Below, one piece after another: positions 1 through 64,000 of a stretch of 64,000 nucleotides of DNA. Every line of letters starts with the position of its first letter. Within the stretch, counting starts at the first letter, position 1. The notes below the pieces were generated by a model, which saw nothing but the letters and a program-made list of their open reading frames with translations, was not told where the DNA came from and made no database searches. Source of the stretch: an uncultured Bacilli bacterium (GTDB lineage: Bacteria > Bacillota_I > Bacilli_A > RF39 > UBA660); assembly GCA_934167465.1 (NCBI GenBank), contig CAKPKR010000003.1, forward strand, positions 2,992 through 66,991, written 5' to 3'. The position numbers and the translations under genes are program-made.

Positions 1-1
1 T

Positions 2-241
2 CCAAAATTAAAAGATATGAAATTTCAAATAGTTGGAACAAAAGTAACAAACGGAAAAGACATAAAAGAACTTGAAAAAAATAAAAAAATATGTATAATA
101 ATGGGAAATGAAGGAAATGGAATAAGCAATGAAATCCTTAATTTATGTGATGACTATATATATATAAAAATGAATAATAATTGTGAAAGTTTGAATGTAG
201 GAGTTGCTACATCAATCATACTTTATGAAATGGATAAATAG
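2..241 (+). CDS. SpoU/TrmH-family RNA 2'-O-methyltransferase, C-terminal fragment; the gene starts upstream of the window
   Basis: The open frame runs off the 5' edge of the window. GNEGNGIS and SLNVGVATSIILYE match SpoU motifs 2 and 3. Confidence 0.55.
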   Translation, partial: PKLKDMKFQIVGTKVTNGKDIKELEKNKKICIIMGNEGNGISNEILNLCDDYIYIKMNNNCESLNVGVATSIILYEMDK

Positions 242-249
242 GTGAAAAC

Positions 250-726
250 ATGATTTATATTGGAAAATTAGTAAACACTCATGGTATAAAAGGAGAAGTA
301 AAAATTATATCAGATATTGATTATAAAAAAGAAGTATTTAAAAAAGGAAATCATTTATATGTAAATGATGATAAATTAACTATAAATAATTATAGAACTC
401 ATAAAAATTTTGATATGGTGATATTTGAAGAAATAACAGATATAAATGAAGCTTTAAAATATAAAAATTGTAATGTTTATATAGACAAAAATGAAATTAA
501 AAATATTACATTAAATGAAGAATTAATAGGCTATGATGTTTATAGTAATAGATATATAGGAAAAGTTAGTAAATTAATGAAAAATAAAAAATATGATATT
601 TTAGTAATAGAAAACAATGAAAAAGAATATTTAGTTCCTAATATTAAAGAATTTGTAATAAAAATTGATTCAGAAAATAAAAAAATAATAATAAATGAAA
701 TAGAAGGTTTAATAAATGAAAATTGA
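250..726 (+). CDS. rimM: 16S rRNA processing protein RimM
   Basis: The N-terminal LVNTHGIKGEVKI (GxHGxxGE) motif is present. A Shine-Dalgarno sequence, AGGTGA, precedes the ATG. The gene overlaps trmD as in the conserved rimM-trmD arrangement. Confidence 0.8.
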   Translation: MIYIGKLVNTHGIKGEVKIISDIDYKKEVFKKGNHLYVNDDKLTINNYRTHKNFDMVIFEEITDINEALKYKNCNVYIDKNEIKNITLNEELIGYDVYSNRYIGKVSKLMKNKKYDILVIENNEKEYLVPNIKEFVIKIDSENKKIIINEIEGLINEN

Positions 727-1384
727 TGTTTTAACACTTTTTCCAGATATGTATACTGGAATAATTAATGAATCAATTATATCTAGAGCAGTCAAAAATA
801 AATTAGTTGAAATAAATATTCACAATTTTAGGGAATATTCAAAAGAAAAAAACAAAAAAGTTGATGACTATGGTTTTGGTGGAGGGAAAGGTATGGTATT
901 AATGCCTCAACCTATATATGATGCTATTAATGCTTTAAAAACAAAAGATACATTAGTAATAATGATGACACCACAAGGTAAACCTTATAATCAAAAAAAA
1001 GCATATGAGCTTAGTAAATATAAGCACATAATTATTTTGTGTGGACACTATGAAGGATTTGATGAAAGAATAAGAAATTTTGTGGATTTAGAAATAAGTA
1101 TTGGTGACTATGTATTAACAGGTGGTGAAATTCCTAGTATGGTGTTAATAGATAGCATTACAAGATTAATACCAGGTGTAATAGAGCAAGAATCACATAT
1201 AGAAGACTCATTTAATAACAATCTATTAGACTATCCAGTTTACACAAAACCAACTGATTTTAATGGAATGAAAGTTCCTGATGTATTATTATCAGGTCAC
1301 CATGAAAACATAAAAAAATGGCGATTAGAACAAAGCATCAAAAAAACCAAAGAACGAAGACCAGATTTACTAGAAAAGAGTTGA
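716..1384 (+). CDS. trmD: tRNA (guanine37-N1)-methyltransferase TrmD
   Basis: IDVLTLFPDM and the SPOUT-fold motifs are present. The gene ends at a TGA stop, which shows that TGA is not read as Trp here. Confidence 0.9.
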   Translation: MKIDVLTLFPDMYTGIINESIISRAVKNKLVEINIHNFREYSKEKNKKVDDYGFGGGKGMVLMPQPIYDAINALKTKDTLVIMMTPQGKPYNQKKAYELSKYKHIIILCGHYEGFDERIRNFVDLEISIGDYVLTGGEIPSMVLIDSITRLIPGVIEQESHIEDSFNNNLLDYPVYTKPTDFNGMKVPDVLLSGHHENIKKWRLEQSIKKTKERRPDLLEKS

Positions 1385-1388
1385 TATT

Positions 1389-1832
1389 ATGAAAAATTAT
1401 ATGGTTGCTAAAAGTAATTATAAAGGTGAAATAGTATTTGTAAATTATGAAAAATTGGATGGTTATAAAATCAGTCCTAAAAATATTAAAACACCTGGTA
1501 TAAGTGTAAAAAGCTTAATTATAGTTAAACCATCATTTATTGAAAAAGTATTAAAAAGAAAATTACAAAGAAAATTGGAATATTATCTTAAATATTTAAT
1601 TGAAATAAATGATGATGATTCAACTGACTTTAGAGAAGCTCTTAACGATATTGAGAGATTCAAGGAAATCATTAAATATAAATATCAAAAATATTTAGAT
1701 GATAAATATATAAATTTATTACTAAAAAAAATAACACTTATTCAAAAAGAAATAAAAGAAAAAATTATCTATAAAGAATTTAATAAAAATGAAGAAAATG
1801 AATACGAAGAAGTAAGACATAGAAGTAGATGA
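1389..1832 (+). CDS. hypothetical Lys/Glu-rich protein
   Basis: The ORF begins 4 nt after trmD. I found no recognisable motif. Confidence 0.3.
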   Translation: MKNYMVAKSNYKGEIVFVNYEKLDGYKISPKNIKTPGISVKSLIIVKPSFIEKVLKRKLQRKLEYYLKYLIEINDDDSTDFREALNDIERFKEIIKYKYQKYLDDKYINLLLKKITLIQKEIKEKIIYKEFNKNEENEYEEVRHRSR

Positions 1833-1868
1833 TTTGATAAAAAAATATAATAATTATCAGGGGACATT

Positions 1869-2639
1869 ATGAAAGAAAAAACTAAATATAAAATATTAAA
1901 AACTGAAATAGCAACTTTAATTATAATTGCTTTCTTAAATGTTGATATTAATTTAAAAACATATAATGATATAAAAAAAGAAACAATTGAATTTGAAAAC
2001 AACAATGATGATATAATTAAACTTTATAATGAATATATAAAAATTCTAGCAAACTATTATAAAAATAATTATGATAATGTATTCAATATTTCAGAATCAT
2101 TTCATTTAATGTATATAAATAACTTATTATCTTATGGTGATGGTTTCTTTGAAAATGGAAAACCAGATTTAGATATTACTAAATATGGTGGAATTGACGT
2201 TGTAAATGGTAAAGGTGTTTGCAGAAATGTAAATTGTTGCTTTACCGATATCTTAAAATCAATTGGTTTTGATTGTGGAAATGTATATGGTACTATTAAT
2301 TATAAAAATAATGTAGAAATAATTCCAAATCACGTTTTAACATGGGTTAACATTGATGAATATATATATCTATTAGATCCATACAATAATTTTATTTTTA
2401 AAAAAAATAAATTATTTTATTCTTCTAGTGAAGGAGCGACATTCGTACCTAGTTTGTTAACAACTAAAAAAATGAATGAAAAAATTAATTTAAAAGTATT
2501 TTTTTATGAAAAAAATGACTCTGAAATATATGTTGAAAGAATAAATATAGAACAATTAATAAATTCTAAAAAATTTGAAGAACAAAATTTAGAAGAACTA
2601 GAAAAACAAATAGTTTTAAAGTTAAATACTTTACAATAA
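1869..2639 (+). CDS. transglutaminase-like cysteine protease superfamily protein
   Basis: The Cys-His-Asp arrangement GKGVCRN ... NHVLTWVN ... LLDPYN resembles a transglutaminase-like core. Confidence 0.4.
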   Translation: MKEKTKYKILKTEIATLIIIAFLNVDINLKTYNDIKKETIEFENNNDDIIKLYNEYIKILANYYKNNYDNVFNISESFHLMYINNLLSYGDGFFENGKPDLDITKYGGIDVVNGKGVCRNVNCCFTDILKSIGFDCGNVYGTINYKNNVEIIPNHVLTWVNIDEYIYLLDPYNNFIFKKNKLFYSSSEGATFVPSLLTTKKMNEKINLKVFFYEKNDSEIYVERINIEQLINSKKFEEQNLEELEKQIVLKLNTLQ

Positions 2640-2732
2640 TATAAAAATATGTTAAAATGATTAAGTTGTGATCCGCTTTTCATAAAATTAATGATTATGA
2701 TCATATTAAAACAAAAGAAAGGACGTGCGAGA

Positions 2733-3077
2733 ATGAATTTAGTTGAAAAAATAACTAAAAGTCAAATAAGAACAGACCTTCCAGAATTTAGAGTTGGAGA
2801 TACTATTAAAGTAGGTTACAAAATTAAAGAAGGTAACAAAGAAAGAATCCAAGATTTTGAAGGAATTGTTATTACAATTAAAAAAAGAGGAGTTGGAAGA
2901 AACTTTATAGTTAGAAAACTTTCTCAAGGAATTGGTGTTGAAAGAACATTTGCTATGAATTCACCAAAAATTGATTCAATAACAGTAATTAGAAAAGGTA
3001 AAGTTCGTCAAGCTAGACTTGGATATTTAAGAGATTTAGTTAGTCAACCAAAAATTAAAGAAAGAAGAGATAAATAA
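2733..3077 (+). CDS. rplS: 50S ribosomal protein L19
   Basis: MNLVEKITKSQIRTDLPEFRVGDTIKV matches the L19 N-terminus. The start was moved to the internal ATG. Confidence 0.9.
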   Translation: MNLVEKITKSQIRTDLPEFRVGDTIKVGYKIKEGNKERIQDFEGIVITIKKRGVGRNFIVRKLSQGIGVERTFAMNSPKIDSITVIRKGKVRQARLGYLRDLVSQPKIKERRDK

Positions 3078-3117
3078 TCTCTTTTTATTTTTAAATAAAA
3101 GTAGTATAATTAAATAG

Positions 3118-3612
3118 GTGAATATTATGAATAAAATAAAAGAATTAGTACCATATATAGTAATAACAATGATTGTAATATTAATTAGAATGTTTATCAT
3201 ATCTCCAGTTAGAGTAGATGGAACATCAATGTATCCAACACTATCAAACAATGAATTTTTATTATTGAGTAAATATGATCAATCATATGATAGATTTGAT
3301 ATTGTAGTTTTAAAATATAGAAATGAACGATTAGTAAAAAGAATAATTGGTTTACCAGGTGAAACTGTAGAATATAAAAATAATACATTATATATAAATG
3401 GAAAAGAAATGGAAGAACCATTTATTAATACAAACACTGATGATTTTAATTTGAATGAATTAGGTTATGATAAAATACCTGAAAACTATTATTTTGTCGT
3501 AGGAGATAATCGTGGTTCATCATTAGATAGTAGAATGATAGGACTAATAAATAAAAAAGATTTACAAGGAACAATAAAACTAAGTATAACAGGGTTTAAG
3601 TTTGTAAAATAA
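3118..3612 (+). CDS. lepB: signal peptidase I
   Basis: A transmembrane segment is followed by VDGTSMYPTL, the catalytic Ser box. KRIIGLPGETV and GDNRGSSLDSR are also present. Confidence 0.85.
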   Translation: MNIMNKIKELVPYIVITMIVILIRMFIISPVRVDGTSMYPTLSNNEFLLLSKYDQSYDRFDIVVLKYRNERLVKRIIGLPGETVEYKNNTLYINGKEMEEPFINTNTDDFNLNELGYDKIPENYYFVVGDNRGSSLDSRMIGLINKKDLQGTIKLSITGFKFVK

Positions 3613-3742
3613 ATGTACATTAATAAAAATCACTTGCATATTATAATAATATAGTGTATATTATATATGTACTTATTTTTGGACAAATGAGTCTCCGACT
3701 TTTGCCTAGAAATATGCGAATTTAATGAAAGGAGAAAATAAA

Positions 3743-4012
3743 ATGGCATTAAGTAAAGAAATTAAAGAAAAAATTGTAAAAGAATATGCTAGAAGTGAAG
3801 GTGACACTGGTTCAGCTGAAGTTCAAATAGCAATCTTAACACAAGAAATCAAAGATTTAACTGAACATTTAAAAGAACATCAACATGACTTCCATTCAAG
3901 AAGAGGACTTCTTAAAAAAGTTGGTCAAAGAAGAAGTATGTTACAATACTTATACAAAACTGATGTTACTCGTTATAGAGACTTAATTAAAAAATTAGGT
4001 TTAAGAAAATAA
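3743..4012 (+). CDS. rpsO: 30S ribosomal protein S15
   Basis: The S15 sequence is 89 aa. A Shine-Dalgarno sequence, AAAGGAG, lies upstream of the internal ATG. Confidence 0.9.
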
Positions 4013-4048
4013 TTGAAAATAGTAGGCACTCTTTTTTGAGTGTCTTTT
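4013..4048 (+). terminator. rpsO terminator and pnp leader hairpin
   Basis: GGCACTC-tttttt-GAGTGTC is followed by a T-run between rpsO and pnp. Confidence 0.4.
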
Positions 4049-4066
4049 ATATATGAGGAGGTAAAT

Positions 4067-6205
4067 ATGAAAAAAATATTTGAATTAGATTTTAGGGGAA
4101 GAAAATTAGTAGTAGAACATGGAGAACTTGCCAAACAAGCTCATGGTGCTGTTTTAGTAAGATATGGAGATACAGTTATACTATCAACAGCAGTAGTATC
4201 TAAAAATGCGAATATTCTATCAGACTTTTTCCCATTAATGGTACTATATCAAGAAAAATTATACTCAGTTGGTAAAATACCAGGTGGATTTATAAAAAGA
4301 GAAGGTCGTCCAACAGATGCTGCAACTTTAGCAGCTCGTATGATAGATAGACCTATGAGACCAATGTTTCCAAGTGATTTCAGAAATGAGGTTCAAGTGG
4401 TAAACACAGTATTATCAGTAGATAATGATTATTCACCAGAACTTACTGCTATGTTTGGATCAAGTTTATGTACAAGCATATCAAAAATACCATTTGATGG
4501 ACCAATAGCTGGTGTAAAAGTAGGTAGAATTGATGGCGAATTTATTATCAATCCAACTCCAGATCAACTAGAGGTATCTGATATTGACTTAACAGTTGCA
4601 GGAACTAAATATGCTATAAATATGGTTGAAGCTGGTTCTAAAGAAGTATCAGAAGAAGATATGTTAGAAGCATTAATGTTTGGTCATGAAGCAGTTAAAG
4701 AGTTATGTGAGTTCCAAGAAAAAATCATCGATGAAATTGGTGAAGAAAAAATGGAATATGAAAAACTAGAAATAGAAGATAGTTTAAGAAATGAAATATA
4801 TGAACTTGCTGCTTCTAAATTAGATAAAGCAATGCGTATTAAAGAAAAATTAGAAAAATATGCAGCAATAGATGCTGTAAAAGAAGAAGTTGTAAATAAA
4901 TACACAGAAGAAAATTCTGAATTAGAAAAAGATGACTTAAATATTTTAATTACTAAAGTTAAATTAGTATTAGAATCCATCGAATATGATATATTTAGAT
5001 CAATAACAGTTAATGAAAAAACAAGATCTGATGGTAGAAGTATGACCGAAATAAGACCATTATCAACAGATATAGATTTACTTCCTAGAACTCATGGTAG
5101 TGCTTTATTTACAAGAGGTGAAACTCAAGCGTTAGCTGTAACAACTTTAGGTGCATTAAATGAATATCAAGCCTTAGATGGAATTAGTTTAGAAGCCGAA
5201 AAACATTTTATGTTACATTATAATTTCCCTCAATTTTCAGTTGGGGAAACTGGTAGATATGGTTCACCAGGTAGAAGAGAAATAGGTCATGGTGCTTTAG
5301 GAGAAAGATGTTTAAAACAAGTAATGCCTTCTGAAGATGAATTCCCATATACAGTAAGAGTTGTATCAGAAATATTAGAATCTAATGGTTCAAGTAGTCA
5401 AGCAACAATATGTGCTGGATGTATGAGTTTAATGGCAGCAGGTGTTCCGATTAAAGCTCCAGTTGCTGGAATTGCTATGGGATTAATCACATCTAAAGAT
5501 GAAAAAGAATATACAATATTAACTGATATTCAAGGTATGGAAGACCACTTAGGTGATATGGACTTCAAAGTAGGAGGAACAAGAAAAGGTATTTGTTCAT
5601 TACAAATGGATATCAAAATTAAAGGAATAACAAAAGAAATTTTAAGAGAAGCTTTAGCGCAAGCTAAACAAGCTCGTATGGAAATATTAGATGTAATGGA
5701 AGTACAAATAGCTGAACCTCGTAAAGAAGTTTCTAAATATGCACCAAAAACAATGATATTTACAATTGATCCAAACAAAATCAAAGATGTTATTGGTAGA
5801 GGTGGAGAAACAATCACTAAGATAATTTGCGATGCTTCTAATGTAAATACAGTTACTGATGTAAATGCTGTTAAAGTTGATTTAGCTGATGATGGTAAAG
5901 TTACTATTTATCATACTGATAAAGAAATAATTGAAAAAACAGCAGAAATGATTAAATCAATTGTTAGAGAAGTAGAAGATAATGTTATTTATAAAGGTAA
6001 AGTAGTTAAAGTAGAAGAATTTGGTTGTTTTGTAGAATTGTGGCCTGGATGTGAAGGATTAGTTCATGTTTCTCAGTTAGCAAACGAAAGAGTAGAAAAA
6101 CCAAGTGATTTAGTTAAAGTTGGCGATGAAATTTTAGTTAAATCATTAGGATATGATAAAAAAGGAAGATTGAATCTTTCAAGAAAAGAAGCATTAAAAG
6201 GATAA
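4067..6205 (+). CDS. pnp: polynucleotide phosphorylase
   Basis: Two RNase PH domains, a KH domain and an S1 domain are present. The start was moved to the ATG after the Shine-Dalgarno sequence GAGGAGG. Confidence 0.95.
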
Positions 6206-6226
6206 TATATCCTTTTTCTTTACATT
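6196..6226 (+). terminator. rho-independent terminator after pnp
   Basis: AAGGATAatatATCCTT is followed by a T-run. Confidence 0.5.
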
Positions 6227-6266
6227 TTTATAGATTTTAATTATAATAATGGCATAGAGGTGCAGT

Positions 6267-7382
6267 ATGAAAAAAAGATACTTGTTTTTAATAATTTTTA
6301 TAATAATATTGTTGATACCTATAATAGTTATCAATATACCAAAAAAAGAAATAAAACCAATTGTTACTAATAATACTAATAGTTTTATCAAGAAAAATAT
6401 TAAGCTAAATTCTAATGATGACATTAATGTTAATGATTTTATTATTGATTTAAAACATAGTACTAATAGTTTATTTAATAATAATTTAGATGTATTTAAA
6501 GATTGGAAATTAAAAATTACTGATTGTTTTAATAATGAAGTTAAATTAACAACTATTTATCTAGATGAAAGTAATTCAGTTATTTCTAAAGAAGAGGCAA
6601 TTATAAATGATGAATTAAAAGAAGGTATAAAAGAAAAAAATATTTTACCTAAATCAGGAAAATATAATGTTCAAATAACTAATAATAAAAATAAATTTAA
6701 TACAACAATTACAATTATTGATAATGAAAAACCAATTTTAAAACTAAAAGAAATAACTATTAAAGAAGGAGAAGAAGTTAATATTAATTCATTTATAGAA
6801 AGTTGTACGGATAATAGTTATAGTTGTTCCAATTTAAAATTAACTAATTATGAAAAATTACCAACTGAAATTGGTGAATATGAATTAGAATTTGTAATTC
6901 AAGATATAAATGGAAATATAAGTGACCCTGTTAAGACAAAATTTAAAATTGAAAGTAAATATTCTTATACACCTAGTTACTCAAATGATAACTATACCCC
7001 AGCTCAAAATTCTTATGATAGAAGTAATCCAATAGTTAATAAAGCTCTTTCATTAGTAGGTTCATCTGGACTTTGTAGTGAGATAGCAGAAGCATCAATA
7101 AATACTATTGGTAAAACAGCTTGGTTAGAAGAAAATTTTGGAGGAATTACACTTCATTCTTTAACACCAGAAAATTTCCTAAAAATAGGCTATGAAGTTG
7201 GAATTAATTCAGTTCAACCTGGTGATATTTTATATTATGCAAATGGTGGCTTCGGTAGTTCACATGTTGCTATATATATTGGTAATGGTAATGCAGTTCA
7301 TGGTAATTTTAATGGAATAACTGTTATCTATTCAATGTATGTTCCAGGTGCATCTAATCCTAGAGTAATTAGAATAAATTAA
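6267..7382 (+). CDS. secreted NlpC/P60-family (CHAP-like) cell-wall hydrolase
   Basis: The protein has a signal anchor. The C-terminus has a Cys (SGLCSEIA) ... His (SSHVAIYIGNGNAVHG) arrangement typical of NlpC/P60. Confidence 0.5.
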   Translation: MKKRYLFLIIFIIILLIPIIVINIPKKEIKPIVTNNTNSFIKKNIKLNSNDDINVNDFIIDLKHSTNSLFNNNLDVFKDWKLKITDCFNNEVKLTTIYLDESNSVISKEEAIINDELKEGIKEKNILPKSGKYNVQITNNKNKFNTTITIIDNEKPILKLKEITIKEGEEVNINSFIESCTDNSYSCSNLKLTNYEKLPTEIGEYELEFVIQDINGNISDPVKTKFKIESKYSYTPSYSNDNYTPAQNSYDRSNPIVNKALSLVGSSGLCSEIAEASINTIGKTAWLEENFGGITLHSLTPENFLKIGYEVGINSVQPGDILYYANGGFGSSHVAIYIGNGNAVHGNFNGITVIYSMYVPGASNPRVIRIN

Positions 7383-7394
7383 AAAAATTATTTA

Positions 7395-7428
7395 AATCGA
7401 CATATTTTAATATGTCTTTTTTTTTATA
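7395..7428 (+). terminator. rho-independent terminator
   Basis: CGACATATtttaATATGTC is followed by T9. Confidence 0.5.
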
Positions 7429-7445
7429 ATAAAAATGGTGATAAT

Positions 7446-8228
7446 ATGAAAATATATTTAGATATGATATTTATGCTTAATTTTTGTTTTGATTTTATAT
7501 TATTATTAAGTGTATCAATCGTATTAAGAAGAAATATTAGTATTAAAAGATTACTGTTAGGCTCCACTTTAGGTGGATTAAGCATATTTGTATTATTTAT
7601 GAAAATAAATAGTTTTGAGCTTTTTTTGATTAAATTTGTAATTAGTTTGTTGATGTTACTAGTAACATTTAAATATAAAGATTTAAAATATACATTAAGA
7701 AATTTAGGATTTCTATACATTAACAGTATTCTTTTGGGTGGATTCTTATATTTTTTAAACATCCAGTTCTCGTACAAACAAGAAGGGTTAGTATTCTATC
7801 ACAATGGATTATCAATTAATTTTATATTTTTAATCATAATTTCACCAATAATAATATATATTTATATAAGACAAGCTAAGTCTTTGAAAAATACTTACTC
7901 TTTATATCATAAAGTAAATATATATTTTAATAATAAGGTATATAAAGTAAATGGATTTTTAGATACCGGAAACAAACTAAAAGATCCAATTACAAATAAG
8001 CCAGTAATAATATTAAAAGATAATATAATAAAAAATATAAATGATTATTATCTAATTCCATATACAACAATAAAAGAAAATGGATTAATAAAATGTATAA
8101 AAGTAGACAAAATTGAAATTAGTGATGTTGGTATTAAAGAAAATGTATTAGTTGGATTTATAAAAAATTTAAAAATGGAAGGAATAGATTGTATTTTAAA
8201 TACAACTATAATGGAGGGAAAATGTTAA
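7446..8228 (+). CDS. spoIIGA: sporulation sigma-E processing peptidase SpoIIGA
   Basis: Several transmembrane helices are followed by FLDTGNKLKDPITNKPVIIL, an aspartic protease DTG motif in a SpoIIGA-like context. The gene sits directly upstream of the pro-sigma-E gene. Confidence 0.75.
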   Translation: MKIYLDMIFMLNFCFDFILLLSVSIVLRRNISIKRLLLGSTLGGLSIFVLFMKINSFELFLIKFVISLLMLLVTFKYKDLKYTLRNLGFLYINSILLGGFLYFLNIQFSYKQEGLVFYHNGLSINFIFLIIISPIIIYIYIRQAKSLKNTYSLYHKVNIYFNNKVYKVNGFLDTGNKLKDPITNKPVIILKDNIIKNINDYYLIPYTTIKENGLIKCIKVDKIEISDVGIKENVLVGFIKNLKMEGIDCILNTTIMEGKC

Positions 8229-8914
8229 AGAAATTATTATATAAAATATTAAGATATTTTAGAGATGAGAATAATATGTTTTTTATTGGTAGTACAGATA
8301 AACTGCCAGAACCACTTTCAAAAGAAGATGAAGTTTATTATGTAACAAAATCTATGGATGGTGATGAATATGCCAGAAGTAAATTAATAGAACATAATTT
8401 AAGATTAGTTGTTTTCTTATCTAAAAAATATGAAAATACAGGAGTTGATTTAGAAGATTTAGTAAGTATTGGAACAATAGGTTTAATAAAAGGTGTAAAT
8501 ACATATAAATTAGATAAAAATATTAAGTTAGCAACTTATGCCTCTCGTTGTATAGATAATGAAATATTAATGTTCTTAAGAAAGAATAAAAAAAGAAGAA
8601 CTGAAATTTCTTTTGAGGATAGTTTGAGTTATGATTCAGAAGGGAATGAATTACATTTAGAAGATATACTTGGAACTGAACCTGATATAGTAACAAAAGG
8701 AATTGAAAAAGAAAATGAAAAAAAATTATTAAGTATGGAAATTAGTAAATTGAATGCTAGAGACAAACAGATAATGACTTTGAGATATGGATTAAATAAT
8801 AATGAAGAAATGACTCAAAAAGATGTGGCAAATGTTTTAGGAATAAGTCAAAGTTATATTTCGAGAATTGAAAAAAAGGTTATTAGAAAATTAAAAGGTT
8901 TGATCAAAATGTAA
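8222..8914 (+). CDS. sigE: sporulation sigma factor SigE (pro-sigma-E)
   Basis: NLRLVVFLSKKYENTGVDLEDLVSIGTIGLIKGVNTY, KLATYASRCIDNEILMFLR and QKDVANVLGISQSYISRIEK match Bacillus SigE almost residue for residue. The gene is adjacent to spoIIGA. Confidence 0.85.
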   Translation: MLKKLLYKILRYFRDENNMFFIGSTDKLPEPLSKEDEVYYVTKSMDGDEYARSKLIEHNLRLVVFLSKKYENTGVDLEDLVSIGTIGLIKGVNTYKLDKNIKLATYASRCIDNEILMFLRKNKKRRTEISFEDSLSYDSEGNELHLEDILGTEPDIVTKGIEKENEKKLLSMEISKLNARDKQIMTLRYGLNNNEEMTQKDVANVLGISQSYISRIEKKVIRKLKGLIKM

Positions 8915-9047
8915 GTAAGTAATTCCTTTTTTTGTATTGTTTTTTTTAATGTTTATAATAATAAAAAGATGTAAATAAAAAAATGATGTCTTGCAATATG
9001 TAATATATTTATTATATAATAAAATAGAAAGGTAGTAGTGAAGTAGT
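8915..9047 (+). promoter_or_regulatory. shared promoter and leader module, copy 1 (TTGCAA-18-TATAAT plus conserved 5' UTR ATAGAAAGGTAGTAGTGAAGTAGT-ATG)
   Basis: A module of about 130 bp recurs almost identically upstream of the genes at 9048, 10055 and 49682. The -35 is at 8991-8996 and the -10 at 9015-9020. Confidence 0.55.
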
Positions 9048-9917
9048 ATGAAAAAAATGTTAAGAAGCAGAATTTTTTTGGTAATAGTAACATTAATAAT
9101 AGGAATAAGTGGAACATTATATGCAGCAAACTCATATAACGCAAATGCTATTGTTTATAATTCAAGTGATGGAACAAGTAAAAATGTAAATGAAGCTTTG
9201 AATGATTTATATACAAAAAGTAAAAAAGAATATTATGTAAATGGATTAGTAGCATATTATAATCCTGTAACAGGATCAAAATGTAAAGTAAGCGAAGCAA
9301 CATCAAATACAAATAGCAAAGGAACATATACAGAGGTAAAAACAGGATGTATGAAATGGTATATTTTTAAAGAAGATTTTGATAATTATACAATGATATT
9401 AGATCACAATACTACTGCAAGAATAAAATGGAATGATAATAATGTAAATGTATCTTATGAAAATAGCAATATTAAAGCCGAAGTAGATAAGTTAGTAAGT
9501 GTCTCAAAATGGAAAAATACTCCTAGATTAATTACAGCAAATGAATTATCCAAAATAACAAATAATTCAACTTTTAATGATTCAGTTGAAAATAATTGGT
9601 ATTTTTTTGATAGTAATAGTCATAATCAAACTGCTACATCAAAGGGTGCAAGCACTTATTCTTGGCTATATGATTATACATCTTCTTGTTCAAGTTGGGG
9701 ATGTAATGTGGAAGATAATAATTATTATACTGGCGTTGGTACATCAGGAACTGGTTATTTTTATGGATATTGGACATCAACAACAAGGGGAACAGCTGGT
9801 GCTGGATATGCTGTTTGGGATGTTTTCCATCATGGTAATTTAGATGGTGGTGATGCTAATTATGATGCACGTGGTATTCGCCCAGTTATAACAATTTCAA
9901 AAACAATATTAAAATAA
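9048..9917 (+). CDS. variable secreted protein family member A0 (conserved N-terminal module plus DUF1566/Lcl-C-like C-terminus)
   Basis: The N-terminal 60 aa are shared with the genes at 32462, 33087, 33715, 41108, 42438, 52511 and 61881. The C-terminus, YWTSTT...AVWDVFHHGNL...ARGIRPV, fits the DUF1566 / FGE-fold ending. Confidence 0.6.
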   Translation: MKKMLRSRIFLVIVTLIIGISGTLYAANSYNANAIVYNSSDGTSKNVNEALNDLYTKSKKEYYVNGLVAYYNPVTGSKCKVSEATSNTNSKGTYTEVKTGCMKWYIFKEDFDNYTMILDHNTTARIKWNDNNVNVSYENSNIKAEVDKLVSVSKWKNTPRLITANELSKITNNSTFNDSVENNWYFFDSNSHNQTATSKGASTYSWLYDYTSSCSSWGCNVEDNNYYTGVGTSGTGYFYGYWTSTTRGTAGAGYAVWDVFHHGNLDGGDANYDARGIRPVITISKTILK

Positions 9918-10054
9918 GGAAGTAATTCCTTTTTTTGTATTCTTTTTCTAATAATAGTTATACTAATAAAAAAAGATGTAAATAAAAAAATATTGTCTTG
10001 CAAAAAGTAATACAATTAATGTATAATTGAATAGAAAGGTAGTAGTGAAGTAGT
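9918..10054 (+). promoter_or_regulatory. shared promoter and leader module, copy 2
   Basis: Same module. TTGCAA is at 9998-10003 and TATAAT at 10022-10027. A small AGGAA-gtaa-TTCCT-T7 terminator lies at its 5' end. Confidence 0.55.
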
Positions 10055-11698
10055 ATGAAAAAAGGATTTACATTAATAGAATTATTGGCAGTAATAGTGA
10101 TATTGGCAGTAATAGCATTAATCGCAACACCAATAATATTAAATGTAATAGAAGAATCAAAAAAGGGAGCCGCTGAACAATCAGTAATCGGATATGTAAA
10201 CGGAATAGAGAATAATGTTTTAGTATCAGAATTGGATAATAGTTCTATAGAAGATGGAAGTTACAATATAAATGAAATAGAAGTAGAAGTAAAAGGAAAT
10301 AAACCTGATAGTGGGAATATAACAATAGAAAAAGGAATAGTAGTAGATGCAGTAATGTGTATGAGTGGATATAAAGTAATATATTCAAATAGTAAAGCGG
10401 AAGTCCAAGGAAAATGTGAAGGAAATCTAGTATATAGTGAAGGTATTTTAAATGGAACAGATCCAGTATTAGGTGAAAATATGATACCAGTAACAATAGA
10501 AAAAGATGGAACAGTAAAATATGCAGATATAAATAAGAAATGGTATAGTTATGGAAATAAAGAATGGGCAAATGCAGTAATATTAAATACAAGTAATAGT
10601 TATAATGTAGGAGATATAATACCAGAAAGTGAAATAGAATCATATTTTGTGTGGATACCAAGATATAGATATAAATTATTTAATGTAGATAATACAAGTA
10701 AAGATTCAAAAACATATACAAATTATAAAGATATACCAAGTAAAGCAGAGGAAATAGAAATAGTATTTGAAAATAAAGAAACAAAAATAAGTAACGGAAA
10801 TAAAAATGGTGAATATTTAATGCATCCAGCTTTTACATCATTTGAAAGTAATGGAATGTGGGTAGGAAAATTTGAAACAGGATATAAAGGAGCAACAACT
10901 ACTTCAACAGCTCAAGTAAACTCAAATGATTCTACAAAAGTAATAGTTAAACCAAACGTTTATAGTTGGAGAAGTATAACAGTAGGAAATATCTTTTTAA
11001 CAAGTTATAATTATAAAAGAGATTTGGATTCACATATGATGAAGAATACCGAATGGGGAGCAGTAGCATATCTTTCACATTCAAAATATGGAATAAATAG
11101 TGAAGTAAGAATAAATAATAATAGTGCACATATAACAGGTTATGCAAAGACTGAACAACCAACTTGTGGTTGGACAAATAGTAATGAAGAATGTAATAAG
11201 TTTGAAAGTACGGCTTTAAATCAAGATGGAACATATACAAAAAGATATAATACCGAAATTGGATATTTAGCAAGTACAACAGGAAATATAACCGGAATCT
11301 ATGATATGAGTGGCGGATCTAATGAATATATGGCAGCCTATATGGCAGGACAACTAGGAAATAGTGGACTAATACCAACCGATTATGATTCAAAATATTT
11401 TAATGTATATAATTCATCAAGTACAGTAACAAGTTATCAATATCGCATCTTAGGAGATGCAACTGGAGAAATGGGACCATTTACAAATTTAAAATCAAGT
11501 GGAAGTGATGGAGACAAAACCTCATATGCATCAAGTTGGTATGCCGACCGTTCGAACTTTGTTGACTCTGGTAGCCCTTGGTTCAACCGAGGCGGCGATT
11601 ACGGCCATGGTGTAGTTGCAGGTCAGTTCAACTTCCTTAGGAGCCCGGGTGGTACTTACAGTTACGTTGGCTTCCGCCTAGTTTTAACACCTCAATAA
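10055..11698 (+). CDS. type IV prepilin-like N-terminus fused to an FGE-sulfatase/DUF1566-like domain protein (paralog B1)
   Basis: MKKGFTLIELLAVIVIL is a class III prepilin signal: G then F, with E at +5. The middle and C-terminal parts, TEWGAVAYL, GIYDMSGGSNEY, RGG...VGFRLV, resemble the FGE-sulfatase fold. Confidence 0.6.
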   Translation: MKKGFTLIELLAVIVILAVIALIATPIILNVIEESKKGAAEQSVIGYVNGIENNVLVSELDNSSIEDGSYNINEIEVEVKGNKPDSGNITIEKGIVVDAVMCMSGYKVIYSNSKAEVQGKCEGNLVYSEGILNGTDPVLGENMIPVTIEKDGTVKYADINKKWYSYGNKEWANAVILNTSNSYNVGDIIPESEIESYFVWIPRYRYKLFNVDNTSKDSKTYTNYKDIPSKAEEIEIVFENKETKISNGNKNGEYLMHPAFTSFESNGMWVGKFETGYKGATTTSTAQVNSNDSTKVIVKPNVYSWRSITVGNIFLTSYNYKRDLDSHMMKNTEWGAVAYLSHSKYGINSEVRINNNSAHITGYAKTEQPTCGWTNSNEECNKFESTALNQDGTYTKRYNTEIGYLASTTGNITGIYDMSGGSNEYMAAYMAGQLGNSGLIPTDYDSKYFNVYNSSSTVTSYQYRILGDATGEMGPFTNLKSSGSDGDKTSYASSWYADRSNFVDSGSPWFNRGGDYGHGVVAGQFNFLRSPGGTYSYVGFRLVLTPQ

Positions 11699-11730
11699 AA
11701 ATAATGTTTAAACATTGTTTTTTTCTATAA
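11699..11730 (+). terminator. rho-independent terminator
   Basis: AATGTTTAAACATT is followed by T7. Confidence 0.55.
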
Positions 11731-11889
11731 ATTTAAAAATTATCAACATTTATTTTTAAATTATATTTAATAAATTTGTCGAAATTTATATGTTAAAAAG
11801 TGAATGAAAAAAAGCAAAAATGTAGTAAAATATAAAGCGATATATTTAATTGGTGTTGGTGCATTCCTCCATTATGAGGAGGTGGTATT

Positions 11890-11967
11890 ATGTCTAAAAG
11901 AGAAATTTCCTTTTTCATTATAATACTTCTATTATTTTTTATAATAATTACTTTATTATATAGATAA
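11890..11967 (+). CDS. 25-aa hydrophobic peptide MSKREISFFIIILLLFFIIITLLYR (candidate type I toxin)
   Basis: A strong Shine-Dalgarno sequence, GGAGGTGG, lies inside a CCTCC...GGAGG hairpin. The ORF is conserved in three copies. Confidence 0.5.
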   Translation: MSKREISFFIIILLLFFIIITLLYR

Positions 11968-12082
11968 TAAAATAAGCACTATCACAGGGGGTAGTGCTTT
12001 CTAAATACAATTTGGAATGTATCTAACTCTATCAACAATTAGATATATCCTTTTTTTATTGTATGAGTAATAACTCATCTAT
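11968..12082 (-). ncRNA. predicted antisense sRNA (candidate antitoxin)
   Basis: A minus-strand promoter, TTGAAA-17-TAATAT, is at 12115-12087. The transcript would terminate at the hairpin AGCACTATC...GTAGTGCT plus a T-run, reading in the minus orientation. Confidence 0.4.
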
Positions 12083-12220
12083 ATACATATTAACATTTTT
12101 AAAATATTTTTTCAATAATATTTTAAAATAATTTATAAATGAAATTTTTTATAATTTAATAAGAAATATTGATATATGTTTTTCATCCATTTTATGGTAA
12201 AATAATAATTGGTGGTAAGA

Positions 12221-14758
12221 ATGAATATAAATGATGTAGATATGAATAAAGTATCTCCAATGATGAAACAATATATAGAAATAAAAAAACAAAATCCTGA
12301 TATAGTAATTTTCTTTAGACTAGGGGATTTCTATGAAATGTTTTTTGAAGATGCAATTAAAGTATCTCATGAATTAGAATTAACTTTAACAGGAAAAAAT
12401 GCTGGTTTGGAAGAAAAAATTCCAATGTGTGGAATACCTCATCATGCAGCAAATCTATATATAGAGAAATTAGTTGATTTAGGATATAAAATAGGAATAT
12501 GTGAGCAATTAGAAGATCCTAAAAACGCTAAAGGAATAGTTAAAAGAGATTTAATTCAAATAATAAGTAAAGGGACAATAATAAATGATGAATCATTAAT
12601 TGCAAATGAAAATAACTATATAGCAAGTATAAATGATTTTAATCACGCCTTTGTAGTTACATACGCTGATATATCAACAGGAGAAATATATGCTGTCGTA
12701 CTAGAACATAATATAACAAATCTTGTATCATATGTAGTATCATTAGGAATAAAAGAAGTGATAATGTCTAATAAATTAGATAAAACTATTATGTCATTAT
12801 TGAAAAACCAATTTAAAATAACAGTAACTATAACAGATGAAATAGAAGATTTAGATATATATAAATATATATATGAAGATATAATTGATATGCGTTACAT
12901 TGAAAGTGTAAAATACTTATTAACATATATCAATAACACTCAAAAAAGAAGTTTATCTCATTTACAAAAATTACAAATAAAAGAAAATAAAAACTACCTA
13001 AAAATGGATATTCATACCAAAAGAAACCTAGAATTAACTGAGACATTAAGATTAAAACAAAGAAATTATTCATTAATATGGTTATTAGATAAAACTAAAA
13101 CAGCAATGGGATCAAGAATGCTTAAAAATATGATTGAAAATCCAATTTTAGATAAAAACGAATTAAATAAAAGGTATGATGTAATAGATACATTATTAAA
13201 AGAATTTATATTAAAAGACGATCTAAACAAATTACTATTTGAAGTATATGATTTAGAAAGACTAAGTGGAAGAGTAGCATTCGGAAATGCTAATGCTAAA
13301 GATCTACTACAACTTAAAAATTCTTTAAAAGTATTACCTGATATTAAAGAAATCTTAACAAAAATAAAATTCTATAAAAATATTGAACCATTAAATGATT
13401 TATATGAATTATTAGAAAAAGGAATATATGAAAATCCACCATTATCCATAAAAGAAGGATATATAATTAAAGATGGATATAGTAAAGAATTAGATGAATT
13501 AAAAGATTTGAGAAAAGGTGGAAAAGACTTTGTTGCTAAATTCGAAAGTGAAGAAAAAGAAAGAACCGGAATTAAAAATTTAAGAGTTGGATATAATCGT
13601 GTATTTGGATATTATATTGAAGTATCAAAAGGTAATTCTAATCTAATAAAAGAAGAATATGGTTATGAAAGAAGACAAACTTTAGCAAACTGTGAAAGAT
13701 ATATAAGTCCAATTCTAAAAGAAAAAGAATCATTAATATTAAATGCTGAAGAAAAAATAATTGATTTAGAATATGATTTATTTATAGAAATAAGAGAAAA
13801 AGTAAAAAAATACATTCCTGAATTACAAGAAATTTCAAAAGTAATAAGTGAAATAGATGTATTGCAATCATTCTCAACAGTAGCTGAAGAAAATAATTTT
13901 ATAAGACCAACATTAATTGATGAAAGAATAATAGAACTAAAAGAAAATAGACATCCAGTAGTTGAAAAAGTAATAAATGGCGAATATGTAGCTAATGATA
14001 TTATAATGAATGAAAAAACAGACATATTATTAATAACAGGACCTAATATGGCTGGTAAATCAACATATATGCGCCAGTTAGCAATTACAATAATTATGGC
14101 TCAAATAGGTTCATTTGTACCTGCTAAAGCAGCAAAAATGCCTATCTTTGATGCAATCTATACAAGAATTGGAGCTAGTGATGACTTAGTCTCAGGTGAA
14201 TCGACATTTATGGTTGAAATGAATGAAGCTAATAGGGCAATAACTAATGCTACTAAAAATAGTTTAATTTTATTTGATGAATTAGGTAGAGGTACAGCTA
14301 CATTTGATGGTATGGCTTTAGCTCAATCAATAATAGAATATATAAGCACAAACATTAAGTGCAAGACATTATTTTCAACTCATTATCACGAATTAACAGA
14401 TTTGGAAGATACATTACCAGACTTAAGAAATGTTCATGTAAGTGCTGTTGAAAGTGAAGGAAAAGTTACATTTTTACATAAAATTAAAGAAGGAAGTATT
14501 GATAAAAGTTATGGTATCCATGTTGCTAAATTAGCAAATTTACCTGACTCTTTAATCAAAAGAGCTGGTGAGATTTTAAAAGTATATGAAAATAAAGAAC
14601 AAAAAAGAGATGTTATTATTCAGCAAACTTTAAACTTTGATGAACCCGTTTCAAAAGAAAGTGAAATTGAAAAAGAATTAAAATCATTAGATGTTTTATC
14701 TTTAACACCAATAGAAGCAATGAATACCCTTTATAATTTAAAAAATAAAATTAAGTAG
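12221..14758 (+). CDS. mutS: DNA mismatch repair protein MutS
   Basis: The N-terminal mismatch-binding motif, the Walker A motif GPNMAGKSTYMRQ, and the typical overall length are present. Confidence 0.95.
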   Translation: MNINDVDMNKVSPMMKQYIEIKKQNPDIVIFFRLGDFYEMFFEDAIKVSHELELTLTGKNAGLEEKIPMCGIPHHAANLYIEKLVDLGYKIGICEQLEDPKNAKGIVKRDLIQIISKGTIINDESLIANENNYIASINDFNHAFVVTYADISTGEIYAVVLEHNITNLVSYVVSLGIKEVIMSNKLDKTIMSLLKNQFKITVTITDEIEDLDIYKYIYEDIIDMRYIESVKYLLTYINNTQKRSLSHLQKLQIKENKNYLKMDIHTKRNLELTETLRLKQRNYSLIWLLDKTKTAMGSRMLKNMIENPILDKNELNKRYDVIDTLLKEFILKDDLNKLLFEVYDLERLSGRVAFGNANAKDLLQLKNSLKVLPDIKEILTKIKFYKNIEPLNDLYELLEKGIYENPPLSIKEGYIIKDGYSKELDELKDLRKGGKDFVAKFESEEKERTGIKNLRVGYNRVFGYYIEVSKGNSNLIKEEYGYERRQTLANCERYISPILKEKESLILNAEEKIIDLEYDLFIEIREKVKKYIPELQEISKVISEIDVLQSFSTVAEENNFIRPTLIDERIIELKENRHPVVEKVINGEYVANDIIMNEKTDILLITGPNMAGKSTYMRQLAITIIMAQIGSFVPAKAAKMPIFDAIYTRIGASDDLVSGESTFMVEMNEANRAITNATKNSLILFDELGRGTATFDGMALAQSIIEYISTNIKCKTLFSTHYHELTDLEDTLPDLRNVHVSAVESEGKVTFLHKIKEGSIDKSYGIHVAKLANLPDSLIKRAGEILKVYENKEQKRDVIIQQTLNFDEPVSKESEIEKELKSLDVLSLTPIEAMNTLYNLKNKIK

Positions 14759-14766
14759 GTGAAAAT

Positions 14767-15390
14767 ATGATAATTGAAAGAAAAAATATGTATAATATGT
14801 CGGATTGTTATAAATTTAAATATTTATTTAAGTTACAAAATGCAACTATTGAATTTTTTCAAGGAAGTAATCAAGATTTAATATTTGCAGCTAGAAGTCA
14901 AGATAAAAAAATAATTATGGAAATTAATAATACTGAATTAAATATCAACAAAGAAGAATATTTATTATATAATTCAATTGATAAATTATATAATGAAATA
15001 GTTATAAATAGATGTATGAGTAAACATAATTATGAATGCAAAAAAAATGGAAAACCTGAATATTTTTATACACCATATGGATATTTTGACTTGGTCAATG
15101 ATGAAATAATAAATTGGAAAAGTGATGCTCCAGCTTATGAAGATGGTACAGAATCTGGTGAACGTATATATAATTATTTAAATATATTTAAAGATAAATA
15201 TATAGATAAATATATAATAGAATTTATAAATAATACATCTAAACAATTTTTTTGTATTGAATTTAATACAAGTAGAAGTAGATATGGAAGATTTGTTTAT
15301 CCTTTTTGTCAATTAATAAGAGATTTAGAAGAAATAACTAATTCCAATCGTTTAGTAGATACAAATAAAACATTAACTAAAAGAAAGTAG
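14767..15390 (+). CDS. hypothetical protein
   Basis: The ORF begins 9 nt after mutS. I found no recognisable motif. Confidence 0.3.
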   Translation: MIIERKNMYNMSDCYKFKYLFKLQNATIEFFQGSNQDLIFAARSQDKKIIMEINNTELNINKEEYLLYNSIDKLYNEIVINRCMSKHNYECKKNGKPEYFYTPYGYFDLVNDEIINWKSDAPAYEDGTESGERIYNYLNIFKDKYIDKYIIEFINNTSKQFFCIEFNTSRSRYGRFVYPFCQLIRDLEEITNSNRLVDTNKTLTKRK

Positions 15391-15397
15391 GTAAAAG

Positions 15398-15784
15398 ATG
15401 TTACTTAAAAAGAATAAATGGTGGATATATTTATTACTTAATATAATAACACTCGGTTTAATTAATTTTGTAATGGCCGAGATGATGGAATTATATGATA
15501 AAAATGCTTGGTATACCAAAAGAATTTATTGGTTTTCAGCAGCTATTTGCTTTATTTTTCCAGTAATTTTAATGTTCATTATATTTTTGATTCAAATAAG
15601 TGTTAAAGTAGCGCATTCCTTAAATGTAGATGGTGATAAAATATATGATAATGTTTATGCATGGATATTATGTTTAATTATTCCTATTTTTGGATGGATA
15701 ATGCTAATAGTTATGTATTTATATATAAATGTATTTTCAGCAGTTGCTATTTATAATGGTAATGGAGAAAAATATTTATTATGA
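15398..15784 (+). CDS. hypothetical membrane protein
   Basis: The ORF has 3-4 predicted transmembrane segments. Confidence 0.35.
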   Translation: MLLKKNKWWIYLLLNIITLGLINFVMAEMMELYDKNAWYTKRIYWFSAAICFIFPVILMFIIFLIQISVKVAHSLNVDGDKIYDNVYAWILCLIIPIFGWIMLIVMYLYINVFSAVAIYNGNGEKYLL

Positions 15785-16602
15785 TAAGCTTAGTAATAAT
15801 GGCTGCTGGTCTTGGCTCTAGGTATAAAAATGGAATAAAACAATTAGAGAAAGTTGGACCAAACAATGAAACCATAATGGAATATTCGGTAATGAGTGCG
15901 AAAAAATCTGGAATTGAAGAAGTAATATTTATACTAAGAAAAGATATATTTACTGAATTTAAAGAAGTAATTGGAAATAAAATAGAAAAAATAATTAAAA
16001 CAAGATATGTTTTTCAAGAAGTAGACAAAATACCAAATGAATTTAAGAGTGATAAAAGAATCAAACCCTGGGGAACAGGACATGCCATATTAATGTTAGA
16101 AGAAATGAATAATCCATTTATTGTTATAAATGCCGATGATTATTATGGTGATGAAGGTTTTAAAAATCTATATAATTTTCTAACAAATGTAAATAATAAT
16201 AGTTATAATTATTGTATGTCAGGGTTTATTTTAAAAAATACTTTATCAGATAATGGTGGAGTATCTAGAGGTATTTGTAAAGTCTCTAATGGTTACTTAG
16301 AAGAAATAACTGAAACTTACAATATAACTACTAATAGTAATATTAATATGAATTCTATAGTATCAATGAATATGTGGGGATTTACACCAACAATATTAAA
16401 AGAATTAAAAATAAAATTTGATGAGTTTTTAAAACAAAATAATGAAGACTTGTCTAAGGAATTTTTATTACCAAACATAATTGATGAACTGATTAAAACT
16501 AAAAAAATAACAGTAAAAGTATTAGTCACCAATGATAAATGGTATGGAATAACATATAGTGAAGATTTAAAAAAAATAAAAGATCATTTTAAAAATATCT
16601 AA
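15781..16602 (+). CDS. sugar-nucleotide nucleotidyltransferase-like protein
   Basis: The N-terminus IMAAGLGSRY (GxGxR) matches the NTP_transferase fold. Confidence 0.5.
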   Translation: MISLVIMAAGLGSRYKNGIKQLEKVGPNNETIMEYSVMSAKKSGIEEVIFILRKDIFTEFKEVIGNKIEKIIKTRYVFQEVDKIPNEFKSDKRIKPWGTGHAILMLEEMNNPFIVINADDYYGDEGFKNLYNFLTNVNNNSYNYCMSGFILKNTLSDNGGVSRGICKVSNGYLEEITETYNITTNSNINMNSIVSMNMWGFTPTILKELKIKFDEFLKQNNEDLSKEFLLPNIIDELIKTKKITVKVLVTNDKWYGITYSEDLKKIKDHFKNI

Positions 16603-16685
16603 ATTAATAGATATTTTTTCTATATGCACTTTAAATATAATAAAAAAATTGATATAATACATATAAGAATAAGAAGGGTGACAGT

Positions 16686-18098
16686 ATGAAAAAAACAAAA
16701 ATAATAGGAACTATTGGACCTGCTAGTAAAGATGAAAATGTATTAAAAGAATTAATTATTAATGGACTTGATATAGTAAGAATAAACATGACACATGCTG
16801 ATCATAAATTTGTCCAAGAAATAGTTAATAAAGTTAAAAATATTAATAAAGAATTAAATAAACATACATCAATTATGATTGATTTAAAAGGACCAGACAT
16901 AACTGTTGACGATTTTGAAGGTGGCAGTGCATATCTTAATAAAGGTGATAAAGTAAGAATATATGATGATTATATTTTAGGAGATGCGACTAAATTCTCT
17001 GTAAGTTATCCTAACTTTGTAAAAGATGTAAAAACAAATACTATCATTAAATTGAATGATGGATTAATTGAACTATATGTTTTAGAAAAAGGAGTAGATT
17101 ATTTACTTTGTCAAGTTAATGTTGGAGGTTTTATTGAAAACAATAAAGGTGTTAATGTAATTGATACTAAATTGAATATTCCTTTTTTAAGTCCTAAAGA
17201 TATTGATGATATTAAATTTGCAGATAAAATTGATGCTGATTATTTAGGATTATCTTTTGTTTCCAATCATGAAGATGTATTAGATGTAAATGATTTATTA
17301 ATTAATTTAAAAAATGATCATTTAAGTATCATATCTAAAATAGAAACAGAAGCTTCACTAGAAGATTTAGATGAGATAATTAAATGTAGTGATGGAATAA
17401 TGGTAGCTCGTGGAGATTTGGGCGTAGAAATTCCGCTAGAAAGAGTTCCAGGAATTCAAAAAAGAATATTAACAAAATGTCATATTGAAGGTAAATTAAG
17501 TATAGTAGCTACAGAAATGTTGTCTACGATGGAAAATACAATTAGACCAACTAGAGCAGAAGTTGGTGATGTTGCGAACTCTATTTTAGAGGGAACAGAT
17601 GCAGTATTATTATCAAGTGAAACAGCTATAGGTAATTATCCTATAGAAACTTTAGAAACAATGGTAAAAATAATTGAACAAGCAGAAACGGAAGTTAATT
17701 ATTATGATTTTCTAGATCGAACAATGAGAACTGAAAAACAAGATATTACCAGTTCAATTGCTTATAATGTTGTTGAAAGTTCTGAACGTTTAAAAGCAAA
17801 GTTTATTGTTACACCAACAATGAGTGGTTATACTGCTAAAAAAATTAGTAGATTCAGACCATATTGTCCAATTGTCGCTTTATCTCCAGATGAAGAAGTA
17901 GTAAAAAATTTAAGTATGTATTATGGAATAATTCCTATATTAATAGGTGACGTTAAAACATTTGATAAAATGATGGCAAAAGCAAGAGATGAAGTAATAA
18001 AATTAGGACTACAAGAAAATGATAAATTTATTATTACTGGTGGTTATCCGTTTAATGAAGTTAAACATACTAATTTTATGAAAATAGAAGAAATATAA
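16686..18098 (+). CDS. pyk: pyruvate kinase
   Basis: KIIGTIGPAS, MVARGDLGVEIP and the expected length are present. Confidence 0.9.
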   Translation: MKKTKIIGTIGPASKDENVLKELIINGLDIVRINMTHADHKFVQEIVNKVKNINKELNKHTSIMIDLKGPDITVDDFEGGSAYLNKGDKVRIYDDYILGDATKFSVSYPNFVKDVKTNTIIKLNDGLIELYVLEKGVDYLLCQVNVGGFIENNKGVNVIDTKLNIPFLSPKDIDDIKFADKIDADYLGLSFVSNHEDVLDVNDLLINLKNDHLSIISKIETEASLEDLDEIIKCSDGIMVARGDLGVEIPLERVPGIQKRILTKCHIEGKLSIVATEMLSTMENTIRPTRAEVGDVANSILEGTDAVLLSSETAIGNYPIETLETMVKIIEQAETEVNYYDFLDRTMRTEKQDITSSIAYNVVESSERLKAKFIVTPTMSGYTAKKISRFRPYCPIVALSPDEEVVKNLSMYYGIIPILIGDVKTFDKMMAKARDEVIKLGLQENDKFIITGGYPFNEVKHTNFMKIEEI

Positions 18099-18111
18099 AG
18101 TGGGTGAAAAA

Positions 18112-20520
18112 ATGTATAATTTAGGTAAACAATTTGATTTTGATTATGAACAAGCAAAAGCTAATCCTAAAAATATAGTTCAAGGAAATAAATATAGATT
18201 TACTATTTTAACTGAAAGACTAATTAGAATGGAATATAATGAAAATGGTGTTTTTGAAGATAGACCTACTAAATTAGTTTGGTATCGAAATATGGATAAA
18301 GTTGACTATAAATTAAAAGAAGATGAAAAATATCTTGAAATTGAAACAAGTTATTTTAGATTAACATATAAGAAAGAAAGACCTTTCAAAGGTAGTTGGA
18401 TTAATTCAATGGGAAATTTGAAAGTTGAATTATTAAACTCAGATAGAATATGGTACTATGGCCATCCAGAAGTTAGGAATTATGGTGCTCCTAGTACATC
18501 ATTAGATGATAATAATGGAAAATTAAAATTAAAAAAAGGATTATATTCTGTAGATGGTTTCGCAAGTATCGACAATTCAAATGATTCAATATTTATGCCA
18601 AATGGAACAGTTGAAGAAAGAGTTGAAACTGGATTAGATATATATTTATTTATGTATTTAAAAGATTTCGCATTATGTCTAAAAGATTATTTTGGTATTA
18701 CTGGAAGTCCTGCTTTAATTCCTAGATATGCTTTAGGAAATTGGTGGAGTAGGAACTTAGAATATAATGATAAAACATTAAGTGAATTAGTTAATAGTTT
18801 TGAAGAAAATAAGATACCATTATCTGTTGTTTTATTAGATAAAGATTGGCATATAAGAGAATACAATGGCAAAAAATATGAAACTGGATTTACTTGGAAT
18901 GATAGACTATTTGTTAATCCTAAAAAAATGATTGAATATCTACATCGAAAAGGTGTTAGAATTGGTTTGAATGTTGATCCATTAGAAGGAATTTTGCCTT
19001 ATGAAGAAAGATTCAATACTTTAACTAATTATTTGGATAAAAATGAAAACGGAGTTATACCATTTAATGTATTTAATCCTAAAACAATAGATGCTTATTT
19101 AAAAATTTTAATTCATCCATTAGATGAACAAGAAGTTGATTTCTATTGGATAAACTATGAAGAAAAGAAAAAATTAAATGAATTATTTTTACTTGATCAT
19201 TATCATTTTAATGATATGAAAAGAGATTATAAAAGGAGGCCAATGGTATTAACTAGAAATCATTTAATCGCACCTCATAGATATCCAGTATTATATTCTG
19301 GTAAAACAATTGTAAGTTGGGATACACTAAAAATGATTCCATATCATAATGCCAGTGCTACTAATATTGGTGTAAGCTTTTGGAGCCATGATATAGGTGG
19401 TTATTATAAAGGAACTGAAGATAATGAATTATACACTAGATATGTTCAATTAGGGGTATTTTCTCCAATCTTAAAATTTGGTAGTGATGAAGGAAAATAT
19501 TATAAGAGGGAACCTTGGAAATGGGGAATTAAAACCTATAGTATTGTAAGAGATTATTTACAACTTAGACATAGATTAATACCATATATGTATGCCGAAA
19601 GTTATAAATATCACGAATATGGTATGCCTCTTATAATGCCTATTTATTATAAATATCCTGAAATGTATGATGATGCTAACTATAGAAATGGATATTACTT
19701 TGGAACAGAATTATTTGTATCTCCAATTATTAATAAAAAAGATTATATAATGAATAGATCAATTCATAAATTTTTCCTACCTGATGGTGTATGGTATGAT
19801 TATGTTACTGGTAAGAAATTCCCTGGCGGTAAAAATTATGTTTCATTTTTTAAAGACGAAGATTATCCTGTATTTGCCAAAGCCGGTTCAATTATAACTT
19901 TAGGTGATAATGAAAATATTAATGATACAACACCACCTAAAAATTTAGAAATTCAAATTTTTCCAGGTAGAAGCAATACTTATAATTTGTATGAAGATGA
20001 TGGTGTTAGTGATCTACATAGGAAAGACTTCTATTTGTTAACGTCAATTGATTATAATTATATGCCTAATAATTATACAGTTATTGTTAGACCTCTGACT
20101 GGTAAAACAGGTATAGTTCCAGAAACTAGAAATTATAAATTTGTGTTTAGAAATACTAAAAAGGCTAATGATGTTATTGTTTATTTTAATGATACACCAA
20201 TAGATGCTAAAGGATATGTTGAAAAAAATAATTTTGTTGTTGAAGTCAATGATGTTTCAACAATTGGACAATTAACAATCAATTGTAAAGGAAAAGATAT
20301 TGAAATTGATGCTGTTAGATTAATCAATGATGATATTGAATCAATCATATCAGACTTACAAATTGAAACTAGTATGAAACAAATGATTGATGAAGTATTA
20401 TTTAGTGATTTATCAATTAAAAAGAAAAGAATTGGTATCAGAAAATTAAGTAGAAAAGGTTTAGAACACAAATTTGTTAAATTATTCTTAAAATTATTAG
20501 AATATGTTGAACAAGTATAA
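18112..20520 (+). CDS. glycoside hydrolase family 31 (alpha-glucosidase/xylosidase-like)
   Basis: Signatures WIDMNE-like, DKDWH and FWSHDIGGY are present. The protein is about 800 aa. Confidence 0.65.
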   Translation: MYNLGKQFDFDYEQAKANPKNIVQGNKYRFTILTERLIRMEYNENGVFEDRPTKLVWYRNMDKVDYKLKEDEKYLEIETSYFRLTYKKERPFKGSWINSMGNLKVELLNSDRIWYYGHPEVRNYGAPSTSLDDNNGKLKLKKGLYSVDGFASIDNSNDSIFMPNGTVEERVETGLDIYLFMYLKDFALCLKDYFGITGSPALIPRYALGNWWSRNLEYNDKTLSELVNSFEENKIPLSVVLLDKDWHIREYNGKKYETGFTWNDRLFVNPKKMIEYLHRKGVRIGLNVDPLEGILPYEERFNTLTNYLDKNENGVIPFNVFNPKTIDAYLKILIHPLDEQEVDFYWINYEEKKKLNELFLLDHYHFNDMKRDYKRRPMVLTRNHLIAPHRYPVLYSGKTIVSWDTLKMIPYHNASATNIGVSFWSHDIGGYYKGTEDNELYTRYVQLGVFSPILKFGSDEGKYYKREPWKWGIKTYSIVRDYLQLRHRLIPYMYAESYKYHEYGMPLIMPIYYKYPEMYDDANYRNGYYFGTELFVSPIINKKDYIMNRSIHKFFLPDGVWYDYVTGKKFPGGKNYVSFFKDEDYPVFAKAGSIITLGDNENINDTTPPKNLEIQIFPGRSNTYNLYEDDGVSDLHRKDFYLLTSIDYNYMPNNYTVIVRPLTGKTGIVPETRNYKFVFRNTKKANDVIVYFNDTPIDAKGYVEKNNFVVEVNDVSTIGQLTINCKGKDIEIDAVRLINDDIESIISDLQIETSMKQMIDEVLFSDLSIKKKRIGIRKLSRKGLEHKFVKLFLKLLEYVEQV

Positions 20521-20556
20521 AATCTTATGTTAGATGAACATAAGATTTTTTCTTAA
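20521..20556 (+). terminator. rho-independent terminator
   Basis: AATCTTATG-9nt-CATAAGATT is followed by T6. Confidence 0.55.
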
Positions 20557-20634
20557 ATAAAATTGATTTTTTTCTATTAATCGACTTATTAATTAATTTT
20601 TTATGCATATAATAATCTTTGAAAGGAGAAGAAT

Positions 20635-22914
20635 ATGTTTGCAAATTTTGAAGAGGAGTCACGAGTAATATTAGTAGCCGCAAAAAAAGAAATGCAAGAA
20701 CTAAAACATCCTTATATTGGAAGTGAACATATGCTACTTGCAATCTTAAATAATGATAATGATGTTTCAAAAAAATTAAAAGAATATAATATAGATTATA
20801 AAGGCTTTAAAAAAGAAGTAATAAATATAGTAGGTATTGGTGCAAAAGAAAATGACCTTTTTTTATATACTCCATTACTTAAAAGGGTAATAGAAAATGC
20901 CATAATTGATAGTAAAGAATTTAATTCTGGAGAAGTTTCTATAAGTAATTTATTTGCTAGTTTATTAGAAGAAGGTGAGGGTGTAGCCCTTAGAATTTTA
21001 CTTAGTATGAATGTTGATTTAGATGAATTATATAGTGAATTTAATTATAATTTAACGACAAAAAAGAAGAAAAAAAATAAAAAACTTATAATTGAAGAAA
21101 TGGGTGAAAACTTAGTAGAAAAAGCTTCTTATTTAGATCCTGTGATTGGAAGAGAAAAAGAAGTAAAAAGATTAATTGAAATTTTATCAAGAAGAACTAA
21201 AAATAATCCTATTCTAATAGGAAATGCAGGAGTAGGTAAAACAGCAATTGTTGAAGAACTTTCTAGAATGATTGCGAATAATACTGTACCTATAAACTTA
21301 AGAAATAAAAAAATAATAAGCTTAGATATGGCTAGTACTGTAGCTGGAACAAAATATCGAGGTGAATTTGAAGAAAGATTAAAAAAAATCATTAAAGAAG
21401 TTGAAGATAATGATGATATAATCTTATTTATTGATGAAATTCATACATTAGTAGGTGCTGGCGGAGCAGAAGGAGCTATTGATGCATCTAATATTTTTAA
21501 ACCCGCTTTAGCGCGTAATAAACTAAGATGTATTGGAGCTACAACAATTGATGAATATAAAAAGTATATTGAACAAGATAGTGCTTTAGAAAGAAGATTT
21601 CAAAAAATTATAATTAATGAACCAAATAAAAATGAAGTGAAAAATATTTTAAACAACATTAAGCCTATATATGAAAAATATCATAATGTAATAATATCTA
21701 ATGAAATAATTGATATGATTGTTGATTTAACAAGTAAATATATATTTGGAAGATTTGAACCTGATAGATCAATTGATATTTTAGATGAAGTATGTGCGAA
21801 GGTAAGTTTGAAAGAAAATAAGAATTTAAAAAAATATTTAAATCTTAAAAAAGAATATGAAAAAATTAACAATGAAAAACATAAGGCTATCATTAATAAT
21901 GAATATAATAAAGCTTTAGAAATAAAAGATTATGAAAATAATGTTATTGATAAAATAAATAAAATGGAATTAAAACTATATGAAAAAAACAGTAATAATG
22001 TTGAAAAAATAGATGTTGCTGAGGTAATTGCTGCTAAATCTAATATGCCAATATATGAGGTAATAAAAGATGATAAGAAGATTATTAAAGAATTAGAAAA
22101 GAGTCTAAATAATGGAATTATTGGTCAAGATAATGCTTTAAGAGAAGTAATGAAAATAGCTAAAAAAATAAAATTAGGTTATACTGATAATAAGTGTTAT
22201 TCAATGTTATTTGTAGGGCCATCAGGAGTTGGTAAAACTCTTTTAGCTAATATGTTTGGTAAAAATATGAATATGAATGTTATTAAATTGGATATGTCAG
22301 AATATATAGAAGAACATAGTGTTAGTAAAATAATAGGTTCGCCTCCAGGATATGTTGGATATAAAGAATCAAATACTATTTTAGATGAAATAAGAGATAA
22401 TCCTAATACACTATTGATTTTAGATGAAATTGAAAAAGCTCATCCGAATGTAATAAATTTATTTCTCCAAGTTTTAGATGATGGGAAATTAAAAGATAGT
22501 ACTGGTAAGATAGTTCGTTTTGATAATTCAATTATAATAATGACTTCTAATGTTGGAATATATGATAATAATATGGGCTTTGTTTTAAACAAAGAAAATA
22601 TGACAAAATTAAAGGATTCTTTTTCACCACAATTTATAAATAGGATAAATAATATTATATATTTTAATAAATTAAATGAAGAGGCAATTTCTAAAATAGT
22701 TGATATAAAATTAAATGAAATTAAAAATAAATACGAAATTAAATTAAATAAAAATATTAAAAATGAAGTAATAGAATTATCTGACTTTAAAGAATTTGGC
22801 GCTAGAAAAATAGAAAAAATTATTAAAGATAGATTAGAAAATCAAATTATCGACAAATTAATTATGAATGAATTTCCAAATATTACTACCTTAAAAGAAG
22901 AAAGTATTGTTTAA
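20635..22914 (+). CDS. clpC: ClpC-like AAA+ chaperone ATPase
   Basis: Clp_N repeats, two Walker A boxes (GNAGVGKTA and GPSGVGKT), and the ClpB D2-small domain are present. Confidence 0.7.
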   Translation: MFANFEEESRVILVAAKKEMQELKHPYIGSEHMLLAILNNDNDVSKKLKEYNIDYKGFKKEVINIVGIGAKENDLFLYTPLLKRVIENAIIDSKEFNSGEVSISNLFASLLEEGEGVALRILLSMNVDLDELYSEFNYNLTTKKKKKNKKLIIEEMGENLVEKASYLDPVIGREKEVKRLIEILSRRTKNNPILIGNAGVGKTAIVEELSRMIANNTVPINLRNKKIISLDMASTVAGTKYRGEFEERLKKIIKEVEDNDDIILFIDEIHTLVGAGGAEGAIDASNIFKPALARNKLRCIGATTIDEYKKYIEQDSALERRFQKIIINEPNKNEVKNILNNIKPIYEKYHNVIISNEIIDMIVDLTSKYIFGRFEPDRSIDILDEVCAKVSLKENKNLKKYLNLKKEYEKINNEKHKAIINNEYNKALEIKDYENNVIDKINKMELKLYEKNSNNVEKIDVAEVIAAKSNMPIYEVIKDDKKIIKELEKSLNNGIIGQDNALREVMKIAKKIKLGYTDNKCYSMLFVGPSGVGKTLLANMFGKNMNMNVIKLDMSEYIEEHSVSKIIGSPPGYVGYKESNTILDEIRDNPNTLLILDEIEKAHPNVINLFLQVLDDGKLKDSTGKIVRFDNSIIIMTSNVGIYDNNMGFVLNKENMTKLKDSFSPQFINRINNIIYFNKLNEEAISKIVDIKLNEIKNKYEIKLNKNIKNEVIELSDFKEFGARKIEKIIKDRLENQIIDKLIMNEFPNITTLKEESIV

Positions 22915-23045
22915 ATAATACTTTTTTTTGTCGGAATTTGTATGTTAAAAAATGGATAAACAAAAACTAAAATGTAGTAGAATATAAAGCGATATATTTA
23001 ATTGGTGTTAGTGCATTCCTTCTAGAATAAGAAGGCGGTGATATT

Positions 23046-23123
23046 ATGACAAAAAGAGAAATATCTTTATTTTTAATAATAATTCTATTATTTGTTATAA
23101 TTTTTATTTTATTATATAAATAA
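23046..23123 (+). CDS. 25-aa hydrophobic peptide MTKREISLFLIIILLFVIIFILLYK (candidate type I toxin)
   Basis: The Shine-Dalgarno sequence AGAAGGCGGTG is sequestered in the hairpin CCTTCT-agaata-AGAAGG. Confidence 0.5.
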   Translation: MTKREISLFLIIILLFVIIFILLYK

Positions 23124-23236
23124 AAAAATGCACTATCACAGGGGGATAGTACTAACTAAAAAACCATTTAGGAATGTATCTAATTTTTAGAACAATTAGA
23201 TATATCCTTTTTTAATTATATGGGCATTACTTATCT
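23122..23236 (-). ncRNA. predicted antisense sRNA (candidate antitoxin)
   Basis: The minus-strand promoter has TTGAAA at 23271-23266, a 17-nt spacer and TATTAT at 23248-23243. A terminator hairpin at 23130-23152 is followed by an A-run on the plus strand. Confidence 0.4.
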
Positions 23237-23336
23237 ATATACATAATAACATTTTAAAAATATTTTTTCAATAATTTTATGTAATTTACGAATATAAACA
23301 AAATAGACTTTTTAACAAAAATTTGATACAATTTTA

Positions 23337-23978
23337 TTGGTGATTAATGTGAGATTAAAATATGTAAAAGGCGCTAGTGAAAAGATTGAAAAATCTCCTT
23401 ATGTAATTTTAAATCCTAGTGATTATAAAGGTAAATATAATGAACTATTTAACAATAATAATCCAATTTATATAGAAATAGGTATGGGTAAAGGAACATT
23501 TATATATGAAAATGCTTTAAAATATCCTAATATTAATTTTATTGGAATAGAAAAATATGATAGTGTAATGGTAAGAGCAATTGAAAAAGTAGAAAAAGAA
23601 GAAATAAATAATTTAAAATTTATTAGAATAGATGCTAGAAAAATAGAAGAAATATTTGATAAAGAAATAGATAGAATTTATTTAAATTTTTCTGATCCTT
23701 GGCCAAAAGTAAGACACGATAAAAGAAGATTAAGTAGTCCTAATTTTTTAGAAAAATATGATAATATATTCAAAAAAGAAAAAAGGATTATTATGAAAAC
23801 TGATAATAGAAAATTATTTGAATTTTCCATTATATCTTTTACAAATTATGGCTATAAAATAAATGATATTTCATTGGATTTACATAATGATGATATAAAA
23901 GACAATATTGAAACCGAGTATGAAAAGAAATTCTCATCAATGGGATACCCTATTTATAAAATTGATGTATCTAAATAA
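23337..23978 (+). CDS. trmB: tRNA (guanine46-N7)-methyltransferase TrmB
   Basis: IEIGMGKGTF is a SAM-binding motif. FSDPWPKVRHDKRRL is also present. Confidence 0.8.
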   Translation: MVINVRLKYVKGASEKIEKSPYVILNPSDYKGKYNELFNNNNPIYIEIGMGKGTFIYENALKYPNINFIGIEKYDSVMVRAIEKVEKEEINNLKFIRIDARKIEEIFDKEIDRIYLNFSDPWPKVRHDKRRLSSPNFLEKYDNIFKKEKRIIMKTDNRKLFEFSIISFTNYGYKINDISLDLHNDDIKDNIETEYEKKFSSMGYPIYKIDVSK

Positions 23979-24062
23979 GTAGACATTTGTTGGACACTTA
24001 TTTAGAAAAAAAGTAGTCTAATTTTAATATTTTTGATATAATTAGAATAAGAGTGGTGATAT

Positions 24063-24656
24063 ATGAAAAAATTAGCTATTCTATTTATGATATTATTACT
24101 TACAGGATGTACAGTAGTAAGAATAGATACAAAAAGTATCGATAACATTACAAATGTAATTTTATCTAAAGAAAACAATATTTTTAATAGAGTTGGAAAA
24201 GGTTATAAATATTATATTCCTAGAGGTGTTTCTTACATTGATACAACTGAACTAAATGATAAATTATATTCAAATGGAGTTTATTACTATTTATATGTTG
24301 ATGCTGTAAGTTATTATTATAAAACAAAAACAGAATATAAAGAAAACAAAGAATTATATTATTCTAAAAAAATAATGGGAGCGAAAGATGGTTATTTAGA
24401 AATTACAAAAAAAGAAAATGATTATTATATCGTATTTGTTTACAACTATGCCAAAATAGAAGCTAAAGTAAGTAAAGATAAAATAGAAGAAGTAGTGTTG
24501 AATGCAAGTTATATTTTATCTACTGTAAAGTTTAATGATAATATAGTTGGATTAATGTTAGATAATGATTATTTTACAAATAAAGAAGAACAATATGATG
24601 TCTTTAGTAAAAAAAATGAGAATAATAATTTCTTAATTGATGAGGAAGAAAAATAG
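24063..24656 (+). CDS. lipoprotein, hypothetical
   Basis: The signal peptide carries the lipobox LLTGC. Confidence 0.5.
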   Translation: MKKLAILFMILLLTGCTVVRIDTKSIDNITNVILSKENNIFNRVGKGYKYYIPRGVSYIDTTELNDKLYSNGVYYYLYVDAVSYYYKTKTEYKENKELYYSKKIMGAKDGYLEITKKENDYYIVFVYNYAKIEAKVSKDKIEEVVLNASYILSTVKFNDNIVGLMLDNDYFTNKEEQYDVFSKKNENNNFLIDEEEK

Positions 24657-24666
24657 AGGTGGATAT

Positions 24667-25611
24667 ATGAAACTATTTGATAAAGTAAAAAATCTATTTA
24701 CAGAAGAAGTAGAAGAAGAACCAGTAGTAAAAAAAGAAGTAAGACATGTTGAGGTAACAGCTCCTACTAGAGTTGAGAGAGAACCTGAAATAGTAGAAGA
24801 AAAAGAAGAAAAAAAAGAAGAAAAATTTGTGTTCTTTTCAGATGATGATTTTAAAGACTTAGAAAGACCAAAACCTAAAAAAGAAGAACCAAAACCTGAA
24901 AAAAAAGAAGAACCAAAACCATATCGTGGAGCTGCTTTTACTCAAATTGTTGAAGAAAAGAAACCATTTAAACCTTCACCAATTATTTCTCCTGTTTATG
25001 GTGTTTTAGATAAAAATTATTCGAAAGATGAAGTCGTAACTAAGAAAGTTACCCGTTCATATTCTTATGATAATAAAAAATTATCAGTAGATGATATTAG
25101 AAATAAAGCTTATGGAACAGTAGAAGATGATATTAAAGATGAGTTATTAGGCAACATTCAATTTGAAAAGAAGGAAGAACCTATTGTTAATGATATTGAC
25201 ATATTTCAAGAATTAGAAAAATATGAAGAATTGGATAAATTAGAAAAAAAAGTAAATGATAATAAAGATAATAATATTGATGATTTATTTGATGAGTTAG
25301 ATAATAAAAAAGTAGAGATACTAGATGAACTTGATAATAAAAAAGATGAAATATTAGATGAATTATCTAGCAAAAAAGATGACATAATAATAAATGATGA
25401 TGGTTTAGATGATGAAACTTTAGAATTATCAAAACAATTAGAAACACAAAGAAGAAAATTAGATGAATTAAATGACTTCTTAGAAGATAATGAAGAAGAA
25501 CCAGAAGAATTAGATTTTGAATTAGAAGAAAAAAAATCTGATGATGAACTAAACGAAAGTGAATTGTTTGATTTAATTGACTCTATGTACGAAAAAAAGG
25601 ATGATGAATAA
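24667..25611 (+). CDS. highly acidic Glu/Lys/Asp-rich repeat protein
   Basis: The sequence is low-complexity, with internal repeats DELDNKKVEILDELDNKKDEILDEL. Confidence 0.4.
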   Translation: MKLFDKVKNLFTEEVEEEPVVKKEVRHVEVTAPTRVEREPEIVEEKEEKKEEKFVFFSDDDFKDLERPKPKKEEPKPEKKEEPKPYRGAAFTQIVEEKKPFKPSPIISPVYGVLDKNYSKDEVVTKKVTRSYSYDNKKLSVDDIRNKAYGTVEDDIKDELLGNIQFEKKEEPIVNDIDIFQELEKYEELDKLEKKVNDNKDNNIDDLFDELDNKKVEILDELDNKKDEILDELSSKKDDIIINDDGLDDETLELSKQLETQRRKLDELNDFLEDNEEEPEELDFELEEKKSDDELNESELFDLIDSMYEKKDDE

Positions 25612-25892
25612 TGAATGAAGTTTTTCCTATCATATTATATATATTAGGGAGCATATTATTAGTAGTACTTATTATTTTAGTTATTAAAATAATGATTACA
25701 TTAAATAAGGTTGATAAAGCAATAGAAGACTACAATGATAAATCAAGTAAACTTAATGGTTTATTTGATATTATTGATAGTACAACTGATACTATATCTT
25801 CTATAGGTGATAAAGTTATTAGTTCTATTATTAGTGGAATAACAGCTTTAATTACTAGGAAAAGAAAAAAGGAGGAACAAGAAGATGAGTAA
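25611..25892 (+). CDS. small membrane protein (DUF948/YtxG-like)
   Basis: An N-terminal transmembrane segment is followed by a coiled region. The ORF overlaps the next gene. Confidence 0.35.
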   Translation: MNEVFPIILYILGSILLVVLIILVIKIMITLNKVDKAIEDYNDKSSKLNGLFDIIDSTTDTISSIGDKVISSIISGITALITRKRKKEEQEDE

Positions 25893-26292
25893 AGAAAAAA
25901 AAGGATTAGGTAAATTATTTGCAGGAATTGCTATTGGTGCTGGACTTGGAGTTTTGTTTGCACCTAAGAAAGGTTCTGAAACAAGAAAGGATTTAATGAA
26001 TAAATTTGAAGAATTAAAATTAAAAGCTAAAGATATTGATATTGATGAAGTAAGAGATAATATTGATGAAAAAATAGAAAATCTTAAAGCTGAATTAGCT
26101 GATTTAGATAAAGAAAAAGTTTTAAAAATTGCTAAAAAGAAAGCTGGACAAATTAGAGATATGGCTGAAGAATTAGTTGATTATGCCGTTGAAAAAGGAA
26201 CTCCAGTATTAGAAAAAGCTGCAACAGCTGCTAGAAACAAAGCAATTGATGTTACTAAAGAAATTTTAGAAAAATTAGAAAAAGAAAAATAG
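25885..26292 (+). CDS. YtxH-like protein
   Basis: GKLFAGIAIGAGLGVLFAPKKGSETRKDL matches the YtxH N-terminus. Confidence 0.5.
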   Translation: MSKEKKGLGKLFAGIAIGAGLGVLFAPKKGSETRKDLMNKFEELKLKAKDIDIDEVRDNIDEKIENLKAELADLDKEKVLKIAKKKAGQIRDMAEELVDYAVEKGTPVLEKAATAARNKAIDVTKEILEKLEKEK

Positions 26293-26321
26293 TCTATACA
26301 AAAGTATAGATTTTTTTGTAA
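26293..26321 (+). terminator. rho-independent terminator
   Basis: TCTATAC-aaaag-TATAGA is followed by T7. Confidence 0.5.
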
Positions 26322-26506
26322 AATTTTAGTAAAAAATGAATCTATAGATAGTTAAGTTAGAGATTTAAACTTTATTTAATAAAAGTGTTAATTTTATTAA
26401 ATAAACATATAATTAATAGTATTAAATACAAATCATAATTAAATGTAAATATTTTCTTTACAAATAAGTATTATTATTATACAATTAAACTAGAAGGAGG
26501 GTTGTT

Positions 26507-27190
26507 ATGAAAAATAAAATATGGGGATTAGTACTAATTGCAATAGGACTTATTTTTGGATTAAATGCATTAGAGATAACAAATATTGATATTTTCTTTG
26601 ATGGTTGGTGGACCTTATTTATAATAGTTCCATGTTTCATTGGTCTAATTACAGAAAGGGAAAAAACAGGAAATTTAATTGGATTATTAGTTGGTATTTC
26701 TTTATTATTAGGTTGTTTAGATATTTTAGAATTTGAAACAATTGGAAAATTAATATTTCCAGTAATATTAGTTATTATTGGATTATCAATTTTATTCAAA
26801 GATACTATCACTAGAGAAGTAACAAAAGAAATAGATAGGTTAAATGATAAAAGAGAAAAAGAAAATGAGTATTGTTCTACATTTAGTTCTCAAACAATAA
26901 ACATTGATGATGAATTTAAAGGCTGTGATTTAACAACAGTATTTGGTGGAATGAAATTTGATTTAAGTGAAGCTAAAATAAATGAAGACGTTGTTATAAA
27001 TGCAACAGCAGTATTTGGTGGAATTACAATTAATGCTCCTAAAGGCGCAAAAATAAAAGTAAAATCTAATTCAATCTTTGGTGGAGTTACAAATAAAAGT
27101 ACCGCTAATGATGGAAGTATTGTTTATGTAAATTGTTTTTGTTTGTTTGGAGGAGTAGAAATTTATGACTCAAACTCAAAAAATAATTAA
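26507..27190 (+). CDS. LiaF-like membrane protein (DUF2154-type C-terminal domain)
   Basis: An N-terminal transmembrane region is followed by repeated FGG(I/V)T motifs. Confidence 0.4.
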   Translation: MKNKIWGLVLIAIGLIFGLNALEITNIDIFFDGWWTLFIIVPCFIGLITEREKTGNLIGLLVGISLLLGCLDILEFETIGKLIFPVILVIIGLSILFKDTITREVTKEIDRLNDKREKENEYCSTFSSQTINIDDEFKGCDLTTVFGGMKFDLSEAKINEDVVINATAVFGGITINAPKGAKIKVKSNSIFGGVTNKSTANDGSIVYVNCFCLFGGVEIYDSNSKNN

Positions 27191-27965
27191 ATACTTTGCA
27201 ATAGCCTTAGCTTTTTTAATTATATTTAGTATTTTTAGTTCAATATTTGGGTTTATAAATACATTAACTATGAAAAAAGAAAAGGATAGAAAAATAGAAT
27301 CGATATTTAATTCTGATTATGCAAATGTAGCTTATTTAGATATTGATGTTAAAGCTGTAGATTTAGTTATAAAAACTGGTAATAATTTAATAGTGGAAAC
27401 AAATAATAAGTATATCAATTGTAAACAAAATAGCAATAAATTAATTATTAAAGAAAGAAAACATAGTAGTTGGAGCAAAAATAATAATAAACTAATAATT
27501 ACAATACCTGAAAATATTGAATTTGATGCCTTTAGACTAGATGCTGGAGCTGGAAAAATAGATATAGATCAAATAAATTCTAAAAAAACCGATATTAATT
27601 TAGACACTGGAAAAGCTACTATTAATGTTCTTAATGCTACTGATAAATTAAAATTAGATACAGGTGTCGGAAAGCTAGAAATTTTAAATGGAATAATTAA
27701 TAATTTAGATTTAGATATGGGTGTTGGAAAAGTTTCAATCAATTCTAAATTAGTTGGTAAAAGTAAAATTGAAGCTGGAATTGGTACTTTAAGAATTAAT
27801 CTATTAGATAAAAAAGACAATTATTCGATTGAAGTTAGTAAAGGATTAGGAACAATAAGTTTAAATGAAAAAAAATTAAACGAAGGTACTTATGGAAATA
27901 GTTCTAATGAAATAAATATTGATGGTGGCATTGGAAATATAGATATTACAACTACTGAGAGATGA
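27165..27965 (+). CDS. DUF4097-like putative beta-helix adhesin domain protein
   Basis: Repeats D(T/M)GVGK(L/V)xI(N/L)N are present. The gene overlaps the preceding LiaF-like gene. Confidence 0.4.
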   Translation: MTQTQKIIKYFAIALAFLIIFSIFSSIFGFINTLTMKKEKDRKIESIFNSDYANVAYLDIDVKAVDLVIKTGNNLIVETNNKYINCKQNSNKLIIKERKHSSWSKNNNKLIITIPENIEFDAFRLDAGAGKIDIDQINSKKTDINLDTGKATINVLNATDKLKLDTGVGKLEILNGIINNLDLDMGVGKVSINSKLVGKSKIEAGIGTLRINLLDKKDNYSIEVSKGLGTISLNEKKLNEGTYGNSSNEINIDGGIGNIDITTTER

Positions 27966-28025
27966 TAATTCTCATCTTTTTTTTATTGTTTTTTAATGCT
28001 ATAATCAATATAAGGAGTAGGTTAT

Positions 28026-28523
28026 ATGATGATTATATATTATATAGTGTCAATACTATCAATTTTTTTATTTGTAATAAGTATTCAATTTAAAGATAAA
28101 AAGGATATATTACTAATTCAAACTTTTGCATCTATGTGCTACTTCATAGCTTATTTGATATTAGGATCACATAGTGGATGTGCTATCGAATTGATTGAAC
28201 AAACAAAAGATATAGTATTTTATAGGTATGAAAAAAAGAAGAAAGAAATTTCTATAATATTATTAATAATATTTGTAAGTTCTTTAATTATAGCTTCAAT
28301 TATTACGTATGATGGTTTTTATTCTTTAATGCCACTAATCATAAATTTACTGTATTTTGTATCTTCATATTTTAAAAATCCAAAATATATGAGAATAACA
28401 ATGTTATTATGTGGTTTCTTATGGATATATTTTAATTTTAAAGTTGGTGCTTATATTATAATAATTGGTAATATATTAGAAATTATCTCTGCTATTATTT
28501 CATTAGTGAGGTATAAGAAATAA
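28026..28523 (+). CDS. hypothetical membrane protein
   Basis: The ORF has 4-5 transmembrane segments. Confidence 0.3.
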   Translation: MMIIYYIVSILSIFLFVISIQFKDKKDILLIQTFASMCYFIAYLILGSHSGCAIELIEQTKDIVFYRYEKKKKEISIILLIIFVSSLIIASIITYDGFYSLMPLIINLLYFVSSYFKNPKYMRITMLLCGFLWIYFNFKVGAYIIIIGNILEIISAIISLVRYKK

Positions 28524-28524
28524 T

Positions 28525-28887
28525 ATGGAAAATAATATTGAACAATTATTGGATTCTTTAGCAACATCTAAATTTAGATCTTCATTCCATCTAAATTCTA
28601 AAATGAAGGACTATGTAATGGAAAAAGGATTAAATAAAATTAAATTGGATGCAATTGATTTAATAAAAAAAAGAGTAGAACCAGAAAATCCAAATAATGA
28701 TGGTAAACAAACACCTATGAAACAAGTACATCCGGTTTTTATAGCACAACATGCTACTGGGTGTTGTTGTAGAGGTTGTTTAGAGAAAATTCACCATATA
28801 AAAAAAGGACATAAACTTTCTAACAAAGAAATTGATTATATTGTAAATGTAATAATGCTGTGGATTCAAAGAGAAATAAAAAAATAG
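28525..28887 (+). CDS. DUF4186-like Cys-rich protein
   Basis: The ATGCCCRGCLEKIHHI motif is present. Confidence 0.35.
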   Translation: MENNIEQLLDSLATSKFRSSFHLNSKMKDYVMEKGLNKIKLDAIDLIKKRVEPENPNNDGKQTPMKQVHPVFIAQHATGCCCRGCLEKIHHIKKGHKLSNKEIDYIVNVIMLWIQREIKK

Positions 28888-29076
28888 TACTAGTACTAAA
28901 ATTTGAGTAAATTATAAAGAATTAAAGTTTCATTATAGATTTAGTGAGTTAAATACAAAACATTGTTACAAATGGAAGTAAATATGTTTTTTTACTGTAA
29001 TAATAGTTTTAAAGTCAGATATGTTAACTTGCAATAATCTTAAATTTATAGTATTATTGTTATTAGGTGATAAAAA

Positions 29077-29391
29077 ATGGAATATATACAATATTTAATA
29101 ATAATTGTTGTCGCTCTTTTAATAGCTTTTGCAATTATAAAATCAAAGAAAAAAGATTTCAAAATGGATGTGAACAAATTAGTTACTTATTTAGGTGGGA
29201 AAGACAATATTTTAGAGTATGAATTTTCTAAATCAAGATTCATTGTTACTTTAAAAAATGTCGACATAGTTAATAAAGAAGGAATCCAAAAAATGGGGGC
29301 TCAAGGTATAGTTGAAATAGATAATCAATTAAAAATTATAATTGGTGAAGAAGCAAAACAATTAAAAAAATATATAGATGAATTAAAATAA
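29077..29391 (+). CDS. membrane-anchored PTS EIIB-like domain protein (lacks the phospho-Cys)
   Basis: LGGKDNI...GAQGIVEIDNQLKIIIG resembles the EIIB fold without the catalytic Cys. Confidence 0.3.
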   Translation: MEYIQYLIIIVVALLIAFAIIKSKKKDFKMDVNKLVTYLGGKDNILEYEFSKSRFIVTLKNVDIVNKEGIQKMGAQGIVEIDNQLKIIIGEEAKQLKKYIDELK

Positions 29392-29445
29392 GCATTGAAA
29401 AATGCTTTTTTTCGACAAAAAATGACATAAATAAATTGTATAATT

Positions 29446-30654
29446 TTGTCGGAAGGTGATATATTGAATTTATTTGAAATAGTAGTTTTGGATGTTTCAT
29501 TAATTGTATTTCCGATATTGTGTTATATAGTGTATTTATTTTTTGCTAAAACTTTTAATCAACAAAGAAGTGAATTAATTTTAGATGTAGCATTAATATC
29601 ATCGGTTTACTTATCTTTAAAATATGGTTTTACTTCATGTCATGGAATTCCTTTAATTTTGTTTGATGTACCTTTTGTAATAGCTTGTATTAGAAAAAGA
29701 CATTTCAGTATGATAGCAATTTTAATTTTATTAATTTACTATTATAATGAAGAATATTCAATTAATTTATTATTTTTATTAATTAGTTATATGATATATA
29801 TTTTAAACATTTTTAAATCTAAAAAAATTGATTTTATAAGTATTTCATTAATTTTACGAAGTGTAATTTTCTATAGTTTATATATTAATAAAAATAATAT
29901 TGGAATTTTAATGGTTGTAATAATTATATTTTACATAATAACTAAATTTTTAATTAGTTTATTTAAAAATACAGAATCTATTTTTTCGCTATATAAATCT
30001 CTTCAAAATTTTGAAGAAGATAAAGAATCAAAAGAATCTTTATTCAAAATAACTCATGAAATTAAAAATCCAATAGCGGTGGTAAAAGGCTATTTAGATA
30101 TGTATGATATTAATAATATTGAACATTCAAATAAATATATTCCAATCATTAAAGAGGAAATAAATCGAGTTTTAATGTTATTAGAAGATTTCCTTAGTAT
30201 AACAAAAATTAAAGTTGAAAAAGAAGAAATGGATTTAGGATTTCTTTTAGAGGATATAAAAAATAATTTTGTTTTAATTCTAAAAAGTAAAAATATAAAA
30301 TTAATTTGTAATGATATAGATGAATTATATATTGAAGCAGATTATAATAGATTGAAACAAGTGCTTGTTAATTTGATTAAAAATAGCGTAGAATCAATTG
30401 AAAAAAATGGTACTATAAAATTATATATTTCTAATTCTAAAAATAAAGTAAAAATAATAATTGAAGATACAGGTATGGGAATGACTGAAGAGGAATTAAA
30501 ACAAATTAAAAATGCATTTTTTACAACAAAACAAAATGGTACTGGATTAGGAACATATTTATCAAATGAAATAATTAAAGCACATAATGGATTTATGAAA
30601 TACCATTCAAAAAAAAATAAGGGAACAAAAGTTGTTATTACAATTCCAAAATAA
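29446..30654 (+). CDS. orphan sensor histidine kinase
   Basis: About six transmembrane segments are followed by a HisKA box ITHEIKNPIAV and HATPase N/G boxes. The start is a TTG at 29446 or 29464. There is no adjacent response regulator. Confidence 0.6.
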   Translation: MSEGDILNLFEIVVLDVSLIVFPILCYIVYLFFAKTFNQQRSELILDVALISSVYLSLKYGFTSCHGIPLILFDVPFVIACIRKRHFSMIAILILLIYYYNEEYSINLLFLLISYMIYILNIFKSKKIDFISISLILRSVIFYSLYINKNNIGILMVVIIIFYIITKFLISLFKNTESIFSLYKSLQNFEEDKESKESLFKITHEIKNPIAVVKGYLDMYDINNIEHSNKYIPIIKEEINRVLMLLEDFLSITKIKVEKEEMDLGFLLEDIKNNFVLILKSKNIKLICNDIDELYIEADYNRLKQVLVNLIKNSVESIEKNGTIKLYISNSKNKVKIIIEDTGMGMTEEELKQIKNAFFTTKQNGTGLGTYLSNEIIKAHNGFMKYHSKKNKGTKVVITIPK

Positions 30655-30686
30655 AAAGGATATTATTTAATATCCATTATAACAGG
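30655..30686. terminator. bidirectional terminator between the histidine kinase gene and rnjA
   Basis: The palindrome GGATAT-tattta-ATATCC is flanked by A and T runs. Confidence 0.45.
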
Positions 30687-32333
30687 TAGAATAATAGGTT
30701 TTCTTCCTGTTTTTTCATATGCATAATTTGATAAAACATTTAAAACATCAGTTTTGATATCAGAAAAGTTATTATTTTTAGTTAATTTTTCTAATATTGT
30801 TTTTTTAGCTAAACTTTCGATTGATTTTAGTAATTCTTCATTTTCATTTACTTGAACAAATCCTCTAGTTGTTATATTAACTTTACCTAATAATTCAGAT
30901 TTTTTCATGTTAATATTTGCTATTACAACAATAATTCCGTCGTTAGCCATAACTTTTCGATCTCTTATAACAGCTGATCCAATATCACCAATTCTATTTC
31001 CATCTACATATGTATCACCAGCAGGAATTTTTCCTGCTTTTTTAATTTTTCCTTTTTTTATGGATAAAACATCTCCATTTTCAAGGATAAATGTATTTTG
31101 TTTAGGTATACCACAATCAATAGCAATATCAGCATGTTTTTTTAACATTCTATATTCACCATGAAATGGCATAATATAAGTTGGGTTTATAAGTCTAATC
31201 ATTAATTTTAATTCTTCTTCATAAGCATGTCCAGAAGTATGAACATCAGATAAAGATGTATTAGTATATACTTTAACACCTTTTAAATATAATTTATTTA
31301 TTGTTCTTGATATACTTAATGCATTACCTGGAATAGCAGAAGAAGAGAACACTACTACATCACTATCGGGTCTTAGTGTGATATATTTGTGACTTCCGTC
31401 AGCAATTCTTGATAAAGCCGCTAAAGGTTCTCCTTGACTACCAGTACATAATAAACATACTTTGCTAGGAGGTAATTTATTGGCTTCCTCAGCAGAAATA
31501 AATATTTCTTTATTTTTAATATAGCCACCTTGAATAGAAATTTCAATATTATTTTCCATACTTCTACCAAATGTAGTTATTTTTCTACCAGTTTTTTTAC
31601 AATTATCAACTATATGTTTTAATCTATATATATTTGAAGCAAATGTGGCAATGATAACTCTACCTTTTTCTTTTTTTAATATTTCATATAAAGCATCATC
31701 AACTTTTGATTCACTTTTACTCATCCCTTCATTTAAAGCATTAGTACTATCACTTAGTAATAGTGTAACACCTCTTTTACCAATTTCAGCCATTTTATGT
31801 AAATTAGCCATTGGTCCTATAGGCGTTAAATCAAATTTAAAATCTCCCGTAGTTACTATTCTACCATTTGGGGTAGTAATACAAAATCCGTGTGAATCTG
31901 GTATAGAGTGTGTTGTTCTAAAGAATTCAACTTCTATATTTTTAAATTTTACTTTAGTTTTTTCGTTGTAAATAATTAAATTTTTATATTGAATATTTCT
32001 ATCTTCTAATTTTTTTCTTATTAAACCAACGGCTTGATTTGGAGCATATATATAAGGTATATTAATCGTTTGTAATAAAAATGGTATTGCTCCTATATGA
32101 TCCTCGTGTCCGTGTGTTATAAATAAAGCTTTAATTTTATTTTCGTTTTTCTTAAGGAAAGTAACATCTGGTATTATATAATCAATACCTAATTGTTCTC
32201 CCTCAGGAAAAGTCATACCCGCATCTGTAATAATTATTTCATTTCCATGCATTACACAATACATGTTTTTTCCGACTTCACCCAAACCTCCTAAAGCAAA
32301 TACTTTAGTGTCTGTGTCATCAAAAAATTTCAT
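30663..32333 (-). CDS. rnjA: ribonuclease J
   Basis: The metallo-beta-lactamase motif HGHEDHIGA, a beta-CASP domain and the RNase J C-terminal domain are present, in 556 aa. Confidence 0.9.
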   Translation of the reverse strand: MKFFDDTDTKVFALGGLGEVGKNMYCVMHGNEIIITDAGMTFPEGEQLGIDYIIPDVTFLKKNENKIKALFITHGHEDHIGAIPFLLQTINIPYIYAPNQAVGLIRKKLEDRNIQYKNLIIYNEKTKVKFKNIEVEFFRTTHSIPDSHGFCITTPNGRIVTTGDFKFDLTPIGPMANLHKMAEIGKRGVTLLLSDSTNALNEGMSKSESKVDDALYEILKKEKGRVIIATFASNIYRLKHIVDNCKKTGRKITTFGRSMENNIEISIQGGYIKNKEIFISAEEANKLPPSKVCLLCTGSQGEPLAALSRIADGSHKYITLRPDSDVVVFSSSAIPGNALSISRTINKLYLKGVKVYTNTSLSDVHTSGHAYEEELKLMIRLINPTYIMPFHGEYRMLKKHADIAIDCGIPKQNTFILENGDVLSIKKGKIKKAGKIPAGDTYVDGNRIGDIGSAVIRDRKVMANDGIIVVIANINMKKSELLGKVNITTRGFVQVNENEELLKSIESLAKKTILEKLTKNNNFSDIKTDVLNVLSNYAYEKTGRKPIILPVIMDIK

Positions 32334-32407
32334 AAAAACTCCTTTCTTTAATAAAATAACTCAACTTCATAATTATATACTTTTTTTTAAAATTTGACAA
32401 GTTCACC

Positions 32408-32438
32408 TTGACAAAAACGTCTGGGGGGGGGGTATGAT
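32408..32438 (+). promoter_or_regulatory. poly-G promoter of A1: TTGACA, spacer with G10 at 32423-32432, TATGAT
   Basis: The spacer is 19 nt. The homopolymer lies exactly between the -35 and the -10. Confidence 0.7.
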
Positions 32439-32461
32439 ATTGATAGAAAGTAGGAATCTAG

Positions 32462-32917
32462 ATGAAAAAAGTAATAAAAAATAGAATGTTTTTGGTGATT
32501 ATAATAACTATCATAGTTACTAGTGTAAGTGTATATGCCGCAACCACATATAAAGCAACAGATGTAATATATAAAGCAAGTGATGGAACAAGTATGAATG
32601 TAAATGATGCTTTAAATGAATTATATAATAAAAGTAATAATACAGGATATCCTGATATTAAAATTTATTATGATTCAGGTTGGGGTGGTGGTACTTGTCA
32701 AGCATTTGCTAATTTTAATATACCTAAAGGGTATAATTATTTAGAAGTAATACCACCATATGTTAGTTCTGAACATAGTTCATCTATGGAAGGAAAAATA
32801 ATTTCTCTTAATCAAAAGATTAATGTTTCGGAAAAAGATAGTGTACGAGTAAATGTATATAATGAAGCTACTAGTGGAGCTTGTAGAGCAAATGGTACTA
32901 TTGTACTTAGTCATTAA
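32462..32917 (+). CDS. variable secreted protein family member A1
   Basis: The conserved N-terminus MKKVIKNRMFLVII...YAATTYKATDVIYKASDGTSMNVNDALNELYNK is followed by a variable C-terminus. Confidence 0.65.
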   Translation: MKKVIKNRMFLVIIITIIVTSVSVYAATTYKATDVIYKASDGTSMNVNDALNELYNKSNNTGYPDIKIYYDSGWGGGTCQAFANFNIPKGYNYLEVIPPYVSSEHSSSMEGKIISLNQKINVSEKDSVRVNVYNEATSGACRANGTIVLSH

Positions 32918-32924
32918 TTTTATA

Positions 32925-32975
32925 ACTATATTTCAATTATTATTATTATTATGAATAAAGGTTTTTAGAACCTTT
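32925..32975 (+). terminator. terminator after A1
   Basis: AAAGGTTtttagAACCTTT is followed by a T-run. An (ATT)5 microsatellite lies just upstream. Confidence 0.5.
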
Positions 32976-33032
32976 TTAAATTTTATTATTATTTTTTATA
33001 TAAAGTTTTTTTCACAATTTTTTGAAAATTTC

Positions 33033-33063
33033 TTGACTTTTACGTCTGGGGGGGGGGTATGAT
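33033..33063 (+). promoter_or_regulatory. poly-G promoter of A2: TTGACT, spacer with G10 at 33048-33057, TATGAT
   Basis: The spacer is 19 nt. Confidence 0.7.
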
Positions 33064-33086
33064 ATATCTAGAAAGTAGGAATCTAG

Positions 33087-33551
33087 ATGAAAAAAATAAT
33101 GAAAAGTAGAATATTTTTAGTAATTATAATAACTATCATAGTTGCTAGCGTAAGTGTATATGCCGCAACCACATATAAAGCAACAGATGTAATATATAAA
33201 GCAAGTGATGGAACAAGTATGAATGTAAATGATGCTTTAAATGAATTATATAATAAAAGTAATAATACAGGATATCCTGATATTACAATGTATCTTGATT
33301 CAGGTTATGTAGCAGCAGCTAATTGTGCAACCTCTGTTACTATTGATATACCTGATGGTTATAATTATTTAACTGTAACAACTACTGGTAATGTTTCACA
33401 AACTAAGATAGCAATGGATAGCACATATGTTACTTCTGGAGAGAAATATGATGTTTCAGAGAAAAATAGTATATTAATAAAAATTATACATTATAAAAAT
33501 TCTAGTGGTACGTATTCTAGAGCAATGGGAACTATTGTACTCAGTCATTAA
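33087..33551 (+). CDS. variable secreted protein family member A2
   Basis: A tandem paralog of A1 and A3. Confidence 0.65.
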   Translation: MKKIMKSRIFLVIIITIIVASVSVYAATTYKATDVIYKASDGTSMNVNDALNELYNKSNNTGYPDITMYLDSGYVAAANCATSVTIDIPDGYNYLTVTTTGNVSQTKIAMDSTYVTSGEKYDVSEKNSILIKIIHYKNSSGTYSRAMGTIVLSH

Positions 33552-33661
33552 TTTTTAGCTATATTTCAATTATTATTATTATGAATAAAGGTTTCTAGAA
33601 CCTTTTTAAATTTTATTATTACTTTTTATAAAATTTTTTTTTATAAATTTTTGAAAATTTC

Positions 33662-33691
33662 TTGACTTTTACGTCTGGGGGGGGGTATGAT
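33662..33691 (+). promoter_or_regulatory. poly-G promoter of A3: TTGACT, spacer with G9 at 33677-33685, TATGAT
   Basis: The spacer is 18 nt. Confidence 0.7.
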
Positions 33692-33714
33692 ATATCTAGA
33701 AAGTAGGAATCTAG

Positions 33715-34173
33715 ATGAAAAAAGTAATAAAAAATAGAATGTTTTTGGTGATTATAATAACTATCATAGTTACTAGTGTAAGTGTATATGCCGCAACCAC
33801 ATATAAAGCAACAGATGTAATATATAAAGCAAGTGATGGAACAAGTATGAATGTAAATGATGCTTTAAATGAATTATATAATAAAAGTAATAATACAGGA
33901 TATCCTAATATTACAATGTACCTTGATTCAGGTTATGTAGCAGCAGCTAATTGTTCTGATTCCATTACTATTGATATACCTGATGGGTATAATTATTTAA
34001 CTGTAACAATTAATTATCCATCTATTGATACAATAAAGATGGATGGAACAATTATTACTTCTGGAGAAAAATATAATGTTTCTGAAAAAGAAAAAGTATT
34101 AATAAGTGTATCACAAATAAATACGGGTGGAACTTATGTTAGAGCAAAAGGAACTATTGTTCTTACTCGTTAA
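33715..34173 (+). CDS. variable secreted protein family member A3
   Basis: A tandem paralog. Its C-terminus is GTIVLTR. Confidence 0.65.
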   Translation: MKKVIKNRMFLVIIITIIVTSVSVYAATTYKATDVIYKASDGTSMNVNDALNELYNKSNNTGYPNITMYLDSGYVAAANCSDSITIDIPDGYNYLTVTINYPSIDTIKMDGTIITSGEKYNVSEKEKVLISVSQINTGGTYVRAKGTIVLTR

Positions 34174-34352
34174 TTTTCTTCTAATTTTAGTATTAAATAA
34201 TAACTGATAGTTTTTAAAAATTTTGATTACCATTATAATGTGTTTACTAATTGCATTTTTAATAAACGATAAATTAATTATTATAAGAAATAAAGGTTTA
34301 TGAACCTTTTTTTTATAAAAAAAATATAGTATAATTAATAAAGGTGATTAAA

Positions 34353-35654
34353 ATGTTTGAAAGTTTAGGCGATAGATTAGAATCAGCCGTAAATAAAATA
34401 AAAGGCTATGGGAAGATAACAGAAGAAAATATTACAGAAGTAACTAGAGAAATTAGATTAGCGCTTCTTGAAGCAGATGTTAATTATGTAGTTGTAAAAG
34501 AATTTATATCAAGTGTTAAAGAAAAAGCTTTAGGTGAGGAAGTTACTAAAAGCTTAAAACCTGGAGAAGTGTTTGTCAAAATTTTGAAGGATGAATTAGT
34601 TGAATTATTAGGTGGAGAGAAAAAAGATTTAAATCTAAATGGTAATCCAGCAATATTAATGTTAGTTGGTTTACAAGGTAGTGGTAAAACTACAACAATT
34701 GGTAAACTTGCAAATATGCTAAGAAAGAAACATAAAAAAAATCCATTGTTAGTTGCTTGTGACATTTATAGACCGGCTGCAATTGATCAATTAAAACAAT
34801 TAGGAAAAGAATTAAATATTGAGGTATATAGTGAAGGTACTAATAATCCAGTAGAAATAGCTGCAAATGCTATAAAATATGCTAAAGAAAACAAATTTGA
34901 TTATGTTTTAATAGATACAGCAGGTAGACTTCATATAGATGAAGAATTAATGAATGAACTAATAAATATTAAAAAATCAGTAAATCCAAATGAAATTTTG
35001 TTGGTTATTGATAGCATGATGGGACAAGATGCAATTAATGTAATAACAGGATTTAATGATAAATTACCATTAACAGGAGCTATTTTAACTAAGTTAGATG
35101 GAGATACAAGAGGAGGAGCGGCTTTATCAATTAGACATTTAACTAATATTCCGATTAAATTTATAGGTGTTTCAGAGAAATTAGATGGACTAGAAGAATT
35201 CTATCCGGAAAGAATGGCTACACGTATTTTGGGAATGGGAGATATTATGTCAATGATAGAAAAAGCAGAATCTGTTATTGATGAAAAAGAAGCTCTTGAT
35301 TTAGCAAGAAAAATGGAAAAAGGAAAATTTGATTTAGAAGATTTTTTAAAACAAATGGAACAAATAAAAAAATTAGGACCTTTAGAAAATTTAATTAAAA
35401 TGATACCAGGCGCTAAAAAAATGGGATTAAATAATGTTAAAATAAATCCTAAAGATATGGCTCATATAGAAGCAATAATAAAATCAATGACATCTTATGA
35501 AAGGAAAAACCCAGATATTTTAAAGGCAAGTAGAAAAATAAGAATTGCTAAAGGTAGTGGTAGAAGTGTTGAAGAAGTTAATAGACTTTTAAAACAATTT
35601 GAAGAAATGAAAAAAATGATGAAACTTATGAAAAATGGAAAAATGCCTTTTTAA
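34353..35654 (+). CDS. ffh: signal recognition particle protein Ffh
   Basis: The NG domain has GLQGSGKTTT and DTAGR. The M domain is Met-rich. Confidence 0.95.
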   Translation: MFESLGDRLESAVNKIKGYGKITEENITEVTREIRLALLEADVNYVVVKEFISSVKEKALGEEVTKSLKPGEVFVKILKDELVELLGGEKKDLNLNGNPAILMLVGLQGSGKTTTIGKLANMLRKKHKKNPLLVACDIYRPAAIDQLKQLGKELNIEVYSEGTNNPVEIAANAIKYAKENKFDYVLIDTAGRLHIDEELMNELINIKKSVNPNEILLVIDSMMGQDAINVITGFNDKLPLTGAILTKLDGDTRGGAALSIRHLTNIPIKFIGVSEKLDGLEEFYPERMATRILGMGDIMSMIEKAESVIDEKEALDLARKMEKGKFDLEDFLKQMEQIKKLGPLENLIKMIPGAKKMGLNNVKINPKDMAHIEAIIKSMTSYERKNPDILKASRKIRIAKGSGRSVEEVNRLLKQFEEMKKMMKLMKNGKMPF

Positions 35655-35729
35655 TGAAAAAATATGACAATTATCATATTCATATTTATACCTAGTACAT
35701 AAGATAAACTAGGTAAGGAGGAATCAGTG

Positions 35730-36002
35730 ATGTTTTGTAATAGAAACTGTTGCCGACAAGGATTCGGAATGAATCAAAATATGATGCAACCAATGTTGGA
35801 AAATCAAGTTGTTGAACCAACAATTACAAAATGTGTTGAACAAGAATTCTATCATGAAGTACCACATGTTTGTCCAATACATACGCATACAATAAATAAA
35901 CATATTTATAAACATACTTATACTCCACAATTCTCTTGTTCAGAAGAATGTCAAGTTGTAAATATGGATTGTGGTAAATGTTCTGGATTTGTAGGACAAT
36001 AA
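35730..36002 (+). CDS. CotD-like Cys/His-rich spore coat protein
   Basis: VVEPTITKCVEQEFYHEVPHVCPIHTHTINKHIYKHTYTP resembles the CotD family. The Shine-Dalgarno sequence is AAGGAGG. Confidence 0.5.
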   Translation: MFCNRNCCRQGFGMNQNMMQPMLENQVVEPTITKCVEQEFYHEVPHVCPIHTHTINKHIYKHTYTPQFSCSEECQVVNMDCGKCSGFVGQ

Positions 36003-36036
36003 AATCAAGTTTAAACTTGATTTTTTTTTGAAACAT
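36003..36036 (+). terminator. rho-independent terminator
   Basis: AATCAAGTttaaACTTGATT is followed by T9. Confidence 0.55.
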
Positions 36037-36121
36037 CATTAAATGGCTATATTTAAAAATAATTTAAACTTTACTAAATAAAAAAAATAATGTAAAATAT
36101 AATTTATTGGAGGCATAAAAT

Positions 36122-36838
36122 ATGGGAAGAGCTTATGAAGTAAGAAAAGCAAGCATTCAAAAAACAGGTGCTGCAAGAGGTAAAATTTATACAATGTATG
36201 CTAAAGAAATATACCAAGCGGCAAAAAATGGAGGAACAGAACCATCTAGTAATGCTACATTAAAAAGATTATTAGATAGAGCAAAAAAAGAACAAGTACC
36301 AAGTGATATTATTAAAAGAGCAATTGATAAAGTAAATAGTGGAGTTGATGAAAACTATCAACAAACTGTATATGAAATGTTTGGACCAGCTGGGGCAACA
36401 TTAGTAATAGAATGTTTAACTGATAATTTAAATAGAACAGTTAGTGAACTTAGAGCAGTAGTAAATAAATGCCATATAAAGATGGGTGCTATGGGAAGTG
36501 TTTTATTTAATTATGATCATTTATGTGTAGTTGGATTTAAAGGTTTAACAGAAGAAGAAACAATGGAAGCATTAATTGAAAATGGCGCTGATTTTATTGA
36601 TATGGAAAATGATGATAATAGTATTATTGTTTATGGTAATCCACAAGATTTATATCAAATAAAAGAAGCTATTTCAACTAAATTACCTGATGTTGAATTT
36701 GATATTGATGAAATAACATATATGGCTAAAGAAAAAATTAATATATCAGGTGATGATTTAGTTATTTTTGAAAGAGTATTATCAATGTTAGATGATGTTG
36801 AAGATGTTCAAAATGTATATCATAATGTAAATTTATAA
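36122..36838 (+). CDS. yebC: YebC/PmpR-family transcriptional regulator
   Basis: MGRAYEVRKASIQKTGAARGK and the overall profile match the YebC family. Confidence 0.9.
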   Translation: MGRAYEVRKASIQKTGAARGKIYTMYAKEIYQAAKNGGTEPSSNATLKRLLDRAKKEQVPSDIIKRAIDKVNSGVDENYQQTVYEMFGPAGATLVIECLTDNLNRTVSELRAVVNKCHIKMGAMGSVLFNYDHLCVVGFKGLTEEETMEALIENGADFIDMENDDNSIIVYGNPQDLYQIKEAISTKLPDVEFDIDEITYMAKEKINISGDDLVIFERVLSMLDDVEDVQNVYHNVNL

Positions 36839-36871
36839 TGTTGTATTATATTTTTTTAGAAAGGAAAAAAT

Positions 36872-37486
36872 ATGCAATATAAAAATAATGATGAAATAAG
36901 AGAATACTTTAAATTGTTAAGAAAAGGACATACGGAATATAGAGAAAAGATAATAGTTAATTATTTAGATTTAGTTTATTCAATTATTAATGAGATGAAG
37001 TTAAATGATGATTTTTTTTCTGATGGATGTATAGGACTTATTAAAGCTGTTGATAGTTATGATACTAATAAAGATGTTAAATTTATAACTTATGCTACAA
37101 AATGTATTAGAAATTATATTATAACAGAATTGAGAAATAATTCTGAAAATGTTAAAACATTTAGTTTAAATGATGCTATAAATGTTAATAATGATGGTGA
37201 TAGTACTACAATAGAAGATACACTATATGATGAAGAATATGATGTATTAAATAACTATTTATTAAAAGAAGAATATGATGAATTGAGACTAATATTATCA
37301 AATTTAAATGAAAAAGAGTTGACAATAATCAATTTATATTATGGCTTTAATTGTGAACGATTAACGCAAAAGGAAATTGCAATTATTTTTAATACTAGTA
37401 GTGCTAATATTTCTAGACTAATAAAAAAAATTGAAGATAAATTAAGAATTCAATATAAAAATAAAATATTGACTAAACACAAATAA
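36872..37486 (+). CDS. sigma-70 family sigma factor, group 3 (SigF/SigG/FliA-like)
   Basis: Region 2, GCIGLIKAVDSYDTNKDVKFITYATKCIRNYI, and a region 4 helix-turn-helix, LTQKEIAIIFNTSSANISRL, are present. Confidence 0.6.
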   Translation: MQYKNNDEIREYFKLLRKGHTEYREKIIVNYLDLVYSIINEMKLNDDFFSDGCIGLIKAVDSYDTNKDVKFITYATKCIRNYIITELRNNSENVKTFSLNDAINVNNDGDSTTIEDTLYDEEYDVLNNYLLKEEYDELRLILSNLNEKELTIINLYYGFNCERLTQKEIAIIFNTSSANISRLIKKIEDKLRIQYKNKILTKHK

Positions 37487-37499
37487 AGTATTAATATAT

Positions 37500-37620
37500 A
37501 ATTATAGATGTGTTGACGGACTGGAAACCCTGAGCAATATAAAAAGAGCTGATTCTTCTAGAATAAGTAAGGTGGAACCGCGGGTTAGACTCGTCCTTAC
37601 ATTTTCTAGAAGTTTTTTTG
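37500..37620 (+). promoter_or_regulatory. T-box riboswitch leader (Gly) upstream of LOG-glyQS
   Basis: The T-box sequence AAGGTGGAACCGCGGG is at 37569-37584. A terminator, CTTCTAGAA...TTCTAGAAG plus T7, can compete with an antiterminator. Confidence 0.7.
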
Positions 37621-37636
37621 AAAATTGGGAGGTACT

Positions 37637-38203
37637 ATGAATGTATTAATATTGTCTTCTTCAAGAGAAGAAATTGATCCATATTATAAAAGTATAGCTA
37701 GAAGCATATCAAGTTTTTTAGCAAAATCTGAATGTGATTTAGTATTTGGTGCAGCATCTTCTTCAATGATGGGAATTTGTTATGAAGAATTTGTTAAAAA
37801 TAATAGAAATGTTTATTCTTTTACAACAAAAAAACATATAGATGATTTAAAGAAATTAGACAAAAGTGAACATTATATAAGAGAGACAACTTTTGATTTG
37901 AAAAAAGATATGTTTTTCAATAGTGATTTTATTGTTTGTTTACCTGGTGGCGTTGGAACAATATCAGAATTATTAACCTATATAGAAGAAAAAAGATCAA
38001 ACGATAGCAATAAACCGATAATAGTTTATGATGAAAATAATTTTTATGATAAGATTATTGAATCATTAAAAGAATTGGTAAATGAAGGATTTGTTTCAGA
38101 AGATATATTTGATATGTTTAAGATAATTAAAAATCCAAATGATTTTAAAAATGAATATTATGAAATAAAATATAATTATTTAAGTAAAGGGAGAGTGAAA
38201 TAA
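37637..38203 (+). CDS. LOG-family protein (lysine-decarboxylase-like / nucleotide 5'-monophosphate nucleosidase fold)
   Basis: [10 protein letters not shown] matches the PGGxGTxxE motif. Its stop codon overlaps the glyQS start codon. Confidence 0.7.
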
Positions 38204-39573
38204 TGGGAAAATTAACAATGGATAAATTAGTAAATATTTGTAAACAATATGGTTTTATATTCCAAGGGAGTGAAATTTATGGTGGTTTAGCAAATACCTG
38301 GGATTATGGTCCACTTGGTGCGGAACTAAAAAGTAATATTAAAAAAGCATGGTTAAAGAAATTTATTCAAGAAGATCCAAATAATGTAGGACTAGATAGT
38401 GCGATATTAATGAATCCTAAAACATGGGAAGCAAGTGGTCATATAAGTACTTTTTCAGATCCTTTAATTGATTGTAAAAATTGTAAAACAAGACACAGAG
38501 CTGATAAGTTAGTAGAAGATACTGGCATTGAAGCAGGTTCAATGAATGATGAAGAATTAATGAAATATATTTATGAACATAATATTGTATGTCCAAATTG
38601 TGGTAAATTAGATTATACAGATATTAGAAAATTTAATTTAATGTTTAAAACTTTTCAAGGGGTTACTGAAGATTCAAAAAGTACAATTTATTTAAGACCA
38701 GAAACAGCTCAAGGTATATTTGCTGATTTCTTAAATGTTCAAAGAAGTATGCGTTTAAAAGTACCTTTTGGAATTGGTCAAGCAGGTAAAAGTTTTAGGA
38801 ATGAAATAACTCCAGGTAACTTTATTTTTAGAGTAAGAGAGTTTGAACAAATGGAACTAGAATTTTTCTGTAAACCAGGTACGGAATTAGAATGGTTTAA
38901 ATATTATAAAGATTATTGTAAAAATTTCTTATTATCTTTAGGAATTAAAGAAGAAAATTTAAGACTAAGAGACCATTCAAAAGAAGAATTATGTTTCTAT
39001 AGTAATGCAACAACAGATATTGAATACAAATTTCCGTTTGGTTGGGGAGAACTTTGGGGAATAGCAAGTAGAACTGATTATGATTTAAAACAACATCAAA
39101 AGTTTTCAGGAGTTTCAATGGAATATTTAGATCCTGAAACAAATGAAAAATATATCCCTTATGTAATTGAACCTAGCTTAGGAGTGGAAAGAACAGTATT
39201 AACAGTATTGTCAAATGCTTATGAGGTTGAAGAATTAGAAAATGGTGAGGAAAGAGAAGTAATGAAATTTCATCCATTTTTAGCACCTTATAAGGTGGCA
39301 GTATTACCACTAATTAAAAAATATCATACTGATAAAGCTATGAATGTTTATAAAAATTTGAGTAAGCATTTTATGGTTTCATATGATGAATCAGGTAATA
39401 TTGGTAAAAGATACAGAAGACAAGATATTATGGGAACGCCATATGTTATAACTATTGATGATGAAACTTTAAATAATAATACAGTAACAATTAGAAATAG
39501 AGATACAATGAAACAAATCACTATATCATTAGATGATGTAGTTGACTATATAACAAAGAAAACAGAATTTTAA
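38203..39573 (+). CDS. glyQS: glycine--tRNA ligase (single-chain GlyQS type)
   Basis: Class II motifs are present, with Zn-binding [11 protein letters not shown]...CPNCG. The protein is 456 aa. Confidence 0.95.
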
Positions 39574-39591
39574 AAATTCTGTTTTTTTTTC
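39560..39591 (+). terminator. rho-independent terminator after glyQS
   Basis: ACAGAATTTTaaAAATTCTGT is followed by T9. Confidence 0.55.
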
Positions 39592-39666
39592 TAAAAATCG
39601 TTTGCTTTTATAAATATATGTGGTAAAATTATTTATAGAGTTAGAGTATCGCTAGGAGGAAAAAAA

Positions 39667-40077
39667 GTGGGAATATTAAAGAAAATTTTATCGAATGATG
39701 AAGATATATTAACTGATAACATATCAGGTGACGAGTACTATGATTTAAAACCAGAAGAAGCATTAAAGGAAAATGATGGTAGTACTAAAATGATACTATT
39801 AGAACCACGTGCTTATTCTGAGGCACAACAAATTGCCGATCATTTAAAAATGAGAAATACAGTTGTTGTTAATTTAAAAAGAGTAACAAGTGATCAAGCA
39901 AAAAGAATAATAGATTTTTTAGCAGGAACTATCTATGCTATAAGTGGTGATTTACAAAAAATCGGTGGTGGAATATTCTTATGTACACCAAATAACATAA
40001 ACATTCAGGGGAAAATAACTGAGGAAACTCAAGGAAAAGACATTCATGATAATGATGATATCAATATTGAATGGTAA
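39667..40077 (+). CDS. sepF: cell division protein SepF
   Basis: The protein has a GTG start. [32 protein letters not shown] matches the SepF core. Confidence 0.8.
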
Positions 40078-40115
40078 AAAAATACGCTATTAAATAGCTT
40101 TATGAGGTGAATGGT

Positions 40116-40574
40116 ATGGAAAAATTTAGCCGTACAATGAGAGGATACGATCCAGAGGAAGTTAATAACTTTTTGGATAAAGTAATTAACCAAGTTGAAA
40201 CAATGGTTAATGAAATGAATGAAAAAGATAAAAAAATTAAAGAATTACAATCTTTTGAAATTGAAAATAAGGCTTTAAAAGAAAAACTTCTTCAATATGA
40301 ACGTATGGAAGGAACACTTAATAAAGCAATAATAATGGCTGAAAAAACAAGTGAGCAAATTAAAGTTAATGCTCATAATGAAGCTGAAACTATTTTAGAA
40401 GATGCCAAAAGAAACGCTAACAGAATTGTTAATGAAGCATTACTTAGAGCCGAAAAAGCTGAAAATGAAGCAAATTTATTAAGAAGAAATACTACTATAT
40501 TTAAAAAAAGAGTAAAAGAAATAGTTGATGCTCAATCTGAAATGGTAGATGAATTAGATAAAATAGAATTATAA
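40116..40574 (+). CDS. divIVA: DivIVA-domain protein
   Basis: FSRTMRGYDPEEVNNFLDKV is the DivIVA N-terminal motif. A coiled coil is present. Confidence 0.75.
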   Translation: MEKFSRTMRGYDPEEVNNFLDKVINQVETMVNEMNEKDKKIKELQSFEIENKALKEKLLQYERMEGTLNKAIIMAEKTSEQIKVNAHNEAETILEDAKRNANRIVNEALLRAEKAENEANLLRRNTTIFKKRVKEIVDAQSEMVDELDKIEL

Positions 40575-40775
40575 TTCTATTTTTTTTTATATATTAGGAA
40601 AGTGCTTCCAAATTTTAAAAAAAAATATATGTTCTATTAAAAAAACTTTCTAAATTTTTGTCAGAATTTGTATGTAAAAAAAAAGATGAAAATAATAAAA
40701 AATATAGTAGAATATAAATCGATATATTTAATTGGTGTTAGTGCATTCCTTCTAGAATAAGAAGGTGGTGATTTT

Positions 40776-40853
40776 ATGACAAAAAGAGAAATATCTTTAT
40801 TCTTAATAATAATTCTATTATTTGTTATAATTTTTACTTTATTATATAAATAA
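40776..40853 (+). CDS. 25-aa hydrophobic peptide MTKREISLFLIIILLFVIIFTLLYK (candidate type I toxin)
   Basis: The Shine-Dalgarno sequence AGAAGGTGGTG lies in the hairpin CCTTCT-agaata-AGAAGG. Confidence 0.5.
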   Translation: MTKREISLFLIIILLFVIIFTLLYK

Positions 40854-40967
40854 AAAAATTGCACTATCACAGGGGGGATAGTGCATTCGCAAAACAAATT
40901 AGGAATGTATCTAACTCTTTAGACAATTAGATATATCCTTTTTTATTGTATGAGCAATAACTCATCT
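40854..40967 (-). ncRNA. predicted antisense sRNA (candidate antitoxin)
   Basis: The minus-strand promoter has TTGAAA at 41002-40997, a 17-nt spacer and TACTAT at 40979-40974. It terminates at the hairpin GCACTATC-acaggggg-GATAGTGC at 40861-40884. Confidence 0.4.
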
Positions 40968-41053
40968 GTATACATAGTAACATTTTAAAAATATTTTTTC
41001 AATAATATTATAAAATAAATTGCAAAATTTTAAAACGCGAACAAAATTTCTGC

Positions 41054-41083
41054 TTGACTTTTACGTCTGGGGGGGGGTATGAT
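41054..41083 (+). promoter_or_regulatory. poly-G promoter of A4: TTGACT, spacer with G9 at 41069-41077, TATGAT
   Basis: The spacer is 18 nt. The conserved upstream box is ACGCGAACAAAATTTCTGC. Confidence 0.7.
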
Positions 41084-41107
41084 AGTATTGGAAAGTAGGA
41101 ATTTATA

Positions 41108-41992
41108 ATGAAAAAAATAATGAAAAGCAGAATATTTTTAGTAATAATTACAATGATTATATGTATAAGTGGAACTTTATATGCAGCGGTCACATATAAA
41201 GCAACAGATGTAGTATATAATGCCAATGATGGAACAAGTAAAAATGTAAGTGAGGCTTTAAATGAATTGTATGAAAATTGTTCTATTACAAAAATATATC
41301 CAAAAGTAACAATAACTACAGAAGCAGATACTGTTATAGGCCAGACAGTAATTGCAACATTAATCAAAGATAAAGATGGAAATTCTCCTAAAGAAGAATA
41401 TGTAGTGAAGGGTACATTAACTAATAGTACAACTTTAGTGTTAAAAAAAATAGGAACTTATAAAATTACAGCAAGTTCTTCTGATGGATTAGAAAATTAT
41501 AGCGATGAAATAACTGTTCAATACGATAATGTATATAATATTAATTATACTGTAAAAAAATATCTTTTTAATAATAGTGATGTAACTGCAGTAACTGGAG
41601 GTTGGGGAGTGATGTGGGAGGCATCTGGTGGTACACCTGGAGCTTCAACGTCTGGTGGTACTGTTAATTCGACATTGTATTTAACTTCTGGATCATCGGG
41701 TAAAAAAGATATGTATGCGAAAAATTCAATTGATTTAACAGGATGGAAAAGAATTGTTATAGTATGTACATATTATAATAATTTAAATAATGGATGGGCA
41801 GGACTTCATTTATATCAACCTGGAGGTTATTGGAGTAAAGATGCTAAATTAGTTGTTGGAGATTTAGGAGCTTTTTCAGTTGGAACATTTACTTATGATA
41901 TTTCTAGTTCTAAATACCAAAAAGAAGTTAGATTTGCATTATTAGCGGCTAGAGTTGAATGGAAAATATCTAAAATATATTTAGAAAAATAA
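41108..41992 (+). CDS. variable secreted protein family member A4 (294 aa)
   Basis: The family N-terminus is followed by a long unique C-terminal region. Confidence 0.65.
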   Translation: MKKIMKSRIFLVIITMIICISGTLYAAVTYKATDVVYNANDGTSKNVSEALNELYENCSITKIYPKVTITTEADTVIGQTVIATLIKDKDGNSPKEEYVVKGTLTNSTTLVLKKIGTYKITASSSDGLENYSDEITVQYDNVYNINYTVKKYLFNNSDVTAVTGGWGVMWEASGGTPGASTSGGTVNSTLYLTSGSSGKKDMYAKNSIDLTGWKRIVIVCTYYNNLNNGWAGLHLYQPGGYWSKDAKLVVGDLGAFSVGTFTYDISSSKYQKEVRFALLAARVEWKISKIYLEK

Positions 41993-42384
41993 ATTTAATA
42001 GTAATTGTTTTTTAGATAAAAGAACCATCAATTTCAAAAATAGCAATTCTATTATAATAACTATGACAAATAAGATCAGAAGAATTACAACAAGGACAAA
42101 AAAATTGGTAATTATTACCATTATCATATAAATTTAATAAATCGTTAAAATTAGTACTGCATTTTTAAGAATTTAATATTATCATAACAATGTCGAAAGA
42201 CAAAGGAAGAAAAAGAAGACAAAACAAAAATCGTGGTGTAGTCTTCTTTTTTTATTGTTTTAAGACTCTTTCTGATAAATTTGCACATTATTTTATACTA
42301 TTTAATAAACTTTTACAAAATAATTTGCGAAAACATTGTATATATTAATTCGACAAAATTTACAAATACGAACAAAATTTCTGC

Positions 42385-42414
42385 TTGATTTTTACGCCTG
42401 GGGGGGGGTATAAT
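42385..42414 (+). promoter_or_regulatory. poly-G promoter of A5: TTGATT, spacer with G9 at 42400-42408, TATAAT
   Basis: The spacer is 18 nt. It has the same upstream box as A4 and A7. Confidence 0.7.
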
Positions 42415-42437
42415 CTAAGTAGGATAGGTGTTTATAG

Positions 42438-42926
42438 ATGAAAAAAATAATAAAAAGCAGAATATTTTTAGTAATAATTACAATGATTATATGTATAAGT
42501 GGAACATTATATGCCGCATCAACATACAAAGCAAGTGATGTAGTATATAACGCAAGTGATGGTACATCAACCAATGTTGAAAGTGCTTTAAATGATTTAT
42601 ATAATAAAACAAAAGAATATAGTAATAATTTTTTTCCATTTAATGTAAATTATGTATATAATAATTATATTGGTTCAACAAATAAAATAACATTTACTAC
42701 TACAATAGAAACAGGAAATATAGATATAACAAAATATAAAATAGTTGGTGGAACAACAAGAGTAGAACCATGGCTAAATACTCAAGGAAAATATATTGAT
42801 ACAACAAGTTCAATAATTAGTTGCAAAGAAGGTATTACGACTATAGAAATAACAGTAACAATTGATGCGGCATCTAGTCTAGCAGGACCCGTTAACTATA
42901 GCGGTGCAATATATAGAATTGAATAA
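42438..42926 (+). CDS. variable secreted protein family member A5 (162 aa)
   Basis: The family N-terminus is present. Confidence 0.65.
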   Translation: MKKIIKSRIFLVIITMIICISGTLYAASTYKASDVVYNASDGTSTNVESALNDLYNKTKEYSNNFFPFNVNYVYNNYIGSTNKITFTTTIETGNIDITKYKIVGGTTRVEPWLNTQGKYIDTTSSIISCKEGITTIEITVTIDAASSLAGPVNYSGAIYRIE

Positions 42927-42976
42927 ATTATAATTTTGTTCTTGCAATAGCATAAAATATATTATATAATTGTTTT

Positions 42977-43190
42977 TAGAAAGCAAGTGCGAAAGACGAG
43001 ATTTATTTAATTATTTAAAAAGAGAGTTCCTGTTTGGTGAAAAGGAATAAATAAACTTAAATCTAGATCACTTTCAAGTTGTGTTTTATGGATAAGATAA
43101 AAACGGTAACGCGTTATAGTTTTGAGTATAAATTAAGGTGGTACCACGTAAATCACGTCCTTATAATTAGGATGTGTTTTTTTAAATTTT
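42977..43190 (+). promoter_or_regulatory. T-box riboswitch leader (Ile) of ileS
   Basis: A TTGCAA-17-TATAAT promoter is at 42942-42970. A stem I AGAGAG element is present. The T-box AATTAAGGTGGTACCACG is at 43131-43148. A terminator is followed by T7. Confidence 0.7.
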
Positions 43191-43205
43191 AAAGAGGTGA
43201 AAAAA

Positions 43206-46200
43206 ATGAAAAAATTTGGAGAATTAGAAAAAGGTAAAGTTAGTGAAAATGAATTAAAAATATTAGAACAATTCAAAAAAAATGACACATTTAATAAATC
43301 AATTGAAAATAGAAAAGAAAGTGAAAATTTTGTATTTTATGATGGTCCAGCAACAGCAAATGGGATGCCTGGAATCCATCATATGTTAGCAAAACTTTTA
43401 AAAGACACAGTATGTAAATACAAAACAATGCAAGGATATAGAGTACTTAGAAAAATTGGCTGGGATACTCATGGATTACCAGTAGAAGTACAAGTAGAAA
43501 AAGAACTTGGATTTGAAGGAAAAACAGACATTGAAAAATATGGAATAAAAGAATTCAATCAAAAATGTCGTGAATCTGTTTGGAAAAATGAAGCAGCCTT
43601 CAAAGATTTTACAGAAAAAATGGGACAATTTATTGACTTGGAACATCCTTATATAACATATGATAATAATTATATTGAAACAGAATGGTGGATATTAAAA
43701 GAATTCTTTAATAAAGGATTAATTTATGATGGACTTAAAATATTACCATATTGTCCTAGATGTGGAACAGGATTGGCATCACATGAAGTAGCACAAGGCT
43801 ATAAAGAAATATCAGTAAATACAGTAACAGTTCCTTTTAAATTAAAAGATGAAGATACTTACCTTTTAGTATGGACAACAACACCTTGGACGTTGTTAGC
43901 AAACGTTGCAGCTTGTGTAAATCCAAATGAAGAATATGTAAAATGTAATTCAAAGGGTTATAATTTTATAGTAGCTAAAAAGCTAGCAAACAAAGTACTT
44001 GGTGACGAATACGAAATAGTAGAAACATATAAAGGAAAAGACTTAGAATATAAAGAATATGAACAATTACTTCCAATCTTAAAAGTAAATAAGAAAGCGT
44101 TTTATATAACATGTGCCGACTATGTAACTATGGAAGATGGTACAGGTATTGTTCATATTGCCCCAGCTTTTGGTCAAGATGACTATGAAGTAGGTTTAAA
44201 ATATGATTTACCAGTCTTAAACCCAGTGGACGAACAAGGAAAATATACAAGTGGACCTTGGGAAGGAAGATTTGTATTAGATACTGATTTAGAAATAGAA
44301 ATAATTAAATATTTAGCTTCAAATGACAAACTATTTAAAAAACAAAAAATGGAACATAATTATCCACATTGTTGGAGATGTGGAACACCACTTCTATATT
44401 ATTCAAAACCAAGTTTATATATAAAAGTAACAGATTTTAAAGATAAAATAATTGAAGCTAATAAAAAAGTAAATTGGTATCCAGATTATGTTGGAGAAAA
44501 AAGATTTGGAAATTGGCTTGAAAATATGAATGATTGGGCTATTTCAAGAAATAGATATTGGGGAACACCAATTCCATTATGGAGATGTTCTTGTGGACAT
44601 AATCATATGGTTGGTTCAAGAAAAGAATTAGCAGAATTAGCAATTGAAGATATAACAGAAGAAATAGAATTACATCGACCATATGTAGATGACATTCATA
44701 TCAAATGTAGTGAATGTGGCAAACCAATGACTAGGGTAACAGATGTAATGGATTGTTGGTTTGATTCTGGTTCAATGCCATTTGCTCAATACCATTATCC
44801 ATTTGAAAATAAAGAATTATTTGAATCACAATTCCCAGCTGATTTCATTTGTGAAGGTATTGATCAAACAAGAGGTTGGTTTTATTCATTAATTGTAATA
44901 TCAACTTTTCTAAAAGGATGTGCTCCATATAAAAATGTCTTAGTAAATGATTTAGTATTGGATAAATTTGGTGGTAAAATGCATAAATCAAAAGGTAATT
45001 CAGTATCACCGTTTGCTACAATTGAAAACTATGGTGCTGATGCTACTCGTTGGTATATGTTATCAGCTTCACCAGTATGGACACCACTTAAATTTGATGA
45101 AGATGGAATAAAAGAAGTAATTTCTAAATTTTTCAACACTTTAAAAAATACTTATACTTTCTTTAGTATGTATGCTAATACCGATGAAGTAGATCCAAGA
45201 ACATTTAAAGTTGAATATAATGATTTAGAAGAAATAGATAAATGGTTAATTTCAAAATATAATAAATTAGTTAAAAATGTAACTAATAGTATGGAAGAAT
45301 ATGATTTGAATAAATCAGTTAAATTAATAAGTAATTTTGTTAGTGAAGACTTATCAAATTGGTATATCAGAAGAAACAGAAGAAGATTTTGGTCTAGTGA
45401 GTTAGATACTAGTAAAAAAGCTGTATATCAAACAACATATGAAATATTAATGGGAGTGTGTAAACTAATGGCTCCTATGGCTCCATTTATATCAGAAGAA
45501 ATTTATAACAAATTAACAGATAAATCAGTTCATTTAGCTGATTATCCAAAATGTGATGATTCAAAAATAAATGAATTAATTGAATCTAGAATGGACTTAA
45601 TAAGAGATTTAATTTCTTTAGGTAGAAATGTTAGAGAAGAAACAAAGATAAAAGTTAGACAACCAATTAGTGAAGTACTAATAGATGCTAAAAACGAGGA
45701 ATTAATAAGTGACTTAGTAACTTTAATTGAAGAAGAATTAAATGTTAAAAAGGTTACATTTATTAAAGATGTAAGCAATTATATGGAATTCATGGTTAAA
45801 CCAAACTTTAAAGTGGCTGGACCTATATTTGGACCTAATATAAAAGAATATAGTAGTAAATTAAATGAGCTAAGTATGGATGAAATTGCTAAATTACAAA
45901 ATGGTGAAACTATTAAATTAGATGTTAATAATAATAGTTATGATATAAATAGTGAATTAGTTGATATTAGAGTATCCTCTAAAGAAGGATTTAACGTTGC
46001 TACACTAAATGATAATTTTATTATTCTAGATACAAATTTAACAAAAGACTTAATTTTAGAAGGTATAGCAAGAGAAATGATTTCTAAAGTTCAAAATATC
46101 AGAAAAGAAAATGATTATAATATAATTGATAGAATTAATTTATATTATAAAGGTGATGAAGAAGTAGATGAAGCTGTTAATAAATTTGATGAATTTATTA

Positions 46201-46301
46201 AGAAAGAAACTTTAGCAATCAATATATCAGTAAAAGAAGGTATTAATAATTCATATGATTTAAATGGTCATGAAGTATTTATAGAAACAGAAAAGAGATA
46301 A
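43206..46301 (+). CDS. ileS: isoleucine--tRNA ligase (long, about 1030-aa form)
   Basis: The HIGH-like motif PGIHHM, the KMSKS motif KMHKS, the editing domain and C-terminal Zn-binding Cys pairs are present. Confidence 0.95.
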   Translation: MKKFGELEKGKVSENELKILEQFKKNDTFNKSIENRKESENFVFYDGPATANGMPGIHHMLAKLLKDTVCKYKTMQGYRVLRKIGWDTHGLPVEVQVEKELGFEGKTDIEKYGIKEFNQKCRESVWKNEAAFKDFTEKMGQFIDLEHPYITYDNNYIETEWWILKEFFNKGLIYDGLKILPYCPRCGTGLASHEVAQGYKEISVNTVTVPFKLKDEDTYLLVWTTTPWTLLANVAACVNPNEEYVKCNSKGYNFIVAKKLANKVLGDEYEIVETYKGKDLEYKEYEQLLPILKVNKKAFYITCADYVTMEDGTGIVHIAPAFGQDDYEVGLKYDLPVLNPVDEQGKYTSGPWEGRFVLDTDLEIEIIKYLASNDKLFKKQKMEHNYPHCWRCGTPLLYYSKPSLYIKVTDFKDKIIEANKKVNWYPDYVGEKRFGNWLENMNDWAISRNRYWGTPIPLWRCSCGHNHMVGSRKELAELAIEDITEEIELHRPYVDDIHIKCSECGKPMTRVTDVMDCWFDSGSMPFAQYHYPFENKELFESQFPADFICEGIDQTRGWFYSLIVISTFLKGCAPYKNVLVNDLVLDKFGGKMHKSKGNSVSPFATIENYGADATRWYMLSASPVWTPLKFDEDGIKEVISKFFNTLKNTYTFFSMYANTDEVDPRTFKVEYNDLEEIDKWLISKYNKLVKNVTNSMEEYDLNKSVKLISNFVSEDLSNWYIRRNRRRFWSSELDTSKKAVYQTTYEILMGVCKLMAPMAPFISEEIYNKLTDKSVHLADYPKCDDSKINELIESRMDLIRDLISLGRNVREETKIKVRQPISEVLIDAKNEELISDLVTLIEEELNVKKVTFIKDVSNYMEFMVKPNFKVAGPIFGPNIKEYSSKLNELSMDEIAKLQNGETIKLDVNNNSYDINSELVDIRVSSKEGFNVATLNDNFIILDTNLTKDLILEGIAREMISKVQNIRKENDYNIIDRINLYYKGDEEVDEAVNKFDEFIKKETLAINISVKEGINNSYDLNGHEVFIETEKR

Positions 46302-46318
46302 AATTTATCTCTTTTTTT
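46290..46318. terminator. bidirectional terminator
   Basis: AGAGATAAaatTTATCTCT is followed by T7. Confidence 0.5.
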
Positions 46319-46880
46319 CTAAATTATTAAATAGTTCAGGATTTTTATAATACAATTCTAATATTTTATTAATAATCAAAGTTGGATATTTACATTCATA
46401 AAAACTACATAATTCTTTAATATTAAAAGAATCTATATCTAATATATAATTTTTATCTATTTTAGAAATTTGTTTCTTTCTTTCAATTTCACTTTTTAAT
46501 TCAAGAATACTATCTTTACTTATATTACAAGTAATTAAACTATTAATAAAATTTTCATTTTCAGGAAAAATAAAATTGTTTATAAAAATTTGCTTTTGAA
46601 GTGATGAATTAAATGATAATTTTCTTCTATGACTTGTAGATGGTAGTGAATTCATATCACTCATGAAAGAAGTTGTTCTACTAGAAAAAGTTTTATATGA
46701 ATTAATTAATTCTAAACTTTTTTTATATAAAAATAGTGACTTATCGTATTTTATATTACCACAAATTTGTCTTTCTTTTAAAGAACAATATATTATTAAT
46801 TCATATTTTTTATCATCAATGTTATTTGTTTTAAAACTATCATCATTGTACGAAAATACATTTTTAATATTTATTTGCAT
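46305..46880 (-). CDS. hypothetical protein
   Basis: The ORF is convergent with ileS. I found no recognisable motif. Confidence 0.35.
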   Translation of the reverse strand: MQINIKNVFSYNDDSFKTNNIDDKKYELIIYCSLKERQICGNIKYDKSLFLYKKSLELINSYKTFSSRTTSFMSDMNSLPSTSHRRKLSFNSSLQKQIFINNFIFPENENFINSLITCNISKDSILELKSEIERKKQISKIDKNYILDIDSFNIKELCSFYECKYPTLIINKILELYYKNPELFNNLEKKR

Positions 46881-46966
46881 TATAAATCACCTATAAAGAT
46901 TATATAATAGTTTTTATTCGATTGCAATTAAATTACAATTAATGTATAATCTTTAAAGGGAAGTGA

Positions 46967-48094
<1,128 letters not shown>

Positions 48095-48111
48095 TTACTA
48101 TGGAGGTTTAA

Positions 48112-48318
48112 ATGAAAGATTTAGAATATCAAGAAGTATTTAAAAAAACAGTGTTAAAGGAAGATATAGAACATGTAATTAAAGCTGTAAAAGAGGTACA
48201 TAATGAATATTCTGGATGGGAAATTGGCGAACCTATGATAATCCCTATTGATGAAAAAAGTGTTCAAATTCAAATACCATTAAAAAAATATTCAAAGGAA
48301 AGAACTAGATGTTTCTAG
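48112..48318 (+). CDS. small hypothetical protein
   Basis: The ORF has a Shine-Dalgarno sequence, GGAGG. Confidence 0.35.
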   Translation: MKDLEYQEVFKKTVLKEDIEHVIKAVKEVHNEYSGWEIGEPMIIPIDEKSVQIQIPLKKYSKERTRCF

Positions 48319-48677
48319 TTCTTTTTGTTTATACCTATCATACTTCCTAGAATAGTTGAAGTAATTAAAATTATGTAATAAAAAACTAATTTCAAATCAA
48401 ATTTTTGTTGTAATACTAGTAAATCAAAAATTATTAAAATAAAGGAAATTATTAAACCAAATTTTAATCCTTCTAACCATCCTTTTTTTGAACTTTTTTT
48501 GCCTATCAATAATCCACCAATAAAATAAGTAATTATGATAATTAAAATCTTAAAGATTGATAATGTCCCTTTACTAAAAATATCAAAATAATTTAGAGTT
48601 GTTAAAATTAAACTAGATATAAAAATAATACCCAACATAATTAGAAAAATAATACCAATATTTTTTAAATATTTCAT
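48315..48677 (-). CDS. hypothetical membrane protein
   Basis: The ORF has four transmembrane segments. Confidence 0.35.
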   Translation of the reverse strand: MKYLKNIGIIFLIMLGIIFISSLILTTLNYFDIFSKGTLSIFKILIIIITYFIGGLLIGKKSSKKGWLEGLKFGLIISFILIIFDLLVLQQKFDLKLVFYYIILITSTILGSMIGINKKN

Positions 48678-48740
48678 AAAATCACCTAATAAATAATATG
48701 AAATGTATAAATAATTATTCTTTTAACATAATGATAACAG

Positions 48741-49379
48741 GTGATATTTATGTATATAGCATTGGCTTTAAAAACTGCAATTCTTTATTTTTTTATTGTT
48801 TTGGCATACCGAATTATGGGTAAAAAAGAAGTAGGAGAATTAAGTATAATAGATTTAATTGTTACTATTTTAATAGCTGAATTAGCAGCTATTTGTATTG
48901 AAAAAGATAAATCTTCTATAATGGTTTCAATAGTTCCAATTACTATTTTAGTTATAATTCAAGTTGGTATAAGTTTTATTTCATTAAAAAATGAAAGTAT
49001 TAGAAATTTTATTGATGGAAAACCAAGTGTGATTATTAAAGATGGTGTTGTTAATTTTAGTGTAATGACAAAATTAAGATATAGTTTAGATGATTTACTT
49101 TCGCAATTAAGAGAAAAAGGAGTTAAAAATATAGATGAAGTTGATTATGCTATATTAGAAAATAGTGGTAATTTATCAATTTTCAAAAATACAAAAGATT
49201 ATCCGTTACCATTAATTTTGGATGGTAAAGTAGATTATGGTGTTTTAAAGGAAATAAAGAAAGATGAGAAATGGTTAAATGCTTTGATAAAAGAAAATAA
49301 TATAAACATCGAAAATATTTTTTATGCCTTCTATACCAAAAATAAAACTTATGTTATAAAAAAAGATGAAGTTTTATAA
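48741..49379 (+). CDS. DUF421 (YetF-like) membrane protein
   Basis: YRIMGKKEVGELSIIDLIVTILIAELAA is typical of DUF421. Confidence 0.6.
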   Translation: MIFMYIALALKTAILYFFIVLAYRIMGKKEVGELSIIDLIVTILIAELAAICIEKDKSSIMVSIVPITILVIIQVGISFISLKNESIRNFIDGKPSVIIKDGVVNFSVMTKLRYSLDDLLSQLREKGVKNIDEVDYAILENSGNLSIFKNTKDYPLPLILDGKVDYGVLKEIKKDEKWLNALIKENNINIENIFYAFYTKNKTYVIKKDEVL

Positions 49380-49544
49380 TTTATCATATAATGGAATTAG
49401 TTTGAATTTGAACTTAAAAAAGTTTCTAAAAACGCGATGGATGTATCAGAAATTGAAGTGTTAAACAAATTTTTGGAATAGTTGTAAAAGAAGTATTAAA
49501 ATAAGTAAGACTACATCAGGTACTAATGAAGTTATAGTTTTAAG

Positions 49545-49681
49545 TAGTTTTGACTACTTTTTTCTGTATTGTTTTTTTTATAATGTTTATAATAATAAAA
49601 AGATGTAAATAAGAAAATATTGTCTTGCAATACGTAATACGTTTATTATATAATAAGATAGAAAGGTAGTAGTGAAGTAGT
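49545..49681 (+). promoter_or_regulatory. shared promoter and leader module, copy 3
   Basis: A terminator, AGTAGT-tttg-ACTACT-T6, is followed by TTGCAA at 49625-49630, an 18-nt spacer, TATAAT at 49649-49654, and the 5' UTR identical to the copies at 9024 and 10031. Confidence 0.55.
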
Positions 49682-51328
49682 ATGAAAAAACAAGGATTTA
49701 CACTTATTGAGTTGTTAGCAGTTATCGTAATATTAGCTGTGATAGCTTTAATCGCAACACCAATAATCTTAAATGTAATTGAAGATTCAAAAAAGGGAGC
49801 AGCCGAACAATCAGTAATCGGATATATAAATGGAATAGAAAATAGTGTATTAGTATCAGAATTAGATAATAATTCATTAGATGATGGAAGTTATAATATA
49901 AATGAATTAAATGTCGAAGTAAAAGGAAATAAACCAAGTAGTGGTAATGTAACATTAGAAAATGGAATAGTAGTAGATGCTGTAATTTGTATGAATGGAT
50001 ATAGAATAAATTATGCAAATAGTAAAGCTGAAGTCCAAGGAAAATGTGATGAAGCATTAGTATATAGTGAAGGTATTTTAAATGGAACAGATCCCGTATT
50101 AGGTGACAATATGATACCAGTCACAATTGAAAAAGATGGAACAGTAAAGTATGCTGATATAAACAAAAAATGGTATAGTTATAGAAATAAAGAATGGGCA
50201 AATGCAGTAATATTAAATACAAGTAATACTTACAAAGTAGGAGATATAATACCAGAAAGTGAAATTGAATCATATTTTGTATGGATACCTAGATATAAAT
50301 ATAAATTATTTAATGTAGATAATACAAGTAAAGATTCAAAGACATATACAATATATACAGATGTACCAAGTAAAGCAGAGGAAATAGAAATAATATTTGA
50401 AAATAAAGAAACAAAAGAAAGTATAGGAACAAAGAATGGAGAATATTTAACCCACCCAGCCTTCACATCATTTGAAAGTAATGGAATGTGGGTAGGAAAG
50501 TTTGAAACAGGCTATAAAGGAGCAACTTCAACTACTTCAGCTCAAGTAAATAGTAATGATTTAAGTAAAGTAATAGTTAAACCTAATGTATATAGTTGGC
50601 GAAATATAACTATAAATAATATATTCTTAACAAGTTATAATTATAAAAGAAATTTAGATTCACATATGATGAAGAATACCGAATGGGGAGCAGTAGCATA
50701 CCTATCACATTCAAAATATGGAATTAATAATGATATAAGAATAAATAATAATAGTGCATATATAACAGGATATGCCAAGACAGAACAACCAACATGTGGA
50801 TATACAAATAGCAATGAAAATTGTAATAGATTTGAAAGTACATCATTAAATCAAGATGGGACATATACCAAGAGATATAATACGGAAATAGGCTATTTAG
50901 CTAGTACAACCGGAAATATTACGGGAATCTATGATATGAGTGGTGGGTCACATGAATATGTAGCAGCATATATGGCAGGAAACTTAGGAAGTAGTGGAAT
51001 AACACCAACCGATTATGATTCAAAATACTTTAATGTATATAATGCATCAAGTACACAAACAAGTTATCAATATCGAATTTTAGGAGATGCAACTGGCGAA
51101 ATGGGACCATTTACAAATTTAAAATCAACTGGGAGCAATGGTGTTAAGACAGCATATGTTTCAAGTTGGTACGCTTCCGACGCGAATTTCGTTGACTCTT
51201 CTTACCCTTGGTTCATTCGTGGCATCCATTTCATCGGTGGTGTACTTGCAGGTCAGTTCAACTTCGCTAGGAACACAGGAACTAATAATGGTTATATTGG
51301 TTTCCGTTTAGTTTTAACACCACAATAA
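49682..51328 (+). CDS. type IV prepilin-like N-terminus fused to an FGE-sulfatase/DUF1566-like domain protein (paralog B2)
   Basis: MKKQGFTLIELLAVIVIL is a prepilin signal. The protein is collinear with B1 throughout. The last 150 nt are GC-rich. Confidence 0.6.
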   Translation: MKKQGFTLIELLAVIVILAVIALIATPIILNVIEDSKKGAAEQSVIGYINGIENSVLVSELDNNSLDDGSYNINELNVEVKGNKPSSGNVTLENGIVVDAVICMNGYRINYANSKAEVQGKCDEALVYSEGILNGTDPVLGDNMIPVTIEKDGTVKYADINKKWYSYRNKEWANAVILNTSNTYKVGDIIPESEIESYFVWIPRYKYKLFNVDNTSKDSKTYTIYTDVPSKAEEIEIIFENKETKESIGTKNGEYLTHPAFTSFESNGMWVGKFETGYKGATSTTSAQVNSNDLSKVIVKPNVYSWRNITINNIFLTSYNYKRNLDSHMMKNTEWGAVAYLSHSKYGINNDIRINNNSAYITGYAKTEQPTCGYTNSNENCNRFESTSLNQDGTYTKRYNTEIGYLASTTGNITGIYDMSGGSHEYVAAYMAGNLGSSGITPTDYDSKYFNVYNASSTQTSYQYRILGDATGEMGPFTNLKSTGSNGVKTAYVSSWYASDANFVDSSYPWFIRGIHFIGGVLAGQFNFARNTGTNNGYIGFRLVLTPQ

Positions 51329-51362
51329 AGCAATGTTTAAAAAACATTGTTTTTTTCTAAAA
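51329..51362 (+). terminator. rho-independent terminator
   Basis: AATGTTTAAAAAACATT is followed by T7. Confidence 0.55.
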
Positions 51363-51508
51363 CTACTAATTTTCTTAGAAACAATAAAAAACTACCTTCA
51401 ATTTTAAAAATTGACTAGATTAATTTTAAAAATTGACTTATAAAATAACAAAATTGGTCATTTTACATTATAAAAAATAAATGATATTCTTTCTTCACCG
51501 GAGGAGGA

Positions 51509-52381
51509 ATGCTTATGCAAATAGAAAAAAATACATTCTATACTTGTAAATATGATAGACCATTCAAAGAAATATTTTTAAATGAACAAAATAAACATTT
51601 ATTAAAAGGATTATTAGAAACAATACTAAAAACAGAAATTGATAAAATAGAACTAAAGCCAAGCGAATTAAATAGTAATAATATAAATATAAAAAGAAAA
51701 TATTTAGATGCATTAATATATGTAAAAGGTAAAAAAATAGGAATAGAAGTAAATTCAAATGCTGAAGAAAATTATTTAAGACCAAGAAATGCATCATTTA
51801 TATTTAATATATATTCATCACATACATTAGTAAGTGAAACATATGATGAAAAAACCGATATAATTCAAATTAATTTATCATATAACTTAAAAGATAAAAA
51901 GAATATAAGAATATATAAATTAAGAGATGAAGAAGGAAAAGAATATATTGAAAATTTATATATTTACGAAATAAATATGGATTACTATAGGAAACTATGG
52001 TACAATAAAAAAGAAGAAGTAAAAGAAGCAAAATATCTAGTAATGTTAGATTTAGAAGAAAAAGAATTAAAGGAATTTGCAAAAAACGATAGAGAGGTGA
52101 ATGAATATATGGAAAAATTGGAGAATTTAAATAGTAATCCAGAATTTTACCAATATATGACACACGAAGAAGATGAAAGAAAGATACACAACTCTATGAT
52201 GTATGAAGCAGAGCAAAAAGGTCTAGAAAAAGGTATAGAACAAGGTTTAGAACAAGGAATTGAAGAAGGAAAAAATGCCGAAAAAATAGCTACAGCGACA
52301 AACTTTAAAAATCTTGGCATAGATATTGAAACTATATCAAAAGCAACTGGTCTATCAAAAGAAGAAATAGAAAAATTATAA
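51509..52381 (+). CDS. Rpn/YhgA-family PD-(D/E)XK recombination-promoting nuclease (putative transposase)
   Basis: The N-terminus YDRPFKEIFLNEQNKH...DALIYVKGKKIGIEV is present. The characteristic C-terminal tail has KGLEKGIEQGLEQGIEEG repeats plus IATATNFKNLGIDIETISKATGLSKEEIEKL. Confidence 0.6.
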   Translation: MLMQIEKNTFYTCKYDRPFKEIFLNEQNKHLLKGLLETILKTEIDKIELKPSELNSNNINIKRKYLDALIYVKGKKIGIEVNSNAEENYLRPRNASFIFNIYSSHTLVSETYDEKTDIIQINLSYNLKDKKNIRIYKLRDEEGKEYIENLYIYEINMDYYRKLWYNKKEEVKEAKYLVMLDLEEKELKEFAKNDREVNEYMEKLENLNSNPEFYQYMTHEEDERKIHNSMMYEAEQKGLEKGIEQGLEQGIEEGKNAEKIATATNFKNLGIDIETISKATGLSKEEIEKL

Positions 52382-52455
52382 TAAACTTCATTTTAAATAA
52401 TGAAGTTTTGTATCTATTAATTTGACAAAAATCATAATACGAACAAAAATTCTAC

Positions 52456-52487
52456 TTGACTTTTACGTCTGGGGGGGGGGGTATGAT
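52456..52487 (+). promoter_or_regulatory. poly-G promoter of A6: TTGACT, spacer with G11 at 52471-52481, TATGAT
   Basis: The spacer is 20 nt. This is the longest tract in the window. Confidence 0.7.
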
Positions 52488-52510
52488 AGTAATGGAAAGT
52501 AGGAATCTAG

Positions 52511-53122
52511 ATGAAAAAAGTAATAAAAAGTAGAATATTTTTAGTAATAATTACGATGATTATATGTATAAGCGGAACATTATATGCAGCTAATACATAT
52601 AAAGCATCAGATGTAGTATATAATACCAGTGATGGAACAAGTAAAAATGTAAGTGAAGTCTTAAACGAGTTATATGATAAATCAAATAACAATTCTGATT
52701 TAGAATTAATATATGATGCAATGGTTTCTAAAGGAGTAACACCATCTAGTAAAAAGATAGATGATATTATAATGGCAATCAAAACAAAGATGGGAGTTTC
52801 AACTCATATAGCATCTGTTAGATTTGCAAATAGAGCCACTAATAGTTCTTCATATACAAGGGGTAGAATGTATTTATATGACTCTAGTGGGACAGTACTA
52901 TCATCTAGTTGGGCAGAAGGATCAGGAGAATCAACAATTTATGGTGAGGATGTTAGAGTCAGTTCTGGTACAATTTTATATGCTGGTTTTTCATCAGCAT
53001 CTGATAAAAATACAAGAGGAATATTGCAGCTTGTTGTTGATGGAAATGTGGTAACATCTGTATTTGTTGAAACAAGCAAAGGAACGTCAAATACTAATAA
53101 AATTACAGTTTTGGATTCTTAA
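52511..53122 (+). CDS. variable secreted protein family member A6 (203 aa)
   Basis: The family N-terminus is present. Confidence 0.65.
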   Translation: MKKVIKSRIFLVIITMIICISGTLYAANTYKASDVVYNTSDGTSKNVSEVLNELYDKSNNNSDLELIYDAMVSKGVTPSSKKIDDIIMAIKTKMGVSTHIASVRFANRATNSSSYTRGRMYLYDSSGTVLSSSWAEGSGESTIYGEDVRVSSGTILYAGFSSASDKNTRGILQLVVDGNVVTSVFVETSKGTSNTNKITVLDS

Positions 53123-53191
53123 AATACTAATTATATTAGTATTTCTTTTCTTTAAATAGAAAATATGATATATTGTATAAGAGGTGATTAT

Positions 53192-53917
53192 GTGGTAGTA
53201 CTTATAACAGGTGGCGCTAAAAATATTGGAAGAAGTATTGCTTTAGAATTTGCTAAAAACGGATATGATGTTGTTATAAATTATAATAGTAGTGAAATGG
53301 AAGCAATTGAACTTAAGGAATTACTAGAAAAAACATATAACATTAGTGCTCTGATAATTAAATGTGATATAAGTAATGAAATAGAAGTAAAAAATATGAT
53401 CAATAAAATAGTTTCAAAATATTCAAAAATAGATGTTTTAGTTAATAATGCTGCTATTGAAATAAATAGTGAATTTGAAGAAAAAACAAAAGAAACATTT
53501 AATAAAGTTTTATCTACTAATTTAGTTGGTACTTTTTTAGTTAGCAAATATGCTAGTTTTTATATGGAAAAAGGATATATTATAAATATATCAAGTAATA
53601 ATGCTATAAATAAGAATGATCCAAATACATTGGAATATGATGCATCAAAAGCTGGTATAATTTCTTTAACACATAATCTCGCTAAAAAACTTTCACCAAA
53701 TATAAATGTAAACTGTATTGCTCCAGGTTGGGTTGAAACAAATGAAATAAAAGAACTAGACAAATCACTAGATAATAAATTTATAGAAGAAGAAAGTAAG
53801 AAAATTTTAAAAAGAAGATTTGCTAAAGAAGAAGAAATAGCATCTCTAACTTATTATTTAACAACTAATAATTACATAAATGATACTGTAATAACTATAG
53901 ATGGAGGTAGTATCTAA
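53192..53917 (+). CDS. short-chain dehydrogenase/reductase (FabG-like)
   Basis: TGGAKNIGRS, NNAAI and the YxxxK motif YDASKAG are present. The protein has a GTG start. Confidence 0.75.
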   Translation: MVVLITGGAKNIGRSIALEFAKNGYDVVINYNSSEMEAIELKELLEKTYNISALIIKCDISNEIEVKNMINKIVSKYSKIDVLVNNAAIEINSEFEEKTKETFNKVLSTNLVGTFLVSKYASFYMEKGYIINISSNNAINKNDPNTLEYDASKAGIISLTHNLAKKLSPNINVNCIAPGWVETNEIKELDKSLDNKFIEEESKKILKRRFAKEEEIASLTYYLTTNNYINDTVITIDGGSI

Positions 53918-55137
53918 TGAACGTACAAGAAAAAGAAATAGAAATAAGAGAAGAATTAAAAAAAATAGATGATATATGTCTATTTAATAGCAAAAAAGTA
54001 TTAGAATCTTTCAAAAAGAACAATTTATCTGAGATCCATTTTAATAGTACGACTGGGTATGGATATAATGATTCAGGTAGGGAAACAATTGAGAAAATAT
54101 ATAGTGATATCTTTAAAGCAGAAGATGCTTTAGTAAGAAGTCAATTTATTTCAGGCTCACATGCTTTAACTGTAACTCTTTTTGGACTATTAAGACCTAA
54201 TGACACATTACTTTCAATTTCAGGACTTCCTTATGATACTTTACATGAGGTTATTGGAATTAAAGAAAATAAAAGTTCATTAAAATCATTTGGAATAAAC
54301 TATGAACAAATTGACTTAATTGACAATGATTTTGATTACAAACAAATTGAAAAAAAATTAAAAGAAAAAAAGATTAAACTAATTGAAATTCAAAGATCAA
54401 AAGGATACTCAACTAGAAAAAGTATTACTATTGATAAATTAGAAAAAATAATTAATTTCATAAAAAATATTGATAAAGAAGTAATAATTATGATTGATAA
54501 TTGTTATTGTGAATTTGTTAATACTAAAGAGCCAATAGAAATAGGTGCGGATATAGCAGTTGGTTCATTAATAAAAAATTTAGGAGCAGGAATTGCTCCA
54601 AATGGTGCTTATGTAGTTGGTAGAAAAGATTTAATTGAATTAGTTAGTGAAAGATTAAATTTACCTGGTGAAGGAAAAGAAGTTGGACCAACTTTAGGAA
54701 TAAACAAATTAATTTTACAAGGGTTATATATGGCTCCAAGTGTAGTTTCAGCTTCACTTAAAACAGCTGTATTAACTAGCAAAGTAATGAATGAATTGGG
54801 ATATGACGTAGAACCAAAATATAATGAAGAAAGAGCCGACATTGTGCAAAGTATAATATTTCACAATAAAGAAGATTTAATTAAATATGTGGAAGGAATT
54901 CAATTAGGATCAGCTGTAGATTCTAATGCGATTCCAATTCCAGTTGATATGCCAGGGTATGATGATCAAGTTATAATGGCATCAGGATCATTTACTCAAG
55001 GCTCTTCAATTGAACTCTCTTGCGATGGACCAATCAGAGAACCTTTTATAGCATATCAACAAGGTGGTTTAACTTATGAATATGGAAAATTAGGTTTACA
55101 ATGCGCTGTAAATAGAATTCTTGAATATAAAAAATAA
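53917..55137 (+). CDS. methionine gamma-lyase-family / aluminium-resistance (YnbB-like) PLP-fold protein
   Basis: The overall profile is GYGYNDSGRE...SGSHAL...LI(E/Q)..KG.S. Confidence 0.5.
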   Translation: MNVQEKEIEIREELKKIDDICLFNSKKVLESFKKNNLSEIHFNSTTGYGYNDSGRETIEKIYSDIFKAEDALVRSQFISGSHALTVTLFGLLRPNDTLLSISGLPYDTLHEVIGIKENKSSLKSFGINYEQIDLIDNDFDYKQIEKKLKEKKIKLIEIQRSKGYSTRKSITIDKLEKIINFIKNIDKEVIIMIDNCYCEFVNTKEPIEIGADIAVGSLIKNLGAGIAPNGAYVVGRKDLIELVSERLNLPGEGKEVGPTLGINKLILQGLYMAPSVVSASLKTAVLTSKVMNELGYDVEPKYNEERADIVQSIIFHNKEDLIKYVEGIQLGSAVDSNAIPIPVDMPGYDDQVIMASGSFTQGSSIELSCDGPIREPFIAYQQGGLTYEYGKLGLQCAVNRILEYKK

Positions 55138-55166
55138 TTGTGATATACTAAATAATAGGTGATAGT

Positions 55167-55715
55167 ATGGAAAGAAAAAACAATGAATTTATGTTATGGA
55201 TTGTAATTTGTACAATAATTGGATTATTTATTTGGCAAATGCCTAATATTGAAAGATTAATATTTGGTAGAGCTAAAAAAGATAAAACGAAAACAGAAGA
55301 AAAAACAGAAGAAAAAAAAGATGAAATTGTAAAAAGCGGTCGAATTACTTGTGGTATGACAGGTAACAATGAAGAAACAGTTGAGTATCAAATATCATAT
55401 ACTGACTCAAAATTAACAAAAGTAACAGAAATAATTTCAGCAGTTTATGAAACAAATTCAGATGAATATAAAAAGGCTTTAGAAATTTGTAATAATACTG
55501 AAAGTAAATATGCTAATCATGATGGATTTACTGCAACTTGTACAAATGATTATTCTGTATTTGAAACAAAGCGTATTTATGATTTGAAAAAATTTAAAGA
55601 ATTTACCATTGATAATAATAATGAAACTGAGATTGTATCTATAGATGTTAGATATAATGAGGATATAGATTCAGTTATAAAAAAATATCAAGAAAAAGGT
55701 GCTACATGTAAATAA
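55167..55715 (+). CDS. hypothetical secreted protein
   Basis: The ORF has an N-terminal signal anchor. Confidence 0.35.
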   Translation: MERKNNEFMLWIVICTIIGLFIWQMPNIERLIFGRAKKDKTKTEEKTEEKKDEIVKSGRITCGMTGNNEETVEYQISYTDSKLTKVTEIISAVYETNSDEYKKALEICNNTESKYANHDGFTATCTNDYSVFETKRIYDLKKFKEFTIDNNNETEIVSIDVRYNEDIDSVIKKYQEKGATCK

Positions 55716-55805
55716 AATTGATATATAAATATCAATTTTTTCTATTCAAAGTTTGACATTAATAAATGATGATGCTATACTCTATAAACAGGGGAGTAAT
55801 GTAAT

Positions 55806-56252
55806 ATGGAAGTAAAAAGATTAAGATTAAAATTAATTAAAGGAGTTAATTCAGAAGGTGAAATTGTTTATAGTGAACCTTATGATTTAGCAGAAAAAAT
55901 GGATATAAGTTTATTACAAAAAATTTTAAAAGAAAAAATTTTTTTCCCAGGATTTGTTTTGGAAAGAAGTTATTTTGAAAAAAATGATTATAATAATGAA
56001 TATGGAGAAAATGAATTTCATCCTATACTTGAAGTTGTATATGCAATAGATTATATAGATTCTTTTAAGTTTTTTGATGATGTTTTTTTCAAAACTAAAT
56101 ATCATATAGTTAAAGATAGCATTTTAGAAGTTAGAAATTACTTAAAAGAAATTTTAATTAATAGTAAGTATGGTATTGATGATACATTAGAATATGTTGT
56201 AGAAAGACTAGAATGTAGTCAAAAAAGAAAAATATTAAAAAAAGTAAAATAA
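55806..56252 (+). CDS. hypothetical protein
   Basis: I found no recognisable motif. Confidence 0.3.
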   Translation: MEVKRLRLKLIKGVNSEGEIVYSEPYDLAEKMDISLLQKILKEKIFFPGFVLERSYFEKNDYNNEYGENEFHPILEVVYAIDYIDSFKFFDDVFFKTKYHIVKDSILEVRNYLKEILINSKYGIDDTLEYVVERLECSQKRKILKKVK

Positions 56253-56269
56253 TTACTATTAATAAGGTA

Positions 56270-56440
56270 TTGACAAGCATATATTATTATTGTATAATCA
56301 TTAAGAAATCAAAAAAAGGAAAGAAGTGTATCCACACTCACCTGAATGCAATTAGCGTTAGGTAAAATGCCAATTATTTTAATATAGTTAGCTATTAGTG
56401 GATACATTTGTGTATTCACTTTTTTATGGAGGTGTCAGGT
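56270..56440 (+). promoter_or_regulatory. infC-rpmI-rplT promoter and L20-type autoregulatory leader
   Basis: TTGACA is at 56270-56275. After a 17-nt spacer, TGTATAAT is an extended -10. Alternative pairings GTGTATCCAC versus GTGGATACA...GTATTCAC plus T6 give an antiterminator and terminator logic. Confidence 0.5.
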
Positions 56441-56968
56441 ATCGCAAAGGAAAAAGAATTGTATATTAATGAAAAAATACGTGCTAAAGAAGTAATGGTA
56501 ATCGGTCCTAAAGGAGAACAATTAGGAATCAAACCAATAGCTGATGCATTAACATTAGCAAGTTATGCTGGATTTGATTTAGTTATGATAAATAATAATG
56601 GTGCAACACCTGTTTGTAAAATTATGGATTATAATAAATTCAAATACGAAAATAAGAAAAAACAAAAAGAAAATATAAAAAAACAAAGAGAAAGCAATTT
56701 AGAAGTAAAAGAATATAGATTATCAGTAACTATTGATGTCCATGATTTTAATACACGTATTAAAAATTCATCAAAATACTTAGAAAAAGGTCATAAAGTT
56801 AAGATTTCAATTAAATTTAAAGGTAGAGAAATGGCTCACCCAGAATTAGGTAGAGAGGTATTAGAAAGATTTGCTAAAGAGGTAGAATCTTTAGCTACTC
56901 CAGAATCTTCTCCTAAAATGGAAGGAAGATTTATGACTATGATGCTTATACCAAATAAAGAAAAATAG
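56408..56968 (+). CDS. infC: translation initiation factor IF-3
   Basis: INEKIRAKEVMVIGPKGEQLG is the IF3 N-terminal domain. The true start is probably a non-ATG codon (ATC/ATT) a few codons downstream of the Shine-Dalgarno sequence GGAGGTG at about 56430. Confidence 0.8.
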   Translation: MCIHFFMEVSGIAKEKELYINEKIRAKEVMVIGPKGEQLGIKPIADALTLASYAGFDLVMINNNGATPVCKIMDYNKFKYENKKKQKENIKKQRESNLEVKEYRLSVTIDVHDFNTRIKNSSKYLEKGHKVKISIKFKGREMAHPELGREVLERFAKEVESLATPESSPKMEGRFMTMMLIPNKEK

Positions 56969-56979
56969 GAGGAATTAAT

Positions 56980-57168
56980 ATGCCAAAACAAAAAACACAT
57001 AAAGGAATGGCTAAGGTTTGCAAAGTTAGACCTGGTGGAACAATCAAGATAGGAAAACCTGGAACAAGACATAACACAGGTAAAAAAAGCTCATTATCAA
57101 ATAGAGCTGGTAGAAAAGGTAACGGATTAACTCAATCTGATTACAAAAGAATTAAAGATTTTATATAG
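56980..57168 (+). CDS. rpmI: 50S ribosomal protein L35
   Basis: MPKQKTHKGMAKVCKVRPGG matches L35. Confidence 0.9.
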   Translation: MPKQKTHKGMAKVCKVRPGGTIKIGKPGTRHNTGKKSSLSNRAGRKGNGLTQSDYKRIKDFI

Positions 57169-57183
57169 AAAGTAGGGATTTAA

Positions 57184-57714
57184 ATGCCAAGAGTTAAAGG
57201 TGGAACAATACATCGTGCAAGACGTGCAAAAGTTATGAAAGCTGCCAAAGGTTATTTTGGAAGTAAACATAGATTATACAAAACAGCTAAAGAACAAGTA
57301 ATGCATTCATTATCTTATTCATATAGAGATAGAAGACAAAAGAAAAGAGATTTTAGAAAATTATGGATTACAAGAATTAATGCTGCTTGTAGAATGAATG
57401 ATATTAGTTATTCAAAATTTATAAATGGTTTATCAAAAGCAGGAGTTGATATCAACAGAAAAATGTTGTCAGAAATAGCAATTGATAATCCAGCTGCATT
57501 TACTGAATTAGTTAAAGTAGCAAATGAAGGTTTGTCTGGAAAAACAGTTAAAGAAGAGCCAAAAAAAGAAACAACAAAAAAAGCTGTTAAAGAAGAAGTT
57601 AAGGAAGATTTATCTAAATTAACAGTTGCTGAATTAAAAAAACTAGCTGCTTCAAAAAAAATTGAAGGTGCTTCAACAATGAAAAAAGCCGAATTATTAG
57701 AAGCTTTAAAATAA
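57184..57714 (+). CDS. rplT: 50S ribosomal protein L20 with a C-terminal Lys/Glu-rich, Rho_N-like extension
   Basis: The first 118 aa are a typical L20. An extra 58 aa end in [29 protein letters not shown]. Confidence 0.85.
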
Positions 57715-57765
57715 TCATTAATTGATTATTTTTTTTAACTATTATATAATTTTAATGGTGATAAC

Positions 57766-58245
57766 ATGGAAATATTTGAAAATATGATTGTAAGAAATTT
57801 TGATAAGGAATCCGATAAAAATATTTTGGATGAAATAAATGGAAAATCGAAATCTAATATGATTCATCAAATAGAAGAAAGATTATTAACAAGTAGAAAA
57901 GTTGAATCTTTAGAATTTGATAATGCTTATTTAATAGATATTGCTAATAAAACAGTCGCTTATATATTTTTATCAGGAAAATCAAAACAAGTTATTTATT
58001 TTGAATGTTTGGTTTTAAAAGATTATCGAAATAAAGGAGTTGGTAAATATATTTTAGAAAATATGAGCGAATATATATTAAGAAATAATACCGACTTAAA
58101 AGAAATAAAATTAAGTATCGATAGAAGTAATATTGCTAGTATGAGAACTGCTGAATCTGTGGGATATGTATGTGATAGTGATTATACTAATGAAAAATTA
58201 GATTTTATAATGGATAATCCATATTACGTGAAATATAAAAAATAA
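57766..58245 (+). CDS. GNAT-family N-acetyltransferase
   Basis: VLKDYRNKGVGKYILE is a GNAT motif A. Confidence 0.6.
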   Translation: MEIFENMIVRNFDKESDKNILDEINGKSKSNMIHQIEERLLTSRKVESLEFDNAYLIDIANKTVAYIFLSGKSKQVIYFECLVLKDYRNKGVGKYILENMSEYILRNNTDLKEIKLSIDRSNIASMRTAESVGYVCDSDYTNEKLDFIMDNPYYVKYKK

Positions 58246-58310
58246 AAATTTGACAAATTTTTATTTTTTAATATAATAATTAAAAATTATAGATTTTGGA
58301 GGAATGAAAG

Positions 58311-59135
58311 ATGTTGGAATTACAGGAAAATATTAGAGAAGTAAAAAGTCAGTATGATAAAAACAAAAATAACTGTAATAAAATAGAACAATTAGATTAT
58401 ATGAGAAGTTTAATTAAATTGTATCATAATTTTGAATGTAAAAAAACTTATGAAGAAATGATGAGAGAATATAAAGTAAGATACATTTACAATGAATCAA
58501 AAGTTGAAGGAAATATTACACCAGAAGAACAACTTGGTATAGGTGTTGTATACGATTATATCCAAAAATTTGATTTTGAAAAAGATTATTTTAATGTTTT
58601 CACAACTTCACTTTTAATTCATCAAAAATTATATTCTAAATGTTTTTACAAAGAATTTGGAGGTAAACTGAGAACTGAATCAGTGTATTTAAAAAATTCT
58701 AATATTGAAATAATGGAACCTTTAGCTGCTCAAAAGTATTTCAATTCATTTATTAGCAAAAGTGAAGAAGTATTTATTCCTCTTGATGAAAATGATATTT
58801 TAGGTTATATTGAAAAATGTATTAAATTAACAACGGACTTAATAAAAGTTCAACCATTTCAAGATGGTAATAAAAGAACTTTTAGGTCATTATTAAATTT
58901 ATTATTAAAAAAAGCAACATTACCACCAATATATATTAATATTAATCACAGGGTAGAATATAAGAAATATTTAATGGATGCAATTTTGAATGATGAATAT
59001 TCAGGTATTTATGAATTTTACTATAATAGAATTGAAGAAGCAATATTTGAATTAGATTTATATAATAGAGAAATAGAAGAAGAAGTTAAAACTTATCGTT
59101 TATTAAGAGATATTAAAAATATAAGCAAATATTAA
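58311..59135 (+). CDS. Fic/Doc-family protein with a degenerate active-site motif
   Basis: VQPFQDGNKRTFR aligns to HPFx(D/E)GNGRxxR with H changed to Q and G changed to K. Confidence 0.6.
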   Translation: MLELQENIREVKSQYDKNKNNCNKIEQLDYMRSLIKLYHNFECKKTYEEMMREYKVRYIYNESKVEGNITPEEQLGIGVVYDYIQKFDFEKDYFNVFTTSLLIHQKLYSKCFYKEFGGKLRTESVYLKNSNIEIMEPLAAQKYFNSFISKSEEVFIPLDENDILGYIEKCIKLTTDLIKVQPFQDGNKRTFRSLLNLLLKKATLPPIYININHRVEYKKYLMDAILNDEYSGIYEFYYNRIEEAIFELDLYNREIEEEVKTYRLLRDIKNISKY

Positions 59136-59180
59136 CTTTATTTTTAAAAGATAATTTGGTATAATACCATAGGTGATAGT

Positions 59181-59396
59181 ATGATAAGTTTTTTAGAATT
59201 ATTTTTAGGTAAAAGCGCGAAATGGTTAATTTTATTTATAATAGGGACCATTTTAGGATATTTTTTACTTAAAATAGCAGATAAAAAATTACCTAGAAAA
59301 ATATATAATATAATTTACTTTATTGTTTATGCTATATTGGGAATATTTTTAATATTATTTTTTGTAGAATTAATAATAAGAGTGTTTACAATTTAA
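59181..59396 (+). CDS. small membrane protein
   Basis: The ORF has two transmembrane segments. Confidence 0.3.
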   Translation: MISFLELFLGKSAKWLILFIIGTILGYFLLKIADKKLPRKIYNIIYFIVYAILGIFLILFFVELIIRVFTI

Positions 59397-59450
59397 GGAA
59401 AAACTTTGTGTTTTTTCTTTTTTTTTGTTATAATGAAAAAGGTGGTAAAT

Positions 59451-61358
59451 ATGAAAAACTACGATGAAAGTTCAATAAAAATTCTAGAGGGACTAGAAGC
59501 CGTAAGAAAAAGACCAGGTATGTATATTGGTTCAACCGATAAAAGAGGTTTACATCATTTAATCTGGGAAATTGTCGATAATGGTGTCGATGAAGTAATA
59601 AATGGTTATGGTAAAAAAATTAAGATTTCAATTAATCAAGATGAATCAATTACAGTAGAAGACGAAGGAAGAGGTGTTCCAGTTGGAATGCATTCTAGTG
59701 GAATGTCTACTCCTGAAGTAATTTATACAGTATTACATGCTGGTGGTAAATTTGAAACTGGTGGATATAAAGTATCTGGAGGATTGCACGGAGTTGGTGC
59801 TTCAGTCGTAAATGCTCTATCTAGTTGGATGGAAGTTTATATTAAAAGAGATGGGTATGAACATTTTATTAGATTTAAAGATGGTGGTAAATTAGATATA
59901 CCATTAAAGAAATTAGAAAAAACTAATAAAACGGGGACTAAAGTAACATTTATGCCTGATCCTACAATATTTTCTACAACGCATTTTTCATTTACAACGA
60001 TTTGTGAGAGAATGCAAGAGTGTGCTTTTTTACTTAAAGGGTTAACAATCGAAGTATATGATATACCTGATGATAAAAAAGAGGTATACCATTATGAAAA
60101 TGGTTTAGAAGCATTTGTAGATTATTTAAATGAAGACAAAAATTCATTACATAAAACTGTTCATTTTGAAGGAATGAAAGAAAAAATAAATGTTGAAATA
60201 GCATTTCAATATACTGATTCATATTCAGAAAATATAATTTCATTTGTCAATAATGTTAAAACAAATGATGGTGGAACACATGAAGTTGGATTTAAAACAG
60301 CAATAACAAGAGTATTTAATGATTATGCTAAAAACAATGGTTTTCTAAAAGCAAAAGATAAAACTTTTGAAGGAGCCGATACTAGAGAGGGACTAACTGC
60401 TATTATAAGTTTACAAATACCAGAAGATTTATTACAATTTGAAGGTCAAACTAAGGGTAAACTAGGGACACCACTTGCTCGTAATGTTGTTGATAATATA
60501 GTAGCTGAAAAATTACAATTTTTCTTAGAAGAAAATAAAGAAGTAGCAACTAATATTTTAAATAAGATGGTTAAAAGTAAAAATGTTAGAGAAGCTGCTC
60601 GAAAAGCAAGAGATGAAGCTCGAAATGGAAAATCAAAAAACAAAAAAGAACAAGCTTTGTCTGGTAAATTATCACCTGCACAAAGTAAAGATGCTACTAA
60701 AAATGAATTGTTCTTAGTCGAAGGAGATTCAGCTGGTGGTTCAGCTAAACTTGGTAGGGATAAAAAATATCAAGCGATTTTACCATTAAGAGGTAAAGTT
60801 TTAAATACTGAAAAAGTTAGAATGGAAGAAATATTCAAAAACGAAGAAATTAATACAATGATTCACACAATAGGAGCTGGAGTTGGAACTGATTTCGATG
60901 TTAAAGATTGTAATTATGATAAAGTAATTATAATGACCGATGCCGATGATGATGGTGCTCATATTCAAATACTATTAATTACTTTCTTTTATAGATACAT
61001 GAAACCATTAATAGAGGCTGGGAAACTATATATAGCCATGCCTCCATTGTATAAAATTTCGTCTGGTAAAGAAGAATATTATGCTTGGACTGAAGAAGAT
61101 AGAAAAGAAATACTAGAAAAATTCAAAAATAAAACATCTAATACACAAAGATATAAAGGACTTGGTGAAATGGATGCTATCCAATTAAGAGAAACAACAA
61201 TGGATCCTGAAAAAAGAAGTTTAATTAAAGTAAGTATTAATGATGGGGCTTTAGCCGAAAAAAGAGTAAGTATTTTAATGGGAGATAAAGTAGAACCAAG
61301 AAAAGAATGGATAGAAGAAAATGTTGATTTTACTTTACAAGATAATTATATAAAATAG
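59451..61358 (+). CDS. parE: DNA topoisomerase IV subunit B (type IIA topoisomerase B subunit)
   Basis: The GHKL ATPase, TOPRIM motifs EGDSAGG and PLRGK, and the C-terminal domain are present. It is called ParE rather than GyrB because the downstream partner is ParC-like. Confidence 0.8.
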   Translation: MKNYDESSIKILEGLEAVRKRPGMYIGSTDKRGLHHLIWEIVDNGVDEVINGYGKKIKISINQDESITVEDEGRGVPVGMHSSGMSTPEVIYTVLHAGGKFETGGYKVSGGLHGVGASVVNALSSWMEVYIKRDGYEHFIRFKDGGKLDIPLKKLEKTNKTGTKVTFMPDPTIFSTTHFSFTTICERMQECAFLLKGLTIEVYDIPDDKKEVYHYENGLEAFVDYLNEDKNSLHKTVHFEGMKEKINVEIAFQYTDSYSENIISFVNNVKTNDGGTHEVGFKTAITRVFNDYAKNNGFLKAKDKTFEGADTREGLTAIISLQIPEDLLQFEGQTKGKLGTPLARNVVDNIVAEKLQFFLEENKEVATNILNKMVKSKNVREAARKARDEARNGKSKNKKEQALSGKLSPAQSKDATKNELFLVEGDSAGGSAKLGRDKKYQAILPLRGKVLNTEKVRMEEIFKNEEINTMIHTIGAGVGTDFDVKDCNYDKVIIMTDADDDGAHIQILLITFFYRYMKPLIEAGKLYIAMPPLYKISSGKEEYYAWTEEDRKEILEKFKNKTSNTQRYKGLGEMDAIQLRETTMDPEKRSLIKVSINDGALAEKRVSILMGDKVEPRKEWIEENVDFTLQDNYIK

Positions 61359-61383
61359 GATTTTTTTAAATCCTTTTTTGTTT
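61359..61383 (+). terminator. rho-independent terminator after parE
   Basis: AGGATTTttttAAATCCT is followed by T6. Confidence 0.55.
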
Positions 61384-61437
61384 ATTATGAAATTTTTACA
61401 AAATTATCAAGAATTATTTTGTTTTTGTTCTAAATAA

Positions 61438-61790
61438 TATGTCGGAATTCGTATGTAAAAAATTAGATAAGAAAAATTAAAAATATGGTAGAATATTAAT
61501 CGATATATTTAATTGGTGTTAGTGCATTCCTTCTATAATAAGAAGGAGAGGTGGTCGTTATGAAAGAAAGAGAAAAACTCTATTCTTAATAATCTTCCTA
61601 CTATTATTTATAGTAATTATATTACTTTATAAATAAAAAAATGCACTATCACAGGGGGATAGTGCTTTCAAAACTTTTGGAATGTATCTAACTCTGAACA
61701 ATTAGATATATCCTTTTTTATTGTATGAGTAATAACTCATCTATATACATAGTAACATTTTAAAAAAATTTTTCAATAATATTATAAAAT
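61438..61790. repeat. type I toxin-antitoxin-like repeat, copy 4, with a disrupted peptide frame
   Basis: It has the same unit structure. The ATG at 61560 gives only MKEREKLYS before a stop. The LIIFLLLFIVIILLYK tail is in another frame. Confidence 0.65.
61560..61636 (+). pseudogene. frameshifted remnant of the 25-aa peptide gene
   Basis: See the repeat feature above. The hairpins and the antisense promoter, TTGAAA at 61776-61771, are retained. Confidence 0.5.
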
Positions 61791-61827
61791 AAATTGCAAG
61801 AATTTAAAACGCGAACAAAATTTCTGC

Positions 61828-61858
61828 TTGATTTTTACGCCTGGGGGGGGGGTATAAT
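61828..61858 (+). promoter_or_regulatory. poly-G promoter of A7: TTGATT, spacer with G10 at 61843-61852, TATAAT
   Basis: The spacer is 19 nt. It has the same upstream box, ACGCGAACAAAATTTCTGC. Confidence 0.7.
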
Positions 61859-61880
61859 CTAAGTAGGATAGGTGTTATAA

Positions 61881-62597
61881 ATGAAAAAAATAATAAAAAA
61901 TAAAATAATTTTAATAGTAATATTATGTATAATAAGTTGTGGTATAGGAGTATATGCTGCAACAACATATAAAGCAAGTGATATAGTATATAACGCAAGT
62001 GACGGAACAAGTATAAATGTAAATGATGCTTTAAATGATATTTATACAATCAAAACACAAGGTAATGCAACAGAAAATGATATTTTGAATGGAAAAACAG
62101 CTGTCGTAAAAGGAAAAATGATAACTGGTACATTTAAAAATAATTTTACCTTTGAAACAATAGAAAACCCGGTTGGTACATCTATTATGGATTATAATGA
62201 GAAAAGAAAAGATAAATATTTGACTTTTACACTAGGTGAAAGGTTAAGTTACAATGATACTAATTATTCTGATTATATGTGTTATATTTATCCTATAGAT
62301 TTAACTAATGTTTCAACACTCATCTTGTATCAATGGAATTATATATCGATGCATTTTACAGTAGCAATTTCATTATTTGATACTCCATTATATTCTAGGC
62401 AAGAAATAATAGATAATGCATTTGCAACGTGGACATATTCGACATCAGGTAGTAAAAAGGCATCTAATTACAATATTAAAGAAATTGATGTAAGAAATGT
62501 AACTGGTAAGAAGTATATCAATATTGCAGTTGTTAGTAAGAATAATTCTTCTGATGAATATTATATGCTTACTAAAAATATAATATCGTTTAATTAA
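61881..62597 (+). CDS. variable secreted protein family member A7 (238 aa)
   Basis: It is the most diverged family N-terminus: MKKIIKNKIILIVIL...YAATTYKASDIVYNASDGTSINVNDALNDIY. Confidence 0.6.
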   Translation: MKKIIKNKIILIVILCIISCGIGVYAATTYKASDIVYNASDGTSINVNDALNDIYTIKTQGNATENDILNGKTAVVKGKMITGTFKNNFTFETIENPVGTSIMDYNEKRKDKYLTFTLGERLSYNDTNYSDYMCYIYPIDLTNVSTLILYQWNYISMHFTVAISLFDTPLYSRQEIIDNAFATWTYSTSGSKKASNYNIKEIDVRNVTGKKYINIAVVSKNNSSDEYYMLTKNIISFN

Positions 62598-62674
62598 AAA
62601 AATAAAATTATGACATTTTTCGACAAATTATTTATTTCCTAATGCATATAATATATAAGTATTGGAGGAATTAT

Positions 62675-63046
62675 ATGTGTTTAGAAGAAACAATGTTTTA
62701 TAAAATAAAATTTATTGATGAAAATAAAGTTGTAATAAAAGAAAATATATTAGATAAAATAGAATATAATAATAGTCAAAGTACGCTACTTTTAATTTTA
62801 GTTAAATATTTATTGGATGATACAGAATATGTATGCGAAGAATATAATTCTTTAAAAAAATTTATTGATATAACACCACAAAAAAATACACCAACAAACT
62901 TGGTTGATATTTTAGGAATAATAAAAATTTTTATAAATAAAGTATGCCCAGGAACAATAGAAGAGGAAAAATTATTAAGTAAGCTACAACTTTATGATGA
63001 TATCATTAATCAAGAAGGAAAGACTTTAACATTTGCTTTGGCTTAA
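62675..63046 (+). CDS. hypothetical protein
   Basis: A Shine-Dalgarno sequence, GGAGGAA, is present. There are no motifs. Confidence 0.3.
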
Positions 63047-63086
63047 ATTCTTTGCATTACTTCTTTTTTTTTGGTATAATTAACTA

Positions 63087-64000
63087 TGGTGAGATTATGA
63101 ATGTATTAAACAAAATATATGATTATGCTCTAGAAGAAATAATGGGAGATAGATTCGGAAGATATTCAAAATCTATTATTCAAGATAGAGCGCTTCCAGA
63201 TATTAGAGATGGTTTAAAACCGGTTCAAAGAAGAATATTATACGCAATGTATAGAGATAGAAATACTAGTGATAAACCATATAAAAAATCAGCTACGGCT
63301 GTAGGAAATATAATGGGACATTATCATCCCCATGGTGACTCATCAATCTATGATGCAATGGTTAGATTGAGTCAATGGTGGAAACAAAATACTCCATATA
63401 TAGATATGCATGGTAATAATGGTTCCATTGATGGTGATGGAGCAGCGGCAATGCGTTATACTGAATCTAGATTATCAAAAATTTCTATGGAATTATTAAA
63501 AGATATCGATAAAGACACAGTTGATATGGTATGGAATTTTGATGATACCTTAAAAGAACCTGTTGTTTTACCCGCTAAATTTCCAAATTTATTAGTAAAT
63601 GGATCAAATGGTATTAGTGCAGGATATGCAACAAATATTCCAACCCATAACTTAGTAGAAGTAATAGATGCAACCATAAAAAGAATAGACAGTCCAAATT
63701 GTAGATTAGATTCTATTTTAGAAATAGTAAAAGGTCCAGATTTTCCAACTGGTGGAATAGTTGAAGGAAAAAAAGGAATAATTGACGCTTTTACAACAGG
63801 TAGAGGTAAAGTAATAGTTAAAGCAAAAACTGAATTTGTAAAAGACAAAGGTAAGAATACTATTTTAGTAACAGAAATACCTTTTGAAGTTAATAAAGCT
63901 TTACTAGTAAAAAAAATAGATGAAATTAGAATTGACAAAAAAATTGAAGGAATAGTTGAAGTATTAGATGAATCAAATTTTGAAGAACCAACTAGAATAG
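63087..64000 (+). CDS. parC: DNA topoisomerase IV subunit A, N-terminal part; continues beyond the window
   Basis: [35 protein letters not shown] and [19 protein letters not shown] are present. The gene has its own extended -10 promoter, TGGTATAAT, at 63062-63070. It is not in the ORF track because no stop codon falls in the window. Confidence 0.8.

Follow-up and report, generated by a model that had tools for sequence, protein, structure and literature searches.

How does a small intergenic repeat in the chromosome of a gut Bacilli bacterium come to carry, in copy after copy, a hairpin that hides its own ribosome binding site, and what would such a hairpin do? The window, by which we mean the whole 64-kb stretch of DNA that was analysed, belongs to a chromosome with 22–31% GC and a strong strand bias. 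It contains four copies of a ~350-nt direct repeat, all on the plus strand and all intergenic, and in each of them a pyrimidine-rich tract stands directly upstream of a Shine-Dalgarno (SD) sequence that it can pair with. Our preferred answer, to which we assign a probability of roughly 0.7, is that this SD hairpin is the translation-damping element of a multicopy module resembling type I toxin-antitoxin systems.

A repeated module with putative transcription signals on both strands

Copy 1 of the repeat spans 11774–12129 (+), as delimited by the four-copy alignment and by nhmmer with the family profile (E = 4e-91), and copies 2 to 4 lie at 22924–23286, 40653–41022 and 61438–61797, all (+). Reading 5′ to 3′ on the plus strand, the module consists of a TTTGTCGGAATTTGTATGT box, a −10-like hexamer, a leader, the SD hairpin, an open reading frame (ORF), two further hairpins that we call T1 and T2, a small hairpin and a minus-strand promoter. 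In copy 2 the SD hairpin occupies 23018–23035, the ORF 23046–23123 and T1 23130–23152, and T2 ends at 23213; the corresponding positions are 40748–40765, 40776–40853, 40861–40884 and 40944 in copy 3. In copy 4 the hairpin is at 61529–61546, the ORF begins at 61560, T1 is at 61643–61665 and T2 ends at 61719.

The putative promoter of the toxin mRNA is marked by the −10-like hexamer, which is kept in all copies (TAAAAT at 11826–11831 (+) in copy 1, TAGAAT in copies 2–4). The −35 element of this promoter is weak in the window's subfamily, so the start of the toxin mRNA is placed only tentatively, at about 11837–11839. In two diverged subfamilies of the module, B and C, the promoter is a canonical TTGACT-17-TATAAT, and its spacing to the leader matches that of the hexamer in the main subfamily. 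The TTTGTCGGAATTTGTATGT box (11775–11793, 22925–22945, 40655–40675 and 61440–61460) stands ~45 nt upstream of the hexamer and aligns with the −35 region of subfamilies B and C, TTGTTGACT; it may act as a second promoter or as an operator. The 5′ leader itself (11839–11867 (+)), which takes part in both the minimum free energy (MFE) and the alifold structures, is nearly invariant in 17 copies, its 30-nt sequence CGATATATTTAATTGGTGTT[A/G]GTGCATTCC having a single variable position.

Downstream of the ORF, the T1 hairpin (11976–11997, no strand assigned; GCACTATCACAGGGGGTAGTGC) is followed by T2 (12014–12057 (+); GGAATGTATCTAAC...CAATTAGATATATCC, then T7, or T6–7 across copies), which is the putative mRNA terminator and a modest one (−6 to −13 kcal/mol). 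The T1 sequence, GCACTATCACAGGGGGATAGTGC, has a good U-tract on the minus strand only, and T1 is therefore assigned as the terminator of an antisense RNA. A simple terminator scan flagged neither T1 nor T2. The antisense promoter, TTGAAA-17-TAATAT preceded by TG (an extended −10), lies at 12087–12115 (−) and is kept in all three subfamilies. With its ends taken from this promoter and from the T1 U-tract, the putative antisense (antitoxin) RNA would cover 11962–12080 (−), a molecule of ~120 nt with a predicted fold of three stem-loops. It would overlap the 3′ UTR of the mRNA at ~11965–12057, about 90 nt, and reach the stop codon at most. These predicted elements point to an antisense RNA gene with its own promoter and terminator that is complementary to the toxin mRNA, as is characteristic of type I loci.

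The 25-aa ORF

The ORF of copy 1 (11890–11967 (+); MSKREISFFIIILLLFFIIITLLYR) encodes a putative membrane toxin of 25 aa, and all 16 intact ORFs of the main subfamily have exactly this length. They follow the pattern M[KST][KE]RE...LLY[KR], with ~18 hydrophobic residues and a hydrophobic core. Variable columns are distributed 12/6/14 over the three codon positions, the second being the least variable, and the substitutions are conservative. In most copies the start codon has a strong SD at a distance of 7–8 nt, and subfamilies B and C, despite a fully diverged leader, have homologous ORFs of 32 aa and 27 aa, respectively. Type I toxins are characterized by a length of <70 aa, hydrophobicity, a transmembrane stretch and a polar or aromatic C-terminus (Fozo et al., PMC2887945), and the sequence of the 25-aa peptide suggests a small hydrophobic protein of this type. 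Searches of Pfam and NCBIfam with eight peptide variants returned nothing meaningful, the best match being to an enterococcal pheromone-inhibitor model at E = 0.038, below the cut-off.

The ORF of copy 4 (61560–61636) has a run of five A (GAGAAAAACTC), compared with six in its closest homologues, L001 and L009. It is frameshifted, with a stop at 61587–61589 after 9 codons, and its hairpin, T1, T2 and antisense promoter are intact. Either the toxin of copy 4 is decaying while its antitoxin is retained, or the frameshift is a homopolymer sequencing error.

We also observed that C-containing Leu/Phe codons in the middle of the ORF (CTTCCT, ACTCCT, TTCCTTCT; for example at 61593–61601 of the window and at L019:17610–17620) make up a second anti-SD-like tract. 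It pairs with the SD region in the alifold structures of subfamilies B and C, and it recalls the ORF-internal anti-SD sequences of aapA1.

Distribution of the module

The window ('main') subfamily comprises 17 toxin-bearing copies, 13 of them outside the window. One exact-pattern scan of species-representative genomes located the module in two metagenome-assembled genomes, CAKOTA01 (uncultured Bacilli, from a Hadza gut sample) and CAZXOH01 (labelled Muribaculaceae), and a metagenome scan added one more full copy and one toxin-less fragment. At L012:5801–6854, three complete modules stand head to tail, ~350 nt apart, some of them with GTG starts. The fragment, at L013:3113–3287, consists of T1, T2 and the antisense promoter only, without leader or ORF, and could be an orphan antitoxin. 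Subfamilies B (L019, L020 and L024) and C (L025) were reached by following contigs with genes for MutS relatives and for relatives of a DUF1846 protein, and they occupy one syntenic locus; no module was found on the contigs around MutS relatives of ~78–83% identity (L021–L023) or around DUF1846 relatives (L027–L031). Every homologue belongs to a single narrow clade of uncultured Bacilli of the gut. Two further matches, L003 (an Anaeroplasmataceae contig) and L010 (Pinibacter), lie inside unrelated sequence and were discarded as chance matches.

CAZXOH01, recorded as 'uncultured Muribaculaceae' (Bacteroidota), holds at least five copies (L001, L002, L006, L008 and L011) on contigs that otherwise resemble those of the Bacilli relatives, and it was probably misbinned or mislabelled. 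The name Candidatus Saccharibacteria is likewise attached to several DUF1846 relatives.

Searching the whole 64-kb window against Rfam at the gathering score gave no family, including no tRNA, rRNA, riboswitch or T-box, and searching the four module regions at E up to 10 gave noise only. Neither two scans of a viral-contig collection nor BLAST against plasmids and phages produced a match.

The strains with 97–99% identical MutS (L017, L018, L032 and L033) are without copy 1. Their homology to the window begins at 12179–12180, ~50 nt past the end of the module profile (12129), and different genes lie upstream. The synteny between L017 and the window jumps from 16581 to 34306. Modules may mark points of rearrangement or insertion. 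Upstream of copy 1, the last ~160 nt (11540–11698) of a 547-aa ORF (10055–11698) are much richer in G+C than the window (~25% GC), and L032 and L033 have a G+C-rich stretch upstream of mutS, outside called genes. A repeated 5′ region of 90 nt (9000–9089 and 10007–10096) is common to the genes at 9048–9917 and 10055–11698. The second of these genes starts MKKGFTLIELLAVI and resembles a type IV pilin or pseudopilin N-terminus; relatives at the pilin-like locus carry N_methyl (PF07963) genes.

It is conceivable, if unlikely, that the ORF encodes a small membrane protein that does no harm and whose expression a cis-antisense RNA and the SD hairpin adjust, and that no toxin-antitoxin system exists here. 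No toxin family matches the peptides, and their toxicity is putative. The distribution of the module speaks for a different kind of locus. Four copies in 64 kb, the tandem triplet of L012, the L013 fragment that keeps the antitoxin half only, the frameshifted ORF of copy 4 beside an intact antisense half and the varying presence of the module among close strains are typical of selfish or addictive toxin-antitoxin loci, and not of a housekeeping small protein. A tandem or multicopy arrangement is typical of type I loci (PMC2887945), and the four copies in the window and the triplet in L012 display the same tendency.

An upstream anti-SD tract is predicted to close the ribosome binding site

In copy 1 the hairpin is formed by CCTCC (11866–11870), the loop ATTATGA and GGAGG (11878–11882), followed by TGGTATT and the start codon at 11890–11892; it thus occupies 11866–11882 (+), beginning 2 nt before the coordinate (11868) given in the initial annotation. 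In copies 2–4 it reads CCTTCT-N6-AGAAGG, starting at 23018, 40748 and 61529 (+), with loops AGAATA, AGAATA and ATAATA and 3′ flanks cggtg, tggtg and agagg, respectively. The sequences of all four hairpins, including these flanks, are as first described. The motif CCTTCT-N6-AGAAGG occurs 3 times in the window compared to 0.04 expected, and CCTCC-N7-GGAGG occurs once compared to 0.01 expected, counts in which the copies are paralogous repeats and not independent events.

The SD hairpin is present in the MFE structure of all four window copies, whether the leader, the mRNA ending at T1 or the mRNA ending at T2 is folded. The same holds for every copy of the module with the RNA truncated behind the ORF, at T1 or at T2. 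Its folding free energy is −5.9 to −6.6 kcal/mol in the window copies and −5.1 to −6.6 kcal/mol in all copies. Pair probabilities are 0.9–1.0 in copies 2–4 and about 0.5–0.6 in copy 1; across copies they are mostly 0.8–1.0, falling to 0.2–0.7 in the full-length L007 transcript. The initial annotation had allowed that the hairpins might prove unstable in the full leader, and in that context they are stable. Copy 1 does not stand out in its local folding (z = −0.75; 44 of 200 shuffles equally stable), and the z-scores of the other copies are ~ −2 to −2.6.

We calculated the free energy needed to open the SD. It is 7.7–9.6 kcal/mol in copies 1–3, compared to a median of 2.4 kcal/mol and a 90th percentile of 5.8 kcal/mol for 35 ordinary genes of the window. 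The folding calculations indicate that the SD hairpin is real and is kept in every copy of the repeated module, and that the SD of the putative toxin mRNA is sequestered by an upstream anti-SD, as in type I systems. For a type I toxin, sequestration of the SD by an upstream hairpin is an expected and well-known kind of control.

Pairing persists across changes of loop, stem and register

The initial annotation stated that both arms had changed together between copy 1 and the other copies, and it took this as direct covariation evidence for selection on the structure. Pairing is indeed kept, but only copy 1 differs, and it differs by one pair changed on both sides. Across 13 sequences of the SD stem (12 distinct rows), this one pair in this one sequence is the only double-sided change, and 34 of 500 column shuffles reach as much. 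Copies 2–4 have a common stem, so that the comparison contains only one contrast, and direct covariation was too strong a description of it.

Aligned from the start codon, the nearest relatives of copy 1 read AGAAGGAGGTGGTATT[A/G]TG, and the closest type is that of L004 and L012 (CCTTCT-TCAA-AGAAGG-AGGTGGTATT-RTG). In this ATG-anchored alignment the 3′ arm of copy 1, GGAGG, is the SD core and is displaced downstream by 3 nt relative to the AGAAGG arm found in the other copies, corresponding to GG/AGG of the L004 and L012 copies. Its 5′ arm has changed from CCTTC to CCTCC, by which a possible U-G becomes C-G. On this alignment the change in copy 1 reads as a hairpin that was re-registered and preserved, rather than as a clean column-by-column compensation. 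The orthologue of copy 1 upstream of mutS is absent in the closest strains (L017, L018, L032 and L033), and the CCTCC/GGAGG variant therefore rests on one sequence.

The case for selection on SD sequestration comes mainly from the 17 copies and from subfamilies B and C, the four-copy comparison being no strong proof. Six different loop sequences occur, namely AGAAUA, AUAAUA, UCAA, UAAA, AAAC and AUUAUGA. Across the main subfamily, B and C, loops measure 3–7 nt, stems measure 5–10 bp and the register varies, and pairing persists throughout. In L006 a U-A pair of the SD stem is replaced by U-G, and L009 has a stem of 7 bp. Subfamily B forms the stem ACCUUC-A-UCC...GGA-A-GGAGGU and subfamily C the stem ACCUUCAUCA-UAA-UGA-U-UGGAGGU. 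A CCUUC or CCUCC tract pairs with the SD tract in every module, the 5′ arm being an invariant CCUUC in 19 of 20 modules. Taken as predicted pairings on aligned sequences, these data support selection for SD sequestration.

We consider it very improbable that the hairpin is a by-product of ancestry, that is, that CCUUCU is an inherited terminator tail which happens to complement a purine-rich SD. Such a history would account for the resemblance between the 3′ part of the leader and the T2 3′ arm with its U-tract (UUAGUGCAUUCC-UUCU compared to UUAGAUAUAUCC-UUUU). It would also suit a near-invariant 5′ arm, which leaves little true covariation, and arms that are each under a constraint of their own, namely SD function for the 3′ arm and the neighbouring leader for the 5′ arm. 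However, the pairing survives changes in loop length and loop sequence, copy 1 and subfamily C shift the stem to the SD core rather than losing it, L006 exchanges U-A for U-G, L009 extends its stem, and the SD is far more closed than in the ordinary genes of the window.

The leader is predicted to pair with both arms of the terminator hairpin

RNAalifold and single-sequence MFE folding both close the mRNA by pairing between the leader and T2. In copy 1 the leader segment GATATATTTAATTG (11839–11852) pairs with the T2 3′ arm and the segment GTTGGTGCATTCC (11855–11867) with the T2 5′ arm (−14.0 and −15.1 kcal/mol, respectively). In the main subfamily, helix 1 (GAUAUAUUUAAUUG with CAAUUAGAUAUAUC) has 14 bp and helix 2 (GUUAGUGCAUUCC with GGAAUGUAUCUAAC) has 13 bp with one bulge. 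The design of 14 + 13 bp (12 bp for helix 2 of C) recurs in subfamilies B and C, built from unrelated sequences.

The orthologous B and C loci differ by 3 clean compensatory pairs in helix 1 and by 4 in T1. Of the cells in this comparison, 97.8% are paired, compared to 31–50% in slid registers, which give at most 1 compensatory pair, and 0 of 500 shuffles reach the observed value. MAFFT misaligns the T2 5′ arm between B and C, and helix 2 looks broken there; direct duplex folding of helix 2 gives 12–13 bp in each subfamily. The leader–T2 pairing is worth −13.5 to −30 kcal/mol, compared to −4 to −7 kcal/mol with shuffled leaders, and it outweighs the T2 hairpin (−6 to −13 kcal/mol). As a structural result, based on predicted folds and compensatory changes, the 5′–3′ pairing appears stronger than the covariation of the SD stem.

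The antisense RNA is the complement of T2; consequently, the leader is a sequence mimic of the antisense RNA, and the two cannot pair. A free leader is predicted to extend the SD stem from 6 bp to about 10 bp (CAUU pairs with GGUG). When the 3′ UTR is blocked, the predicted cost of opening the SD rises by 0–3 kcal/mol in the window subfamily and by about 0 in B and C. Because blocking adds so little, we treat the hairpin as a constitutive damper of translation, and a bsrG-like tightening of the SD helix is a weakly supported hypothesis.

The least probable reading of all is that the repeat is a non-coding intergenic element (MITE/REP-like or a portable bidirectional terminator) with an incidental ORF, SD and hairpin: every copy is intergenic, the unit ends are inverted repeats at the DNA level (leader and T2), synteny breaks coincide with the module edge and no gene is called at the modules in public assemblies, but against this stand the invariant ORF length (25 aa in 16 copies), the conservative substitutions with the second codon position least variable, the strong SD 7–8 nt from the start in most copies, the homologous ORFs kept in B (32 aa) and C (27 aa) though the leader has fully diverged, and the promoters conserved on both strands.

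Comparison with known type I systems

The closest experimentally studied case is bsrG/SR4 of Bacillus subtilis, whose layout matches that of the module. In bsrG mRNA, nt 1–35 pair with nt 232–262 (helix P1), and a separate helix of 4 bp contains the SD; binding of SR4 to the 3′ part of the mRNA frees nt 1–33 and lengthens the SD helix from 4 to 8 bp (PMC3834814). SR4 inhibits bsrG translation besides promoting decay, and first contact is made via the terminator loop of the antitoxin (PMC3834814). The module resembles this system in its putative convergent antisense RNA, which overlaps the 3′ end of the toxin mRNA, and in its predicted long 5′–3′ mRNA helix, here the leader–T2 helix of 14 + 13 bp, whose 3′ strand falls within the region that the antitoxin is predicted to bind. 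A further likeness is the SD in a short helix, modelled here at 6 bp, and the complementary T1 loops parallel the loop contact of bsrG/SR4.

The two systems differ in several respects. There is no sequence similarity of toxin or RNAs according to Rfam, Pfam and NCBIfam, and the peptide here has 25 aa, compared to 38 aa for BsrG. Helix P1 lies just upstream of the terminator SL4 in bsrG mRNA, whereas the 3′ strand of the long helix is here the terminator hairpin T2 itself, so that helix and terminator exclude each other. In addition, antisense binding is predicted to tighten the SD only slightly, and the module is multicopy and chromosomal, outside any prophage.

Other Gram-positive families with a 3′ overlap, namely txpA/RatA, bsrE/SR5, yonT/SR6 and SprG/SprF, have antisense RNAs that also overlap the ORF, unlike the overlap here, which is essentially confined to the 3′ UTR, and the module has no Rfam or Pfam match. 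The module is like Fst/RNAII (par of pAD1) and SprA1/SprA1as in having convergent RNAs, a common terminator region, an ORF that is not overlapped and an SD in a stem-loop. In those systems the interaction takes place outside the overlap, at the 5′ region of the mRNA (PMC8594479); here, by contrast, leader and antisense RNA are of the same sense. We rejected a trans interaction of the Fst/SprA1 type with the mRNA 5′ region, as the duplex energies of the antisense RNA with the 5′ part of the mRNA were within the shuffled range in most copies tested, copy 3 being an exception (−42.6 compared to a shuffled minimum of −38.1). The peptides gave no significant match to an Fst-type toxin or to any other family in Pfam or NCBIfam.

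3′ processing of hok mRNA triggers a refolding that allows both translation and antisense binding (PMC8309996; Franch et al. 1997), and mRNA folding controls toxin expression in aapA1 (PMC5416894). The module is like hok/Sok and aapA1/IsoA1, both Gram-negative, in having a full-length mRNA closed by 5′–3′ pairing, an mRNA that in those systems is translationally inert. It differs from them in that their antisense RNAs pair with the 5′ region or the ORF and not with the 3′ UTR only; the toxins are unrelated, and no processing site can be inferred here. The initial annotation proposed that processing or refolding of the mRNA ends the repression of the toxin. The examples of hok, aapA1 and bsrG make such an activation plausible; that it occurs by processing, as in hok, is pure analogy.

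A proposed mechanism

The elements of the module suggest the following sequence of events. Transcription of the plus strand would yield an mRNA of ~220 nt that encodes the 25-aa hydrophobic peptide. The CCUCC or CCUUC tract, 4–7 nt upstream of the purine-rich SD, would fold back on it, and the ribosome site would therefore be closed by default. The leader adjoining the anti-SD would at the same time pair with both arms of T2, creating a 5′–3′ helix like helix P1 of bsrG mRNA. A convergent antisense RNA of ~120 nt would start just beyond T2, read back through T2 and end at T1; its complementarity to the mRNA 3′ UTR would be complete over about 90 nt. First contact would likely be made by the T1 loops, ACAGGGGG and CCCCCUGU, which are G-rich in one RNA and C-rich in the other; they are complementary and, judged by their sequences, would make ideal kissing partners. 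Antisense pairing would then displace the leader and mark the duplex for decay, and the freed leader could add pairs to the SD helix, taking it from 6 to about 10 bp.

A more specific proposal, which we put forward tentatively and at clearly less than even odds, is that the modules are an undescribed high-copy type I family of gut Bacilli whose leader mimics the antitoxin RNA and pairs with both terminator arms. The terminator, the closed 5′–3′ form and the antitoxin-bound form would then be mutually exclusive states, and the antitoxin would displace the leader, which would in turn lengthen the anti-SD helix. If this is true, a dual control like that of bsrG is built directly into the terminator.

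Implications

The modules are an undescribed and unannotated gene family of a well-known kind, resembling type I systems, and known type I families cover few phyla (PMC12390103). At four copies in 64 kb the module is dense, and it was missed by gene callers, Rfam, Pfam and NCBIfam. Repeats of this sort break metagenome assemblies and may mark rearrangement points. The three subfamilies provide a natural covariation series for a bsrG-like mRNA architecture, and they would allow 5′–3′ closure together with the SD hairpin to be tested as a general design of Gram-positive type I systems.

Follow-up and report, generated by a model that had tools for sequence, protein, structure and literature searches.

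The window, i.e. the whole 64,000-nucleotide stretch of DNA analysed here, belongs to an uncultured human-gut Bacilli lineage related to the Mycoplasmatales, with a genome of approximately 25% GC, and a classical clostridium is excluded as the host. The lineage is uncultured and common in the human and animal gut. Upstream of ffh lie three consecutive paralogous genes, A1, A2 and A3, all on the forward strand, as are the other family genes, the promoters and the hairpins described below. Gene A1 (32462–32917, 151 aa), which encodes a signal anchor, a conserved stalk and a variable C-terminal domain, is preceded by a putative promoter (32408–32438) consisting of a -35 hexamer TTGACA (32408–32413), a fixed stretch of 9 nt (32414–32422), a run of ten G (G10, 32423–32432) and a -10 hexamer TATGAT (32433–32438), which gives a 19-nt spacer. 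The A2 gene (33087–33551, 154 aa) has the same arrangement at 33033–33063 (TTGACT 33033–33038, 9 nt, G10 33048–33057, TATGAT 33058–33063, spacer 19), as does A3 (33715–34173, 152 aa), a further family member, at 33662–33691 (TTGACT 33662–33667, 9 nt, G9 33677–33685, TATGAT 33686–33691, spacer 18). Of these three promoters, a standard promoter scan for spacers of 16–18 nt called that of A3 alone. The original prediction had described an array of three paralogues of about 150 aa, with G tracts between TTGAC(A/T) plus 9 nt and TATGAT and spacers of 19, 19 and 18 nt, and on direct reading its tract positions and spacers were correct, as was the nearly identical N-terminus of 60 residues; overall, the three proteins are 62–77% identical.

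Each of the three genes had also been credited with its own terminator. Three hairpins do exist, but the two between the units are no better than shuffled sequence, i.e. the weak hairpin AAAGGUUU/GAACCUUU with a U-rich run on its 3' side in the A1–A2 interval (32957–32975; -5.7 kcal/mol, z = -0.4), and a weak hairpin with a U-run in the A2–A3 interval (33587–33605; -6.9 kcal/mol, z = -0.9). Only the stronger, terminator-like hairpin with U8 located 3' of A3 and upstream of ffh (34281–34318; -9.7 kcal/mol, z = -3.0) stands out, and none of the three was called by a standard terminator scan of the window.

The array is real, but as a description it is too narrow, as the window holds seven G9–G11 tracts and one tract-less family member, and A1–A3 is one locus of a dispersed, lineage-wide family whose genes lie between housekeeping genes. 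Gene B (41108–41992, 294 aa) follows a promoter at 41054–41083 (TTGACT, 9 nt, G9 41069–41077, TATGAT; spacer 18), gene C (42438–42926, 162 aa) one at 42385–42414 (TTGATT, 9 nt, G9 42400–42408, TATAAT; spacer 18), and gene D (52511–53122, 203 aa) one at 52456–52487 (TTGACT, 9 nt, G11 52471–52481, TATGAT; spacer 20). A gene for a PD-(D/E)XK Rpn-like nuclease adjoins gene D. Gene E (61881–62597, 238 aa), inserted between parE and parC, has its promoter at 61828–61858 (TTGATT, 9 nt, G10 61843–61852, TATAAT; spacer 19). The eighth member (9048–9917, 289 aa), which immediately precedes a type IV pilin-like gene, has no G tract, and its promoter (8991–9020; TTGCAA 8991–8996, an 18-nt spacer, TATAAT 9015–9020) provides an internal comparison.

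A conserved promoter module and its distribution

The seven tract-bearing copies in the window share the module TTGA(C/T)N, 9 nt, Gn, TAT(G/A)AT, a leader of 22–24 nt and ATG, so that in all seven the recognisable -35 and -10 hexamers, both assigned from sequence alone, are separated by a spacer containing a homopolymer of roughly 8 bases or more. That such tracts are improbable by chance, as had been predicted, was confirmed by dinucleotide-preserving shuffles of the window, which yielded a mean of 0.12 G8 matches against the 19 observed, in 7 tracts and all on the forward strand. In independent metagenome assemblies, all 58 complete promoters found upstream of 24 distinct family proteins carry the tract (G6–G12, mode G10), within the layout TTGA(C/T)N or TTAACA, 9 nt, G6–G12, TATGAT or TATAAT, and a leader of 22–24 nt. 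The tract directly abuts the -10 hexamer in every one of these 58 promoters, and 55 of them keep the TTGAC box at exactly 9 nt from the tract; in one gene the fixed part is 8 nt, with the tract still G10–11.

The same geometry recurs in a deeply diverged organism (Era 61% and YqfD 36% identical), where TTGACA-agtacacct-G10/11-TAAAAT stands upstream of distant family members, i.e. the 9-nt spacing is retained with a different spacer sequence, and G10, with its 19-nt spacer, is the commonest tract length in each of the two organisms. Retention of the -35/9 nt/Gn/-10 geometry while the sequence diverges is what a functional promoter usually shows, and we regard the TTGA(C/T)N and TAT(G/A)AT boxes as probable promoter elements. 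Alternative sigma-factor promoters (SigE/K/F/G/H) were compared by eye and none fits. A transcription start within the G tract (reiterative transcription) was rejected for the window family, which has neither a -10-like hexamer upstream of the tract nor a C-run downstream, and a single-tract G-quadruplex is implausible for one G10 run. Rfam gave no match at the gathering threshold over the whole window, and none at E <= 1 over 40570–41120, so the leader is not a known RNA element.

Approximately 1 Mb of sequence from 80 related species contained no tract of at least G7, except for two in L023 (G9–10). These two precede family-like genes and place Gn directly before TA(T/C)AAA, with no -35 at the equivalent distance; reiterative transcription is possible for L023. 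The exact promoter pattern had 0 matches in the GTDB species representatives, a set from which the window species is absent (best Ffh identity 89%). Both the promoter and the N-terminal module were absent from 2.9 million viral contigs, and a phage origin of the family was rejected on these grounds.

Protein architecture: anchor, stalk and variable head domains

Family members have in common an N-terminus of 57 residues, which comprises a signal anchor and a conserved stalk of 30 residues, followed by C-terminal domains that are unrelated to one another. The signal region consists of a basic stretch and then 17–18 hydrophobic residues ending VYA-A (modelled as a transmembrane helix, residues 2–28), and it terminates as ...SVSVYA-ATTYK or ...ISGTLYA-A. 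On reading the sequences we found neither an LPXTG motif nor a lipobox; some members have a Cys (MIICISG), where the lipobox context is absent, with Ile at position -1. The proteins may be exposed at the surface or secreted, with the signal region either cleaved or kept as a membrane anchor.

The AlphaFold2 (AF2) model of A2 predicts a transmembrane helix (residues 2–28), a hairpin (36–46), a helix (47–58) and a globular C-terminal beta-sandwich (66–153). In a second AF2 model, of gene E and from a 104-sequence alignment, the N-terminal module improved on the first model (block-mean pLDDT 65–84 over residues 21–60), and the C-terminal domain had a pLDDT below 50. A database search with the N-terminus, which the original prediction had proposed, found 1,223 clusters at 50% identity matching the N-terminal module, and a small number of members have an H-type lectin, BclA_C or glycine-rich domain. 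The window proteins themselves had no significant match in Pfam, PHROG or NCBIfam, only sub-threshold noise (Wzz, CUB_2, Phage_spike_2, halocin). Tandem repeats were absent from the coding regions of the family, the exception being a single weak, AT-rich match within A2 (33462–33500; period 17, 2.4 copies, score 48). The type IV pilins and pseudopilins were rejected as a family assignment, as the N-terminal methylation motif (G/FTLIE) is absent from the family N-terminus. An N_methyl motif is present in neighbouring large proteins at 10055–11698 and 49682–51328.

The conserved N-terminal part and swappable C-terminal binding domains of phage tail-fibre and receptor-binding proteins resemble this architecture, and one L023 relative has a Gp10_C tail-fibre tip domain (E = 2e-22) together with matches to PHROG tail-fibre families. 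In contrast to tail fibres, the window family has an N-terminal signal anchor and is sited among housekeeping genes. A tail-fibre identity was rejected for the window family, which has neither a phage or prophage setting with tail-module neighbours nor detectable homology to tail-fibre families, and no significant Pfam, PHROG or NCBIfam match.

Tract length variation and recombination among assemblies

Tract length differs in 6 of the 10 genes seen in at least two samples, and in assemblies with no other difference over 2.8–12.3 kb, orthologous tracts vary by 1–2 G. The window and L100 share 3989 nt with 0 mismatches and have tracts of 11 and 10, respectively, and the window and L110 share 2768 nt with 0 mismatches and have tracts of 9,9 and 10,10. 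Similarly, L100 and L102, as well as L101 and L103, match over approximately 3.9 kb each with 0 mismatches and tracts of 10 versus 11, and L127 and L129 match over 12313 nt with 0 mismatches and one gap, which is G10 versus G11. In these zero-mismatch pairs, differences confined to the tract were judged from gap counts that matched the tract-length differences. As a control on the same contigs, A/T runs of at least 7 were variable at 3 of 100 sites, versus 4 of 7 for the G tracts, and even among A/T runs of 9–10 only one of nine sites varied. A decayed G6 version of the tract was identical in all five samples covering that site. The tracts are thus hypermutable relative to both substitutions and other homopolymers, as judged from assembled consensus sequences of metagenomes. 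The same combinations of alleles turn up in independent studies (9,11 in L108 and in L111; 10,12 in L004 and in L006), which argues against random assembly error, and their recurrence across hosts indicates that switching is not so fast as to erase strain signatures. Several contigs break at tracts (L006, L013, L014, L106), where the cassette itself is also repeated, and as a sign of length heterogeneity these breaks are suggestive only.

The conserved cassette extends from approximately 60 bases upstream of the tract to about codon 57. L003 carries an exact A2/A3 chimera with the crossover inside this shared cassette, the N-terminal halves of family members follow a different pattern of similarity from the C-terminal halves (mosaic halves), and the copy number of the units at the rnj-ffh locus varies between strains. 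In 12 protein pairs N-termini at least 93% identical are joined to unrelated C-termini, and 20 pairs show the reverse. The chimera and the mosaic halves together indicate that the shared 5' cassette is subject to recombination as well.

Phase variation as the probable role of the tracts

We consider it probable that these genes are contingency loci, i.e. a dispersed multigene family in which each promoter spacer contains a G tract of about ten bases, and changes in tract length most likely turn each gene up or down at random. The architecture, its conservation and the recombinant allele are direct observations, and the hypermutability and conserved geometry lend support to the slipped-strand phase variation originally put forward. 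Each gene would have its own housekeeping-sigma-type promoter with the tract in its spacer, and slipped-strand mispairing during replication would add or remove one G, which would change the distance and rotational phasing of the -35 and -10 hexamers. Each gene would then drift independently between higher and lower transcription, and a clonal population would come to contain cells displaying different combinations of family members, with products predicted to consist of a signal anchor, a stalk and variable domains (a beta-sandwich where modelled, and in a few members a lectin or fibre-tip domain). In a second layer, the cassette would serve as a substrate for homologous recombination, through which units could be deleted or duplicated and a promoter and stalk joined to another head domain. 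The effect of tract length on transcription, as well as the length that would be ON, is taken by analogy from porA, vlp and tp0126, and the selective agent may be host IgA, phage or niche variation. The modal 19-nt spacer exceeds the optimum of 17–18 nt, which implies that the majority population has most copies at low expression or OFF, unless a simple spacer rule fails.

Length differences of this kind could arise from sequencing or assembly artefacts at G homopolymers, with the tract itself a fixed cis-element. Many of the contigs have low coverage (3–8x, from contig names), some are interrupted or wrongly joined at the tract (L006, L010, L013, L014, L106), and part of the length variation could reflect consensus errors in Illumina assemblies of such low coverage (3–8x). 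We nevertheless find this a very improbable account of the data as a whole, given unique conserved flanks on both sides of the tracts, several unrelated projects and assemblers, identical multi-locus allele combinations in independent samples, lengths that range from G6 to G12, a G6 tract that is invariant in five samples, and A/T runs of 9–10 that vary at a single site in nine. Alternatively, recombination could be the functional source of variation, with the cassette as a homology block and the G tract hitch-hiking or mutationally maintained, with little effect on expression. The exact L003 chimera with its crossover within the cassette, the 12 and 20 discordant protein pairs, the strain differences in copy number at rnj-ffh and the PD-(D/E)XK Rpn-like nuclease gene beside gene D are all in keeping with this. 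It does not, however, account for why each copy keeps approximately G10 at one set position between the hexamers, in a genome of about 25% GC and in deeply diverged organisms whose flanking sequence differs, and decay, which the G6 version seems to have undergone, is what one would expect of a neutral G10. Recombination as the sole functional layer is thus improbable in our view, and recombination and slippage are not mutually exclusive.

The family could also be phase-variable by a route other than spacer length, if the G tract altered -10 melting or DNA geometry, or formed a regulator site that depends on tract length. Such action has been proposed for opc, where a poly-C tract spans the -35, and for tprL, where poly-G spans part of the -10 (PMC7864442), and beyond these precedents it would fit a tract that always directly abuts the -10, a modal spacer of 19 nt and a tract mode of G10 even with the 8-nt fixed part. 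The persistence of G10–11 in that gene hints that tract length may be set by mutational dynamics and not by the total spacer. The L023 tracts, where Gn immediately precedes TA(T/C)AAA and a -35 at the corresponding distance is missing, lie outside a -35/-10 spacer and count against the spacer explanation. A promoter T-tract in vpma was shown not to drive switching, and a homopolymer beside the -10 is insufficient on its own (PMC2268961). On the other side, the TTGAC box and exact 9-nt distance are kept in 55/58 promoters, and the spacing is kept in the diverged organism with a different spacer sequence; a conserved -35-to-tract distance is hard to explain if the -35-to--10 distance is irrelevant. 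We regard a non-spacer route as unlikely, and continue with the spacer-based switch as the preferred reading.

Phase variation by promoter homopolymers is textbook knowledge for a few pathogens (Neisseria, Haemophilus, mycoplasmas, Treponema), which vary their surface in this way. The vlp genes of Mycoplasma hyorhinis combine a conserved 5' region (promoter and signal peptide) with divergent C-terminal regions, which leads to combinatorial expression, and the Vlps are lipoproteins with a poly-A tract and tandem-repeat C-termini, clustered at one locus. In contrast, the window family has no lipobox, a poly-G tract, globular C-terminal domains and dispersed genes, and Pfam and NCBIfam searches detected no homology to Vlp. 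The likeness lies in a multigene family with individual promoters and a homopolymer in the -35/-10 spacer, and spacer indels switch vlp, maa2 (M. arthritidis) and vmm (M. mycoides) (PMC2268961). The mycoplasmas that carry vlp are phylogenetic neighbours of the host within the Bacilli. In Neisseria meningitidis, porA also has a tract of 9–11 G in a sigma-70-type spacer upstream of a secreted or surface protein gene, with high expression at 11G, approximately 2-fold lower at 10G and 13-fold lower at 9G (PMC3639595). It differs in being a single gene of a Gram-negative pathogen, with an unrelated protein and an optimal spacer of 17 nt, whereas the window family has many genes per genome, a modal spacer of 19 nt and an uncultured Gram-positive-type commensal as its host. 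In Treponema, tp0126 and the tpr genes have promoter poly-G tracts of 7–11 that vary within isolates, and that of tp0126 falls within the -35/-10 spacer, for which a total of 17 nt is optimal (PMC7864442). As in the window family, the T. pallidum genes are putative surface paralogues individually controlled by promoter poly-G, but this spirochaete has a genome of approximately 53% GC, in which G tracts are less improbable, tract positions vary between the tpr genes, and their products are outer-membrane beta-barrels.

The mechanism type is therefore known, and the lineage and protein family have no prior description that we found in the literature. Such systems had been described as not known from spore-forming Firmicutes; our literature search likewise found no promoter-homopolymer phase variation described for gut commensals, uncultured lineages or spore-forming Firmicutes, and the clostridial phase variation that it did find works via DNA inversion. 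The host is a Mycoplasmatales-related member of the Bacilli and not a classical clostridium. A wider reading, which we offer tentatively and consider possible rather than probable, is that of an old, lineage-wide switch of gut Bacilli with a very large stalk-plus-head family, acting together with cassette recombination as their main surface-variation system. If true, the switch would have been retained across organisms whose housekeeping proteins are only 36–61% identical, no earlier case of promoter slippage in a multigene family would exist among walled, spore-forming Firmicutes, and an origin of mycoplasma-style promoter-homopolymer switching before the cell wall was lost would be suggested.

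An unannotated family thus shows the full genomic signature of promoter-homopolymer phase variation, and the key prediction can be tested culture-free from existing metagenomic reads and metatranscriptomes. If confirmed, it would call for caution in strain-level analyses and with assemblies, which break or mis-join here (as in L010, L013 and L014), would make the family members probable targets of host IgA or phage, and would provide a handle on surface variation in these reduced-genome, sortase-poor Bacilli.

A promoter cassette with a G tract

G tracts of 10, 10 and 9 nt had been predicted at 32423-32432, 33048-33057 and 33677-33685, and all three were found there, each between TTGAC(A/T) plus 9 nt and TATGAT, and each upstream of an open reading frame of the proposed size of about 150 aa (151, 154 and 152 aa for A1, A2 and A3, the tandem genes at the rnj-ffh locus). 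Their improbability by chance was likewise confirmed, as dinucleotide-preserving shuffles of the window (GC 23-27%) gave an expectation of 0.12 G8 words, against 19 observed, which fall in seven tracts on the + strand only. While these tracts are real, their description as a tandem array of three was too narrow, since four more modules of the same design on the + strand, each followed by a gene with the family N-terminus, have tracts at 41069-41077 (G9, gene B), 42400-42408 (G9, gene C), 52471-52481 (G11, gene D) and 61843-61852 (G10, gene E). The poly-G feature is real and reaches far past the positions in the original prediction. An eighth family member (9048-9917, +) was found with an HMM of the N-terminus, and has an ordinary TTGCAA-18-TATAAT promoter without a G tract. 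Hairpins are indeed present between the A units, but as terminators they are weak (-5.7 and -6.9 kcal/mol), at the level of shuffled sequence; that after A3 is stronger (-9.7 kcal/mol, z = -3.0).

The conserved cassette starts approximately 60 bases 5' of the tract and continues through roughly the first 57 codons. It begins with an A/T-rich stretch (CGAACAAAATTTCTGC in the dispersed copies). Next are the -35 and -10 boxes, with exactly 9 nt and then the G tract between them. A leader of 22-24 nt with AGGAAT follows, and then an ATG opening MKK.IK.R, 17-18 hydrophobic residues up to VYA-A, and a stalk with the motif TYKA(T/S)DV.Y.A.DGTS.NV..ALN.LY. Across all loci fetched (68 family genes, of which 58, encoding 24 distinct proteins, have their whole upstream region), the tract was present in 58/58 complete promoters, with G10 in 38, G9 in 11, G11 in 6, and G6, G8 and G12 in 1 each; one more G8 copy lies at the end of contig L010. 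The -35 box was TTGACT in 28, TTGACA in 18, TTGATT in 11 and TTAACA in 1, the fixed part 9 nt in 55 and 8 nt in 3 (all one gene), and the -10 box TATGAT in 47 and TATAAT in 11.

Tract-length variation and conservation

Tract length differed between samples in 6 of the 10 genes seen in at least two samples. Counting the window and other samples, gene D had 10 or 11, B had 9 or 10, and C had 9, 10 or 11; family proteins P0016 and P0094 had 9 or 10, and P0087 had 10 or 11. Independent assembly pairs that are identical elsewhere diverge at the tracts only, with 0 mismatches between the window and L100 (3989 nt aligned; 11 vs 10), the window and L110 (2768 nt; 9,9 vs 10,10), L100 and L102 (3928 nt; 10 vs 11), L101 and L103 (3916 nt; 10 vs 11) and, in a second, diverged organism, L127 and L129 (12313 nt; 10 vs 11, the sole gap). 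As a control, A/T runs of at least 7 in the same contigs varied at 3/100 sites, versus 4/7 G tracts. Multi-locus allele sets recur in unrelated studies (9,11 in both L108 and L111; 10,12 in both L004 and L006), which argues for heritable alleles and against random consensus errors. Assemblies of the window organism also break at family tract loci, with contigs ending in or at the tract (L006, L013, L014, L106) or mis-joined there (L010), a pattern that fits length heterogeneity and is explained equally well by the repeat nature of the cassette. Positions 1-3300 of L010 (OGPT01014073.1) are high-GC foreign DNA joined exactly at the G tract to a family promoter (3306-3366), probably a chimeric assembly. 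A decayed promoter 5' of P0223 (L131-L135; bovine rumen and other metagenomes) reads TTGGCA-agttct-G6-tag-TAAAAT, with a 15-nt spacer; its G6 tract is invariant in 5/5 samples with upstream sequence, and this copy seems locked and non-variable.

A distant subfamily, scoring only 38-55 bits against the N-terminal HMM, was found in MAG GCA_015059485.1 and matching JGI and ENA contigs, from an organism whose Era, YbeY and YqfD share 61%, 50% and 36% identity with their counterparts in the window species. At three loci its promoter is TTGACA-agtacacct-G10/11-TAAAAT, and the hexamers, 9-nt distance, ~10-G tract and AGGAAT ribosome-binding site are kept while the bases between have diverged. This is how a promoter design under selection should look, and at ~25% GC it is hard to square with a G run that is neutral or an artefact. 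Sequence comparison backs two parts of the candidate slipped-strand phase variation originally proposed, tract hypermutability and promoter geometry.

In ~1 Mb of sequence flanking ffh in 80 related species, no tract of at least G7 was found except two in L023 (MAG CAKPGR01, Ffh 86% identical), G9/G10 at 51-59 and 9037-9046, both upstream of family-like genes, one of which encodes a Gp10_C phage tail-fibre tip domain. The L023 layout is unlike that of the window (TTGACT, 24 nt, Gn, TA(T/C)AAA, CCC(C)TC, then T6-7), and may reflect either transcription that starts within the G tract, giving a leader with a G/C hairpin and U-run, or a -10 box lacking a -35.

Known systems and the spacer question

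Of known systems, the nearest are porA of N. meningitidis, where poly-G between -35 and -10 gives expression graded from 11G through 10G to 9G (PMC3639595), mycoplasma vlp, maa2 and vmm, where spacer indels turn transcription ON/OFF (PMC2268961), and tp0126 and the tpr genes of Treponema, a precedent for promoter poly-G (PMC7864442). By analogy, we infer that the window system would work in a similar way. Vlp is the closest likeness in layout, being multigene with a conserved 5' cassette. Its genes join a conserved 5' region (promoter and signal peptide) to divergent C-termini. The window family has no lipobox, no homology to these systems and no repeat region save one weak AT-rich match in A2 (33462-33500), which on sequence grounds places it outside their protein families. 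No account of a promoter-homopolymer switch in gut commensal Bacilli or in spore-forming Firmicutes emerged from the literature searches; the Clostridioides phase variation they turned up is DNA inversion.

Under the textbook spacer rule, activity in the window would be highest for the genes with 18-nt spacers (A3, B, C), lower at 19 nt (A1, A2, E) and lowest at 20 nt (D). Total spacers in the 58 promoters span 15-21 nt, with a mode of 19 nt, and G10-11 persists in the gene whose fixed part is 8 nt, which may thus depart from the rule. A G-specific effect beside the -10 may operate instead of spacer length, and stays a candidate because the L023 tracts sit outside any -35/-10 spacer. The position of a tract alone is no proof of function, given that switching at vpma was shown not to be driven by its T-tract (PMC2268961).

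Recombination, genomic setting and variable heads

In sample ERZ4559632 the rnj-ffh locus has two family genes versus three in the window, the second matching A2 in its terminator, promoter and conserved 5' coding part (100%) and A3 in the remainder (100%), a chimera attributable by its sequence to unequal crossover within the shared cassette. Among 90 family proteins, 12 pairs combine N-termini at least 93% identical with unrelated C-termini, and 20 pairs combine C-termini at least 80% similar with N-termini less than 75% identical; the protein alignment is likewise mosaic. The rnj-ffh distance ranges from 228 bp to 6.7 kb in 25 of 26 related species holding both genes (L030-L092), and the junction is therefore a variable insertion spot in the lineage; L087, the remaining species, has an rnj-like match of just 32% identity in a different arrangement. 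Gene E likewise interrupts the parE-parC pair. Directly upstream of D, the gene at 51509-52381 belongs to the PD-(D/E)XK nuclease/transposase family (PF12784, Rpn-like), and genes near family members at other loci, in L099 and L128 among them, have weak HTH_Rpn_C matches; such genes may take part in cassette recombination.

A ~370-bp repeat occurs in four + strand copies of 80-89% identity (11751-12134, 22905-23280, 40655-41021, 61395-61795), two of them directly 5' of the family promoters of B and E. It has a promoter-like region, a leader hairpin (CCTTCTAGAATAAGAAGG) overlapping the ribosome-binding site GAAGGAGG, a 25-codon hydrophobic ORF (MTKREISLFLIIILLFVIIFTLLYK) and two terminator-like hairpins, had no match in Rfam, and resembles a module for a type I toxin or a small membrane peptide. 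Genes 10055-11698 and 49682-51328 are paralogues of 547-548 aa (86% DNA identity) whose N-termini have the methylation motif of type IV pilins and whose large C-terminal parts are uncharacterised. The tractless eighth member lies directly upstream of one, and its promoter region shares 92% identity with the sequence upstream of the other (regions 8912-9056, 9915-10063 and 49559-49690).

Proteins identical to those of the window came only from gut metagenome assemblies (Hadza and other human cohorts), and no GTDB species representative has an Ffh more than 89% identical to that of the window. The titles of the nearest Ffh relatives ('uncultured Bacilli bacterium' MAGs, Erysipelotrichaceae, Tenericutes, Mycoplasmatota, Clostridium sp. 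CAG:710, Candidatus Faecisoma) point to a host among uncultured orders interspersed with Mycoplasmatales, some of which retain peptidoglycan and sporulation genes, and two of which lack sortases (PMC10868615). Sporulation genes yabP, yqfD, spoIIR, spoIID and spo0A are located near family members.

Past the cassette the window proteins are mutually unrelated, and they had no matches in Pfam, PHROG or NCBIfam; neither family nor promoter was found in the viral contig collection searched. The N-terminal search suggested in the original prediction revealed a broad family, in which a profile of 62 residues matched 1,223 cluster representatives at E <= 1e-3, of which 113 reached E <= 1e-10. Among the 150 best of the 1,223 matches, the profile fell at the extreme N-terminus in every case, in proteins of 56-368 aa (mostly 130-300 aa). 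Because of sporadic Pfam matches among the 113 members (H-type lectin, BclA_C, glycine-rich and ephrin-receptor-like domains), together with Gp10_C in the L023 relative, the variable heads look like exchangeable extracellular binding domains. The family is best explained as promoter poly-G contingency loci with an extra layer of recombination.

Follow-up and report, generated by a model that had tools for sequence, protein, structure and literature searches.

Results

An islet between divIVA and ileS

The window, namely the whole 64-kb stretch of DNA considered here, derives from an uncultured human-gut Firmicute with a very AT-rich genome (~25% G+C), a lineage recovered for the most part from human gut metagenomes, those of the Hadza among them. 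Among its roughly 65 genes, six islets were identified, each lying between core genes. All seven poly-G genes of the window are found in these islets, as are four copies of a toxin-antitoxin (TA)-like module, a pair of large pilin-like genes and a single Rpn-family gene.

The islet between divIVA and ileS (40591-42951) contains a TA-like module (TA3) and the genes A4 and A5. Its limits were set by cross-strain comparison. Homology to a sister lineage (L096-L098) ends at position 40590 and restarts at 42952, while homology to strains L122-L124 likewise ends at 40590. These ends correspond to the divIVA terminator and to the promoter/T-box leader of ileS. The T-box leader itself (42978-43165, plus strand) belongs to the core flank outside the islet and matched RF00230 with 69.3 bits (E = 2.5e-14), under the gathering score of 93. 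The order divIVA-TA3-A4-A5-ileS was confirmed in five other contigs (L072, L078, L080, L103 and L067).

Within the islet, A4 (41108-41992, plus strand) encodes a protein of 294 residues comprising a signal peptide, predicted to be cleaved after ..LYA, a conserved N-terminal module of ~30 residues and a variable C-terminal part. The gene is preceded by a promoter (41054-41083, plus strand) in which TTGACT and TATGAT are separated by an 18-nt spacer made up of tttacgtct and a run of nine G residues (G9; 41069-41077). A5 (42438-42926, plus strand; 162 residues) is a paralogue of A4 with another C-terminal domain, and is preceded by a similar promoter (42385-42414, plus strand; TTGATT, tttacgcct and G9 at 42400-42408, TATAAT).

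Neither terminal inverted repeats nor target-site duplications were found at 40540-43000, where only AT-rich chance matches were seen, and no transposase, integrase or recombinase is encoded within 40591-42951. Given the lack of end repeats and of a recombinase, an integron- or transposon-type cassette was ruled out, and the description of these units as mobile in the original prediction is not supported for this islet if taken to denote a mobile element. An IS200-type Y1 transposase gene was seen at the divIVA/ileS site only in strains lacking the islet. A scan for tRNA genes found none.

Cassettes elsewhere in the window

The first of the other islets lies between sigE and mutS (8927-12140, plus strand). 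The original prediction had placed this insert between sigE and sigG, but no sigG follows sigE. The islet comprises a constitutive-type upstream module, termed D6, followed by A0 (9048-9917), a second copy of D6, the pilin-like gene B1 (10055-11698) and, directly 3' of B1, TA1 (11773-12140). The order sigE-A0-B1-TA1-mutS was kept in seven other contigs. At the junction of a clpC-like gene and trmB, a solitary TA2 was found (22925-23296), as was also the case in L082 and L083. Between rnj and ffh lies a tandem array of A1, A2 and A3 (32399-34173, plus strand) with a period of ~626 bp, the three promoters of which contain poly-G tracts at 32423-32432, 33048-33057 and 33677-33685.

The islet between yetF and an SDR gene (49561-53122, plus strand) consists of a D6 promoter (TTGCAA-18-TATAAT), the pilin-like gene B2 (49682-51328), the Rpn-family gene (51509-52381), a poly-G promoter (G11; 52471-52481) and A6 (52511-53122). 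Finally, the islet between parE and parC (61436-62597, plus strand) contains TA4 (61436-61802), a poly-G promoter (G10; 61843-61852) and A7 (61881-62597), an arrangement confirmed by L112; parC starts at ~63112. Both B1 and B2 matched PF07963 and TIGR02532, corresponding to the prepilin cleavage/methylation motif, at residues 2-26, and pilins in the PDB matched such proteins along the N-terminal helix only.

Several positions given earlier were thus found to be accurate, including the flanks clpC-like/trmB, divIVA/ileS and parE/parC, the TA-like repeat directly 5' of a poly-G gene in two instances (TA3 before A4 and TA4 before A7) and directly 3' of a pilin-like gene in one (TA1 after B1), and the Rpn-family gene between B2 and A6. 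It is likewise true that the cassettes cluster at junctions of housekeeping operons, yet this location carries little weight as evidence, since housekeeping genes dominate the window and nearly all genes lie on the same strand, such that any insert must adjoin genes of this sort.

A gene family with a shared 5' module

A1-A7 are paralogues, each downstream of its own poly-G tract. Homologues of the encoded proteins share only the first ~20% of their length. Each A protein begins with an invariant signal peptide followed by a module of ~30 residues with the consensus YKA.DVVYNA.DGTS.NV..ALN.LY. Judging from the signal peptide alone, the A proteins would be Sec-secreted and located at the surface. 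Their C-terminal domains are unrelated to each other and are probably ligand-binding. Searches of Pfam and NCBIfam assigned the A proteins to no recognised family, and a sequence search of the PDB yielded nothing useful for A4 or A0. AlphaFold modelling of A4, run with no alignment, gave a poor structure (pLDDT 43) except for a beta-rich region at residues 66-137. The C-terminal domain of A0 is also borne by proteins with pilin-type N-termini (45% identity, E = 2e-62). A phage tail-fibre origin was considered as well and found to be unsupported, since A5, compared by tblastn with 50,697 phage records, gave no match.

The promoter and the initial ~170 nt of the coding region make up a conserved 5' module, of which each genome has at least 20 copies. 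In one metagenome (OGPT01), approximately 24 A-family loci were seen, adjoining tuf, rpmE, ackA, ychF, fba, murD and nfo, as named by eye from N-terminal sequences. A scan for TTTACGYCTGGGGGGG across one genome per species returned mostly chance matches. Only one related genome was detected in this way, a MAG from rabbit gut labelled 'uncultured Bacilli', in which this core is part of a short upstream ORF rather than of a promoter spacer.

Poly-G tracts vary in length among strains

The window contains seven G9-G11 tracts, as compared to 0.42 G7 matches expected by chance. All seven sit between the elements of a sigma-A-type promoter, with TTGAC(T/A) or TTGATT at -35 and TATGAT or TATAAT at -10, and a scan showed that G9 corresponds to an 18-nt spacer. 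When the same loci were considered in other contigs, 15 of 24 poly-G observations departed in length from the window, as opposed to 12 of 222 for A/T tracts of at least 8 nt in the same contigs. The A4 tract is G9 or G10 in samples otherwise >99.7% identical and the A5 tract is G9, G10 or G11, with lengths at each locus staying within G9-G11. The presence of poly-G tracts in promoter spacers, together with their strain-variable length, indicates phase variation, which is the most direct mechanism and was not set out in the original prediction.

Long G runs are error-prone and can be miscalled on Illumina platforms, which weighs against phase variation and raises the possibility that the length differences reflect sequencing or assembly noise, the tracts being conserved promoter elements that do not switch. 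Several of the contigs are indeed of low coverage (2-8x, according to their names). Such noise would, however, have to account for length differences some 12 times commoner than at A/T tracts of similar length, for lengths confined to G9-G11 at each locus, and for seven tracts occupying an identical place in their promoters within a ~25% G+C genome, which is hard to explain without selection on the tract. This explanation is accordingly held to be most improbable.

Most A genes would be transcribed from a promoter whose spacer includes the G tract, mostly G9-G11, and, if phase variation is at work, slipped-strand mispairing would yield spacers of 18, 19 or 20 nt, allowing each A gene to be switched or graded independently. 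Against this, most observed tracts give spacers exceeding the 17-nt optimum. One guess would be that G9, with its 18-nt spacer, represents the 'on' state, this spacing being equal to that of the non-variable D6 promoter of the family.

The repeats resemble type I toxin-antitoxin modules

The TA-like repeat, of ~365 nt, is found at 11773, 40655 and 61436, with a fourth copy at 22925, between clpC and trmB, having been detected by four-copy alignment and profile search. In TA3 (40655-41027), a putative toxin ORF of 25 codons (40776-40853, plus strand) encodes MTKREISLFLIIILLFVIIFTLLYK. A promoter and hairpin scan revealed a weak promoter at 40686-40713 and a Shine-Dalgarno sequence within the 3' arm of a hairpin at 40748-40765. 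The arms of this hairpin co-vary in compensatory fashion (CCTCC/GGAGG versus CCTTC/GAAGG) when TA1 and TA3 are compared. The length and hydrophobic character of the 25-residue peptide are kept in all four copies, as is a layout in which a charged N-terminus leads into a hydrophobic core and then an LLY(K/R) end. In TA4, the toxin ORF is frameshifted in the window and intact in L113 and L115.

On the opposite strand, a consensus scan predicted an antisense, putatively antitoxin RNA of ~115 nt (40850-40966, minus strand) that would be convergent with the toxin mRNA and overlap its 3' end. The corresponding promoter (TTGAAA-17-TACTAT, preceded by TG) lies at 41002-40974, while the terminator, at 40885-40860, has a T run after it. 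Each of the four copies retains three conserved hairpins. No family was found for the module in Rfam, either at gathering thresholds across the whole window or at E<=1 across 40560-43210, the ileS T-box being the sole match. Searches of Pfam and NCBIfam likewise yielded no family for the 25-residue peptide.

With a hydrophobic peptide and a predicted convergent antisense RNA, these units are predicted to be type I TA modules, the peptide of which would be toxic. Convergent antisense RNAs overlapping the toxin mRNA at its 3' end are familiar from B. subtilis txpA/RatA and bsrG/SR4. As in such systems, the modules combine a small hydrophobic peptide ORF with a Shine-Dalgarno sequence held in a 5' hairpin and a convergent small RNA with its own predicted promoter and terminator, and are multicopy and tied to accessory DNA. 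Unlike known type I systems, the window peptide is only 25 residues long and matches no Rfam, Pfam or NCBIfam entry, the modules adjoin single cassette genes rather than residing in prophages, and one copy, TA4, is frameshifted in the window strain. In C. difficile, type I TA systems help maintain mobile elements (PMC7699646). The modules described here might stabilise the islets.

Islet content and structure differ among related strains

Comparison with contigs of related strains and with other gut metagenomes confirmed that the units are accessory and structurally variable. The outcome that would have gone against the original prediction, namely, the same placement and content in all related strains, was not seen. 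The divIVA/ileS islet is absent or replaced in L122-L124, three assemblies ~99% identical to the window, as well as in the sister lineage L096-L098 (~90-93% identical). In L122-L124, the A1-A3 array is represented by a single gene, equivalent to A3, at the same site. A 2,820-bp segment (49691-52510) containing the pilin-like gene, the Rpn-family gene and the poly-G promoter is missing from five samples (represented by L102/L116, L107, L113, L114 and L115) and from L150, with this indel being bounded by ATGAAAAAA, corresponding to only 9 bp of identity. Lastly, between TA3 and A5, the variable part of A4 is swapped for a 160-residue cassette, as seen in L001 and L129 together, these coming from two datasets.

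Four alternative junctions break at ~41110, 41160, 41250 and 61820, and each of these points falls within the conserved module that covers the promoter and the N-terminal region. The earlier suggestion that the repeats provide homology for recombination thus appears to be correct, in that breakpoints fall in the shared module and an array of three copies is one copy elsewhere. For the junctions in L002, L003, L105 and L113, and for the second one in L001, chimeric assembly through the repeats could be the cause. Moreover, L102, from the same sample as L001, begins inside the conserved N-terminal region of A5, suggesting that the assembly graph of that sample is tangled. Among near-identical strains, most islets are in the same place with the same content.

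These observations could also be read as reflecting a static paralogous family, in which old insertions have become fixed and the repeats have no ongoing role, the contig differences being chimeras at repeats together with allelic replacement via the flanking core genes. Consistent with this, the arrangements sigE-A0-B1-TA1-mutS, clpC-TA2-trmB and divIVA-TA3-A4-A5-ileS are unchanged in many samples, the repeats are the end point of many contigs, and the L001 path from the 160-residue gene to a 273-residue gene conflicts with L129, where the 160-residue gene is followed by A5. The combination is nonetheless judged unlikely, as the 2,820-bp indel occurs in five independent samples with flanks collinear on both sides, the three-versus-one array and the islet loss are each seen in three independent assemblies, the swap of A4 for the 160-residue cassette is backed by two datasets, and islet states combine differently from sample to sample.

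An Rpn-family gene accompanies the cassettes at two loci

The original prediction also assigned the plus-strand gene at 51509-52381 to the Rpn family, and profile matches bear this out. The encoded protein matched PF12784 (E = 1.7e-10; 41.5 bits versus a cutoff of 27.4) and TIGR01784 'Rpn family' (53.5 bits versus a cutoff of 52.1), and near-identical copies, in L117 and L112, have a recorded match to PF27070 (HTH_Rpn_C). A reading of the sequence points to YLDAL...IGIEVNS as the putative catalytic motif, with D67 and E79-V-N81, the third residue being N. In RpnA, the catalytic residues are D63, E82 and Q84, i.e., E-x-Q (PMC5350276). In contrast to the Rpn nucleases already described, the window protein matches the PDDEXK_2 branch rather than PF04754, and its third catalytic position would be occupied by N rather than by Q or K.

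The C-terminal region of the window protein contains the four-residue repeats KGLE-KGIE-QGLE-QGIE. Rpn proteins contain a C-terminal helix shared with RpnS that presents hypervariable four-residue repeats (PMC10400941). A paralogue in L126, encoded between infB and rbfA with cassette genes on both sides, lacks 16 residues, or four repeats, at exactly this run. The two gene copies are 82% identical over 1,175 nt, and the order at both loci is the same, namely, D6 promoter, pilin-like gene, Rpn-family gene, poly-G promoter and next cassette. The gene thus resembles members of the Rpn family in its PF12784 and TIGR01784 matches, in a repeat number differing by four units between two paralogues, in the absence of inverted repeats or target duplications, and in a presence that varies among close strains. 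A setting amid pilin-like genes and poly-G cassettes, as seen at the two loci, is not reported for Rpn genes in PMC5350276 or PMC10400941.

Could this protein drive the shuffling, with a PD-(D/E)XK nuclease cutting at or near the cassettes and RecA-independent joining then moving them? In E. coli, Rpn overexpression raises RecA-independent recombination (PMC5350276), the Rpn-like gene lies amid cassette genes in identical order at two independent loci, and the Rpn-bearing 2,820-bp indel, with its 9 bp of identity, fits a homology-poor event. Still, the gene is found in only one of the six window islets, is missing from five samples in which the cassettes vary all the same, and is frameshifted in L112, and its putative motif (D..E-V-N) departs from the E-x-Q of RpnA (PMC5350276). 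Furthermore, Rpn proteins are now seen as phage-defence toxins with an intragenic antitoxin that are not autonomously mobile (PMC10400941), and most breakpoints fall in long homologous modules, as fits ordinary homologous recombination. A driving role for the Rpn protein is, as such, very unlikely.

Discussion

The findings are probably best explained by a repertoire of contingency genes diversified by slipped-strand switching and by homologous or illegitimate recombination. The conserved 5' module would supply a portable stretch of homology through which genes are converted, cassettes exchanged, promoters swapped and crossovers made unequally. This would explain why the C-terminal cassette at a given site differs among strains, and why entire islets come to be acquired, lost or exchanged while the core genes on either side stay conserved. 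The type I TA-like modules and Rpn-family gene would travel with the cassettes, most likely as selfish, addictive or defence passengers.

The family is a new example of a known surface-variation strategy rather than a new kind of mobile element. Families of antigens with a conserved 5' and a variable 3' part include Mycoplasma vsa, vlp and vsp, and Neisseria opa and pilE/pilS. Like these, the genes considered here have the promoter, signal peptide and N-terminal region in common and are unrelated in their C-terminal parts, with breakpoints in the conserved part and a tandem copy number that varies. They differ from these in that neither silent (promoterless) donor cassettes nor a site-specific recombinase was seen, each A copy appears to be expressible alone, and one C-terminal domain is also carried on type IV pilin-type N-termini.

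Phase-variable promoters whose homopolymer tract lies within or beside the -35/-10 spacer are likewise known, such as those of Neisseria meningitidis porA and opc and the poly-A tract of Mycoplasma hyorhinis vlp. In Bordetella, homopolymer tracts in fim promoters alter transcription, as with the C-stretch of fim2, fim3 and fimX (PMC1891110). As in such systems, the promoter of what is here a predicted surface-protein gene contains a long homopolymer, single-base length differences occur among close strains, and several paralogues each have their own tract. The system described here differs, however, in its host, an uncultured spore-forming gut Firmicute rather than a Gram-negative pathogen or mycoplasma, in the use of a poly-G tract in a genome of ~25% G+C, and in a large family of at least 20 copies scattered as single-gene islets between core genes.

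A more far-reaching reading is that the recurring unit of constitutive promoter, pilin-like gene, Rpn-family gene, poly-G promoter and next cassette is a dedicated diversification module. Nuclease breaks at cassette borders may seed homology-poor exchange of C-terminal binding domains between Sec-secreted A-type and type IV pilin N-terminal scaffolds, while the type I TA modules may penalise islet loss. There is only a slight chance that this is so; if true, it would constitute programmed surface variation of a kind not described in Firmicutes.

Returning to the contingency-gene repertoire, commensal gut Firmicutes are, to our knowledge, rarely credited with contingency genes in the style of pathogens such as Neisseria, Campylobacter and the mycoplasmas. 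The present lineage nonetheless appears to possess at least 20 scattered loci for secreted proteins, each of which could be switched on its own and has a binding domain open to exchange. Confirmation of this would account for assembly breaks at these sites in the organism, provide natural markers for strain tracking, and add an undescribed family of 25-residue type I toxins and a new genomic context for Rpn genes. It would, moreover, imply strong and fluctuating selection on the cell surface, whether exerted by host immunity (e.g., IgA), phages or changing attachment targets.

Accessory Islets in the Housekeeping Backbone

The 64-kb window has a G+C content of ~25% and a GC skew that is positive throughout, with nearly all genes on the + strand. 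Its backbone, built from Pfam and NCBIfam annotation together with gene calls on matching contigs, begins with rimM, trmD, rplS, lepB, rpsO, pnp, spoIIGA and sigE, and is interrupted by six accessory islets. The first (8927-12140), containing the secreted-protein gene A0, the pilin-like gene B1 and the toxin-antitoxin (TA)-like module TA1, lies between sigE and mutS. From there, mutS, pyk, a GH31 gene and a clpC-like gene lead to TA2, which alone forms the second islet (22925-23296), before trmB. The third (A1-A3; 32399-34173) follows trmB, a LiaF-like gene, a histidine kinase gene and rnj (- strand) and precedes ffh, after which come yebC, a sigma factor gene, glyQS, sepF and divIVA. The fourth, comprising TA3, A4 and A5 (40591-42951), is the islet of interest here and lies between divIVA and ileS. 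Beyond ileS, tgt and yetF, the fifth (pilin-like B2, an Rpn-like gene and A6; 49561-53122) precedes an SDR gene, infC, rplT, fic and parE, while the sixth (TA4 and A7; 61436-62597) separates parE from parC (start ~63112), with a 134-aa ORF lying between A7 and parC.

The original prediction that these units lie between housekeeping genes held as to placement, yet this is to be expected in a window composed mostly of such genes. One site had, moreover, been given as between sigE and sigG; no sigG follows sigE, the right neighbor of that islet being mutS. A second sporulation-type sigma gene (232 aa; ~68% nucleotide identity to sigE) is found in contig L112 (15651-16349), just 3' of parC and past the window end, and may be the one expected beside sigE. 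Upstream of ileS, a T-box leader (42978-43165; 69.3 bits, E=2.5e-14) scored under the Rfam gathering score of 93 and escaped the default search, the extreme AT content being the probable reason. Ribosomal protein L20 (57184-57714) bears a ~35-residue C-terminal extension matching Rho_N/HeH (SAP-like) DNA/RNA-binding motifs.

Poly-G Promoters and the A Gene Family

Seven G9-G11 tracts occur in the window, as compared with 0.42 G7 matches expected by chance. All share one context, namely, TTGAC(T/A) or TTGATT, nine bases, the G tract, and TATGAT or TATAAT, with the ribosome-binding site and ATG of a paralogous gene ~25 nt 3' of each promoter. The eight A proteins are alike over their first ~57 residues, which include a signal peptide ending in ..(L/V)YA and then YKA.DVVYNA.DGTS.NV..ALN.LY, and are unrelated beyond. 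A database search with A4 returned 54 proteins, nearly all matched over the first ~20% only, and no family in Pfam or NCBIfam fitted the A proteins. The promoter spacer is 18 nt at G9. Since D6, a 130-nt upstream module common to A0, B1 and B2 (TTGCAA-18-TATAAT), has the same spacing without a G tract, we infer that G9 would be a transcribed state and G10-G11 weaker or off.

Comparison contigs were obtained by exact-protein look-ups and came from many human-gut metagenomes of Hadza and other cohorts. In sequence otherwise >99.7% identical, the tract was G9 or G10 for A4, G9, G10 or G11 for A5, G10 or G11 for A6, and G9 or G10 for A7. Length differed from the window in 15 of 24 poly-G observations vs. 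12 of 222 A/T tracts of at least 8 nt.

Between A4 and A5, a very hydrophobic 48-aa ORF on the - strand (41981-42127) lies near a strong hairpin of the + strand that carries a T run (~42214-42250); these could be the remnant of another small-toxin module or a chance occurrence in AT-rich DNA.

In metagenome OGPT01, containing the same species at ~99% identity, ~24 A-family loci were found, with tracts mostly of G8 to G10 and one of G6. These loci are single and adjoin tuf, rpmE, ackA, ychF, fba/murA, murD/eno and nfo, among others, and efp and smc flank a short pilin-like gene (neighbors were named by eye from N-terminal sequences). Two more TA copies each lie beside A genes. In L126, a contig of the same species, the C-terminal domain of the pilin-like proteins shares 45% identity with its counterpart in A0 (E=2e-62), such that the same variable domains are carried on two N-terminal scaffolds.

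In a rabbit-gut MAG ('uncultured Bacilli' Lapin-020 bin16), the core TTTACG(T/C)CT-G9-11-TAT appears at least six times (L017, L038, L050, L053, L055 and L060), inside a short upstream ORF (MEQIYVWGGG...) found 5' of other secreted-protein genes. When the tract is G9, the TGA of this ORF overlaps the start ATG of the main gene, suggesting a translational-coupling switch. The 5' coding region of one gene, in L050, contains a G11 tract, and only G9 or G12 would bring that gene into frame. In L153 (6001-7070), a distant relative found in another metagenome, a pyruvate:ferredoxin oxidoreductase gene and gatC flank a pair of A-like genes in tandem, with an N-terminal motif (..VSYDNSTSGLEADNVKDAL..) that resembles motifs of phage tail-fibre-like proteins. 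In phage records, tblastn with A5 as query gave no match.

The TA-Like Module

The ~365-nt repeat predicted to lie directly 5' of A4 and A7 and 3' of a pilin-like gene was present at all three places, with a repeat census and four-copy alignment adding a fourth copy at 22925. Each copy contains an ORF of 25 aa, hydrophobic in its core (MTKREISLFLIIILLFVIIFTLLYK in TA3, MSKREISFFIIILLLFFIIITLLYR in TA1). The Shine-Dalgarno sequence makes up the 3' arm of a hairpin showing compensatory arm changes between TA1 and TA3. On the - strand, a predicted antisense promoter (TTGAAA-17-TACTAT, preceded by TG; 41002-40974) and terminator (40885-40860) would define an antisense RNA of ~115 nt, expected to pair with the toxin mRNA over its 3' part; three predicted hairpins of this RNA are kept in all copies. 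As judged from these elements, the predicted architecture is that of a type I toxin-antitoxin; no described family was matched in Rfam or NCBIfam. The TA4 ORF is frameshifted in the window, with five A's vs. six in other strains, and is intact in L113 and L115 (six A's). The same ORF (61561-61635) is likewise out of frame in L112 (five A's). Either the toxin is inactivated or the A run is a slippage-prone tract of a second kind.

The Rpn-Like Gene

The gene at 51509-52381 was confirmed as Rpn-like, matching PF12784 and, just over cutoff, TIGR01784 ('Rpn family recombination-promoting nuclease/putative transposase'). It has >900 homologues, several, on short contigs, being ~80% identical. In L126, a ~80%-identical Rpn-like gene lies within the nusA-infB-rbfA operon, arranged as in the window, with a D6 promoter, a pilin-like gene, the Rpn-like gene, a poly-G (G10) promoter and a second pilin-like gene. 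The segment made up of the Rpn gene and the poly-G promoter is 82% identical over 1175 nt between these two loci, and in the C-terminal helix exactly four four-residue repeats (KGLE/KGIE/QGLE/QGIE) distinguish one protein from the other. Such repeat variation is the reported hallmark of Rpn toxins and their intragenic antitoxins, and rpn genes are reported to have neither inverted repeats nor target duplications, to have variable ends and not to be autonomously mobile (PMC10400941). Given this, and the cassette neighbors at two loci, the association of the Rpn-like gene with the cassettes is real, but any causal part it plays in shuffling is hypothetical. In L112, the gene has one inserted base close to its 5' end (~51525), and as a result gene calling covered just 134 C-terminal aa (the HTH_Rpn_C part); the toxin part could have decayed and the antitoxin-like part been kept, or this could be an assembly error.

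Variation of the Islets Among Strains

The order divIVA-TA3-A4-A5-ileS recurs in L072, L078, L080, L103 and L067; the arrangement in the window is real. In a sister lineage (L096-L098; flanks ~90-93% identical), homology ends at 40590 and returns at 42952, the site being occupied by an unrelated 1.2-kb segment with a tandem-repeat protein gene. Homology also ends at 40590 in three independent assemblies ~98-99% identical to the window (L122-L124), where an IS200-type Y1 transposase gene is followed by the same repeat-protein gene as in the sister lineage. The repeat protein (L122 15250-16723; L096 8527-9651; also in L123 and L124) contains ~35-residue tandem repeats (..KIEVRNCLSVLA.GKSTEIEKIIKLLK..), the number of which varies from lineage to lineage. 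In L001, divIVA-TA3 is followed by a 160-aa A gene at the expected place of A4. The 3' part of this gene, 97.7% identical, lies directly 5' of A5-ileS in L129, from a different metagenome, in which A4 (99% identical) is found on L127, followed by unrelated sequence.

Elsewhere, L122-L124 contain one A gene (the A3 equivalent) between rnj and ffh, as opposed to three in the window. In the samples of L102/L116, L107, L113, L114 and L115, as well as in L150, 49690 is joined to 52511. This 2820-bp indel takes out the Rpn-like gene along with B2 and the poly-G promoter, and puts A6 behind the D6 promoter, the junction being ATGAAAAAA, common to both start codons. Alternative junctions in L002, L003, L105 and L113, each into a different neighborhood, have high-identity breakpoints at ~41250, ~41160, ~51479 and ~61820; those of L002, L003 and L113, but not L105, lie inside the conserved promoter and N-terminal module. 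Some of these junctions may be assembly chimeras. The remaining islets are constant among the strains sampled, and islet states combine differently from sample to sample. In one sample (L093 1058-2553), B1 is split into ORFs of 137 and 357 aa, whether by a frameshift, a nonsense variant or faulty assembly.

When terminal repeats, target duplications and a recombinase were sought at the TA3-A4-A5 islet, none were found, and its ends correspond to the terminator of divIVA on one side and, on the other, the promoter/T-box leader of ileS. As such, we conclude that this is a flexible islet exchanged by recombination and not a mobile element. The cassette proposal is partly supported, as to a strain-variable repertoire but not as to mobility, with shuffling by Rpn and stabilization by TA modules standing as hypotheses. 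The repertoire is a real, strain-variable set of probable contingency genes, in which the poly-G promoter tracts, as read from sequence, indicate probable phase variation, and the conserved 5' modules appear to offer homology for recombination.

Follow-up and report, generated by a model that had tools for sequence, protein, structure and literature searches.

A4 and A5, two genes lying between divIVA and ileS in a 64,000-nucleotide stretch of DNA from an uncultured Bacilli bacterium (the window), probably belong to a contingency multigene family in which slipped-strand changes in promoter spacing serve as the switch. According to this explanation, both would encode members of a family of small Sec-exported proteins of an uncultured low-GC gut lineage of Bacilli, each gene having its own putative promoter of the sigma-A type, with a spacer between the -35 and -10 hexamers half of which is a poly-G run. 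Slipped-strand mispairing during replication would add or remove G residues, altering the spacer of 9 + n nt and with it the promoter strength, so that each gene could switch independently, heritably and, within a clone, presumably reversibly. A clonal population would then contain many combinations of expressed payloads, and such a mixture might hedge the population's bets against IgA, against phage or against shifts in the glycans or host conditions it meets. Box, promoter, signal peptide and 30-aa module, which together form the conserved 5′ cassette, could moreover provide the homology for recombination, by which cassettes would be added, deleted and moved among housekeeping genes.

The divIVA–ileS insertion and its poly-G promoters

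As originally predicted, sepF and divIVA are followed in the window by inserted genes and then by the probable T-box leader of ileS. SepF (39667–40077, identified by Pfam) and DivIVA both lie upstream of A4 and A5 (Table 1), and the leader, in which a terminator and the conserved T-box motif GGUGGUACCACG are both present, matches RF00230 over its full length (model positions 1–219; E = 2.6e-14; 69.3 bits against an Rfam gathering score of 93). In a close relative (L055), whose DivIVA is 91% identical, divIVA is followed by a 280-bp leader and then ileS, and local alignment with this genome places the boundaries of the A4/A5 block at ~40587 and ~42933. Because divIVA there directly precedes the ileS T-box leader, we class the 2.35-kb block as an accessory insertion, and its absence from a close relative speaks against an insert universal in relatives, which the original prediction had held to be the mark of an ordinary conserved operon. 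More distant relatives carry different cargo at the same junction. The GC content and skew of the block match those of its flanks, giving no compositional sign of foreign origin. We also considered an inverted GAACAAAAT at 42941, 3′ of A5, as a cassette end and rejected it, since it is ancestral ileS-promoter sequence with one substitution; its counterpart in L055 is ATTTTTTTCTTGCAT. The 9-mer occurs seven times in the window. Elsewhere in the family, comparison of two related loci (L061 and L062) revealed a deletion that joins a tandem member's promoter to the body of the following member. The host belongs to a human-gut lineage sampled in the Hadza and other cohorts, and the sporulation genes (YabP, YqfD and SpoVA) and VanY genes of related contigs point to a spore-former with a cell wall rather than a mollicute.

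Table 1. Features of the divIVA–ileS junction and of the paralogous loci (positions in the window)
Feature	Position	Strand	Remarks
A1, A2, A3 (paralogues)	32408..34173	+	G10, G10 and G9 promoters; flanked by RNase J and ffh
divIVA	40116..40574	+	PF05103-bearing DivIVA homologues; conserved left flank of the insertion
Accessory block, ~2.35 kb	40588..42932	.	TA-like repeat, A4 cassette and A5 cassette
Dispersed repeat copy, ~330 bp	40676..41010	+	25-aa hydrophobic peptide ORF (40777-40854); convergent hairpins
A4 upstream box	41038..41051	+	CGAACAAAATTTCT; 14 nt, ends 2 nt 5′ of -35
A4 promoter (predicted)	41054..41083	+	-35 TTGACT (41054-41059); 18-nt spacer with G9 (41069-41077); -10 TATGAT (41078-41083)
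A4, 294 aa	41108..41992	+	Sec-type signal, conserved 30-aa module, Ig-like domain (~66-137), orphan beta-rich C-terminal domain
A4 probable intrinsic terminator	42208..42253	+	13-bp stem and U run; -17.2 kcal/mol, z = -3.2
A5 upstream box	42369..42382	+	CGAACAAAATTTCT; 14 nt, ends 2 nt 5′ of -35
A5 promoter (predicted)	42385..42414	+	-35 TTGATT (42385-42390); 18-nt spacer with G9 (42400-42408); -10 TATAAT (42409-42414)
A5, 162 aa	42438..42926	+	Same N-terminal module as A4, then six-stranded beta-sandwich payload
ileS promoter, T-box leader and terminator	42942..43176	+	Right flank, conserved also in L055
ileS promoter	42942-42970	+	TTGCAA-17-TATAAT; consensus scan
T-box leader	42978-43165	+	IleS next downstream
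Leader terminator	43154-43176	+	
A6 (paralogue)	52440..53122	+	Box variant, G11 promoter
A7 (paralogue)	61812..62597	+	Box, G10 promoter; preceded by a TA-like repeat copy

The predicted promoters of A4 and A5, for which a consensus scan recovered exactly the hexamers, G9 tracts and 18-nt spacers that had been proposed, lie 24–25 nt 5′ of the start codons, and transcription would presumably start from them. Their spacers consist of 9 nt followed by G9, which directly abuts the -10 hexamer. Both genes therefore possess the features of the simple sequence repeat (SSR) promoter-spacer class, namely a repeat between the hexamers and a G/C homopolymer of about 8 nt or more. A4 and A5 are two of the seven genes of this type in the window, where GC content is 25% and all seven G runs of at least 9 nt occupy the same position in family promoters. 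The distribution of G runs in the window is bimodal (four of G5, one of G6, none of G7 or G8, and seven of G9–G11), and the window contains no C run of 5 nt or longer. Beyond it, we collected 21 non-redundant promoters of the same design from at least three species, with tracts of G9–G12 and a non-G spacer part of 9 nt in 19 of the 21. None of the tracts observed is G8, the length that would give the canonical 17-nt spacer, and the most frequent is G10 (19-nt spacer). This implies either that, in bulk populations, the majority of copies are OFF, or that the ON length is not the one predicted by the sigma-70 rule.

Tract lengths in near-identical genomes

Contigs from other samples that are 99.9–100% identical to the window over 2–8 kb, and collinear with it over 2.3–8.5 kb with 0–2 mismatches, differ from it by indels exclusively in the G tracts. 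The lengths compared here are consensus values of short-read assemblies at 2–8× coverage, in which poly-G runs are error-prone and several contigs break at the tract; they range over G9, G10, G11 and G12 for A5, where the encoded protein is identical, over G9 and G10 for A4, and over G10 and G11 for A6. The A8, A9 and T9 runs of the same stretch are invariant across contigs; A9/T9 runs lie at 40580, 40617 and 40676. Polymorphism among near-identical genomes, as is characteristic of SSR contingency loci, was hence found for A4, A5 and A6, with A7 being invariant (G10 in the window and in all five other contigs, i.e. six observations). The combinations are specific to the sample: the tracts of A4, A5 and A6 are 9, 9 and 11 nt in the window and 10, 10 and 11 nt in ERZ27287094, and those of A4 and A5 are 9 and 11 nt in ERZ27287087, as expected if the genes switch independently. 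A tract length fixed across strains, which was to have counted against a contingency locus, is not what near-identical strains exhibit. Since MutS is present, hypermutability of the tracts would arise without help from a mismatch-repair defect.

It may be objected that these differences are sequencing or assembly noise, and that the poly-G tract is real but static, its role being that of a rigid spacer or of a site to which a protein binds. We regard this as improbable. The low coverage of many contigs, their frequent starting or stopping at the tract and the constant length of the A7 tract in all six observations would all be compatible with noise, but independent assemblies reproducibly differ (9, 10 or 11) at one and the same locus, and as much as 8.5 kb passes without any other indel, the A9 and T9 runs included. 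Moreover, G runs of at least 9 nt are hypermutable in other bacteria, and in relatives we found the interrupted tracts G4AG7 and G5AG3 together with one G5 tract; turnover of this sort is what mutable simple sequence repeats should show. Some tracts are likewise interrupted or absent in a sister MAG, in what looks like decay and turnover. The family also shows that short-read metagenome assemblies break at, or average over, these poly-G tracts.

The conserved upstream box

The shared element that had been described upstream of A4, A5, A6 and A7 is present at all four sites, though not in the form given, because the A5 and A6 boxes begin with ATACGAAC and not with CGCGAAC; its reported GC-richness relative to the surroundings holds only mildly (~38% versus 25%), and the element as first drawn includes the -35 hexamer. 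The sequence GAACAAAATTTCTGCTTGAYTTTTACG occurs four times in the window, exactly at A4, A5 and A7 and with two mismatches at A6, with zero occurrences expected (100 shuffles). Across the family, the box is found in 13 of the 21 promoters, from three species, and is lacking in the other eight. In the former it is nearly invariant (2 substitutions in 182 positions), while the adjacent 9-nt spacer segment and all sequence 5′ of the box vary among promoters. The box occupies approximately -52 to -39, and its distance from the -35 hexamer is 2 to 3 nt. Neither the window nor the non-family related loci contain further sites outside family promoters, and a metagenome scan for the box turned up 12 genuine promoters of the family, every one of them in a single sample set (OGPT01), besides 13 matches to unrelated genomes that are due to chance.

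These properties raise the possibility, to which we would tentatively give somewhat less than an even chance, that a dedicated transcription factor binds CGAACAAAATTTCT, adding a deterministic signal to the stochastic layer provided by the G tract. The tract would then determine how far the activator site lies from the -10 hexamer, as with BvgA at the Bordetella fim genes; such regulation would extend the slippage switch and does not exclude it. The near invariance of the box in 13 promoters amid varying flanks, its confinement to family promoters in the window and related loci, and the 14/14 identity of the A4 and A5 boxes despite a dS of 0.47 in the adjoining coding region all point in this direction; however, among the 21 poly-G promoters, which are otherwise identical, eight do without the box, its spacing to the -35 hexamer is not constant, and no regulator gene is linked to it. 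Furthermore, the AAAATTT core could be a plain UP-element-like A/T tract, and the sharp 5′ edge could simply be the end of the duplicated cassette. In Bordetella pertussis fim2 and fim3, a poly-C tract separates the site of the activator BvgA from the -10 hexamer; the likeness to activator sites beside poly-C tracts had already been part of the original prediction. The family described here resembles them in pairing a conserved upstream element with a homopolymer tract on which the distance to -10 depends, and differs in having a good -35 hexamer, in missing the box from 8 of 21 promoters and in having no known activator.

It is very improbable that the family is SOS-regulated, with the box as its LexA (Cheo) operator. 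Measured against the B. subtilis consensus, CGAACAAAATTTCT agrees with CGAAC-N4-GTTCG at 12 of 14 positions and, within the core GAAC-N4-GTTC, at 7 of 8, but both mismatches fall in the right half-site, which is degenerate (TTTCT), and a location 5′ of the -35 hexamer is atypical for a repressor. We accordingly did not class the box as a Cheo palindrome.

A more elaborate scheme, which we consider rather unlikely as a whole, is a two-layer cassette display in which a regulator acts on the box, the G tract sets the distance from the regulator site to -10, the 30-aa module docks the payloads on a common surface structure, and recombination at the 5′ cassette moves payloads. Such a scheme would account for the clustering of tracts at G9–G11, i.e. 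for 18–20-nt spacers instead of the canonical 17 nt. If true, it would constitute a previously undescribed system of antigenic and adhesive variation in spore-forming gut commensals, with hundreds of unrelated payloads.

Exported proteins, comparable switches and a neighbouring repeat

Translation and alignment bore out the predicted lengths of A4 and A5 and the unrelatedness of their C-terminal regions. The proteins have residues 1–58 in common, comprising a Sec-type signal and the 30-aa module, and A4 and A5 share residues 1–56 with the five other family genes of the window. The C-termini of the window proteins are unalignable with each other and mostly orphan. A profile of residues 1–60 matched 1114 protein clusters, at the N-terminus in every case. 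Both these clusters and the unrelated C-termini agree with the original suggestion of a common module for export and presentation to which exchangeable payloads are attached. The N-terminal module is under purifying selection (mean dN 0.16–0.21 versus mean dS 0.37–0.58 among the paralogues, residues 1–56). By inspection, all signal regions of the family end in YA|A, a type I signal-peptidase-like site at which cleavage would presumably occur; the region has no Cys in A1–A3, and the IICIS of A4–A6 is not a lipobox.

The proteins are probably surface-displayed and ligand-binding. Sequence searches of Pfam, NCBIfam and PDB placed neither A4 nor A5 in a known family above threshold, and the few matches to Pfam that a set of 150 relatives gave resemble adhesins or lectins (H_lectin, BclA_C, Lcl_C, DUF6273 and ALK_LTK_GRD). 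Confidence in the structure models is low: the single-sequence AF2 model of A4 has a pLDDT of 43 overall, reaching 70–80 only at residues 66–137, and that of A5 (two sequences) has a mean pLDDT of 59. A Foldseek search of PDB with the A5 model gave no match at E < 0.03, and the presence of H-type lectins among the non-significant matches is only a hint of likeness.

The motifs NV-DALNELY and DIL-GKTA--G-ITGT, which we take to be reminiscent of tail-fibre N-termini, invite the alternative that the block is a phage or mobile-element remnant encoding tail-fibre-like parts and not cellular surface proteins. We see hardly any likelihood in this. In its favour are also a weak, sub-threshold Pfam match to Phage_spike_2 and a relative (P0054) that matches PHROGs of unknown function via its glycine-rich domain. 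Against it, the window proteins themselves gave no PHROG match of significance, the vicinity is free of phage genes, and the genes sit singly amid housekeeping genes (RNase J/ffh, divIVA/ileS and parE). A Sec-type signal peptide in all family members and a base composition equal to that of the host also speak against it.

Promoter-spacer phase variation of surface proteins is known from Neisseria meningitidis porA (poly-G) and opc (poly-C). As in the family analysed here, a homopolymeric G/C tract separates the -35 and -10 hexamers, and in porA and opc 1-nt changes alter the spacing and hence transcription. In contrast to these genes, the proposed switch belongs to a monoderm, low-GC, uncultured gut commensal, would control proteins unrelated to theirs, and is repeated over a multigene family by means of a conserved cassette. 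Among Gram-positive gut commensals, the pilus tract of Bifidobacterium breve reportedly lies inside the coding region and works by frameshift, unlike the promoter-spacer tracts of our family. The B. breve pilus clusters are described as switched by a poly-G tract (PMC9187656), and the likeness would consist in surface structures of a Gram-positive gut commensal being switched by G-tract slippage.

In mollicutes, each vlp promoter of Mycoplasma hyorhinis has a poly-A tract, and Vmm of M. mycoides is governed by TA repeats in the promoter spacer (PMC10502178). The vlp system is the closest analogue in overall logic, in that each paralogue has its own promoter and repeat tract, a conserved 5′ region and a divergent C-terminus, and independent switching yields, or here would yield, combinatorial surface repertoires; the vlp host and the present one are both Bacilli in GTDB. 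The conserved 5′ cassette (promoter, tract and signal peptide) with divergent mature regions that typifies Vlp proteins was found here as well. However, Vlps are lipoproteins with a lipobox and vary in size by in-frame tandem repeats, whereas A4 and A5 have neither a conserved lipobox Cys nor, according to TRF, any coding tandem repeats. In addition, vlp genes form one cluster with poly-A tracts, while the genes described here have poly-G tracts and are scattered among housekeeping genes.

In the literature, we found no earlier description of the A4/A5 protein family or of its switch. Nearly all that is established about phase variation through SSRs in promoters comes from pathogens and mycoplasmas, and such a switch is not known to have been described for the present lineage. 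In the family analysed here, the principle would recur as a cassette used over and over in a large set of secreted proteins that lack annotation (1114 clusters, no Pfam family). Bet-hedging at a commensal's cell surface could thereby be tested in a concrete case, and the family flags a set of proteins that probably face the host, glycans or phages.

The repeat 5′ of A4 that had been called type I TA-like is a genuine ~330-bp dispersed element, present in four copies that are 81% identical by column. Searches of Rfam and NCBIfam gave no match for it. The element folds on both strands (z = -5.4), with a structured 5′ UTR hairpin covering the SD region of the 25-aa ORF, and its minus strand carries a terminator (40885-40860) and a promoter-like site (41002-40974), an arrangement that resembles a type I toxin–antitoxin module.

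Poly-G promoters and the upstream box

A4 and A5, two of seven paralogous secreted-protein genes (A1–A7), are flanked on the 5′ side by SepF (assigned by Pfam) and DivIVA, and on the 3′ side by a promoter, a T-box leader and IleS. Each promoter holds a G9 run in an 18-nt spacer between good −35 and −10 hexamers, and an ATG follows 24–25 nt downstream, preceded by an AGGA-type ribosome-binding site. These hexamers and G9 runs bear out the poly-G promoters predicted between divIVA and the ileS T-box, and the proposed shared element upstream of A4, A5, A6 and A7 likewise exists, its 27-nt form being found four times in the window with 0 expected by chance. The feature is real, and its earlier interpretation was largely right. 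The window, of 25.3% GC, contains seven runs of at least nine G, all in the same promoter setting and each preceding one of A1–A7; because G7 and G8 runs, as well as C runs of five or more, are absent from the window, the G-run length distribution is bimodal.

Coordinates of features in the window
Feature	Positions	Details
~330-bp repeat, copy 1	11810-12140	81% column identity among the four copies
~330-bp repeat, copy 2	22960-23290
~330-bp repeat, copy 3	40676-41010
~330-bp repeat, copy 4	61470-61800
Inserted block (aligned with L055)	about 40588-42932
G9 run, A4 promoter	41069-41077	between -35 TTGACT and -10 TATGAT, 18-nt spacer
A4	41108-41992	294 aa
G9 run, A5 promoter	42400-42408	between -35 TTGATT and -10 TATAAT, 18-nt spacer
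A5	42438-42926	162 aa
ileS T-box leader	42978-43165	full length
A7	61881-62597
Prepilin-type protein genes	10055-11698; 49682-51328	547-548 aa
PD-(D/E)XK gene	51509-52381	upstream of A6

A set of 21 non-redundant poly-G promoters, representing three or more species, was assembled with no reference to the box; in 13 of them CGAACAAAATTTCT lies 2–3 nt upstream of the −35 hexamer. Among these carriers, the box shows two substitutions in 182 positions, while the spacer next to it varies freely in its first five bases, as does everything 5′ of the box; no further occurrence was found in the rest of the window or at loci outside the family. This near-invariance amid variable neighbours, combined with the family-only occurrence, points to a cis-element under constraint and specific to the family, at about −52 to −39, and its absence from the other eight promoters suggests that it is modulatory rather than essential. 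It may be a regulator site, it may act like an UP element through its AAAATTT core, or it may mark where the recombining cassette ends. Its resemblance to the LexA Cheo box might suggest a LexA site, but the right half is degenerate, making this reading unlikely.

Tract-length variation and promoter spacing

The window was compared with contigs that encode identical A5, A6 or A7 proteins and come from further metagenomes, of Hadza and additional cohorts. Those spanning A4 and A5 are collinear with the window across 2.3–8.5 kb, with 0–2 mismatches in the closest ones, and their indels are confined to the G tracts, while A8, A9 and T9 runs within the same stretch are invariant. Tract lengths were G9, G10 and G11 for A5 (G12 once, at a contig end), G9 and G10 for A4, G10 (six contigs) and G11 (four) for A6, and G10 (five) for A7. 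Their combinations vary from sample to sample, as would be expected of independent switching at each locus. Thus, the tract length is not fixed across strains, as judged from low-coverage short-read consensus, in agreement with the contingency locus of the original prediction. Many independent assemblies break precisely at a poly-G tract (L001, L002, L019/L027, L035, L039, L041 and L047 start or end exactly there), and short-read assemblies systematically break or average these promoters.

In 19 of the 21 promoters, 9 nt of the spacer lie outside the G tract, so that a canonical 17-nt spacer would need G8. No tract below G9 occurs among the intact promoters collected, the commonest being G10, that is, a 19-nt spacer; the one shorter tract, G5 in OGPT01, looks like a decayed copy. 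Either most members are kept OFF in bulk populations, or the ON length is shifted, and G·C tracts, with their unusual helical geometry, or a box-bound activator could cause such a shift. With G9, A4 and A5 of the window come nearest to a functional spacing.

Such a poly-G promoter-spacer switch has its mechanistic match in Neisseria porA and opc. The overall logic is matched by the M. hyorhinis vlp family and M. mycoides Vmm (PMC10502178). However, we rejected the A4/A5 family as a Vlp homologue, since it lacks a lipobox and coding tandem repeats, and its tract is poly-G instead of poly-A. Literature searches yielded no account of the family or, for this Bacilli lineage, of promoter-spacer repeat switching; here a known kind of switch would serve a large orphan protein family in an unstudied commensal.

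A shared N-terminal module with divergent payloads

The A1–A7 proteins share residues 1–56 (MKKxxKxR, a 16-residue hydrophobic stretch, YA|A, then TYKAxDVxYxxxDGTSxNVxxALNxLY) and diverge completely beyond, the C-termini of A4 and A5 being unrelated, as had been proposed. Among paralogues, this region shows dS of 0.3–0.75 and dN/dS of ~0.3–0.45, implying maintenance by protein-level selection and not by recent gene conversion alone; A1 and A3, identical over it, are the exception. A k-mer-seeded search with A4 returned 54 relatives, which, besides A4 itself, matched chiefly via the N-terminal region, typically ~20% of the query. An exhaustive search with a profile of residues 1–60 yielded 1114 cluster representatives (107 with E ≤1e-10), in every one of which the match begins at residue 1. 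Family members range from ~56 to 370 aa.

A4 and A5 had no match in Pfam, NCBIfam, PHROGs or PDB sequences. Only a handful of 150 members scanned matched Pfam (H_lectin twice, ALK_LTK_GRD, Ephrin_rec_like, DUF6273, BclA_C and Lcl_C), with domains of kinds typical of adhesins, lectins and fibre tips. AF2 predicts an Ig-like domain with moderate confidence for A4 residues 66–137, the remainder of the model being unreliable, and a six-stranded beta-sandwich for A5 (pLDDT ~60–75), for which a fold search gave nothing significant, the weak top matches including H-type lectins. In A7, residues ~60–88 carry a second short motif, GNATENDILNGKTAVVKGKMITGT, also present in more than 20 otherwise differing members, which may link the N-terminal module to the payload or form a second module between them. 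Family cassettes of Bacilli type also occur in CAZXOH01 contigs (L003–L011, L064) of a MAG labelled 'uncultured Muribaculaceae', yet with 21–27% GC; the label or bin is probably wrong.

Insertion, turnover and neighbouring elements

In the relative L055 (DivIVA 91% identical), the order is GlyRS, SepF, DivIVA, a 280-bp leader, IleS and TGT, with no family genes or G tracts across 14 kb. The A4/A5 block is therefore accessory and not universal in relatives, as originally predicted; its base composition is host-like. More distant relatives carry other cargo at this junction (an IS30-like integrase with a pilin-like gene, enolase or an ABC transporter), and in L057 and L058 pilin-like genes are variable cargo adjoining sepF and divIVA. 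The window itself encodes two unusually large proteins with a prepilin-type N-terminal methylation motif.

Other cassettes are found between housekeeping genes, either alone or in tandem (RNase J/ffh; PD-(D/E)XK Rpn-like gene/SDR; parE/parC). A comparison of L061 (2870-3393) with L062 (2295-3392) shows two tandem members in one strain and a single hybrid in the other, in which a deletion joins the gene 1 promoter to the gene 2 body with loss of one member, a pattern that would fit recombination between conserved 5′ cassettes. In L026 (ERZ4560118, Hadza; aligned to window 41123-47134), a premature stop without an indel leaves A4 as two ORFs, of 161 aa and 126 aa, and elsewhere the locus is 99.8% identical to the window; this A4 payload reads as a pseudogene.

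Each ~330-bp repeat copy encodes a 25-aa hydrophobic peptide (MTKREISLFLIIILLFVIIFTLLYK in the 40.7-kb copy) and has an SD-masking hairpin, a 3′ hairpin as predicted opposite-strand terminator and a minus-strand promoter-like site. The element, which has no match in Rfam or NCBIfam, looks like a type I toxin–antitoxin module with a 3′-overlapping antisense RNA. Two of the four copies immediately precede a family cassette, one that of A4 and the other that of A7. The A7 cassette is identical across samples, but the gene before it differs (L076/L078 versus L077/L079): some samples have a gyrB/parE-like gene there, like the window, and others topA, which suggests rearrangement at the junction of A7 and the repeat.

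The ileS T-box leader, with the conserved GGUGGUACCACG sequence, scores 69 bits against an Rfam gathering score of 93, yet reaches E = 2.6e-14 across the full model; default annotation of this AT-rich lineage would thus miss it. Since A5 lacks its own recognisable terminator ahead of the ileS promoter and T-box (window 42927-43176), transcripts from an ON A5 promoter would enter the leader and reach the T-box terminator, and A5 switching could affect ileS leader transcription. Directly upstream of the A6 cassette lies a PD-(D/E)XK (Rpn/transposase-like) gene, cut to 134 aa in one sample (L067).
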